A stretch of 64,000 bases of DNA from Chrysomallon squamiferum (Eukaryota; Animalia; Mollusca). The notes under the pieces are model-generated. The model was not told the origin of the DNA and searched no databases. It saw nothing but the letters and a program-made list of their open reading frames with translations. The position numbers and the translations under genes are program-made. Below are positions 1 to 64,000 of this stretch, in pieces; within the stretch, counting starts at the first letter, position 1; every line of letters starts with the position of its first letter. The stretch covers positions 6,138,001 to 6,202,000 of the forward strand of contig CM022675.1 of assembly GCA_012295275.1 (NCBI GenBank), written 5' to 3'.

Positions 1-1233
1 TTTATCAAGTAATGTGTACATTTATAGGTATGTACTGATATTGTTCCCTATCTCTCTAGGTCTCACTCTGTTTTTCTTCTTTTTTGTTACAGTTTGTTTG
101 TTTATGTATTTATTTATTACTGTTCTTTGTTTTCTCCAGTATATTTTTTAAAATTTATTTTCGTAATGGTGAACTAATTTCCTTATTACTTACTGACAGA
201 TGATTGGTTCAATCCTTGTCGGTGTCTTTGAAGCCAATAGGCAAGGATGGTGTGTAAAAGTCAAGCTATGTACTGTACAGTATTCAGCAAAAGATATGAA
301 AACAGAATGTAGCAAAGTTTCATTTTATTTTATTGTGAGTAATATTTGTCCCAGAAAAGTTATTACAATGGCAGATAAAAGTAACATCAAATAGATTTTG
401 TTTATTTCGGTTTTCATCCATTTCATTTCTCGTTGTTTCTTTCAGTCGTCATTCATCCTTCAAATATGTTTACAGGTTGGGTTAGAGTTAAGCATATAAT
501 TGTTTTAGTTTTAGAATTATGGTACTGCCTCAGGACTGGGTCAGGCTTAGAACTGTGTAAATATAAAGTTAGTAAGATACGTGATTATGTTTACAGTCAC
601 AATTAATTCAGTGCAGGTATTCGTGTTGAGGTCAAATTAGGTTTAATGTTAAAATTACTTTTAAAGTTAGGGTTTGGCTTTAATTTAGAATTATCTAAAA
701 TATTAATATCGAAGTCATGGTCGTTTTATGTCAGGATCAGGTTGAGCTATACACTGGTAATATTAAGTATTATAACTAGTTCTAAAGTTACAGATATGGT
801 TAGATTTGAATTAAAACTTTACTTTGTGTTTAAAAAAATACTGAGTATTAATAGTGTGAGCCGTACAGACTGATACGTGGTGATTTATACAGAAGTCATG
901 GAAGCTTTCTCTGGTACACTAACATTTATTTATATCTTCATAAACACTTAGGTATACACATTCTCAGAGATCCATTTTATGCATGCATTTACGACTGATC
1001 TCTTTTTTCTGTTTTATTTTTCTTCTTCTTTTATAGTGGGGGAGATAGCTCGTACATAACTCACTAGTTCCTTATCTGTGTTTAAAACACGCTCTCACTA
1101 GCGCTGTAACATGATAAACTAAGGACGACTCATTAATCTTTGAAATATGAGATAATTAAAACTAAATGAAAAAAGCTGTTTGAAACATAAGCAGAACTTA
1201 GTGAACAAACTATCAAACCCTCTTTTCATCCGC

Positions 1234-1500
1234 TCTGTAGTGCCTTGTCTGTGTCCACCCTATTCTACACTCTTTGTACCCCTGCTGTAGGACTTCATTT
1301 ATGTATATTATCATACCCTCTTTGTTTTCACAATCTCACCCAGTAGTATTTTAGTTGTGTATATTATTATACTCTTTGTTTTCACAATCTCACCCAGTAT
1401 TATTTTAGTTGTGTATATTATTATACTCTCTTTGTACACACCCTGTAGTACCTTGTTTGTGTCCACCCTATTCTACACTATGTGTACCCACGCTGTAGTA
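1234..1500. repeat. Small local tandem duplications (about 55-bp units)
   Basis: gtatatta..ctctttgttttcacaatctcacccagta occurs at about 1303 and 1359; ctgtagt.ccttgt.tgtgtccaccctattctacact occurs at about 1235 and 1443. Confidence 0.7.
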
Positions 1501-1790
1501 CATTACTTCCTACACAACACTACTCTTTTTTTCCCACACTATACTATTTTTTTTATTATTTTTTTTTTACTTCTATATTCTACACTATACCGCTTGTTTA
1601 TCGATATTTTGAATTAATGTTTTGTCAACCCACATTATCTGAAAATCATAGGAATAAAAACATTCTACAGGCGAATTTGATTGATACAAGTTATCGTTTT
1701 GCTGGTTTTCACAATGTTTCAGTTCGCTCGTTCGTATCGTGATGGTTTTAAACGATACAGTACAAAAATGTCATTGTCTCAAATAGTTTT

Positions 1791-1799
1791 AATAATAAT

Positions 1800-1852
<53 letters not shown>
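1791..1852. repeat. (AAT)n microsatellite
   Basis: Direct reading. Similar tracts lie at about 3645-3735, 33905-33965, 34450-34560, 51925-51985 and 52420-52480. Confidence 0.95.
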
Positions 1853-2293
1853 GCTCATGTAGGAGATTTACTCTCATTTTATTTGACCTGTCCATGACAA
1901 CAAATTCTATTCCACAAAATTGTAAATAAAAAATAATGAATTTTTCTCTGGTTATTTAAACTGAGTGTCGATCCGTTCTAACCACAGACTGACGACATAC
2001 GTATCAAATTATTACTGTGTTTCTTTATATCCATATACTGGAAAACATAAAGATAGTGTTACTCTTACTGATATGTGTGTAAAGTGTAGGGCGCCTGTAT
2101 CCTACATTCTAATCATTAAACAATTTTTGTCACTTATAAAACAAAACAAATGGTGTCACTCAGTTATTCATTATTCATAATTATTTTCTAAATAGCAAAG
2201 ACAGGAACTCTGTTGATGCAGGAAATAACTCTCTCTCTCCATGTATTAGTAAGTAAATTATATAGGATTGGTAGTAATAGTAATAATACTATT

Positions 2294-2748
2294 GCCAAAA
2301 AGTTCATTAACTAATTAATTAATTATCTGACACGTCATATTTTACAGTTTTATCATAAAAGGTTCGAAAACTTTTATATTATGTGAATTTATTCAGCGGC
2401 GTCATACCAGGAGAAAGGTTTTGTAAAGTTATTTAATAACTATTTCATTAATATTATTTCCCGATCTAAGAAACTGTCAAGACATTTAACATTATAACGT
2501 TTTCAGTGTCGCTTTTATATCTCTGTCTTCTTGTCTGTGTGTCCAACTATCTTTCTCACTTTTATTTCTCAACATTAATTCTACAAATCTCAGTACTGCC
2601 ACTGCCACCCTCCTCTTAGGTTATTGTGAATCACTCCCGTGTTCAAACTAACTTGGACGTGCACCATAAACAAAAGACAAAATTTAATCTAGGATTTAAA
2701 ACAGTGTCTGCTGTTCTTGTTATGTTAAAACTGATGTGTCTGTGTGTC

Positions 2749-2782
<34 letters not shown>

Positions 2783-3643
2783 TGTGTATGTGTGTGTGTG
2801 TGTGTGTAAAAATGATTTGTATTGTAAACTATTTTAGAAAGATGGGGTCACAATATTTATTTTTAGCACTCCAAACATCAAATCTCTCTCCTTATAGGCT
2901 AGGGAATGGTAGAAAACTGAAATCAAATCGAAATCAAATCGAATCAATAAATAAATAAACAAACAAACAAAGAAATCGAAAAACAAACAAACAGAATAGA
3001 GCAAAATTTAAAAAACTACCTTATTCAAACTAAGTTGGATGTGCACTTTAAACAAAAGACAAAATTTAATCTAGGATTTCAAACAGTGTCTGTTGTTCTT
3101 GTTATGTTAAAACTGGTGTGTGTGTGAGTGCGTGTGTGTGTGTGTTTGTGTGTCTGTGTGTGTGTATGTGTATGTAAAAGTGATTTGAATTGTAAACTAT
3201 TTTAGAAAGATGGGGTCACAATATTTATTTTTCTGAAATCAAATCGAACATCCAAATCAAATCGAATAAATAAATAAATAAACAAACAAACAAAATAGAG
3301 CAAAATGAAAACAAAAAACAAATGTTGTTTTGTTCCTCAGCCTAAAAACGCTGAAGCCTCAGTACCGGCCCTGTGTCCTCCTCTGTGCTTTTTGTGAATC
3401 AGTCCCTTCCTAGAACTAACTCGAGCGTGCACAGAAAACAAAAGATGAAATATGATTTGTAAAACCGGGATTAAAAACACACATCTTCAGACCACCAGAG
3501 GTATAGAGTTTAGCTTCTAGTCATGTTTTTGAGATATCAATCACTATGTTCTGTTGTTCGTGTTTATAAGAGACAAAGGGGTCAAACAACAGTCTTCATA
3601 TCTGTGAATCGAAAATTTTATTCAATGCGTCACACAGTTATCA

Positions 3644-3707
<64 letters not shown>

Positions 3708-3896
3708 TATAATTATAATAGTAGTATTAGTAATAATAACATCAACAACAACAAAGAAATAATAACAATAATAATAAAAACAACAACAAAGAAATAATAA
3801 CAATAATAATAAAAACAACAACAGTAATAGCAACTACACAAACACAACAAAAGAAATAAATTGTAAATTCCATAAGCAAAAAGAACGGTTTTATTT

Positions 3897-3938
<42 letters not shown>

Positions 3939-4251
3939 AGAACCAACAAAAAAGAACAAATTGGAAATAGAAAATAATATAACATAAACTCATCTAATTC
4001 AGTAAATGTTGTTATTCTCAGTCGATAAATTAAATTTATTTCCCAATGTAACACTTACTTATTGTATATTAATCATTGTTAGAAATACAGCTATTTCGTA
4101 ATCTGTTAATCTACCACACTTTGTAATAATACACTTCACCCCGCCAAAACTAAATCTGTTTAAACTTGAATACTGAACTGGCGAGTATCGTGTCTTTTAA
4201 ACTGTACAAATGAAAAACGATACTCATAATAATAATAATAATAATAAATTA

Positions 4252-4301
<50 letters not shown>

Positions 4302-7300
4302 CTATCTATATATCTATATATCTATACATCTATGTGTCTATTATTCCATCCATATATGTTTATATATATAATAAAAAAAGGAATAAGTTATAAAAAAACA
4401 ATAAGATAATAAAATATAGTCTGTGTGCACAAACCCTCCTTTCGTATACTCTCTTTACAGCACATTAAAAGATTCCGTAACCTTCGAAATCCGAGACGAT
4501 AATTCTTGTCCCGGGCATTTTGAAAATGAGTTAATGTGCTTCAGTTCTGTCAAATTAATGACAAAATGAAAAAGGATTAAACTCTTCATCAGAACTGTAC
4601 ACCTCTCTTCAGACCACTTGAAACTGTAAAGCCATCGACATATAGATAACTGTAATATAATTATTAGAATAAATAAAAATAAAACGTTTATTCCGCCAAA
4701 TGATATTTACTAAAGTATTTTTCGCCTTGATATGAATGCCAGTAAGTATACAATGAATGTAATCGGGTGTAACCACGTACAATCACGGACGTGTACGAAC
4801 TAATAATCTCGAGAATTCACGCGAGATTCTCAATCATGCGATAAAAACTGCGTCTTGTTGTTAGGCGGCAGTCGCAGCGCAAATTAAAATGAAAGATCTA
4901 CAAAGAATTGGTTAGTTAATTGCTTCTGTTTGGAGGTAAGTGTATACTTAATTATTTTTGTATATTCAGTTTCATTTTTTTTATAATATACTTTTGTATT
5001 TATATGTAATATTAATTATAGGTCATAACGGTGAGGTTTGTCACTCTGAGGTAGGGGCAGTGTGACATTGTGTCGACTGACAGTCGAGTCTGTGGTTTAA
5101 GAAAAGTTTTTACTTTTGGAACAAATGTTATATGTCATTAAAATATTTAACATATAGAAGTTAAATATCTTCTTAATTATTACTTCTAACTGTTTACAGA
5201 CATCGTGTAATTAACAGATAAACATAAAAAATCGAAAAATAGGGATATCAGCCGATTTACTTTTGTCAGATAAATTAGGAACGTAGAGAGGTTATCTCTG
5301 TCATATTTGTTAATTATGTAAATACTGACAAAGCAGAATTTCTCAGAATCACTAGTTGAGAAAACTGAGTTTGGTAGTTTGGCCTTCTCTTCAGACTGAA
5401 GTCCGTATGAACCATGCATTTCCAGGCGCCTTGACGCGAAACAATTTGAGATAAAACGTCTGGGTGGTTTCAGCAAGAATGGATTCTAATTTATCTGTGG
5501 TCGATCCACATTTCTTAACATTTGTCTGAGATTCGAAGGTGGTTGATCTGCCATTTTGGCCGTCTATCAATGAAATTTTTATTTTTTTATTCTTATATTA
5601 TTAATATTTCTTTTGCATTGAGTTTCACATCATATGTTTGAAGTCCTCCATTTTTTAAGTTTTTAGTCATAATATTCATTGTTCCATTTTAAGGTGATTA
5701 AAACGGCACAGGTTAGAATTGATATAGATGGAAAAATCTTTAAACAACACACCATATCTTTCTTCACCCAGGTACCTTAACTTTACCTGCTTTCTAAGAG
5801 ACATTTCTTTATAATAACGAAACAATCTAGTTCGTCATTCTAAATTAGGAAATGACAGTAAAATACAAACTTAATTATTGATTCTTTTATTTAATCATGT
5901 GTTTCATGAAAACGGATGTCACCTTTAGAATACCACAACATAACCTATAACTTTGCAACAAGATATTTTGTTTTTCTTCTTAAATCATTTACACTGGCTG
6001 AATATAACATCGCTATTAACAGCATTGCAACTTTCTGACAATAACAGAATGTCAGGATTACTCAAATGGAAGTAGAAAAAATCTTATAATATTTTTTCTT
6101 CATTTCATTGAAGTAATCATTCTCATTTTGACATTTATTATTTAACCTAATTAAAAGTAAAATCATGAAATAAATAGTCAAACATTTTTGTTTGAAACCC
6201 AAGTGTAGACAATAATGAATATAATTGTTGTTGTGAAGGAAATTAATTTATGTTTGTAATTTTTGAGACATGAAGTTTATCTTAATTTTGGGCTTCATTC
6301 TGAGACATTTTTGATTTGAACTGTCTCGTTTGCCTTTCTTTTTTATGTAATGTAGTTTTAAGATAGTTATATCCTAAAAATATGAACATTCTTGAAACCA
6401 TATCTATATACAGGTTTATATACAATAACACAAATAAATAATAAAATAATAATAATAATTAATACAAGTCAGCCCAAATATCAATATCTAAATGTGTATT
6501 ACCTTTTCATCTTGAATTTTTATTTTGTTCAGTGTACTTGCTAAACGTGCATTTTGAAACTGGAGAGAGATATTTTTAGAAAAAACCCCAAGAAAAAACA
6601 ACAATAAGAAATATTTCTTGATAATCAAAAAGTTCATTAACTAATTAATTAATTATGTGAACGGTCATATTTTGCAGTGTAATCATAAAACGTTCGAAAA
6701 CTTTTATATTATGTGAATTTATTCAGCGGGATCATGCCAGGTGAAAAGTTTTGGAAAGTTATTTAATAACTATTTCATTAATATTATTTCCCGATCTAAG
6801 AAACTGTCAAGACATTTAACATTATAATGTTTTCGGTGTTGCTTTTAGATCTGTCTTCTTGTCTGTGTGTCCAACTATCTTTCTCACTTTTATTTCTCAA
6901 CATTAATTCTACAAATCTCAGTACTGACACTGCCACCCTCCTCTTAGGTTATTGTGAATCACTCCCGTGTTCAAACTAACTTGGACGTGCACCATAAACA
7001 AAAGACACAATTTCATCTAGGATTTCAAACAGGTCTCCTGTTCTTGTTATGTTAACACTGGTGTATGTGTGAGTCTGTGTGTGTGTGTGTGTGTTTCTCT
7101 GTGTGTGTGTATGTGTATGTAAAAGTGATTTGAATTGTAAACTATTTTAGAAAGATGGGGTCACAATATTTATTTTTAGCACTCCAGACATCATATCTCT
7201 CTCCTTATAGGTTACGGAGTGTTACACAACTGAAATCAAATCGAATATCGAAATCAAGTCGAATCAATAAATAAATAAACAAACAAACAAACAAAATAGA

Positions 7301-10300
7301 GCAAAATGAAAGAAACAGTATATTGTTTTCTTTCTCAGCCCCAAAACGCTGAAGCCTCAGTACCGGCCCTGTGTCCTCCTCTGTGCTTTTTGTGAATCAG
7401 TCCCTTCCTAGAACTAACTCGAGCGTGCACAGAAAAGAAAAGATTAAATATGATTTGTAAAACCGGGATTTAGAACACACACCTGCAGACCACCAGTGAG
7501 CTATAGAATTTAGCTTCTAGTCATGTTTTTGAGATTTCAATCATTGTGTTCTGTCGTTCGTATTTATTAGCGACAGAGGGGTCAAACAGCAGTATTCATA
7601 TCTGTGAATCGAAAATTTTATTCAAAGCGTATCACAGTAATAATAATAATAATATTAATTCTAATAGCAGTAACAGTAATAATGACATCAATAACTACAA
7701 AGCAATAATAACAATAATAATAAAAACGACAACAGTAATAGAAACTACACAAACACAACAAAAGAAATAATCTGTAAATTCCATAACCAACAAAAATTAT
7801 TTTCTTTTTTTAGAAAAATAACAAAACAAAAAAATAGAACGAACAAAAAACAACAAATTGGAAATAGAAAATAATGTAACATAAACTCAATCTGCGTAAC
7901 TAAACTAATTCAGTAAATGTTGTTATTCTCAGTCGATAAATTAAATTTATTTACCAATGTATCACTTACTCATTGTATATCAAGCATTGTTAGAAATACA
8001 GATATTGCGTAATCTATTACTCTACCACACTTTGTAATAATACACTTCACCCCGCCAAAACTAAATCTTGTTTAAACTTGTATACTGAACTGGCGAGTAT
8101 CGTGTCTTTTAAACTGTACAAATTGATGAGAAGTAGAAGAATATTTCTTCTAGTGTTTCATTTTTATTTTTTCAGTTACATCTCATTTCTTACTATTATC
8201 ATCATGATCATCCTATTTAGTTATTTCTTTCTTCATTTCTTTCGTTAACCTGATTTCATTACTTTTATTTCATTTTTTGTTATTCCATCATAAATTATAT
8301 TTATCGCGGTTTCTGGTCTGAATGGTATTAATAACTGAAATTTGACTCGTCCAGTCTAAAGTGTAGCAGACTATAATAACGTCACGTATCAAGGTGTTAA
8401 CTATATGACACAGCTTAAAATGACTATTCTGTATCCACTAGAGAACAATAACACAAACAAGAATTCAGTATGGACAATAGTTGTATATATATATATATAT
8501 ATATATAGTTGAGAGCACTTGGTTATTTGATTTTTCTAATTGATCTTTTAATTATTGACATACGTTATCTTAGTTTTTAAGCGTAAGTACGTGCCCAAGA
8601 GTAACACATTTAGCTATCTTCAATCACTCAACATGTACGTTACATATAGTAGTGATATACAAAACCTCAGACACGTGCCTGAGTTTAAAGAATGGCTGAT
8701 CTGCACATTTTTGCGTCAATCAATTAATTTTTAATTATTTTTTTGCTATTTTTTTATTATTAATATTTTTTTTACATTGGCTTTTGACATGACATGTTTG
8801 AAATACTCCATATTTTAAATTTTCAGTCATACTATTTATTATTCGATTCTAAAGTGATTAAAATGGCACAGGTTAAAACTGATACAGGATCAAAAATCTT
8901 TAAACAACACATCATATCTTTCTGTTCTCAAACTAACTCGAGCGTGCACAGAAAAGAAAAGACGAAATCTGATTTGTAACACTCGGATTTAAAACACGTG
9001 TCTACAGATCTCCTGTGAGGTATCCTGTTTAGTACTTGTTCATGTTATTGAGATATCAATCTTTTTTTTCTTTTTTTCTTTGTACGCATAAATGAGAGAG
9101 GGTCAAAGAAAATCCTTGATATCAGTGAATAGAAAATTTGATACTATGCGTCAAACAGTAAAAATAATAATAATAATAACAATAACAATAACAACAACAA
9201 CAACAATAATGATAATAATAGTAATAATAATAATAATAATAATAGTAGTAATAGTAACAATAACAATAATACTACGTATTTAAATTAATCACGTTGCCAA
9301 TTATCTCACTTTTTTTTTTTAAAAACAAAGGCGCTACGTTTATAATTTGTTATGTATAACTAATTTATTTTTATAAAATCACCGTCACAGTCTGTAACAA
9401 TATATTAGACACAACAACTGGTTTGTAAATGGACAGTGTAAAATAATACACTTCATCCCGCCAAAACTAAATCTTGTTTAAACTTGAATACTGAACTGGC
9501 GAGTATCGTGTCTTTTAAATTGTGCAAATGAAAAACGATACTCATAATAATAATAATAATAATAATATTAATAATAATAATAAATATATATCTGTCTATC
9601 TATATATCTATATATCTATCCATCTATGTTTCTATTATTCCATCCATATTTCTTTATATATATATAATAAAAAAGGAATAAGTTATAAAAAAAAAACAAT
9701 AAGATAAGAAAATAACAAACCCTCTTTTCGTATACTCTCTTTATAGCACATTAAAAGATTCCTTAACCTTCGAAATCCGAGATGATAATTCAAGTCCCGG
9801 GCATTTTGAAAATGTGCCTCTGTTCTATCAAATTAATGACAAAAAGAAAAAGGATTAAGCTGTTCATAACAATTGTACACCTCTCTTCATACCACTTGAA
9901 ACTGTAAAGCCATCGACGTATAGATAACTGTAATATAATTATTAGAATAAATAAAAATAAAACGTTTATTCAGCCAAATGATATTTATTAAAGTATTTTT
10001 CGCCTTGATATGAATGCCAGTAAGTATACAATGAATGTAATCGGGTGTAACCACGTACAATCACAGACGTGTACGAACTAATAATCTCGAGAATTCACGC
10101 GAGATTTTCAACCATGCGATAAAAACTGCGTCTTGTTGTTAGGCGACAGTCGCAGCGCAAATTAAAATGAAAGATCTACAAAGAATTGGTTAGTTAATTG
10201 CTTCTGTTTGGAGGTAAGTGTATACTTAATTATTTTTTCATATTCAGTTTCATTTTTTTATTATACACTATTGTATTTATCTGTAATATTACTTATAGGT

Positions 10301-11081
10301 CATAACGGTGAGGTTTGTCACTCTAAGATAGGGGCAGTGTGATACTGAGTCGACTGAAAGTCGAGACTCTGGTTTAAGAACAATTTTTACTTTTCGAACA
10401 AATGTTATATATCATTAAAGTATTTAACATATAGAAGTTAAATATCTTCTTAATTATTACTTCTAACTGATTACAGACATCGTGTAATTAACAGATAAAC
10501 ATAAAAAATCGAAAAATAGGGATATCAGCCAATTTACTTTTGTCAAATAAATTAGAAACATATAGAGGTTATCTGTGTCATATTTGTTAATTATGTAAAT
10601 ACACAGTAATAGCACCTACACAAAAACGACAAAAGAAATAAACTGTAAATTTCATAACCAACAACAACAACAAAAAAAAAAAAAAAAATAGAACTAACAA
10701 AAAAGAACAAATTGGAAATAGAAAATAGTATAACATAAACTAAATCTGCGTAACTAATCAAATGCAGTAAATGTTGTTATTCTCAGTCGATAAATTAAAT
10801 TTATTTCCCAGTGTAACACTTACTTATTATATATCAATCATTGTTAGAAATACAGCTATTTCGTAATCTGTTACTGTACCACACTTTGTAATAATACACT
10901 TCACCCCGCCAAAACTAAATCTTGTTTAAACTTGAATACTGAACTGGCGAGTATCTTCTCTTTTAAATTGTACAAATGAAAAACGATACTCATAATAATA
11001 ATAATAATAATAAATATATATCTGTCTATCTATATATCTATATATCTATCCATCTATGTGTCTATTATTCCATTCATATAT

Positions 11082-11120
<39 letters not shown>

Positions 11121-14100
11121 TATAATAAAAAAAAGGAATAAGTTATAAAAAAAACACACAATAAGATAAGAAAATATCGGCTGTGTGCACAAACCCTCGT
11201 TTTGTATACTCTCTTTACAGCACATTAAAAGGTTCCTTAACCTTCGAAATCCGAGACGATAACTCTTGTCCCGGGCATTTTGAAAATGTGCCTCTGTTCT
11301 ATCAAATTAATGACAAAAAGAAAAAGGATTAAGCTGTTCATAACAATTGTACACCTCTCTTCATACCACTTGAAACTGTAAAGCCATCGACGTATAGATA
11401 ACTGTAGTATAATTATTAGAATAAATAAAATAAAACGTTTATTCAGCCAAATGATATCTACTAAAGTACTTTTCGCCTTGATATGAATGCCAGTAAGTAT
11501 ACAATACATGTAATCGGGTGTAACCACGTACAATCACGAACTAATAATCTCGAGAATTCACGTGAGATTTTCAATCATGCGATAAAAACTGCGTCTTGTT
11601 GTTAGGCGGCAGTCGCACTGCAAATTAAAATGAAAGATCTACAAAGAATTGGTTAGTTAATTGCTTCTGTTTTGGAGGTAAGTTTATACCTAATTATTTT
11701 TTCATATTGAATTTCATTTTTTTATAATATACTTTTGTATTTATATGTAATATTAATTATAGGTCATAACGATGAGGTTTGTCACTCTAAGGTAGGGGCA
11801 GTGTGACATTGTGTCGACTGACAGTCGAGTCTGTGATTTAAGAAAAGTTTTTACTTTTGGAACAAATGTTATATGTCATTAACGTATTTAACATATAGAA
11901 GTTAAATATCTTCTTAATTATTACTTCTAACTGCTTACAGACATGGTGTAATTAACAGAGAAATATAAAAATTGGAAAAATAGGGATATCAGCCAATTTA
12001 CTTTTGTCAAATAAATTAGAAACGTAGAGAGGTTATCTCTGTCATATTTGTTATTTATGTTAATATTGACAAAGCAGAATTTCTCAGAATCACTGGTTGA
12101 GAAAACTGAGTTTGGAAACTTGGCCTTGTGTTCAGACTGAATTCCGTATCAGCCACGCATTTCCAGGCACCTTGACGCGAAACAATTTGAGAGAAAAAGT
12201 CTGGGTGGTTTCAGCAAGAATTGATTATAATTTATCTGTGGTCGATCCGCATTTCTTAGCATTTGTCTGAGTTTACAGAGTTGTTGATCTGCCATTTTTG
12301 ACCGTCAGTCAATTCAATTTTTATTTTCTTATTCTTATGTTATTAATATTTCTTTTACATAATATACTATTCTATTTATCTGTAATATTAATTATAGGTC
12401 ATAACAGTGAGGTTTGTCACTCTAAGATAGGGGTTCTGTGATACTGAGTCGACTGACAGTCGAGTCTGTAGTTTATTTTTCCACAAAAATATTACATACA
12501 TTTACATATTTAAAATATAAAAGTTAAATATCTACAAAAATATTACATACATTAACATATTTAAAATATAAAAGATAAATATCTTTTTAATTATTCCTTC
12601 TTATTGTTTACATATATGGTGCAATTATCAGATAAATATAAATAATCCTAGCGATAGGCAAATCAGTCAGTTTAGTTTGTTTACAAAATTAGGAACGTGA
12701 CATTAATATACTTTTTTTTGCAGGTGTTATTTCACCATGTCACTGATAGGAATTCGTTAGCTAACCGCTTCTGTTTCGAGGTAAGTGGATAATTAATTTT
12801 TTTCTTCATATTCTGTGCCATATTTCTTCTTTTTTATAATATATTACCATGTTCACTTGTAACATAATTAGAGGTCACAAGGGTGTGGATTGTCATTCTC
12901 ACACAATGTGACACTGAGTCGACTAACTGTCCAGTCTGTGGTTTAAGAACAATTTTTACTTTTGGAACACGTTATCTGTCATTAACGTATTTAACTTATA
13001 GAAGTTAAATATCTTCTTAATTATTACTTCTAACTGCTTACAGACATGGTGTAATTAACAGATAAATATAGAAAAATAGAAACTATAGGGATATCAGCCA
13101 ATTTACTTTCGTCAACTAAATTAGGAACCTAGAGAGGTTATCTCTGTCATATTTGTTAATTATGTAAATATACAGTAATAGCAACTACACAAAAACAACA
13201 AAAGAAATAATCTGTAAATTCCATAACCAACAACAAAAAAACAATAAATTGGAAATAGAAACTGAAACTGCGTAACTAATCAAATGCAGTAAGTGTTGTT
13301 ATTCTCAGTCGATAAATTAAATCTATTTCCCAATGTAACACTTACTTATTGTATATCAATCATTGTTAGGAATACAGCTATTTCGTAATCTGTTACTCTA
13401 CCACACTTTGTAATAATACACTTCACCCCGCCAAAACTAAATCTTGTTTAACTTGAATACTGAATTGGCGAGTATCGTGTCTTTTAAATTGTACAAATTG
13501 ATGAAAAGTAGAAGAATATTTCTTCATGTGTTTCATTTAAGTTTTTTCAATTACATCTCTTTTCTTACTGTTATCATCATGATCATCCTATTTAGTTATT
13601 TCTTTCTTCATTTCTTTCGTTAACCTGATTTCATTACTTTTATTTCATTTTTTGTTCTTCCATCATAAATTACATTTATTTATTTGTTTATATTTATCAC
13701 GGTGACTAGTCTGAGTGGTTTTAATACCTGAAATTGGGCTCGTCCCGTCTAAACTGTAGCAGACTATAATAGCGTCACGTGACAAAGTGTTGATTATCTG
13801 AGACAGCTTAAACTACTAAATGACTATTCTGTATCCACTAGAGAACAATAACACAAACAATAATTCAATATGGACAATAGTTATATATATATATAGTTGA
13901 TACCACTTGGTTATTTGATTTTTCTAATTAATCTTTTAATTATTGACATATATTATCTTAATTTTTAAGCGTAAGTACTTACCCAAGAGTAACACACACA
14001 AAAAATCAACAGTAACAGATTTAGCTATCTTCAATCACTCAACATGTACGTTACATATAGTAGTGATATACAAAAGCTCAAACACGTGTCTGAGTTTAAG

Positions 14101-14560
14101 GAGTGGCTGATGTGCAATTTTTGCGTCAATGAATTAACATTTTTATTATTTTTTGTTATTTTTTATTATTAATATTTATTTTACATTTATTTTCACATGT
14201 CATGTTTGAAATACTCCATCTTTTTAGTTTTTAGTCATAATATTTATTATTCGATTCTAAAGTGATTAAAATTGCACAGGTTAAAACTGATACAGGATCA
14301 AAAATCTTTAAACAACACACCATACATTTCTGTTCTCAAACTAACTCGAGTGTGCACACAGAAGAAATCTGATTTGTAACACTCGGATTTAAAACACGTG
14401 TCTACAGATCTCCTAAGAGCTATCCTGTTTAGTACATAGTCATGTGTTTGAGATATTAATCTTTTTTTTTTGGTTCTTAGTACGCATAAATGAGAGAGGG
14501 TCAAAGATAATCCTTGATATCTGTGAATAGAAAATTGGATATAATGCGTCAAACAGTAAT
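2294..14560 (+). repeat. Mosaic of nested, direct segmental duplications of non-coding blocks
   Basis: 2294-3640 matches 6626-7640. 3830-5780 recurs in pieces at about 7740-8125, 9445-10600, 10605-12360 and 12930-13500. 8125-9160 matches 13500-14560. Confidence 0.9.
4800..4941 (+). promoter_or_regulatory. Putative promoter / non-coding first exon module (copy 1; others at about 10080-10219, 11540-11683 and 32180-32319)
   Basis: A locally CpG-rich block (ctcgagaattcacgcgagatt...ggcggcagtcgcagcgc) ends in a strong 5' splice site, GAG|GTAAGT, with GT at 4936. A homologous block lies upstream of gene 2. Confidence 0.5.
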
Positions 14561-14944
14561 GATAATAATAATAATAACAATAACAATAATAATAATAATA
14601 GTAATAATAATAGTAATAGTAGATTGTACGAATCAAAAACGATACACATAATAATAATAATAATAATACATTTTTATGAAAATTCTCTGAAATGAGTCAA
14701 ATTTTTACAGATGGTGAAAACTAGTCTACAAAAAATCTATTAGTATTTCAACGAAATTATGTTCAGTCATGTTTTTGTCTTTCTTTTTTTTTAATTTTAT
14801 TTATTTATTTTATTTTATTTGTTTTTGTACACCGCAGCTCAAAGTTTTAAACAGTACAATAATACTAAAACCAAAATAATATATTACACACTCACACATA
14901 CACAGATACACACATACACACACACACACTCACACACATACACA

Positions 14945-15127
14945 GAGGGTTTGATCGATCTACGTCCGTCCTCTAGCGACGTAAACATCAAACGTCAATA
15001 CAGCAGCGCGACTTAAACAATTTTTTGTGAGCTGCGCGGAAGAATACTCCGTTACGCTACGTTTTGGGAAAGATGGCGTCGTTTTGGTCACAGCACACAG
15101 ACTTTGGGTACCACGTGCTTTGTTTAT

Positions 15128-15192
<65 letters not shown>

Positions 15193-15290
15193 TTTGAGTT
15201 GTTTTGTGATCTTTTGCCCTTCAGTATGTCTCCCAAACGTAAGGCAGGATTTTCCGGTGTAGTCCGTCGAAGAAAAGGAAAGGGATAACA
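14945..15290 (+). promoter_or_regulatory. CpG-rich putative promoter with a YY1-like motif
   Basis: Many CpGs in an otherwise CpG-poor region; AAGATGGCG at about 15070-15078; followed by a (CT)n tract and a cccttcag acceptor. Confidence 0.45.
15132..15188. repeat. (CT)n microsatellite
   Basis: Direct reading. Confidence 0.95.
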
Positions 15291-18200
15291 TTTGAAGTGA
15301 AACTGGATATTATTAAAATGGAGAGAAAGGGAAAATCCAGTTTTATTTGTCATAAGGGTATTGTTCTCATTTTTTTTATTTTTTTTTATTACCGTTTTAA
15401 TTTTGTCATTTGAGTCAGAATATGTACAAACAGGTGATTCTGTTGACGAAACAAAGTAAGAAAGCTTTTCATCCTAATTGACAACGCGTCTCAAAAACGG
15501 TTATTGCTACACTTGGCGGAAGTCGTAATTCCCCGAGAACAAAATATATCTAACTCAAGAAATGTGGCTTCATTTACGTAAAAATACATTTCTTGAGAAT
15601 GCGAACGTGATTCTGTTAGGTAATTTGATAACTGACATAATATCTATCAGATTTTTTTACGTCTAAGTAGACATGTAGTAAAACTGATTTCCTTAGTCCT
15701 GGTCAATTAAGACTGTATTAAAGCTGGGGTTGTTGTTGTTTTTTTGTTGTTTTTTCATTTATTTACATTTTTTTTTTTTTTTAATTTCTTTTTTTTACTT
15801 CGCGTTAATAGAATAGTTTTCAGAGAAAATCTTCTATTGAAATCAAGGAGCCAAAGAAACGATAACAACAAAGCAAAATCTGTTGGGACTTTATTGCTAT
15901 TAATATCTTTGTTGTTGTTGTTGTTATTGTTATTATTATTATTATTATTATCGTTCAAAATGCGTGCCGCTACTTATAAAACCATTTTAGTTTATAAAAT
16001 AACGGAACTTCCCTTAATTATATAATACAGCTTCTACAAAAATTCTTATATAATCTAATGATGAAATAAAAATTCTAACACTGCAGTTTGTGTGAAGTCG
16101 AAACGATAGGCAGATCAGTCAGTTTACTTTGTTTACAAAATCAGAAATGTGACATCAATGCACTTTTCTTGCAGAGGTTATCTCTGTTATATTTGTTAAT
16201 TACGTGAAGATAGACTGAGCAATGACATTTTTAGTGTAGTCAAAAAGCTGAATTTCTCAGAATCATTAATTGAGAAAAATGACTTTGGAAGTCTGGCCTT
16301 GAGTTCATAGCAACCATGCATTTTTAGGCACCTTGACGTCAAAAACTTTGAGAAAGGAAGTCTGGGTAGTTTCAGCAAGAATGAATTAGAACTTATCTGT
16401 GTTCCCTCCAGAGTAGTTACACTTTTCTGAGTTTAAAGAGTGGCTAAACTGACATTTTTGCCCCCATTTAATTGTATTTTGATTATTATTATTATTTTTT
16501 ATCATCATTATTATTTGTTTACATTGTAGTTTGACGTGACATGTTTGATATTCTGCATTTTAAACGTATTTAGTCATAATACTCATTATTACATTACAAG
16601 GTGTTAAAATAACACAGAGTGTCATTTAAAACTTCAAATTGATATAGGTATAAAAATCTTTAGCCAACACATCATAACTTTCTTTTAGATTATGTTGTTC
16701 TGTTGGTTTGTTGAGTTTGTGATCCTAAAATTCTGGAAACAAAATAATAGTTTTCGTCCCAGAGCAGATGAGACAGTAGTCAGCAAAACCTGAAGTAGGC
16801 AGACTCGAATGTTATCTGACCAATCAGCATGCTCCTGTCAGCCTGGGCGTAGCAACTAAACTGCATTGTTTACATGTAAATCATTGAAGTATCTTACTTT
16901 TAATTGTCCAAAACTGCTATGTAGCAGACTTTAATAGAAATAACATAAATAAGGAAAGCTACGATTGGTGCAATGAAAACTGGCAGTGAAATTTAAATAG
17001 GAAAGATTCATAAAGGTGTGATTTAAAAAGTGTTCTACTGTAGATTAGTTTGTACTTCTTTGGGTGAAAGATGAATCCATTATTGAGGGCTTTATGCACA
17101 AATCCTAAGTATGATGATAAACAATAAATCAGTTCAAAATATCACTGTCCGAAAAAGTAATTAATGTTTCTTTGGTTTCTTAAAGAAATTGTCTTTCACT
17201 GCATTGTCTGTAATACCACACAAATTTGTAAAACTTTCATGAGAATGTTCACATTCAACATGTTTAAATATTGACCGCTATTTAAATAGCACAAATAGAA
17301 TGACACAATACACTTATTTGCAAGCAAACGAAACATCATTTAACTACAAAAGTTTTTTGATGTCTGTCTGCAATTGCATATTATGTAAAGATACCATAAA
17401 AACAGAGAAGCTGGAGCAGGCATATTTCATTCTTCTTAATCATAGGTCCATTGTTCTGTATTTATCAAAGGAAAGGAAAGAATAGCTTAAGGATTCCAGC
17501 AGATGGAGTTTTCAAAGGCTAATTGCTATTAAATCAGTAGTCAGGGACTCTATATGAAACAGTAGAAAAACAAAGTATCAAAAAATAAGTTCCCAGTGTC
17601 TTAGAAACATCAGTTATTTGTATTTTAATACATAATGCAATGTGTGGAGGACATTTTTTGATATGTTTATTTGCCAGGTATGTGTTGATCAAAGATTATC
17701 ATTATTATTATTTGGAAGAAAGAATGTATTTGTGATTTTTCTTCACAGGTGAGGGTTTGATGTTTTTCAAATGCTCAGTCATGTTAGTTCTTTTCAATTT
17801 ATTTTTTTTTTCTTGCTTAAATCAATTTTCAACAATATTTGTATATCTCTTCAGACTCTTTACAGAATGTAGCTTCAGTTTTCCTATAAACATAGTAACA
17901 AAGAAAAGTGTTCTTCAAAAAAAAAAAAAAAAAAAAAAAAAAATTAAAAAAAAAAAAAATTGGATTGAAATTCCCTTAACATTTGAAATTTCAAAGTTGA
18001 CAGTAACTATTGTCATCTTAAACTGGTTTTCTTATATAATAATCTGGAGTTCAAGGGTAAAACACATACAAACACACACACACACATATATATATTTATT
18101 TATTATGAAATTTTAGATAACCCCAGTGGAATACAAAATATATATACACACAGGCACACATGCATATATACTTATGCGCATGTGTGCGTGTGTGTGTTTG

Positions 18201-18335
18201 TGTGTTTATTTAACAGAATCCAATGTCACAATATAAAAACTAGAACATACATTAAAATTTGTAACGTAATATTTCTTATTGTTACTGTCTTATTTGTTTT
18301 TCTTTCTTTATATATATATATGTGTATATATATAT

Positions 18336-18436
<101 letters not shown>

Positions 18437-18483
18437 TAATATTAGCAATCTATCAGTATTAAAACTGATTCTTTACAGTTCAG

Positions 18484-18588
18484 CCAATATGGATGATGAA
18501 AAAGAGGATTCAGACGACATCACAGCTACAGCCACTTCAGACTCGGCCACTGCACAGCCACAACTGTCAAGTATTGCATCTTGTGAAG
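18484..18588 (+). CDS. Duplicated acidic N-terminal exon (MDDEKEDSDDITATATSDSATAQPQLSSIASCE), a possible extra or alternative first coding exon of gene 1
   Basis: ttcag| acceptor and G|gtaatt donor; 105 bp, phase 1-1; ATG at 18489; paralogous to exons 20794-20949 and 35677-35823; can splice in frame to 20794. Confidence 0.5.
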
Positions 18589-19285
18589 GTAATTAATCAC
18601 ACAATATTTCTCTACAATGTAGTTTACTACTTTGATGGGTAGACATAAACAGAAACAATTATTATTTATCTCTGCAACAGTGCAATTTCTCAGCTTATTG
18701 TTAAATGTCAGACAATTCTACTCTGACAGTGGACTGAAGTATTATTTATTTCTGTTGATTTTACTTTCATGTTAAAGTGTATGCTGATAATTTTAAAGTT
18801 ATAGCACTATTGGAGGAAATAAAGAATTAGTTTGATCTGTACACACACAGTTTTCTGATTTATATGTACACACAAACACACATTTCTCATTAACATTATT
18901 AAACCAATTACGTTTTTGGTCACATTTGTAATGGTCTGTGTACTTCAGTGTTTTTAAAAGATCACTCTAAATATTGAAACACTGTAAGAAGTACCATTAT
19001 CGTCTCCAGTGAATACTGAAATACTACACAAAGTATCATTATTATCTCAATTAAATATTGAAATACTACACAAAGTATACATAAAAAAACCAACAACAAC
19101 GTCAGTCATTTTAATAATAATAGCAGTAATTATAGCAAAGTCAATAAAAAAGATTGCTTTTTTATGACGAACTTTTAATTTGTTGTTGTTATTATGTTGC
19201 TTTTAAACCTATCAATAGAACAACATGTAATAGTATCAATCTAAAAGGCTAACATTTGTATTAAAACTGATACTTTATTGTTCGG

Positions 19286-19432
19286 CAAATATGGATGCTT
19301 CAAAAGAAGATTCAGTCAATTCTAAAACTAGAGTTGTTCCTTTGTCTGATAACAACACAGCTGCATTTACTTCTAACTCAGATACTGTACACGATTTACA
19401 GCCACAAGTGTCAAGTATCACATCTTATGAAG
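19286..19432 (+). pseudogene. Dead copy of the acidic N-terminal exon
   Basis: Reads MDASKEDSVNS...QPQVSSITSYE from the ATG at 19291, but the acceptor reads ttcgg rather than ttcag and the GT donor is lost. Confidence 0.6.
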
Positions 19433-20419
19433 GATTTTAATAACTACAAACATTCTTTAATATATGTTTGCAGGCGCATATTATGTAAAGATACCTTAAA
19501 AACAGAGAAGTTGGACGCAGGCATATTTCATTCTGCCTAATCAATGGTCCATTGTTTTGTATTTACCAAAGGAAAGAATAGCTTAAGCGTCCCAGAAGCA
19601 GGCGGTTTCAAAGGCTAATTTCTATTACATGAGTAGTCAGGGACCGTGTAGGAACCAGTAGAAAATAATGTATAGAAAATAAGTTCTTAGTGACTTTGAA
19701 ACATCAGGTATTTGAATTTTGATACATAATGCAATATGTTGAAATGTCTTGATATTTTAAGCTGCCATGGGGAGCAGCGAAACATTAAAAGCACACCCTG
19801 GGTGTGCATGTGACGAAAGATTATCATTATTATTATCTGGAAGAAAGAACTGTACTGTAAAACACATAAAAATACGACAAAAAACACACACACACAAAAA
19901 CACACACATACATATACACATATTTATCTTTCCTGAATTCTAGATAACCCCAGCGGGGGTAATATATATAAATTGTTACTTCAAATCACAGATCCACTCC
20001 TTTTACTTTTAAGCGATGGAATTGAAATTGCATAACTTTAATAGCAACTACAATCACATCCGTTCCTTTTGTTCTTTCTGTGGCACTGTTATAAAAAAAG
20101 CTGTCATTTGGTAAATAAAGTAAGCGAAGTAAGCGATAGCGAAGAAAACGGTCAACACGAGAATTCAGTCAGGGGGGGAAACCAAATCTTTTTCAATGAA
20201 TTTGCCTTTACGGATGAGTATGGTAAGCAACTGTCTATTCTTATTTTCACAGGGTGTAATGTGTAATTAACCTGTGTCAATAACATTTATTATACCTAAA
20301 ATATTAAGGTTTTAATCTGTCGTCCGTGCAGATTATTATTTTGTCTTAGGTCCCCTTATGACCTTTCTCGTATCATTAATCAAAATTAGTTAAACGTATG
20401 TTTTATGACTGTATAATGC

Positions 20420-23400
20420 ATTATTATCAAGTCACCTGTATTTCATAATTAACTGGTGTTGTGTTTATTTCTCTGATGGATAAATAGACTTATTGATTTA
20501 TATAGATTGCTGTCAATTTAGAGTTTATATTCCTTGTTAGGTGGCCATTAAAGCACCTTGTTTCCCTAGACTGAGCCATAAAAAACCTATATAAGGTGTT
20601 TAAGGGTGTGAACCCCGTGATATACACACATACACCTATGCGCATGCGTGTGTGTGTGTGTGTGTGTGTGTTTATTTAACAGAATCCAATGTCACAATAT
20701 AACAACTTAAACGTGTATTAAAAAAATACATATATAGAAATGAATGTAATATTAACAATCTGTCAGTATATAAACTGATATTTTACACTTCAGCCAATAT
20801 GGATGATGAAAAAGCGGATTCAGACAACACCACAGCTGCATCTACTTCTGACTCAGATGATGAAAAAGAGGAGGACAACACCACAGCAGCAACTACTTCA
20901 GGCATGGATACTGCACAGCCACAAGTGTCAACAATCACATCTTGTAACGGTAATTAATAGCACAGTAGTTTTCTACAATGTAGTTTACTAATTTGATGGG
21001 CAGGTAAAACCAAACAAAATTAATTTTTATAAATGTAACAGTGCAGTTTTTCAGTATATTCTTTAATCTCAAGCAGTTCTACTCTGACAGAGGACAAAGT
21101 TATTGTTTATTTCTGTTGTTTTTACTTTCACTTTAAAGTGTGTGCTGATAATTTTATGGTTATAACGCTATTGAACATACACACTTTTCTGATTTATATT
21201 GAAAAAAAACTAACAATTCAAAACCTTTTCTGTCCTGTTTGTTTCACCCATGAAAACGTTAAAGCAAAACACACACCAATTACTATTTGATTACAATCAT
21301 GACTGTTGTAAATATTCTTGAATTTACTTTTGTTTAATACTATAAAGTAATAGTTATTTCTTAGCACCTACAAAAATAATCAGTTAACAAAGAATATTAA
21401 ACAGATTTCTTTTATATAGTTGTATTTAACAATAACACATTTTATTAATACTGTTTGCTGGATTGTTCTATATATAGATATAAAAAAAACATTTTTAGAA
21501 ATTGTTTCTAAGCAGTGCATTTAAGTCAGTTCATTTACCATTTTACAGATCATACAAGAATACAGACAGTGACAGAACAAAATGTAAATATCGGCTTAGT
21601 TCACAATTACCAGGCCCTATCTCATAACAAAAATGTTGTGATAGGAAGACAAACTGTGAACACTAGTAAGTTAAAAACTGAAAGTTTTGGGTTTTGTGTT
21701 TGCAAGATTGATAGATAATCATTAGTACTTTTCTACCAGACTCTGTGATAAAAACAACACATACACACACATATTTCTAAAGTGTGCATGTTTCAGTGAT
21801 TTTAAAAGATCATCAATAAATATTGAAATACTACGCAACGTATATATAAAACAACAATAACAACAATGACAAAATCAATTAGAACAATAAATAAATTAAT
21901 AATATTTTCAAGAAACAGCAACAATAGCAGTACTGATTATAGTAAGATCAATCAGAAAGATATAAAAATAATGTTACACATTTGCTCTTTTAAGACGCAG
22001 CAGTAGTGTAATTGTACAAGTTGCTGTAAAGAATTCTTGTTTACTTGTAAACAATAGAAAATTATTGTTTTTATTTTCATATTATTTCAGTAAAGAGTGA
22101 TGGAAGAGCATCAAATATGAAAGGTGATTTTTTTCCTTACATTGTTTTGAAAAATGTCCTTTAATAACAAGATAATCATCTAGTTGTTTCTAATCTTAAC
22201 ATTCATGAATAAATATAAATTAATTCTTACTAAGAAATAATAAAGTTAATGTTGATATAGTACAAATAATTATAAAAAGAGTTTATAACAGATTTTAATA
22301 TTTTTTAACATGTTGTGATGCAGTGTTTACCACATCAAGGATAAACTCAGTTGATTGGACTCTCTATGTTGAAACAAGAGCAGAAGAAATAGGTGTTGAA
22401 CTTTTGAAGAAGAATGGTGTTGTGATTGTAATAGGCTGTCCAGGTTCAGGAAAGACAACTCTAGCTTTGAGCATGATGAGGCAGATACAAACAGAAGAGA
22501 AAAGAGAATCTTACTTGCTGACTCACCACACTGAATTCAATGATATCCCTGTATCTAAAGATAAAAAATGTATTATTCTCATCGATGATATATTTGGTAA
22601 AACTAACCTTATTTCAGATTTTAGGCTGTCATGGCAACCAAAATTTCCAACGGTCTGGAGTCTTGTTCAGGATGGTTCTGTGAAATGTATTATTACCTTA
22701 CGAAATCAAATATTTGCAGAAAGTAAAAGCAGTTTGAAGGAATTTGATCTGTTTAATGAGAATCATCTTCTTGATCTTCAGAGTTCTGAATTTTGTCTCA
22801 GTTGGGTTGAAATGAATACAATTTTAAACAAATATCTCAAACAAAAAGATGTTACGATGGAGGAACATGACAAAAGGGAGGTCATTTCCAAGTCATGTAC
22901 AGACTTAGGATTTCCTCAGGTGTGTGTGTATTATGTTAGTTCAAGTGAAGCACAAAAAAGAGGAGCTGAGTTTTTCAAAAAGCCTGTAGAATATCTGAGA
23001 GAACAATTGGAAAATATGAAAAGTGATGAATCCTTACAGATCAATTATCTGGTTCTACTGCTGATCATGTTTCGGCAAGGCAGTCTCAGTATTGATTTGT
23101 TGAACCCCTTTGAAAATGATGGTGAAAGTGAAATAATGAAATTAGTAAAACGGCTAGAGCGTGTCTGTCCAAGTCTAAAAAACACAGATCTTGCAGATAT
23201 TGAGAAAACAGCTGATGTAATGTGTGGTACCTATTTGACGCGTTATAACAATAGATACACATTTATTCATCAGTCAGTATTTGACTGTTTGTTTCTGATC
23301 TTTTCATCAAAGTTTCCAACGAAAGCAGCAGAGTTGCTAGAAGTGTGTCCTGTATCCATGTTGTTAGAATATGTTGTGACGCCTGGAGTGTCTAACAAAA

Positions 23401-26400
23401 GTCACATTACAATGACTGTGCAACCTGACTGCTTTGATGTTCTTGCTCGCAGATGTACTGATTTGCTGGCATCAAGCAGTGCCAGAGAAGTTATTTCACA
23501 TCCGTCACTGAAAGATGAAGAGTTTCTAAAATATCTCATTCAGAAAAAACACTTCCATGGTAAATTGTCCGAAATACTGAATCAGAATCTGCAACAAAAA
23601 ATGTATTATTTCGCAGAGAAGGTAGACAAAATTTTCCTTGATATATTTGAGAACATTGTGCTTTCCCATGACAGTCATTCAAAGTGTTGGACAGTATCCA
23701 ACCCGTGTTTGACAGTTGAAGAAATAAAAATAGATTCATCATCTGTTGCAAGTGAGTGTGTTGTGAATGGTCTGAAAACACTGTCGAGGTGTTTCACAAC
23801 ACATCTGTGTAAAATGACATGTAAAATGACAGAAAAGAAAAAAGAACTTTTGAATATTTCTTGTTTGTTTGGTGATGAAGATGTTGTGAAAATGTTGTTA
23901 CAATCAGGTGTTATTCCATCATTAGATACAATCATAGCAGCTGCACGTTCAAAAACCGACAATGTTACCATACTTAAAGAACTGTTACACTGTACAAAGA
24001 TGAATTTGAAAAAGAATTCCCAGTTGTTAGAACTTTCAATTTGTTCATGTAACATAAACATTGCCTCTTTGTTGGCTGACATTATGAACAATAAGAAAGG
24101 GAACATTAAATTCAAGGAAAAAATCGTAAAACTGTTATTGGCTAGGTTCCATTCACAAGTAAGATCACTCATTATTAAATCTGTTGATACAAGCTCTCTT
24201 TTTAAGAAACTGATTACCATTGAAATAATAAACAAAATTGAAAACATTGCCATCATTGCGGCTGGTCAGATGAATTCAGGAGTTATAAAAGAAATAGTAA
24301 AACTGAAACCTGATTGTTTAAATGATGAGAACAGAGATAAAGTTCTCTTAGCAGCAGCAGCATGGGGTTCTGCTGACACAGTGGATTTCCTCATTGACCA
24401 GAGACGTAATCATACACATGAAAACAACTGGAAGAAAAGTCAAGTACTGAAAATAGCAGTGATGTTTAACAATGCACATGTTGTTCAGTGTCTACTTGAT
24501 AAAGGAGCTGATCCTAATGCTAGTGTAGCTGTTAATAAGACATTGATTAAGTGGTTTGAAGCTCAGTTTTCTGGCTCAGATTTAAGGAAATCACTGGTGA
24601 ATGAAATTGCTGATGTTAATAGAACGAACCCTGTGATAAGATCAGCAGTTTGTATGTATAAAATGAGTACACATTTGTCTTTGCTAGATAAAGGAGTTGA
24701 TATTACAATAACAGATAAGAATAAGAATTCAGCTTTACACCTAGCAGCTGCATTTGGATATCTGGATGTTGTGACAATACTGATTGAAAAAGGTGCTAAG
24801 GTGAACAGTATTAACAGCGAAAGTGAAACTCCTCTTTTTGCAGCCCTCACTTCTTATGAACGACAAATATCTCGGAATCGGTATAAAAAGCATCAATCTG
24901 CAAGTGATAAACAATGGAAAGTTGTTTTTTATTTGCTGGAACATGGAGCTGATCCTAATATAACAGACGGTGATAACATGTCTCCTTTGCACATAGCCGC
25001 TAAACTAGGAAATATAGAAATTGTGACAGAACTGGCAAAAAACGTTTTTGATATAAATATTGAAAACAGTGAAGGTAAAACTCCTCTTTTTACAGCTGTG
25101 GAGTACAAACACAACCATGTTGTTTTCTGTCTACTGAAACATGGAGCTGATCCTAACATAACAGACAGCTATAACAATTCTGTTTTACACACAGCAGCTA
25201 AGCTAGGAAATATAGAAATTGTGACAGAACTGGCAGAAATCGTTTCTGATCTGAATATTAAAAACAGTGAAGGCAAAACTCCTCTTTTTACAGCTGTGGA
25301 GTACAAACACAACCATGTTGTTTTCTATCTACTGGAACATGGAGCTGATCCTAATATAACAGACAGTGATAAGAAGTCTGCTTTACACATAGCAGCTAAG
25401 TATGGAGAATTAGAGATAGTGACAGCACTGATTGAAAAAGGTGCTGATGTTAATATTAAAAGCAATACAGGTAAAACTCCTCTTCTTGAACTTACGGGTA
25501 TATGCTTTAATCATAATCTCTGGATTATAATTTTGTGTTTGCTGGAACATGGAGCTGATCCTAATTTAACAGACAGTGATAACAATTCTGTTTTACACTT
25601 AGCAGCTAAACATGGAAAATCTGAAGTTGTGACAGCGCTGATCAAAAAAGGTGCTAATGTAAACATTAGAAACAAAGTAGGTGAAACTCCTCTTCTTAAA
25701 GCTGTACATCATCAATACCTCTGTCATGATTCTCGTAATGAACATTGTGCAGTAGTTTTGTATTTGCTGGAACATGGAGCTGATCCTTTTTTGACAGACT
25801 GTGATAACAATTCTGTTTTACACTTAGCACCTCAACTAAGCAAAATTGAAATTTTTAAAGCACTCATAGAAAAAGGTGTTGATGTCAATATTAAAAACAG
25901 CAGAGGTGAAACTCCTCTTTATACAGCTATAAACAGATATCAATATGGTACATTCTTTGATGATAAACATTGTGAAATAATTTTGTATTTACTTGCACAG
26001 GGAGCTGAACCTAATTTAACAGACTCTGATAACAATTCTGTTTTACACTTAGCAGCTAAACATGGAAAAATAGAAATAGTGAGAGCACTGATAAAAAAAG
26101 GTGTTGATGTAAACATTAAAAACAGTGAAGGTAAAACTCCTCTTTTTACAGCTGTGGAGTACAAACACAACCATGTTGTTTTCTATCTGCTGAAACATGA
26201 AGCTGATCCTAATATAACAGACAGTGCTAAGAAGTCTGCTTTACACATAGCAGCTGAACAGGGAGAAATAGAAATTGTGAAAGCGCTGATAGAAAATTAT
26301 GTTGATGTAAACATTAGAAACAACAAAGGTAAAACTCCTCTTCTTACAGCTATAGAACAATACGTTTTTCGTAATGAACATTGTGCAGTAGTTTTGTATT

Positions 26401-29400
26401 TGCTGGAACATGGAGCTGATCCTTTTTTGACAGACTGTGATAACAATTCTGCTTTATACTTAGCAGCTATGTATGGAAAAATTGAAGTTGTGACAGAACT
26501 GATTGAAAAAGGTGTTGAAGTAAACATTAAAAACAGCAGAGGTGAAACTCCTCTTTATACAGCTATAAACATATGTCAATATGATACATCCTTTGATGAT
26601 AAACATTGCGAAATAATTATGTATTTACTTGCACATGGAGCTGATCCTAATTTAACAGACAGATATGACAATTCTGTTTTACACTTAGCAGCTGAACAGG
26701 GACATATGGAAATTGTGACAGTTCTGATTGAAGAAGTTGCTGAAGTAAATATTGTAAACAAAGAACATAAAACTCCTCTATATGCAGCTGTATACAACAG
26801 ACAGAATGAAGTTGTAGTTTATTTACTTGAACATGGAGCTGATCCTAATATAACAGATGGTGATAATACATCTGTTTTACACATAGCAGTTAAACAAGGA
26901 AATATAGAAATTGTGACAGCACTGATAAAAAACGGTGTTGACATGAATATTAGAAACAGTGAAGGTAAAACTCCTCTTTTTACAGCTGTTCACTACAAAC
27001 AGAACGATGTAGTTTTGTATTTACTGGAACATGGAGCTGATCCTAATTTAAAAGACAGTGACAACAATTCTGTGTTACACTTAGCAGCTAAACAGGGAAA
27101 TATAGAAATTGTCAGAGCATTGATTAATAAAAGTGTTGATGTAAATATTAAAAACAATAAAGGAAAAACTCCTCTTCTTACAGTTATGAACCGCAGACAG
27201 TACAAAATAGCTTTGCATTTACTGGAACATGGAGCTAATCCTAATGTAATAGACAATGATAAGAATTCTGCCTTACATGTAGCAGCAAAACGTGGATTAA
27301 CAGCAGTTGTGAAGGCACTTGTGGAAAAAGGTGTTGATGTAAATACTCCTAATGCAAGGGGACAAACACCTGTCGAGATGGTTGGTGGTAGACGTAGGGA
27401 AAAACAGAAGATTGTTTCCTATTTATTGAGTCATAGTGCTAAGGAAAATTAAATGATAAAAAGTGTTTTGTATAAATATAACTACTAATAATAATATTTA
27501 CTGCATCATGGAGACAAATGTAATTTGACTGGTGACAGGAAAATTGATGACTTGTTCCAAAATGTGAAAAATGACTTTAGATAGAACTGTTGTTGAGATC
27601 ATCATCTATAAAGTCAGACCAAAATTTCTAAGACATCTCCAACATTGACAAAAATATGTTCCGAATCCAGGTTTGTCAGTATAGACATATTGGAGAAAAT
27701 TGACTTTAAAGAAGTTGTGTCATTTGCGATGTGTGCCGTTAGCAACCACTTGTTTATTGTCAAAAGTCAACAAAATTTCACACGAATAATAAGTGAACTA
27801 ACTGTGAAAGCTAAATAGTTCCTTCTTTATTTGTAATGCTATTCATATAGGAATTATATTTTAAAAATAATTTCAACAAATTAATTTAGATTTAGCTGGA
27901 CTCAAATAAAGTTTAATAAAAAAGATTTCTTTAAAACAAAAATAATATATATATATATATGTTTTTAAATTCAGTTATTTTTCTTTCCTGAAAATATTTC
28001 ATCATAAAGCAATATAGAAATAATTCTATGAAAAATAATATTCTCTGAAATAGTTTTTGATATTTAGAAACAACAACAACAAAGAAATAAATGTGATTTT
28101 TATATTGATAAACTGTATTTTGGTCAAAGATTTCATAATGGGATTTTCCATCATTTATTTTGAATGCGTTTTTCTACTTTCTCCAATTATCTGATCCTTG
28201 ACAACAAAAACAGTTCATTCCTTTAGAGATTCTAATAAATCGATTGTGTTCATCTAGCACTATCAATATAATCATCACTGATCTTGTCAGTCCCATTCTG
28301 GTTATCTGAATCATCATGAATTGAAACTCCATATTCATCAATACCTTCGTCAGAATCTGACAACAAACTATTCACTTGGGCTTTGTTCTATGTACATAAT
28401 GAACAACGTTCTTGTAAATGAGGATTCAAAACAGAAGTATGTTGGGGATATCCCAAATGGGAGATGGGGGAATAATATAATTTTAAAAATGTGCTTTTCT
28501 TTATTTGGTTTACATAAAGAATGATCTTTATATAAAGAATCATCTATAATTAATGATGATTATCAATAGGACAGGGTTACAAAGCAAATACATCTAAGAG
28601 ACATTTCTTCCGAACTGAAAACAACAACAAACAAACAAACTACTTTATTATTAACTGTAAACTGTTATAAATCATTTAGCAAATGAAAGTGAAATACAAA
28701 ATTACTTATTTAAGCATGTGTTTTTTGTGAAATGCGATGCTGTCTTTAGAATACCGAGAAAGCTTAGCACAGAGTTCATACGCCAATCAGCATACTGGAT
28801 ATGCCACACCATCATCTGTATCTTGGCAACAAGACATTTTGTTTATCTTTATAAATTATTATTTACTTTCGTTGATCATGATATCACTGTTAATATGATA
28901 ACAACTATTATAAAATGAGACACAAGATATTTCTGGCTTTTCAGTGATAACAGGATATCGGGGATATCCCTGATAGAAGGACCAAGATTATTATAATAAT
29001 ATTTTGTTCTTAGTTTTGTTCAGATAAATAATGATGATTGTTAGTAAGAGACGATTACTAATTGCAGGTGTTAGACAATTTATATTATAGATACATTAAC
29101 AAGACTGAGAATACTTAAAACAGAAGTGATATTCCTGTTGCTACTTTTGTATTTTATGAGTGACAACTGACTCAGTTTGCTGTCTCGAATAACATTTGAC
29201 TGAATTCTTCTTCCCATTTTGAAACAGATTATTTAATTAAATTAAATTAATATCCCAAAATAAATGTTCAAATAGTTTTGTTTGAAACAGATGTGGATAA
29301 TAATGAATATAACTGTTGTTGTGAAGGAAACTAATTTATGTTTGTAATTTCTGAGGTATGAAGTTTATCTTTATTATGTAGTTCATTCTGATAGACATTG

Positions 29401-30841
29401 ACTTGTGAAATATTTTTAACTGTTTCATCTGGCTTTATTGTTTAAGTAATGTTTTCAGATAGTTATATCTTAAAAATATGAACATTTTTAACTGACTGGT
29501 TTTATCTAATTTCTTATTTTTTATGTTACTCAGTGTATTTACTGTAAGTGCACTTCAAAAGTGAAAAAAAATTCTTGATATATATATGACGTCATTTTAT
29601 TTATGTTTTTCATTATTATTATTATTATTATTATATGTTTTTTTGTATATATTTAAAACATATCTGTCTCTTTGTTATTACTACTACTACGACTAATACT
29701 ATTTTGTTGATTTATGATGTATCTAATCCAGATATGATTCCAGTATATTTTCCTCTTGAATGTATATTGTTTTTATGCATAATAATAATTGTTTTGACTT
29801 TGTTAAAATATTTCAGTTGAAACTTGAATGTGTTTACTGAAAGTACACTTTGAAATTGAAGACACGTATTTTTTGAAGACGAAAACAATAAACAAAAACT
29901 TTCTAACCCTAACCCAATTTTATTATTTTCATTAATATCATTTTTATTTGTTTATTGTTTTTTTAATATTTTTTTTGTTTGTTTTTTTTTTTTTTTTTTT
30001 TTAACATGATTTGGTATTAGCTTTTATTAATTACTTAGAATTGTTTTTTCTTTTTGTTGTATTGTTTAAAAAAGCTTTTTTTATCTTTTGCTGTTGTTGT
30101 TATGACTACTACTACTTTGTTGATTTATAATATATTTGATCCAATTATGCTTCCATTACGTCTTCCTTGAATATTTTCTCGTATTTTTAATTTTTATGTT
30201 CAGTTATTGTTTTCCCTTTGTTAAAATACTTCAGTTAATGACATATTAAATTTGCATTATTCCTGATGTTTTATCACATACCAACCTTAACATATAATTT
30301 TTAAAATTAAACTGCATTTTTCCATTATAATACTTGTGTATCTTATTGATTGTGATGCAAATAATTTGTTTAGTTATTTTCAAGAACTGTTTCTTATTAT
30401 TATTATTACCTTGGTGTAATTTTGTAGATTATTCCTAAAGTAATTTGCTTAATTATTTAATTAGTTTTCTATCCTATTATTTCTAACAATAATTTAGTAT
30501 TCATTTAGTTACTATTTACATTTGTTGATTTAAGTAATTATTTCAAATGTATCAAGAAAGTAAATGTGTTAATTTTCTTATAAAGTTTAATTCACGTAAG
30601 AATTAATAGGTTTGCAGTCACAGAAGTAAATAAATAAAAACTGATTTACACAATCATCAAAGATAAAATATTACAAAGTCTATTTCTTATGAGTTTGTCA
30701 TCAAATGAAAAATAAACAAGGATTTAAGGTTTAATTACAGCATTTATAATCGTTTCATTTAAGGAATCGCAGCTTAGTGTTTTTGGTTGAGCGAAACTAG
30801 TTTTACTTTTATGATGATGATGATGATGATGATGATTATTA

Positions 30842-30872
<31 letters not shown>

Positions 30873-30875
30873 TTT

Positions 30876-30911
<36 letters not shown>

Positions 30912-31190
30912 TTATTTATTTTATTGTAAAATTAATGTTTAGTGTTTTGTTTTGTTGTGTTGCTTCTTTGTTCTTGATTTTTTGTGAGGTTTTTAAATTG
31001 AATTTCTTCTCATTGATAGCACCCATGTTAGCTACACAATTATATGAACACACATATAAATTAATAAGAATAACAGTTCTATGAAAGTGGAAATAAATAG
31101 AAATGTACAAATTATGTAGATTTCATTGTTACTATTATCATTTTTCTATACATTTTAATGTGTATAAGTTAAATTAACCTTCTAACACTA
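20420..31190 (+). repeat. Tandem segmental duplication, copy A (copy B at about 35200-48895)
   Basis: Colinear, high similarity of introns, exons and several kb of 3' flank, for example 27453-31190 versus 44246-48895. Confidence 0.92.
20799..27452 (+). CDS. NLR-like gene 1: acidic N-terminus + RHIM-like motif + nSTAND3-type P-loop NTPase + ankyrin repeat array (about 1809 aa). Exons 20799-20949, 21549-21665, 22091-22123, 22324-27452
   Basis: All junctions are GT-AG, phase 1, in frame and conserved in gene 2. Walker A GCPGSGKTT; Walker B CIILIDDIFG (the DDxFG motif typical of nSTAND3); FIHQSVFD in the winged-helix position; then many GxTPLxxA/SxLHxAA...LLEHGADPN ankyrin repeats. The ORF-track start at 22323 is really the tgcag|TG acceptor. 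Confidence 0.88.
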
Positions 31191-32179
31191 TTAGAACATG
31201 AATATGCCAAACTTAGATATTTTAGGATAAAGTTCAAGAGAAATTTTCATTGTAACAGAAAGGCATCATCTTCTGCAAGAAACTTCCAGTTTGGTTTGCT
31301 TTATATAAATTATTAGCTGCTGCTTGGACAGTCATTTTTCGAAAATGTTATTCCATTTCTTTAATAAGGTGTAAAGTAGAGACTATTAAGTAAAAATATG
31401 CTAATAAGAAAAAAAAGAAAATGCATGAAGATAGATATTAAACCACTTCTTTGTCCCTATTGTTAGTTTTTCATGTCGGAGATCCTGTATTGTAAACGTT
31501 TAATTATGATATTGTAAATATATTATATTGTAAACACTTAACTGTTAAACATATAATTTTATACTGTAAACCCATAGATTGTTTCATTGCAAAGTATAAT
31601 TCACTGTGCGCTTCTCATTGCTATATTGTAAACATATAGCAGTCATGTTGTAAGCATACAGCTGTTTTATTACAAAGATGTAACTAGCACACAGTAAGCA
31701 TATAATATAATGTAAATACAAAATCGTTATATCATTAACAAATAACTTTTGTATTTTAAAGATATACATTTGAATTCTAGACATATAACTGTTATAAGGT
31801 AAACACAATTACTTTACTGTAAAAATATTACTAATTTATTATTAATGTGTACTTAAATAAATAAAGAAACAAATAAATAAATATTAAATACATAAATAAG
31901 TAAACAAAACAAACAAACTAAGAAACAAACAAATAACACAGGATAAAAATATTCATAAAAAACTTCACATTTGTCTTCATACAACTTCGAATTGTAAAGA
32001 CGTCGATTTCAAGATAACTGTATAATTATTAGAATCAATAAAATTAAAACGTTTATTTAGCCTTATGTTATTTATTAAACTATTTGTGACCTTGATACGA
32101 ATGTCAGTAAAGAAATAAATCAATAATTATCACACATAAACAATGTAATCGGGAGTAACCGGGTACAAAGTACACAAAA

Positions 32180-32319
32180 TAATAATCTCGAGGATTCACG
32201 CGACTTTGAATCACGCGATTAAAATGGCGGCTTGTTTTCAGGCGGCTGTCATTGCGCAAACTAAAATGAAAAGATTACAAGGAATTTGTTAGTTAATTTC
32301 TTCTATTTTGAAGGTAAGG
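32180..32319 (+). promoter_or_regulatory. Putative promoter / first-exon module upstream of gene 2
   Basis: Homologous to 4800-4941; YY1-consensus AAAATGGCGGC at 32221-32231; donor AAG|GTAAGG with GT at 32314. Confidence 0.5.
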
Positions 32320-33509
32320 GTATATTTAATTTATTTCTTTATATTCAGTTTCATTTTTTAATGTTATGTTAGTGTATTTACATGCAATATTAATTATAGC
32401 TCATGAGCCATGATGGGGGCGTGGCAGAAATATTTTACACAAACATATTACACACCATTAATGTATTTAAAATATAAAAGTAAAATATCTTCTTAATTAT
32501 TACTTCTAATTGTTTACGTGTATCGTGTAATTAACAGACACATATAAAAAATCGAAACGATGTTTGTTAATTACAATGAAAAGTGACTGAGCTGTGAGAT
32601 TTTTAGTACTGGACGTCTGGGACCGTATGGGAATACCGTAGAAAATAATGAATTTCGAAATAAGTCACCCGTCTCTTAGAAATATCAGTTACAAAGACAT
32701 TTGTATCACTAGGCGGGCGATACTATTATTATTATTACTTAGAAGAAAGGATTGTCATGTTCATTGTTTTCTAAACATACAAAACTTACAAATTATTAAT
32801 TGCTAACGAAGATAAAAAAAAGTCAAGATATTACTTGTCAAATGCTCAGATATTTTAGTACTATTCATTTTGAAATATTTATTTTCCATTGTTTCTTTCT
32901 TTGCTGTGTTGTTGTTGTTGTTGTTCTTCTTCTTCTTATTCTTTATTTAAATCAATTAACAACAATGTTTGTATATATACATACATATATATATTTGTGT
33001 GTATATGGATGTCTGTGTTTGTGTACAAGTGAAGATATATCTGCGTTTTCTCAAGGTATTTTCAGTTTTACTAAACATATAATAATGCACCAAATTCTGC
33101 ATCGAAAACAATATTGTGGTTGAAATTCCCTTGACATTTGAAATTTCAGTGTTGATATTGTCTTTTGTTTTAGAATGATTACTCTGTCATTTTTAACTGG
33201 CCTCCTTGTGAGATAATCTTGAGACAAGAAAAAACACAACATTAAGGAAAATGTTCTTCTTTTATACAGTATTTCTAGCTTTTCTATATAGTGTGAAGTT
33301 CCATGTGTATCGAAATAATGATTCGAAGATAATGGCCGTTTATCCTAATTACTAAAGATTCATAAAGGTATGGTTACAAAATGTCCTCCCCAAAAGAAGT
33401 TTTCTAGTATATTTTATGTGGTTCTTTAGAAGAAAGATGAATACTTAGTTAACTGATGATTTTGTGCACAAATCCTAAAACCAATATAAAATTACCTACT
33501 ATATGAAAT

Positions 33510-33876
33510 ATTGAAATTGTGACAACAGTTATTGAAAAAGGTGTTGTTGTATTTAAAATCAATGCAGGAAAAATGTCTCTTCTGATAGGTTATCACTACA
33601 AATACAATAAAGTAGCTTCGTTTTTACTGGAGCATGGAGCTGATCCTCATTTAGCAGACAGATATAACAATTCTGTTTTACACGTAGCATTTGAACGTGG
33701 AAATATTGAAATTGTAACAGCACTGACTGAAAAAGGCAGTGATGTAAATATCAAAAGTAACAGAGGTTAAACTCCTCTTCACAGAGCTTTAAATTCTGGT
33801 ATATATCAGCATCATCCTGAATGTCGTGAGGAACACTAGTGTGTTGTTTTGTCTTTGCTGGAACATTGTGCTGATT
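33510..33876 (+). pseudogene. Orphan ankyrin-repeat fragment of the same gene family
   Basis: Translates EIVTTVIEKG...LLEHGADPHLADRYNNSVLHVAFERGNIEIVTALTEKGSDVNIKSNRG*TPLHRALNSGIYQHHPECREEH*CVVLSLLEHCAD, with two in-frame stops and no NTPase part. Confidence 0.85.
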
Positions 33877-33905
33877 TATTTCTTTTCGAAACAAAGGAAA
33901 CACAA

Positions 33906-33963
<58 letters not shown>

Positions 33964-34462
33964 GTAATAAAATAAAACAAAATAAATAAAGAAAGAAAGA
34001 TTTTAATTCAGTGTTTCCATTTCCTGAAAAGCATTAAATCATAAATTAAAACAGAAATAATCATTTGTTATATAATTTCACATATATTAACAAACAAGTA
34101 AGTGAAATGTTCTGAGAAGAGGAAAAAAAATCAAAATCCAATAGATAAAATCATGTTGAATCCTTTATAATTACTCCTTCAGTTGTTTGTCTAGATTTAT
34201 CTAGATAATAAGCTGTAAAAAATAAATAAATAAATAAATAAATAATGTACATTCATTATTATAATACTAACACTTGAGAGACTGTGTACATGAACCAGAC
34301 TGATGACGTTATCGGAGAACTCAATAAAATCTGTCATCACTACAATTAACAAAATGAAGGGAGAAATGATTGCTGAGTCACTATGCCTTGTTTAAAGATT
34401 CACCTATTTACCAGACGCAAAAGTTGAATTGTCAAAGAAAAACAAAAACAATAATAATAATA

Positions 34463-34529
<67 letters not shown>

Positions 34530-34554
34530 TTAATGAGAATAATCATAATAATAA

Positions 34555-34585
<31 letters not shown>

Positions 34586-35591
34586 AAATAAACTAAAAAG
34601 TAAAATAATAACAGTAATCATGATCATAATAATTATTATAATTATTATGATTGCTTATGTGCTCGCTAACGAGGTACGGGTCATAGGAGAGATCGATGAA
34701 GCCTGCTTGTTCATTTTCCTCTGTCTCGTAGTTCGTTTAATCGTCTGGTCCTCTTCTTTTACTCTTTCACATCCTCTCAAACAATCGAAGTATACACGAT
34801 CAAATTCTAAAAACATTCAGTGCTGTTGTTTGTTTATATTTCTCTTATCTAGGTCGGCTGCCATGCGACGTGCATGCGTTTATTTATAGGTTTATTTAAT
34901 CAGTTGTCACTGAACCAATGAGATCAACAGCTTGGGCATGACCTTCCCTTTTCTACCACGTGATCAAAATCGTTTCACTACTGAGTTTTAAAAGGTGTGC
35001 GTTCTAAGCAAATTAACAGGTGGAAAATATTAAAAATAATAAAAATAAATGGTAATTGAAAATTATATAAAATAAAAATAAAAATCAACAATAACAATAC
35101 AAAACCCCCTAAAACAAATACATTTGTTTTGAGCCATAGACGCCCAGAATAACGAAAATAATAATAATAAAATTTAAGATGTGTAATACTTATGTTTTAT
35201 TATCAAGTCACCTGTATATCGTAATTAAATAATTAACGTGAACCTTAACTGGTGTTGTGTTTATTTCTCTAGTGGACAAATAGACTTAATGATTTATAGA
35301 GATTGCTGTCCATTTAGCGATTACATTCCTTGCTAGGTGGCCATTAAAGCACCTTCTTACCCTAGACTGAGCCATAAAAAACCCATACAAGGTGTTTAAA
35401 GATGTGAGCCTCCTGACATACACATATACACACCTATGTGCATGCGTGTGTGTGCGTGTGTGTGTTTAACAGAATCCAATGTCACAATATAACAACTTGA
35501 ATATGTTTTAAAATCTGTAACTTTTTATTTTTTATTCTTATTATCTTATTTGCTTTTCTTTATTTCTTTATTATATATACACACACAGAGA

Positions 35592-35623
<32 letters not shown>

Positions 35624-35681
35624 TGAATGTAATATCAACAATCTATCAGTATGTAAACTGATATTTTACACTTCAGCCAAT

Positions 35682-38600
35682 ATGGATGATGAAAAAGAGG
35701 ACAACACCACAGCTGCATCTACTTCTGATTCAGATGATGAAAAACAGGACAACATCACAGGAGCAACTACTTCAGGCATGGATACTGCACAGCCACAAGT
35801 GTCAACAGTCACATCTTGTAACGGTAATTAATAGCACAGTAGTTTACTAATTTGATGGGCAGGTCAAACCAAACAAAATTAATTTGTATAAATGTAACAG
35901 TGCAGTTTTTCAGTATATTGTTTAATCTCAAGCAGTTATTGTTTATTTCTGTTGTTTTTACTTTCACTTTAAAGTGTGTGCTGACAATTTTATGGTTATA
36001 ACACTACTGAACAGACACACTTCTCTGATTTATATTCATAAAAAATTAACAATTCAAAAACTTGTATGTCCTGCAAAACACACACCAATTACTATTTTGA
36101 TTACAATCATGACTGTTGTAATTATTTTTGAATTTACTTTTGTTTATTTTAATACTGTAAAGTAATACTTATTTTTTAGCACCTACAAAAATAATCAGTT
36201 AACAAACAATATTAAACCGATTTTTTTTATATAGTTATATTTTAAAATAATACATTTTATTAATACTGTATCCTGTACAGTTCTATATATAGATAAAAAA
36301 AAAATGTGTAGAAGTTGTTTCTAAGCTATGCGTTTAAGTCAGTTCATTTACCATTTTACAGATCACACAAGAACACAGAGAGTGACAGAACCAAATGTAA
36401 ATATCAGCTCAGTTCAGAATTACTATGCCCTATCTCATAACAAAAATGTTGTAATAGGAAATCAAATTGTGAACACTAGTAAGTTAAAAACTGAAGGGTT
36501 TTGTTCTAGCAAAACTGATAGATAATCATTAGTACTTTTCTACAAGACTCTGTGATCAGAACAACACACAGACACACACGCACACACACACACACATCCA
36601 CACACATCACACACACATGCACACATATTTCTAAATGGTGTGCATGTTTCAGTGATTTTAAAAGAGCATTAATAAACATTGAAATGCTACGAAAAGTATA
36701 TATAAAACAACAACAATGACAAAATCAATTAGAACAATAAATAAATTAATAATATTTTCAAGAAACAGCAACAGTAGCAGTACTGATTATAGTAAGATCA
36801 ATCAGAAAGATATAAAAATAATGTTACACATTTGACCTTTTATGACTCAGCTGTAGTGTAATTGTACAGGTTGTTGTTAATAATTCTTGTTTACTTGTAA
36901 ACAATAGAAAATTATTGTTTTTATTTTTATATTATTTCAGTAAAGAGTGATGGAAGAGCATCAAATATGAAAGGTGATTTTTTTTCCTTACATTGTTTTG
37001 AAAAATGACCATTAATAATATGATAATCATCTAGTTGCTTTTAATCTTAGCATTGATGAATAAATATTATAAACTAATTCTTACTAAGAAATAATAAAGT
37101 TAATGTTGATATAGTACAAATAATTATAAAATAGTTTATAATAGATTCTAACATTTTTTAATTTTTTCTGATGCAGTGTCTACAACATTAAGGATAAACT
37201 CAGTTGACTGGAATCTCTATGTTGAAACAAGAGCAGAAGAAATAGGTGTTGAAATTTTGAAGAAGAATGGTGTCGTGATTGTAATAGGCTGTCCAGGTTC
37301 AGGAAAGACAACTCTAGCTTTGAGCATGATGAGACAGATAGAAAAAGAAGAGAAAAGAGAATCTTACTTGCTGACTCATCACACTGAATTCAATGATATC
37401 CCTGTATCTAAAGATAAAAAATGTATTATTCTCATCGATGACATATTTGGTAAAACTAATCTCATTTCAGATTTTAGGCTGTCATGGCAACCAAAATTTC
37501 CGACGGTATGGAGTCTTGTTCAGGATGGTTCTGTGAAATGTATTATTACCTTACGAAATCAAATATTTGCAGAAAGTAAAAGCAGTTTGAAGGAATTTGA
37601 TCTGTTTAATGAGAAACATCTTCTTGATCTGCAGAGTTCTGAATTTTGTCTTAGTAGGGATGAAAAGAATACAATTTTAAACAAATATCTCAAACAAAAA
37701 GATGTTACAATGGAGGAAGATGACAAACGGGAGGTAATTTACAGAGCATGTACAGAGTTAGGATTTCCTCAGGTATGTGTTTATTATGTTAATTCGACTG
37801 ATGCACAAAAAAGAGGAGTTGAGTTTTTTAAGAAACCTGTAGAATATCTCAGTGAACAATTGGGAAATATGAAAAATGATCAATCCTCACAGATCACTTA
37901 TCTGGTTCTACTGCTGATCATGTTTCAGCAAGGCAGTCTCAGTATTGATTTGTTGAACCCATTTGGAAATGAATGTGACATAATGAAATTAGTAAGAGCG
38001 CTGGAGGGTGCCTGTCTGAGTTTAAAACACACTAGTCTCACACATATAAAGGCAACAGCTGATGTAATGTGTGGCACCTATTTGAATTGTTACAACAATA
38101 GATACACATTTATTCACCAGTCAGTGTTTGACTCTTTGTTTCTGATGTTTTCATCAGAATTTCCAAAGAAAGCAGCAGAGTTGCTAGCAGTGTGTCCTGT
38201 CTCCATGTTGTTAGAATATGTTGTGACACCTGGAGTGTCTAATAAAAGTCACATTACAATGATTGTGCAACCTGACTGCTTTGATGTTCTTGCTCGCAGA
38301 TTTACTGACTTGCTGGCTTCAAGCAGTGCCAGAGAAATTATTTCACATCCGTCACTGAAAGACGAAGAGTTTCTAAAATATCTCATTGAGAAAAAATACT
38401 TCTATGGTAAATTGTCCCAAATACTGCATCAGAATCTTCATCGAGTAAGGCATTATTTAGCATTTGAGGTATGTGAAGATTTCCTTCATCAATTTGAGAA
38501 AATTGTACATTTCAATGACAGCGATTCAAAGTGCTGGAAATCATCCTACCGGTATTTGAGAGTTAAAGAAAGGAAGATGTATTCGTCATCTGTTGCAAGT

Positions 38601-41600
38601 GAGTGTGTTGTGAATGGTCTGAGAACACTGTCGAGCTGTTTCACAACACATCTGTGTAAAATGGAGTTCACAGATCAGGAAAACGAACTTTTGAATATTT
38701 CTTGTTTGTTTGGTGATGAAGATGTTGTGAAAATGTTGTTACAATCAGGTGTTATTCCAACACTAGATACAATCAGAGCAGCTGCATGTTCAAAAACAGA
38801 CAATGTTACCATACTCAAAAAAGTGTTAGAATATAAAATTCTTACCATAATTAAAAAACGTTCAAGGGGTAAAAACGTGGCTTTGAATCAGCATTCCTGT
38901 TTGTTACAACTTTCAATTTATTCATATAATATGAACATTGCGTGTTTGTTGGCTGACATTATGAACTGTGAGGAAGGCCACAGTAAATTCAAAGAAAAAA
39001 TTGTAAAACTGTTATTGATTAGGTTCCATACACAAGTAAAACCACTCTTTGATGTATTTGTTGATATAAGCCATCTTTTTAAGAAACTGGTTACCGCTGA
39101 CATAATTAACAAAATTGAAAACATTGCTATCATTGCTGCTGGTCAGAGGAATTCAGTTGTTATAAAAGAAATAGTAAAACTGAAACCTGATTGTTTAAAT
39201 GATGAGAACAGAGATAAAGTTCTTTTAGCAGCAGCAGTGTGGGGTTCTGTTGACACAGTCGATTTTCTCATTGACCAGAGACGTAATGATACAGGTGAGA
39301 AAAACTGGAAGAAAAGTCAAGTACTGAAAGTAGCAATACTGTTTAACAATGCAGATGTTGTTCAGTATCTACTTGATAAAGGAGCTGATTGTAATGCTAA
39401 TGTATCAGTTGATAGGTCATTGACTGATTGGTTTGAAAAGAAAACTGGATTAGAATGCTTGGATTCTGATTCGCCTCTCCACACATCAGCTCGGCTTGGT
39501 GACTTAGATTTGTTGAAATCACTGGTGGAAAGAAATGCTGATGTTAATGCAGTGAACAGTAAGGGAAAAACTCCACTTCACGATGCTGTGATTATCAAGG
39601 AACATAGAAAAGAATTAGCTTTGTTTTTGCTAGAAAATGGAGCTGATATTAACATTACAGATCAGAATAAGAATTCAGCTTTACATCTAGCAGCAGAACT
39701 TGGATATCTTGATATTGTGACAATACTGATTGAAAATGGTGCTAAGGTGAACATTATTAACAACGAAAGCAAAACTCCTCTTTTTGCAGCCCTCACTTCT
39801 TATGAACAACATCTATCTCTCAATTGTTATCAAAAGCATCCATCCGCAAATGATAAACTTGGGAAAGTTGTTTTGTATTTACTGGAACATGGAGCTGATC
39901 CTAAAATAACAGACGGTGATAACAAATCGGTTTTACACATAGCAGCTAAACTAGGAAATATAGAAATTGTGACAAAACTGGCAGAAAACGTTTTTGGTAT
40001 GAATATTAAAAACAGTGAAGGTAAAACTCCTCTTTTTACAGCTGTGGAGTACAAACACAACCATGTTGTTTTCTATCTACTGGAACATGGAGCTGATCCT
40101 AATATAACAGACAGTGATAACAATTGTGTTTTACATTTAGCAGCTGAATATGGAAAAATAGAAATTGTGACAGCGCTGATAGAAAAAGGTGTTGATATAA
40201 ATATTAGAAACAGTGAAGGTAAAACTCCTCTTTTTACAGCTGTGGAGTACAAACACAACCATGTTGTCTTCTATCTCCTGGAACATGGAGCTGATCCTAA
40301 TATAACAGACAGTGATAACATGTCTGCTTTACACATAGCAGCTAAGTATGGAGAATTAGAAATAGTGACAGCACTGATTGAAAAAGGTGCTGATGTTAAT
40401 ATTAAAAACAATACAGGTAAATCTCCTCTTCTTGAACTTATGAATATATGCTTTGATGAATATCATGAGGACTTTGATCGTGATCCCTGGATTATAATTT
40501 TGTGCTTGTTGGAACATGGAGCTGATCATAATTTAACAGACAGTGATAACAATTCTGTTTTACATCTAGCAGCTAAATGTGGAAAAATTGAAACTGTGAC
40601 AGCACTGATAGAAAAAGGTGCTGATGTCAATATTAAAAACAATGAAGGTAAAACCCCTCTTCTTACAGCTATAAATCATCAATACCGCTGGTACGATTCT
40701 CGTAATGATGAACATTGTGCAGTAGTTTTGTGTTTACTGGAACATGGAGCTGATCCTTTTTTGACAGACCGTGATAACAATTCTGTTTTACACTTAGCAC
40801 CTCAACTAAACAAAATTGAAATTTTTAAATCACTCATAGAAAAAGGTGTTGATGTAAATATTAAAAACAGCAGAGGTGAAACTCCTCTTTATACAGCTAT
40901 AAACAGATATAACTATGGTAGATACTTTGATGATAAACATTCCGAAATAATTTTGTATTTACTGGCACAGGGAGCTGATCCTAATTTAACAGACAGTGAT
41001 AACAATTCTCTTTTACACTTAGCAGCTCAACATGGAAAAATAGAAACTGTGACATCACTAATTGAAAAAGGTGTTGATGTAAACATTAGAAACAATGGAG
41101 GTGAAACACCGCTACTTACAGCTATAAATCATCAATACCTCCGTTATGATTCTCGTAATGAAGACCACTGTGCAGTAGTTTTGTATTTGCTGGAACATGG
41201 AGCTGATCCTTTCTTGACAGACTCTGATAACAATTCTCTTTTACACTTAGCAGCTGAAGATGGAAAAATAGAAATAGTGACAGCACTGATAGAAAAAGGT
41301 GTTGATGTAAACATTAGAAACAGTGAAGGTGAAACTGCTCTTTTTAGAGCTGTAAACTCTTACCAAAACAAAGTAGTTTTGTATTTGATGGAACACGGAG
41401 CTGATCCTAATTTAACAGACAGTGAAAACAATTCTGTTTTACATCTAGCAGCTAAGTATGCTAAATTAGAAATTGTCAAATCACTGATAGAAAAAGGTGC
41501 TGATGTAAACATTAAAAACAATGAAGGTGAAACTCCTATTCTTACAGCTATACATCATCAATACCTCTGTTATGTTTCTCGTAATGAACGTTATCCAGTA

Positions 41601-44245
41601 GTGTTGTATTTGCTGGAACATGGAGCTAAACCTAATATAACAAACAGTGATAACAATTCTGTTTTACACTTAGCAGCTAGATATGGAGAAATTGAAGTTG
41701 TGACAGCACTGATTGAAAAAGGTGTTGATGTAAACATTAAAAACAATCAAGGTGAAACTGCTCTTTTTGAAGCTGTAAACTCTTACCAAAACAAGATAGT
41801 TTTGTATTTGCTGGAACATGGAGCTGATCCTAATTTAAGAAACAGATATAAGAATTCTTCTTTACACATAGCAGCTGAGAATAGAAATATAGAAATTGTG
41901 ACAACTCTGATTGAAAATGGTGCTAAAGTAAATATTAGAAACAAGAAAGGTGAAACGCCTCTCCTTACAACTGTAAATCATGTTAGGGATTTTCACCTTT
42001 TTAAAGATATATATTGCAAGGTGGTTTTGTACTTACTGGAGCATAGAGCTGATCCTAATTTAACAGACAGTGATAACAATTCAGCTTTACACATAACAGC
42101 AAAAAATGGAAAACTTGAAGTTGTGACAGCACTGATTGAAAAAGGTGCTAAAGTAAATATTGTAAACAATGAACATAAAACCCCTCTATATACAGCTGTA
42201 AACTACAGACAGACTGAAGTTGTTGTTTATTTACTGCAACATGGAGCTGACCCTGAATTAAGAGACAGTGATAACAATTCTGTTTTACACATAGCAGCTA
42301 AACAAGGAACTATAGAAATTGTGACATCACTGATAAAAAACGGTGTTGATATGAATATTAGAAACAATGAAGGTAAAATTCCTCTTTTTACAGCTTTTCA
42401 CTACAAACAGAATAATGTAGTTTTGTATTTATTGGAATATGGAGTTGATCTTCATTTAAAAGACAATAACAACAATTCTGTTTTACACATAGCAGCTAAA
42501 GAGGGAAATACAGAGATTGTCAGAGCATTGATTAATAAAAGTGTTGATGTAAATATTAGAAACAATGAAGGTGAAACTCCTCTTCTTACAGCTGTGATCC
42601 ACAAACAGTCCGAAATAGTTTTGTGTTTACTGGAACATGGAGTTGATCCTCATTTAAAAGACAATGACAACAATTCTCTTTTACACATAGCAGCTAAAGA
42701 GAGAAATATAGAAATTGTCAGAGCATTGATTAATAAAAGTGTTGATGTAAATATTAGAAACAATGAAGGTGAAACTCCTCTTCTTACAGCTGTGATCCAC
42801 AAACGGTCCAAGATAGTTTTGTGTTTACTGGAACATGGAGCTGATCCCAATTTAACAGACAGATATAACAATTCTGATTTACACACAGCAGCTAAACAAG
42901 GAAATATAGAAGTTGTGAAAGCACTGATAAGAAACGGTGTTCGCATGAATATTAGAAACAATGAAGGTGAAAGTCCTCTTCTTACAGCTGTGAACCACAA
43001 ACGGTCCAAGATAGTTTTGTATTTACTGGAACATGGAGCTGATCCTAATTTAACAGACATTGACAAAAATTCTGCCTTACATGTAGCAGCTAAACGTGGA
43101 TTAACAGAAGTTGTGATGGCACTTGTGGAAAGAGGTGTTGATGTAAATATCAAAAACAATCAAGATGTAACTCCTCTTTTTACAGCTCTAAACAAAAGAA
43201 TGGGGAAAACAGCTTTGTATTTACTGGAACGTGGAGCTGATCCTAATTTAACAGACATTGACAAAAATTCTGCCTTACATGTAGCAGCTAAACATGGATT
43301 AACAGAAGTTGTGATGGCACTTGTGGAAAGAGGTGTTGATGTAAATATCAAAACAATCAAGATGTAACTCCTCTTTTTACAGCTCTAAATAAAAGAATGG
43401 GGAAAACAGCTTTGTATTTACTGGAACGTGGAGCTGATCCTAATTTAACAGACATTGACAAAAATTCTGCCTTACATGTAGCAGCTAAACATGGATTAAC
43501 AGAAGTTGTGATGGCACTTGTGGAAAGAGGTGTTGATGTAAATATCAAAAACAATCAAGATGTAACTCCTCTTTTTACAGCTCTAAATAAAAGAATGGGG
43601 AAAACAGCTTTGTATTTACTGGAACGTGGAGCTGATCCTAATTTAACAGACATTGACAAAAATTCTGCCTTACATGTAGCAGCTAAAAATGGATTAACAG
43701 AAGTTGTGATGGCACTTTTGGAAAGAGGTGTTGATGTAAATATCAAAAACAATCAAGATGTAACTCCTCTTTTTACAGCTCTAAATAAAAGAATGGGGAA
43801 AACAGCTTTGTATTTACTGGAACATGGAGTTAATCCTAATGTAATAGACAAACATAAAAATTCTGCCTTAGGTGTAGCAGTTGAACATGGATTAACAGAA
43901 GTTGTGATGGCACTTGTGGAAAGAGGTGTTGATGTAAATATCAAAAACAATCAAGATGTAACTCCTCTTTTTACAGCTCTAAATAAAAGAATGGGGAAAA
44001 CAGCTTTGTATTTACTGGAACATGGAGCTGATCCTAATGTAATAGACTATGATGAAAATTCTGCCTTACATGTAGCAGCTATACGTGGATTAACAGAACT
44101 TGTGAAGGCACTTGTGGAAAGAGGTGTTGATGTAAATACTTCTAATGCTATGGGACAAACACCTCTCGAGATGGTTGGTGGTAGACGTAGGGAAAAAAAG
44201 AAGATTGTTTCCTATTTATTGAGTCATGGTGCTAAGGAAAATTAA
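35682..44245 (+). CDS. NLR-like gene 2: acidic N-terminus + RHIM-like motif + nSTAND3-type NTPase + longer ankyrin array. Exons 35682-35823, 36362-36478, 36941-36973, 37177-44245; 1-bp frameshift at about 43350 (about 2453 aa if corrected)
   Basis: Same exon structure and NTPase motifs as gene 1. ORFs 37176-43367 and 43397-44245 join if one A is restored in atcaaaa(a)caatc. The C-terminus (EMVGGRRREKKKIVSYLLSHGAKEN) matches that of gene 1. Confidence 0.86.
43035..44140 (+). repeat. Coding tandem repeat: about 5.5 near-identical 198-bp units (two ankyrin repeats each)
   Basis: Units start at about 43035, 43233, 43430, 43628, 43826 and 44024 (ggagctgatcctaat...). Confidence 0.9.
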
Positions 44246-47141
44246 ATGACCAAATTTATTTTGCATAAATAAAACTACTAATAATAATATTCACTACATC
44301 ATGGAGATAAATGTAATTTGACTGGTGACAGGAAAATTGTTGACTTGTTCAAAAATGTGGAAAATGACTTTAGATAGAACTGTTGTTGAGATTATCATCT
44401 ATAAAGTAAGACCAAAATTTCTAAGACATCTCCAACATTGACAAAAATGTGTTACGAATCTAGCTTTGTCAGTATAGACATATTGGAGAAAATTGACTTT
44501 AAAGAAGTTGTGTCATTTGCGATATGTGCCGTTAGGAATCATTTGTTTATTGTTAAAAGTCAACAAAATTTCACACGAATAATAAGTGAACAAACTGTGA
44601 AAGCTAAATAGTTGCTTCTTTATTTGTAATGCTATTCATATTGGAATCCACATTTCATTATAAAAAATAAAACAATGTACATTGAATAAATCAGACAATT
44701 ATATACATTTTTATTTTGAATGTTTTCAGTGATATTCTCAATTATATTTTAAAAATACTTTCAACAAATTGATTTAGAATTAGCTGGACTCAAATAAAGT
44801 TTAAGAAAAAAGATTTCTTTGAAAAAAATAATAATAGTATATATATGTTTTTAAATTCAGTTATTTTTCTTTCCTGAAAACATTTCATCATAAAGCAATA
44901 CTGAAATAATTCTATGAAAATTAATATTCTCTGAAATAGTTTTTGATATTTAAAAACAACAATAACAAAGAAATAAATGTGATTTTTATATTGATTTATT
45001 TAATTTTTATTATTATTTAAATTCTTTGAAATTCTCAAAATGTGATTTTTTAATAATTAATAATAAACAAATTCAGAATTTCAATTTTATGTTTCTAAGT
45101 TAAGAAATATGAAAATGCTGTCATAACTTGAGTGTTTTATCATTCAAATTCTTTCTTTTTCTTTGTATTACCATATCTCTTCACAGAAGTCAGTTCTTTC
45201 ATCACTATTACTCGATTCGTCACAGTCTGCTGGTTTTTGATGGGCTGTATTCATTGCTTCTAGATGTGTTTATATAAATATTGTTGGTGTTTCCTGTCCA
45301 GTCCTAGTGATATAATTATTTCTTTGGTTGGAGCTGTCTTAAATTAAGCAAGGTTACCAATTCTTGATCACCATTAGAATATTTCTTCTCAAAAATCGAG
45401 CCTGGATTTAAAATCAGTTTATGAACAGTACGATGATTTTGTTACATTTATACTCAAGATACAGGGTTTTTTTAGGGGATGGGTTGAGTGTTTCTTTTGT
45501 TGTTTTTTTACACCACTTTTGGAGTCTCCTTTGTTGATCAGAAAGGAACTTCCCAAAATAATCGAATTCTTTTCATAATCTGTTAATGAAGCGATATACA
45601 ATCTTAAATGATAAACGGTATTTTGGTCAAAGATCTCATAATGGGATTTTCCTTCATTTATTTTGAATGCGTTTTTCTAGTTTCTCCATATCCTGATCCT
45701 TGACAACAAAAACAGTTCATTCCTTTAGAGATTCTAATAAATCGATTGTGTTCATCTGGCACTATCAATGTAATCATGACTGATCTTGTCAGTCCCATTC
45801 TGGTTATCTGAATCAGCATGAATTGAAACTCCATATTCATCACTATCTTGGTCAGAATCTGAGAACAAACTATTCACTTGGGCTTTGTCCCATGTCTATA
45901 ATTGAAAACGTTCTTGTAAATGAGGATTCAAAACAGAAGTATGTTGGGGATATCCCAAATGGGAGATGGCAGAATAATATAATTTAAAAAATTAGCTTTT
46001 CTTTATTTGCTTTACATAAAGAATGATCTTTATATAAAGAATCATCTATAATTAATGATGATTATCAATAGGACAGGGTTACAAAGCAAATACATCTAAG
46101 AGACATTTCTTATGAACTGAAAACAACAACAAACAAAAAACTACTTTATTATTAACTGTAAACTGTTATAAATCATTTAGCAAATGAAAGTGAAATACAA
46201 AATCACTTATTTAAGCATGTGTTTTTTGTGAAATGCGATGCTGTCTTTAGAATACCGAGAAAGCTTAGCACAGAGTTCATACGCCAATCAGCATACTGGA
46301 TATGCCACACCATCGTCTGTATCTTGGCAACAAGACATTTTGTTTATCTTTAGAAATTATTTACTTTCAGTGATCATGATATCACTGTTAATATGATAAC
46401 AACTTCTATAAAATAACAAACAAGATATTTCCAGCTTTTCAGTGATAACAGGATATCGGGGATATCCCTAATAGAAGGGGCAAGATTATTATAATAATAT
46501 TTTCTTCTTAGTTTTGTTCAGATAAATAATGATGATTGTTAGTAAGAGACGATTACTAATTGGAGGTGTTAGATAATTTATATTATATACATTAACAAAA
46601 CTGAGAATACTTAAAACAGAAGTGATATTCCTGTTGCTACTTTTGTATTTTATGAGTGACAACTGACTCAGTTTGCCGTCTCGAATAACATTTCACTGAA
46701 TTCTTCTTCCCATTTTGAGACAGATTATTTAATCAAATGAAAATTAATATTCCAAAATAAATGTTCAAATAGTTTTGTTTGAAATAGGTGTGGATAATAA
46801 TGAATATAACTGTTGTTGTGAAGGAAACTAATTTATGTTTGTAATTTCTGAGGTATGAAGTTTATCTTAATTATGTACTTCATTCTGATAGACATTGACT
46901 TGTGAAATATTTGTAACTGTTTCATCTGGCTTTATTGTTTATGTAATGTTTTCAGATAGTTATGTCTTAAAAATATGTACATTTTTTAACTGACTGGTTT
47001 TTATCTAATTTCTTATTTTTTGTTAAATTTTTTGTTTACTCAGTGTCTTTACTTTTTTAGTTTTGAATTTTAAAAGTGAAAACAAAATTCTTGATATTTA
47101 TATGACGCCATTTTATTTATGTTTTCATTATTATTATTATG

Positions 47142-47190
<49 letters not shown>

Positions 47191-48580
47191 GTTTTATGGA
47201 TATGTTTGAAACATATCTCTCTCTTTGTTATTACTACTACTACTAACACTATTTTGTTGATTTATGATGTATCTAATCCAGATATGATTCCAGTATATTT
47301 TCCTCTTGAATATATATTGTTTTTATGTATAATAATAATTGTTTTGACTTTGTTAAAATATTTCAGTTGAAACTCGAATGTGTTTACTAAAAGTACACTT
47401 TGACATTGAAGACACTTATTTTTTTAAGAAGAAAACAAGCAAAAACTTTCTAGCCCTAACCCAATTTATTATTTTCATTAATATCATTTTTAATTTTTTT
47501 ACTGTTTTTTTACTTTTTTTTTTTTTTTTTTTTTTTTTAACAGGATTTGGTATTAGCTTTTATTAATTACTTAGACTTGTTTTTCTGTTTGTTGTAGTGT
47601 TTAAAAAAGCTTTTTTATCTTTTGCTGTTGTTGTTATCACTACTACTACTTTGTTGATTTATAATATATTTGTACAAATATGCTTCCACTACGTTTTCCT
47701 TGAATATTTTCTCGTATTTTTTATTTTTATGTTCAGTTATTGTTTTCACTTTGTTAAAATACTTCAGTTGATGACATATTAAATTTGCATTATTTCTGAT
47801 GTTTTATCACATACCAACCTTAATATATAATTTTTTTAATTAAACAGCATTTTTCCATTATAATACTTCTGTATCTTATTGATTTTGATACAAATATTTT
47901 CTTTAGTTATTTTCAAGAACTGTTTCTTATTATTATTATTACCTTGCTGTATTTTTGTTGATTATTCCTAAAGTAATTTGCTTAATTATTTAATTAGTTT
48001 TCTCTCCTTTTATTTCTAACAATGATTTAGTATTCATTTAGTTACTATTTACATTTGTTGAATTAAGTAATTATTTCAAATGTATCAAGAAAGTAAATGT
48101 TAATTTTATTATAAATTTTAATTCACGTAAGAATTAATAGGTTAGCAGTCACAGAAGTAAATAAATAAAAACTGATTTACACAATCACGAAAGATAAAAT
48201 ATTACAAAGTCTATTTCTTTTGAGTTTGTCATCAAATGAAAAATAAAATAGGATTTAAGTTTTTATTATAACATTTATAATTGTTTCATTTAAGGAATCG
48301 CAGCTTAGTGTTTTTGATTGAGAGAAACTATTTTTACTTTTATGATGATGATGATGATGATTTTTATTATTATTATTTGTTTATTTTATTTTATTTTATT
48401 GTTTAAATTAATTATTTATTTTATTAAAATTAATGTTTAGTCTTATTATTTTGTTGTGTTTCTCTTTTCTTTTGTTGATTTTTTGTGGTTTTTCTAAATT
48501 GAATTTATTTTCATTTATGGCACCCATGTAATGTTAGTTGCACAATTATATGAAATAGTGTGGACAACTCTCAAGTAATT

Positions 48581-48625
<45 letters not shown>

Positions 48626-50312
48626 TAATTAGATGCCTCTTAGGGGGATTGCGTTATAGATAAACAGATACACACAGAGAAAAAGAAAGAAAGATTTTAT
48701 ATATATACGTTTATATGAGTATTTGAATAGAGAAATGAATTGTCTGAATTTCCCAAAATCAACGAATTAATAGGAATAACAGTTCTATGAAAGTGGAAAT
48801 AAATAGAAATGTACAAATTATGTAGATTTCATTATTACTATTATCATTTTTCTATACATTTTTAATGTGTACAAGTTAAATTAACCTTATAACACTGTTA
48901 CAAATTAAATACAATAAATATTTTAATCTGAGTCTTTATGTATTTTGTTGTTTTATTCTTATTAGCATATTTTTGCTTAATAGTCTTTATTTATACATTA
49001 TTAAAGAAATGGAATAACATTTTCGAAAATTGACTTTCCAAGCAGCAGCTAATAATTTACATAAAACAAACCAAACTGAAAGATTCTTGCAGAAGATGCC
49101 TTTCTGCTACAATGAAACTTTTCTCTTCAACTTTATCATAACATATTTAGGTTGGGCATATTCATGTTCTCAAATATCTACTGTTTGTAAACATTTAACT
49201 GTTGTTTTCATTTTGCTCTGTCATTCTGAAGGAATCAGTATGTAGATTTCTGACTATGTAAACATTTTTTTTTTTTTTTTCAACCTTGTGATTTCCATAG
49301 TTTGGTTATGTAATCAGATCTATTGTTGATCATTAGCATGCATCTTGCTCTAAATGCACAAAACAAAGTAAACAGAGTAGGTTTTTATAAGTAGTATAAA
49401 AAGAATAAAATAAAAACAATAAATAAAGAATAACAACAACAATAATGAGAAATTAAATAAATAAGTACAGGAAAAAAGAGAAAATAACAATTAAAATAAT
49501 TTTATAAATCAGAAATTAAGAAATAACTTAAAAAACAAAAAAACTCCATCTACTTAACAGCTGTCAGTTAAAGGACTCAGAAAACAAACTGCTGTTACAT
49601 GGTATATATAATTTATTAAATACAAAGGTTAACTACACTGAACACACTATTCTTGAATAAATTAGAATACAAGATCTAAAATGCTACTGTAGTTTTCTGA
49701 GTAATGTCGAGAAAAAAAACAAAAACAAGCTTCATGTGGAACATGTCAATTTTTCAATTTTAAAAAACATTTCAGCCATATACTCACAGAATAACATCAA
49801 CAAAAACAAATATAAATAAACACTTGTAACAACATACGGACACAAATAAAAATAAACACACATGTCTTCACAACTGTCTTTCTCTTAATCATACACAAAA
49901 TGTTAGACCATGTAATAAAAAACATTAGGTGAGATGTTTCTAAATCCATGTTTCACTTGAAGACAAAAGAAACTCTGGAATTATGCTCACTTTACATTAA
50001 TCTATCCAGACCAATAAAATTAAAGGTACACAAATAATGAAAAAATGAAACAGGGGAACAATTCTTCATAAACAAAGGAACTCTGTATTTATTGTGACTT
50101 ACATTAATCTACCTGTCAGTCTAATATAGGTAAACAGGTAGACAAACAAATAAAATTTAAACAAAAAGAGAAAGAAATGAAACGCATTGACTCCTTTACA
50201 AACAAACAAAAAACTAAATGAAAAAAAAGGTGCAAAAAACGAAATCTTTAAAAAAGCCATTCATCTTTAAAAAAAAAAAAAAATAAACTGAATAAAATAA
50301 TAACTTCAAATA

Positions 50313-50351
<39 letters not shown>

Positions 50352-51293
50352 AAACAAAACAAAAGACTAAAATAAACAAAACATCAAACATAAGAAAAAA
50401 AATTGAAAACAATTCAAAAATTATACAAAAAACTGGGAAGATAACCAACATCAAAAGAATGCTTGATGGTTTAAAAATACTATAAAATATTGATAAAAGG
50501 TCCACTTCTATTCATATTTTCATTAATACAGTGTACGATATTAAAATAATTTCATAAGTTGAAATATAGATTTTGAGAATAAAAACAAATACCCCCATTA
50601 CTATTGCTCAATTTGTTTTATAAAAAGCACCAGTAATTCATAAGTTCAAAATGAACATACATATAAAATAGAATAATCTAACAAACATATTGATATGATA
50701 TGAAAATAATACAAGTGATGAAGAACATTTGTACTACAGTATTTTAGTAAATTAGTAATATTCTCTCTTTTTCTCATCCTTCATCATTTACTGTGTTTTT
50801 CTCTCCCACTCATTCTTTTTATTCAAAATCTAGCGTACAAAAACATACGATTGTAAGTAGAACTCGTACATAAAACACATTTACAAAAACTGCAAAGTCA
50901 AGCATTTTATTTTTTTACAAAATAAATAATGACAACACTGCAGAAATATAAAACATAGTTGCATACTGTTGGCACTTATTGGATTAACACACTCAGACAG
51001 ACACACACACAAACAAATGTAATGTATATGTATTAAAAACAAAGTGATTACAAAAGCACTATGTAAATCAATATACATTAACAGACCAACATTTATTTAT
51101 AATATTATTAAAAATATATTCTAAATAAGGAATCTACAATATTTAAAAAGTTTAATGTGAAGACAGTAAAATAGTAAGCAATAAAATACAGTTAAATAAA
51201 ACTGATATATAAACAGTTTACTGCAGTAAAATCTATTATACAAAACACCTCAGTGTGATATTTAACACACACACACACACACACAAAAACAAA

Positions 51294-51332
<39 letters not shown>

Positions 51333-51569
51333 ACAAACAAACACACAAACACACACACAAACACACACACATAAATACTGACACACAGCAAAACAGAGCA
51401 ATGCACAGAAAAGATGAGCACCAGAAGTTACAATCATTAACTCTACAGATATATCTTTACTCTGATATGATAACTAAAATAACAACTTTCAAATAGCGGG
51501 TTCAAAAATAAAAATGTCTACACAAATAAAATTAAAAACAAGTAAAACATTTTAAAAGCTAGCTATACA

Positions 51570-62353
<10,784 letters not shown>

Positions 62354-62364
62354 CTGGAAGAGAT

Positions 62365-63367
62365 GTAGAACAAAATCAATAATATAGAAAATACTTATAT
62401 ATATATCAATAATATTCAGTTAGTAGAACAAAACCAAGTATATAGAAAGTACTTTTATAGATCAATAATATACAGTAAGTAGAACAAAATCAAGTATATA
62501 GAAAGTACAAAATAGATCAATAATATATAGAACAGAATTACAGAAAATATTATATAGATGAATAATATACAGTAAGTAGAACAAAATCAAGTATATAGAA
62601 AGTACTTTTATAGATCAATAATATACAGTAAGTAGAACAAAATCAAGTATATAGAAAGTACTTATATAGATGAATAATATACAGTAAGTAGAACAAAACC
62701 AAGTATATAGAAAGTACTTTTATAGATCAATAATATACAGTAAGTAGAACAGAATTACAGAAAGTACTTATATAGATCAATAATATACAGTAAGTAGAAC
62801 AGAATTACAGAAAATACTTATATAGATCAATAATATACAGTTAGTAGAACAGAATTACAGAAAATACTTATATAGATCAATAATATACAGTAAGTAGAAC
62901 AGAATCAAGTATACAGAAAATACTTATATAAATCAATAATATACAGTTAGTAGAACAGAATTACAGAAAATACTTATATAGATCAATAATATACAGTAAG
63001 TAGAACAAAATCAAGTATACAGAAAATACTTATATAGATCAATAATATACAGTAAGTAGAACAAAATTACAGAAAGTACTTATATAGATCAATAATATAC
63101 AATAAGTAGAACAAAATCAAGTATATAGAAAGTACTTGTATAGATGAATAATATATAGTAAGTAGAACAAAATCAAGTATATAGAAAATACTTATATATA
63201 TCAATAATATAGTTAGTAGAACAAAATTAAGTATATAGAAAGTACTTATATATATCAATAATATACAGTAAGTAGAACAAAACCAAGTATATAGAAAGTA
63301 CTTATATAGATCAATAATATACAGTAAGTAGAACAAAACCAAGTATATAGAAAGTACTTATATAGAT
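62365..63367. repeat. Intronic minisatellite, 56-bp unit with a 50-bp variant, about 18 copies
   Basis: Unit agtagaacaaaatcaagtatatagaaagtacttatatagatcaataatatacagta; starts about 10 nt from the LMLN acceptor at 62354-62355. Confidence 0.93.
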
Positions 63368-63743
63368 GGGTCATTCTGTGTCAAATTACCCAATGGGTTA
63401 AACCCGACCATCTCAATAATACCAAACATTCTTCAAACTCATCAATCATGGCAGATTTAGAATCCTTGTCATGTTGCCTTTTCAACAATACCAATTCTAT
63501 GAAGATTGGCCCAGTTGTTCCTGAAATATGAGGGTTCAAAGGTTGGTGGTCACACCCATTTGGGGTGAAAATCTCAAAAATCAAGGGGTGGGGGGGTGAG
63601 CCATATCTCCCACACCACTGGTCCGATAGGCCGAATATTTTGGATTTGGTGCTGAGGGATCCCAACATACAAAGTTTCATAAAAATCTGACATTTATCAG
63701 GTTTAAAATATTATTTTTTTAATATGATTTGACATGGAATGAA
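63368..63743. mobile_element. Non-autonomous (MITE-like) relative of the Sola2-like element
   Basis: Starts GGGTCATTC and ends gatttgacatggaatga; interior matches 60325-60610; flanked by AGAT (63364-63367 and 63744-63747), interrupting a minisatellite unit (tatagat|caataa). Confidence 0.75.
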
Positions 63744-64000
63744 AGATCAATAAGTATTTAGAAAGAAAATTACTAATCTACACTAAGTATTTAGATGGAA
63801 TAATGCTAAATATAAAAAAAAATTAAACAGAATAACAAATAAAAAGGTAAATAAAAAATATTAAACACATAAAAATAAATTTTGGCAGAACAATATTTAG
63901 AATACATAACTCATAAATCATATATATATATATAATACATACAATATGCATGGACACACACATATAAAGTAATTTATTTGTACATTTTTAAACAAAATTT

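Follow-up and report, generated by a model that had tools for sequence, protein, structure and literature searches.

The 64-kb stretch of Chrysomallon squamiferum DNA analysed here (the window) carries two tandem paralogues on the + strand, with four predicted exons each, that encode a short N-terminus, a predicted STAND NTPase and a long ankyrin array. The initial annotation had described such a pair, with the NTPase and the sensor of each gene in a single exon, and both the positions of the genes (with their motifs, Pfam matches and ~26 and ~44 ankyrin repeats) and this arrangement were confirmed. In gene 1, the predicted first coding exon (20799-20949; acidic, Ser/Thr-rich and of low complexity) is followed by a predicted exon 2 of 39 codons (21549-21665), which is symmetric (phase 1-1) and bears the RHIM-like motif LSHNKNVVIG (residues 74-83; 21617-21646), by a predicted exon 3 of 33 nt (22091-22123), identical in sequence in both genes, and by a 5,129-bp exon 4 (22324-27452) that holds the nSTAND3 NOD, a helical linker, and degenerate and then canonical ankyrin repeats. 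Gene 2 comprises a predicted first coding exon (35682-35823), a predicted exon 2 (36362-36478), again symmetric in phase 1-1 and with the same motif at 36430-36459, a predicted exon 3 (36941-36973) and a 7,069-bp exon 4 (37177-44245).

Because the first methionine in the frame of the large exon (position 50) comes after the Walker A motif (position 37), upstream coding exons are required. For the small exons of both genes, splice signals were the sole basis of prediction; each of the six introns is GT-AG and in phase 1. The gene 1 product is 1,809 aa long, and its large exon holds an open frame of 1,717 codons. Gene 2 as written stops at 43367 (2,160 aa) owing to a frame break at 43350-43353, where a run of A is four long, compared with five in four sister repeats; judged from this comparison, the break is probably a sequencing or assembly error, and would otherwise truncate the C-terminus. 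A further copy of this exon type, the first coding one (18484-18588, + strand), with intact splice sites and in frame with gene 1, is a possible additional or alternative 5′ exon of that gene, and three of the three indels that separate gene 1 exon 1 from its copies are multiples of 3. For gene 2, a candidate non-coding 5′ exon is placed at 32226-32313 (+ strand), where a short ORF stops before the donor.

The NTPase had been proposed to be of STAND class, and both the profile and the structure-model checks of this claim were positive. Pfam nSTAND3 (PF20720) scores 85.2 bits in gene 1 and 93.6 bits in gene 2 (E-values 5e-24 and 1e-26; cut-off 27.2 bits), with the nucleotide-binding domain of gene 1 at 22365-22841 (E 4.9e-24; Walker A 22434-22457) and the nSTAND3 NOD of gene 2 at 37218-37694 (Walker A 37287-37310). 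Both genes contain GCPGSGKTT and IDDIFG, and in a 60-row alignment G37/G40/G42/K43, D87, R126, G195-F196-P197 and F313/H315 are either invariant or conserved in at least 90% of rows; we take these to be, respectively, Walker A, Walker B, the sensor-1 arginine (Arg126), the GxP of the helical domain and the winged-helix Phe/His. The structure model of the NOD (pLDDT 91) adopts an NBD-helical domain-winged helix fold, with SAMD9, Avs5 and a STAND-TPR protein as its top Foldseek matches, and the VIA comparison returned MalT (Z 14.6, rmsd 5.9, 323 aligned), NRC2 (Z 13.7), NLRC4 (Z 13.1) and Avs5 (Z 12.4, rmsd 3.3, 185 aligned). A PDB sequence search with the NOD found P-loop matches only, and the NACHT profile stayed below its cut-off in gene 1 (17.6 vs 26.7 bits) and was not listed for gene 2. 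Taken together, the Pfam matches, the motifs and the modelled fold support the assignment of both NTPases to the STAND class, as nSTAND3. By analogy with Avs5, they would bind nucleotide and oligomerise upon ligand binding.

The sensor of both genes is an ankyrin array rather than LRRs. The canonical array of gene 1 (24720-27449) consists of 13 two-repeat (A/B) units, and that of gene 2, starting at 39666, of 22; the array thus varies in repeat number, and it also varies in its loops. B-type repeats carry loops with 0 to 18 extra residues, in which Tyr, Phe, Trp and His make up 30% of positions, compared with 8% in the scaffold. When the region after the NOD was folded alone (pLDDT 79), ankyrin arrays were its only structural matches. 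This region includes a hypervariable insertion (23583-23741 in gene 1), strand-helix-strand in the model, to which structure matching assigned no fold. Between the paralogues, the insertion has a pN of 0.27 and a pS of 0.26; positive selection on it was rejected because pN equals the local pS, and the raised values of both fit gene conversion or relaxation. The NBD, with a dN/dS of 0.20 between the paralogues (Fisher p 3.5e-4), is under purifying selection, while exons 1-3 have a dN/dS of 1.2 and diverge at about the intron rate.

The N-terminus of both proteins spans ~100 residues of low complexity and had been described as free of any Death-fold, TIR or HEPN domain; indeed, the predicted small exons gave no match to these families in Pfam. 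A RHIM-like pattern resembling the exon 2 motif stands ahead of the NTPase in 7 of 80 N-termini from relatives (mean of shuffles 1.24; 0 of 2,000 reached 7), a count to be read with the fact that the pattern was set after viewing the sequences and that the seven matches include close pairs. All seven lie within 100 residues of the NTPase, and similar motifs occur in snails, scallops, unionids and Solemya. With a score trained on five bivalve instances only, the motif of the window outscored every other 18-mer in both full-length proteins (16.4 vs 6.2 for the next, and 13.4 vs 6.4; 1 and 10 of 1,000 shuffles scored as high). Among 73 other relatives, three scored at least 8, the same as shuffles (1 to 5 in six of them), which makes the motif a minority feature of the family. 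One Gigantopelta aegis relative has the core VQFG. Between the paralogues, the ten motif residues are unchanged, while 9 of the 39 exon 2 residues differ (p about 0.05).

The proposal that these receptors nucleate a RHIM-type amyloid on a partner fared unevenly: a similar motif does occur ahead of the NTPase in snail and bivalve relatives, but the RHIM tetrad and the Pfam and PDB searches fail. The core tetrad is defined as (V/I)-Q-(V/I/L/C)-G (PMC9444067), while both genes have VVIG, without the RHIM glutamine. Pfam RHIM (PF12721) matched neither exon 2 nor the N-termini of 24 relatives, and neither the exon nor an 11-row motif profile retrieved a RHIM or HET-s chain from the PDB; such searches cope poorly with short motifs and were run without a true RHIM as positive control. 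Motif discovery by unguided EM overfitted and missed the motif, and a family sample of proteins of 2,824-5,000 aa contained ankyrin proteins without nSTAND3 and so provided no independent set for the pattern. Complex prediction with four copies of the exon 2 peptide scored 0.01, with the controls not folded, which is evidence neither way; in the ESM Atlas, exon 2 matched unnamed clusters (best 0.85), and a unionid motif gave no usable match. As to the partner, exon 2 matches only its own two copies within the window, leaving no motif-sharing partner there, and a search with the motif of G. aegis P0004 among proteins of 30-886 aa yielded no candidates. A RHIM-type amyloid formed on a partner is a plausible, only partly supported possibility.

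The nearest relatives of the two genes (in a quick tree) belong to the vent snail G. aegis, within a mollusc nSTAND3-ankyrin family that comprises more than 1,000 sequence clusters. In these relatives, the slot before the NTPase is occupied by Death, DED (below cut-off, E 1.8e-6), CARD, caspase, HEPN (HEPN_DZIP3) or SAM domains or by short motifs, and many have short N-termini without a pattern match; the slot is thus swappable. Because death-fold, caspase, HEPN and SAM domains sit in the same slot, and because the array is variable, both genes are likely to be intracellular immune receptors, in line with the non-canonical sensors that the initial annotation had envisaged.

Novelty is lower than suggested there, since nSTAND3+ankyrin proteins of oyster and a RHIM-NACHT-repeat protein of amphioxus are already published; the combination of nSTAND3, ankyrin repeats and a RHIM-like motif was not found in the literature, though both halves are in print. 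The Crassostrea virginica TRADD-N/(HEPN)+nSTAND3+Ankyrin proteins (Kaur et al. 2021, PMC8195603, Fig. 4 source data), for which a counter-invader role has been proposed, likewise have nSTAND3 and then ankyrin repeats in a mollusc, but are preceded by TM, cysteine-rich, TRADD-N and often HEPN segments; no N-terminal TM, TRADD-N or HEPN was found in the window, and ~100 low-complexity residues and a short motif stand there instead. The Branchiostoma protein BF82280 (Kajava et al. 2014, PMC4262963) is similarly an animal STAND protein whose N-terminus bears an amyloid-type motif in the usual place of death folds, but its NTPase is NACHT and its motif was found by a RHIM profile, while the motif described here fails Pfam RHIM and the tetrad. 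Fungal NWD2/HET-S and PNT1/HELLP and bacterial Bell/BASS likewise place a short motif at the N-terminus of a STAND protein with tandem repeats of high internal similarity, yet have an adjacent partner gene with a shared motif. Bacterial Avs5 (SIR2-nSTAND3-helical repeats; PDB 9jap, 9nc9) has an NTPase of the same Pfam family, in contrast to which its effector is an enzymatic SIR2 and its sensor TPR-like, with no amyloid motif mentioned in the parts of the source consulted. Canonical animal NLRs have the same tripartite layout and STAND fold, but are built from NACHT, LRRs and a Death fold, and neither of the latter two is found here.

We propose that the ankyrin array would recognise a ligand of microbial or damage origin and that the NTPase would then oligomerise, with nucleotide-dependent opening and assembly as in known STAND proteins (a filament, not a ring, in Avs5); the exon 2 motifs, once clustered, would likely start a RHIM-like beta-stack that takes in a partner encoded at another locus. 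To the joint claim, that both genes are immune receptors signalling by RHIM-like amyloid stacking, we assign a probability of about 45%. Weighing against the amyloid step, spiralian RIPK-like kinases are reported without RHIMs, and nemertean RHIM surveys were negative. The near-neutral exons 1-3 beside a constrained NBD, the negative RHIM tests, and the many family members that bear effectors or have short N-termini without the pattern would also suit sensors with no effector of their own, whose N-terminus is a drifting linker and whose NOD contacts that of helper paralogues with Death, CARD, caspase or HEPN domains, like sensor/helper NLR pairs. We consider this rather unlikely, because the motif is found again, in register, in distant molluscs and is the same in both paralogues, on its own symmetric exon.

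Incomplete models, into which a conventional upstream effector exon splices, or silent, decaying copies seem improbable: an acceptor located five bases ahead of the ATG would receive a phase-1 exon in frame, gene 2 has its frame break, and there are stray exon 1 copies and a broken ankyrin fragment in the vicinity, but tblastn with the N-termini of relatives gave only low-complexity chance matches, and none to an effector domain, outside the genes in the window, no ORF of at least 150 aa lies between the genes, the long frame of gene 1 is open and the NBD under purifying selection, and the gene 2 break falls in a homopolymer within near-identical repeats. MalT, a STAND transcription switch, is the best VIA match (near-tied with NRC2), which would accord with a non-immune regulatory scaffold acting as a nucleotide-switched ankyrin adaptor; yet tandem duplication, the 13 versus 22 units and the death and RNase domains of relatives point to conflict genes, and the nSTAND3-bearing Avs5 is antiviral, so that we hold such a role to be very improbable.

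Returning to immune receptors that signal by amyloid stacking, we tentatively, and with more doubt than for the two genes themselves, extend the reading to a large, unstudied mollusc class of Avs5-related nSTAND3-ankyrin immune receptors, a subset of which, these two included, may signal through an amyloid motif of divergent RHIM-like type, encoded by a symmetric exon that can be swapped. A 2022 survey (PMC9815663) regarded amyloid signalling linked to NLRs as specific to fungi and bacteria; the animal exception that we found in the literature is the computational amphioxus case. Since molluscs are reported without APAF-1, and their RIPK-like kinases without RHIMs, what organises molluscan intracellular death and immune platforms is a question. 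If the motif does not work, both genes are unexceptional members of a mollusc expansion that is already catalogued. If it does, it would offer a testable handle of 39 residues on a family of over 1,000 clusters and point to an effector still to be found, and the two genes would represent a protostome case of NLR amyloid signalling in the fungal style.

Two tandem plus-strand paralogs, each with four predicted coding exons, lie in DNA that is AT-rich and animal in character throughout the window, and we regard both gene 1 (20799–27452) and gene 2 (35682–44245) as receptors, with a probability of about 0.75. Their large fourth exons correspond to long open frames at 22299–27452 and 37152–43367; in gene 2, reading continues beyond 43367 in a different frame as far as 44245. 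Splice-signal prediction places three small exons upstream of each large exon, all joining in frame through phase 1 GT–AG introns, and the spliced four-exon model of gene 1 yields a predicted product of 1,809 aa. Since the large exon has no Met ahead of Walker A, at least one coding exon must lie upstream of it. Indel lengths are divisible by three in 3/3 cases among the exon-1 copies versus 5/13 in introns. At 43350, an A-run of gene 2 is one base short relative to four sister repeats, which is likelier to be an assembly error than a true change; if the frame break were real, the protein would retain the NTPase and most of the repeats.

Both genes, together with their 3′ flanks, form a tandem duplication. 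The first coding exon occurs in two additional copies, one with intact splice sites (18484–18588) and one with both sites degenerate (19292–19433). Between the candidate 5′ exon and the first coding exon of gene 2 sits a broken ankyrin fragment (33505–33875) with ~70–77% identity to the arrays of both genes, and the sequence at 32226–32313, a candidate non-coding 5′ exon, recurs three times (near 4850, 10130 and 11590) in a segmental-duplication mosaic (2300–14700). Exons of a leishmanolysin-like (Peptidase_M8) gene occupy the minus strand at 51500–61000 (E 1.1e-7 for exon 60678–60938; five more candidate frames lack a Pfam match), and satellite arrays at 54397–56409 and 62528–63367 have repeat units of 67 bp and 56/106 bp.

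The initial annotation of two genes joining a STAND NTPase to ankyrin repeats is borne out, as both long frames have Pfam matches to nSTAND3 (E 4.9e-24 and 1.3e-26) and to ankyrin families; in the same profile scan NACHT scored under its cut-off. For the first 700 exon-4 residues, the AlphaFold2 model is confident (pLDDT 91); Foldseek places SAMD9, Avs5 and a STAND-TPR protein at the top for this model, and VIA-align, over 971 chains, ranks MalT (Z 14.6, rmsd 5.9, 323 aligned), NRC2, NRC1, NLRC4, the STAND-TPR protein and Avs5 (Z 12.4, rmsd 3.3, 185 aligned). A 60-row alignment shows conservation of Walker A, Walker B, Arg126, GFP and the Phe/His of the winged helix. The dN/dS of 0.20 between the paralogs implies that the nucleotide-binding domain has been under constraint.

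The putative sensor is built from 66-residue units of two repeats each; gene 1 has 13 such units and gene 2 has 22. The most variable sites are where the first helix ends, together with the loops that the second repeat of a unit carries at that point (0 to 18 extra residues; 30% aromatic or His versus 8% in the scaffold). These positions coincide in part with those randomised for target binding in designed ankyrin proteins. Between the paralogs and across relatives alike, divergence is greatest in a 53-residue insertion that follows the nSTAND3-based NTPase module (NOD), but positive selection does not follow, because synonymous divergence there is equally high.

The nearest named proteins are from Gigantopelta aegis (7/12 matches, 39–48% identity over the NOD) and Haliotis, which makes a related gastropod the probable source of the window, and a quick tree of 81 NODs groups both genes with six G. 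aegis proteins (SH-aLRT 100); ankyrin families are among those reported, in the available text, as expanded in that species (PMC7895826). A phmmer search gave 1,092 cluster representatives with E-values of 0.001 or lower, of which the best 150 were considered. The N-termini of the relatives are highly diverse: among five globular ones scanned with Pfam, Death, CARD, HEPN_DZIP3 and SAM scored above cut-off and DED below it. The slot ahead of nSTAND3 therefore houses interchangeable effectors, as it does in fungal NLRs. A Haliotis rufescens member (P0015, XP_048241358.1) fuses a caspase directly to nSTAND3-ankyrin, which is noteworthy because molluscs are reported, in the text available, to lack APAF-1 (PMC11463336). 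Two close G. aegis relatives (P0002, P0003) have a hydrophobic start resembling a membrane anchor and a Gly/Asn-rich motif variant ahead of the NTPase.

In gene 1 and gene 2 this slot is filled by exons 1–3, and the symmetric, 39-codon exon 2 carries LSHNKNVVIG, a candidate for the RHIM-type amyloid signalling initially suggested. The NTPase start was located in 148/154 proteins, and the 80 with N-termini of ≥30 residues were analysed (the other 68 were dropped). The pattern hydrophobic-x-x-small-x-x-hydrophobic-x-hydrophobic-Gly, defined only after the sequences were seen, occurs in 7/80 (shuffles: mean 1.24, 0/2,000 reaching 7), and the seven carriers include close pairs. All seven matches lie ≤100 residues from the NTPase, versus 26 in 149,987 residues elsewhere, and two looser patterns are also enriched (12/82 and 16/82 rows versus 5.8 and 6.6, two rows being out-of-frame window translations). 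Carriers (G. aegis, Argopecten, Potamilus, Sinanodonta, Solemya) are scattered on the NOD tree, with well-supported branches forcing at least five changes. MAFFT aligned the motifs, a set chosen by eye, in register unguided, and when scored against five bivalve instances the window motif came out as the best 18-mer in the whole protein of each of the two genes. The core VQFG of one G. aegis relative is close to the RHIM cores GIQIGA and GVQVGD quoted in the available text of Kajava et al. 2014 (PMC4262963). In Argopecten irradians, P0139 and P0156 combine a DED-like domain (by eye) with the short motif in the same N-terminus, and isoform P0155 keeps the motif with most of that domain absent.

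Other observations tell against the motif. The window core lacks the RHIM tetrad glutamine (tetrad as given in the available text of PMC9444067); Pfam RHIM matched 0/2 window exons and 0/24 relatives, and PDB searches with the motif were negative, both run without a true-RHIM control. Motif-like scores are not in excess among the other 73 relatives, exons 1–3 diverge between the paralogs at about the intron rate, and the conservation of the motif between them is of borderline significance (p 0.047). No motif-sharing partner was found within the window, nor one for a G. aegis motif in a search with that motif. A tblastn search with the N-termini of relatives turned up no effector exon close to the genes, though the ATG exon could take in such an exon in frame. 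In the likeliest mechanism, a resting monomer would bind ligand through its ankyrin array, releasing the NOD to oligomerise as a ring or as a filament in the manner of Avs5 (described as such in the available text of PMC11897194), and clustering of the flexible N-termini would let the motifs stack on one another and serve as a template for a partner. This full sequence of events, amyloid step included, is tentative, at a little under even odds; the main rival explanation is an effector-less sensor acting via helper paralogs.

The available text of Kaur et al. 2021 (PMC8195603) catalogues oyster proteins with the nSTAND3+Ankyrin layout of gene 1 and gene 2, and that of Kajava et al. describes amphioxus RHIM proteins, one of NWD2-like STAND layout. 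Our literature search, largely of non-subscription sources and including available parts of PMC9815663, bioRxiv 2025.07.08.663546, PMC9646362, PMC9835746, PMC10492769 and PMC12881547, found no publication that connects mollusc nSTAND3-ankyrin proteins with a RHIM-like motif, and a figure or supplement of Kajava et al. may list mollusc RHIM proteins. The overall architecture is already known in molluscs, and the effector type of gene 1 and gene 2 is possibly new.

Follow-up and report, generated by a model that had tools for sequence, protein, structure and literature searches.

Fungal NLRs have been shown to signal by receptor-nucleated amyloid, and the same has been proposed for NLRs of bacteria. 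The N-terminal motif of fungal NWD2 forms an infectious amyloid that activates HET-S upon ligand binding (PMC4344463, partial text). The fungal NLRs (NWD2/HET-S and the PP motif of PNT1/HELLP) and bacterial BASS3 are all built from a short N-terminal motif, a STAND NTPase and superstructure-forming repeats (PMC4344463, PMC5485727 and bioRxiv 2020.01.06.895854, all partial texts). In animals, the RHIM and cRHIM motifs described in this literature sit on kinases and adaptors, on sensors of nucleic acids and on receptors for peptidoglycan or LPS; one STAND example, from amphioxus, was recognized by sequence only. This protein, BF82280, is a RHIM-NACHT-repeat protein in which the RHIM is N-terminal, and RHIMs of amphioxus proteins occupy positions usually held by death folds (Kajava 2014, PMC4262963).

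The canonical RHIM tetrad is (V/I)-Q-(V/I/L/C)-G, and deep mutagenesis of RIPK1 and RIPK3 found an aliphatic interface at positions -8, -6, 0 and +2, plus the glycine at +3, to be essential for nucleation (bioRxiv 2026.02.19.706818, partial text). The C-terminal strand of the RHIM has a conserved asparagine followed by an apolar residue (Kajava 2014, PMC4262963). The arthropod cRHIM (PGRP-LC/LE, IMD, Pirk and shrimp SRB2) is defined operationally, by amyloid formation and IMD binding. Its core is VxxG, in which only the glycine is fixed (PMC13506858 and PMC10268257, partial texts), and VHIG is the tetrad of shrimp IMD (PMC10268257, partial text). Partial texts of PMC8195603, PMC9815663 and PMC7889193 were also in our literature base. 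Within this base, which took in neither subscription journals nor figures nor bioRxiv supplements, we found no mention of RHIM with nSTAND3, of nSTAND3 with molluscs or of a RHIM-STAND protein in molluscs. An oyster RHIM-containing protein was reportedly described by Liu in 2024 and could overlap the mollusc family considered here.

The whole stretch of DNA analyzed (the window) is 64 kb of AT-rich animal DNA with a GC content of about 0.30. Comparison of the window with itself gave two tandem genes, the 21-31 kb region aligning with 35.6-48.5 kb. Each gene has one very large exon that encodes an nSTAND3 NTPase (PF20720; 85.2 bits for gene 1 and 93.6 bits for gene 2 against a cut-off of 27.2) and, after it, a long ankyrin array. 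Hence, both have the features by which an nSTAND3-ankyrin NLR-like protein is recognized: PF20720, Walker A and B motifs and C-terminal ankyrins. The closest relatives were Gigantopelta aegis proteins (39-48% identity), with those of Haliotis next, which makes it likely that the DNA is from a gastropod. The exons of the two genes are as follows.

Gene 1 exon A, 20794..20949, forward strand: 156 nt, phase 1-1, with splice sites and an RNA joint to exon B.
Gene 1 exon B, 21549..21665, forward strand: 117 nt, phase 1-1, encoding the RHIM/cRHIM-like motif.
Gene 1 micro-exon, 22091..22123, forward strand: 33 nt, phase 1-1, with joints in three of four RNA runs.
Gene 1 large exon, 22324..27452, forward strand: nSTAND3 (E 4.9e-24), Walker A and B, 26 ankyrin stretches.
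Gene 2 exon A, 35677..35823, forward strand: 147 nt, phase 1-1.
Gene 2 exon B, 36362..36478, forward strand: predicted 117-nt exon with the same motif, Tyr at -8; 13 of 117 nt (11.1%) differ from gene 1.
Gene 2 micro-exon, 36941..36973, forward strand: identical to the gene 1 micro-exon.
Gene 2 large exon, 37177..44245, forward strand: nSTAND3 (E 1.3e-26), 35 ankyrin stretches in the first frame, frame change near 43350.

Gene 1 exon A has a likely start ATG at 20799 and an in-frame stop is present in the UTR-like exons upstream of it. The head that it encodes is acidic and rich in serine and threonine (50 residues with 13 D/E, 2 K/R and 17 S/T). In the predicted gene 1 protein the VVIG tetrad of exon B occupies residues 80-83 and Walker A is at residue 138. 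The micro-exon likely encodes the start of a helix that precedes the NTPase, as judged from the AlphaFold model of a homolog, P0042.

The window also holds pieces that seem related to these genes. Extra exon A copies that have no exon B of their own lie at 18484-18588 and about 19266-19433, where RNA joints and loose ends were seen; these may be alternative or tandem acidic heads of gene 1 or remnants of duplication. An exon resembling a 5'-UTR and ending in a GTAAG donor is present five times (near 4924, 10202, 11665, 12769 and 32301), four of the copies carry a short upstream ORF, and the host region is segmentally repeated over 2-16 kb. We read these repeated exons as signs of birth-and-death duplication. 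A lone ankyrin-repeat fragment with in-frame stops lies between genes 1 and 2 (33501-33875). In the gene 2 ankyrin array the frame changes within 43341-43367, where one unit has a run of four A residues and four sister units have five; this reflects either an indel from sequencing or a genuine truncation. Tandem satellite arrays at 54381-56421 and 62363-63368, whose units repeat roughly every 67-69 bp and every 50-56 bp, give rise to spurious ORFs.

Each exon B is 117 nt long and of phase 1-1, with a pyrimidine tract and AG acceptor and a GTAAGT donor, and the peptides and coordinate ranges first assigned to the two exons proved correct. RNA contigs from four runs (X1 to X4) of one study were aligned to window positions 9000-24500 at 85% likeness, a range that, of the two genes, reaches gene 1 only. 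The joints 20948>21548, 21665>22091 and 22121>22322 were all of the GT..AG type. Run X1 gave all three at a depth of 30, run X3 gave 21665>22091 and 22121>22322 at a depth of 15, run X2 gave 22121>22322 at a depth of 73 and run X4 gave none of the three. In addition, eight X1 contigs ran from an exon A copy into exon-B-like sequence. Since a single study supplied all of the runs, and only 10-14% of the sampled words are found in them, the evidence of splicing applies to the gene family or a close relative rather than to this allele. Given the joints around it, exon B is spliced in this gene family. Thus, the earlier note's view of a separate 117-bp exon stands on the AG/GT ends and the family RNA contigs. 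Its placement of the motif about 50 residues before Walker A was right as to an N-terminal position but overlooked the 33-nt micro-exon, with which the distance from the tetrad glycine becomes 55 residues.

One X2 contig (depth 23) joined 21639 to 21716, with 31 different letters in place of the end of exon B; these spell a VVFG tetrad with a stop soon after. The contig is perhaps from a truncated or motif-only paralog or from an unspliced pseudogene.

The tetrad is VVIG in both genes and does not satisfy the canonical (V/I)-Q-(V/I/L/C)-G pattern. The spacing is that of a RHIM, as first noted, with leucine at -6, valine at 0, isoleucine at +2 and glycine at +3. All four interface residues are present in gene 2 (Y, L, V and I at -8, -6, 0 and +2) and three of four in gene 1, which has glutamine at -8. 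We take the conserved RHIM asparagine to lie at +6; the exon B motif has threonine or isoleucine there and asparagine at +8 instead. The motif has the cRHIM VxxG core with its fixed glycine, a criterion of little specificity. The bare anchor pattern turned up in 3.5% of shuffles of exon B of gene 1 and in 1.6% for gene 2; hence the bare pattern is not striking alone.

Searches with the exon gave little. A Pfam RHIM check on both exon B peptides returned no family at E<=10, under HMMER filters that drop weak matches on 38-residue queries. Single-sequence searches of the PDB found nothing at E<=10 for gene 1 and one chance-level match for gene 2 (2wlc, E=4.4). The ESM Atlas had no usable match for exon B, and all of its matches to the P0042 tail were at TM<=0.40. 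Among metagenome contigs there were no matches to the core DNA and one weak locus, L001 (36% over 44 residues). The AlphaFold monomer of the exon B peptide was uninformative (pLDDT 56, pTM 0.20). Membership in the canonical RHIM family therefore falls away, there being no Pfam RHIM match, no PDB match for gene 1, no glutamine at +1 and no asparagine at +6. By its sequence the exon B motif is not a canonical RHIM and is cRHIM-like by the loose definition. An upstream pseudo-repeat, formerly proposed as a second motif, was rejected because its glycine is missing from gene 2 and its -6 position is not hydrophobic. What survives of the RHIM/cRHIM-like reading of the earlier note is the spacing, the VxxG core and the placement near the N-terminus of a STAND-ankyrin protein, to which recurrence in relatives (below) can be added; canonical RHIM membership, the second repeat and the weight put on an invariant core do not survive.

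The closest systems can now be set beside the locus. With the mammalian RHIMs (RIPK1, RIPK3, ZBP1 and TRIF) exon B shares the hydrophobic residues at -6, 0 and +2 (in gene 2 also -8), the glycine at +3 and, as predicted for the homolog P0042, disordered flanks; it differs in lacking Gln +1, Asn +6 and a Pfam match, and its host is a receptor NTPase, not a kinase or an adaptor. The VxxG core with only glycine fixed is shared with the arthropod cRHIMs, which reside in other host proteins and another phylum and were defined by function. Like the fungal and BASS3 receptors, genes 1 and 2 place a short N-terminal motif ahead of a STAND NTPase and C-terminal repeats and have no N-terminal globular domain, the repeats here being ankyrins. 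Unlike them, they are animal genes with nSTAND3 in place of NACHT or NB-ARC, an acidic 50-residue head and no GxQxG, and the 64-kb window holds no neighboring effector gene with the same motif. The N-terminal position on an animal STAND protein is shared with BF82280, which is a single named chordate example with a NACHT domain, whereas the hosts here belong to a mollusc nSTAND3-ankyrin family that has expanded and whose tetrads diverge.

We favor, with modest confidence and by analogy, the reading that the exon B motif is a cRHIM-like amyloid signaling tail that would pass receptor activation to a partner. Judged against the fungal systems, the receptors would likely signal by seeded amyloid fibers. 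As in NWD2/HET-S, the ankyrin array would bind a ligand and the STAND domain would exchange nucleotide and then oligomerize. From the clustered motifs a fibril of stacked beta-arches would then nucleate, its interior lined by Leu-6, Val0 and Ile+2 and its chain turning at Gly+3. This fibril would template a partner with a compatible motif, either a RIPK1/IMD-like adaptor or an MLKL/HeLo-like effector, leading to NF-kB signaling or cell death. The acidic head might, speculatively, keep the resting tail soluble. A motif profile run against 913 candidate partners recovered four proteins, all of them seeds, and the motif region of homolog P0014 matched none of three candidates at E<=10, both by a method that is weak for short motifs. 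RIPK1-like proteins with a conserved RHIM have been described from a bivalve (PMC12119088, partial text), hence a candidate class of partner exists.

Recurrence was assessed in relatives found with the NTPase region. The best 150 of 1092 cluster representatives (E<=0.001), with earlier relatives, made 154 proteins, 152 of which were located. Eighty-four had at least 55 residues before Walker A; many of the others look 5'-truncated and were excluded. The region examined was 30-150 residues upstream of Walker A and near-duplicates were kept. Anchors defined from the literature (hydrophobic at -6, 0 and +2, glycine at +3) were present in 11 of the 84 listed relatives; shuffled sequences averaged 4.7, and 14 of 2000 shuffles reached 11 or more. 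With a hydrophobic residue at -8 as well, the count was 6/84 against 1.2 (4/2000 as high). A glutamine tetrad was present in only one of the 84, which is not significant (295/2000 as high). Two of the 11 anchor matches sit in HEPN- or DED-labeled proteins and look like chance. A fourth pattern with a polar loop (7/84 against 0.6) was given no weight because it was written after the sequences had been seen.

A matrix built from the 11 homolog matches and applied to the held-out non-anchor positions gave scores of 6.9 for gene 1 and 6.3 for gene 2. Both outscored all 157 anchor-matched controls (100/100 downstream sites and 57/57 six-frame sites). A leave-one-out scan found 15 of 79 listed relatives at p<=0.05, eight of which were seeds; the non-seeds numbered 7/70 against 3.5 expected. 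The bearers, from the 20 proteins looked up, belong to Gigantopelta, Potamilus, Sinanodonta, Argopecten, Mizuhopecten, Ylistrum, Pecten and Solemya. De novo motif discovery on the upstream regions did not recover the motif, near-paralogs and HEPN segments being dominant. A profile of 11 hand-picked motif rows had five matches at E<=10 among 177,635 PDB sequences, the fourth of which was the RIPK3 RHIM chain 6jpd (E=2.5), aligned on the RHIM; as the seeds had been chosen by RHIM anchors this is partly circular and only suggestive. Taken on these comparisons, the RHIM-like motifs on mollusc nSTAND3-ankyrin receptors probably form a real family invisible to Pfam.

The motif could also be functional without forming amyloid: a short linear motif that docks as a beta-strand on a folded partner, or on its own NTPase or ankyrins as an autoinhibitory clamp. 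We regard this as unlikely, but it is the strongest of the rival explanations. In the AlphaFold model of P0042, residues 1-70 have pLDDT 45-62 and no secondary structure, the fold beginning at residue 72, and the motif tail is thus predicted to be disordered in the monomer of this homolog, which favors the amyloid reading. Alignment to the model leaves about 10 residues from the tetrad to the first predicted helix. Such a gap seems short for a fibril bearing bulky domains; it counts against the amyloid reading and suits a docking motif, as does the absence of the canonical Gln and Asn. Weak PDB matches point the same way: besides 2wlc there is 4h7o (E=0.89, motif profile), both of them acetyltransferases of the left-handed beta-helix type, so the pattern may be a generic strand-turn-strand. 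Against this rival, the tail does not pack against the NTPase in the P0042 model, and the 15 motif-positive listed relatives have their tetrads anywhere between 55 and 139 residues before Walker A. Moreover, a close relative, P0014, which appears to be a fusion of two genes each with a short head, carries in both the tetrad VQFG, a natural and functional RIPK3 tetrad (PMC12119088, partial text); this also speaks for the amyloid reading.

The other serious rival is that exon B encodes a neutral linker, rich in Asn, Val and Ile, in an AT-rich genome, its likeness to RHIM arising by chance and being amplified by selection by eye; we consider this quite improbable. The low GC content and the ease with which shuffles give the anchors are as expected of such a linker, as are the lack of any family, structure or Atlas match, the failure of de novo discovery and an enrichment among non-seeds that is only two-fold. 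Divergence between the paralogs also fits a linker, since exon B differs more than the three neighboring introns (7.1, 6.5 and 8.6%) and has pN 0.124 and pS 0.078, whereas codons 1-230 of the NTPase exon (pN 0.038, pS 0.164) are under purifying selection. The 11-codon core, earlier put forward as invariant, has no non-synonymous changes, but only 1.8 would be expected at the intron divergence of 7.2% (P(0)=0.17), and between two recent duplicates its invariance is weak evidence alone. The flanks have 11 non-synonymous changes against 4.6 expected (P=0.0075), and the contrast of core with flanks (0/25 against 11/64 non-synonymous sites changed) gives p=0.03 with borders chosen post hoc; selection on the core is judged from these two paralogs only. 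The pattern of core and flanks resembles that of RIPK3, in which the tetrad is fixed and the flanks evolve fast (Fay et al., PMC12119088, partial text), and to this extent favors the amyloid reading.

A neutral linker does not readily explain the enrichment of anchors upstream of the NTPase over within-region shuffles, nor the fit of the non-anchor positions of exon B to the homolog motifs beyond the exon's own composition (P 0.003-0.012, with 11 or 8 seeds). Similar motifs in gastropods and bivalves also argue against it, since they fall on separate branches. A quick tree was built from 86 NTPase regions; on it the motif label required eight changes, at least five of them forced by well-supported branches. 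Genes 1 and 2 grouped with seven Gigantopelta proteins in a clade of 99% support in which six of nine rows were motif-labeled, and within a scallop clade, also of 99% support, the motif, DED and HEPN labels differ among sister proteins.

The N-terminal slot holds other modules elsewhere in the family. A Pfam scan of 79 of the 84 listed relatives (five long ones left out) gave, among the matches listed, at least 14 HEPN_DZIP3, two Death, two DED, one CARD, one caspase, two SAM and three DUF4559; each figure is a minimum from the best 25 of 28 and best 25 of 53 families, and N-terminal placement was by eye, being exact for P0139. The RHIM family was in none of the full single-protein Pfam listings of the homologs. 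An apparent mutual exclusion of motif and globular N-terminal domain (p=0.029) was dropped because P0139 has a DED; when this is counted the comparison is 13:2 against 40:24 and is not significant (p=0.12). Two other features of these proteins were seen. P0055 and P0116, both from scallops, have in their N-termini, at residues of about 63-75, a GxExNPGP stretch, which resembles 2A/StopGo ribosome-skipping peptides. P0004 and P0007 have a precomputed family, PF28177, that was absent from our local Pfam scan.

The remaining alternative, an amyloid decoy or brake (Pirk-like or viral-RHIM-like) that caps fibrils rather than starting a signal, draws on the non-canonical tetrad behind a strongly acidic head and on the RNA contig that departs from exon B just within the codons of the tetrad, where it encodes a similar tetrad and then a stop. 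It is very improbable, since the motif is borne by a complete receptor whose Walker A and B are intact, with a long ankyrin array and an NTPase under purifying selection, and the truncated form was seen in one contig.

Under the amyloid signaling reading a wider possibility opens, which we offer tentatively and with less confidence than the reading itself: that molluscs have a large lineage-expanded family of nSTAND3-ankyrin NLR-like receptors that would signal by amyloid templating as do fungal and bacterial NLRs, and that their diversified RHIM-like motifs, on phase 1-1 exons open to shuffling, can be exchanged for death-fold, HEPN and caspase modules. As Pfam misses RHIM-like tails, current annotations do not show them. 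The divergent tails are short peptides suited to direct fibril and cross-seeding tests. If the proposal is true, there would be NLR amyloid signalosomes in animals and motif families beyond the canonical RHIM, and this would suggest a link from the expanded immune repertoires of molluscs to effectors that lack death-fold domains.
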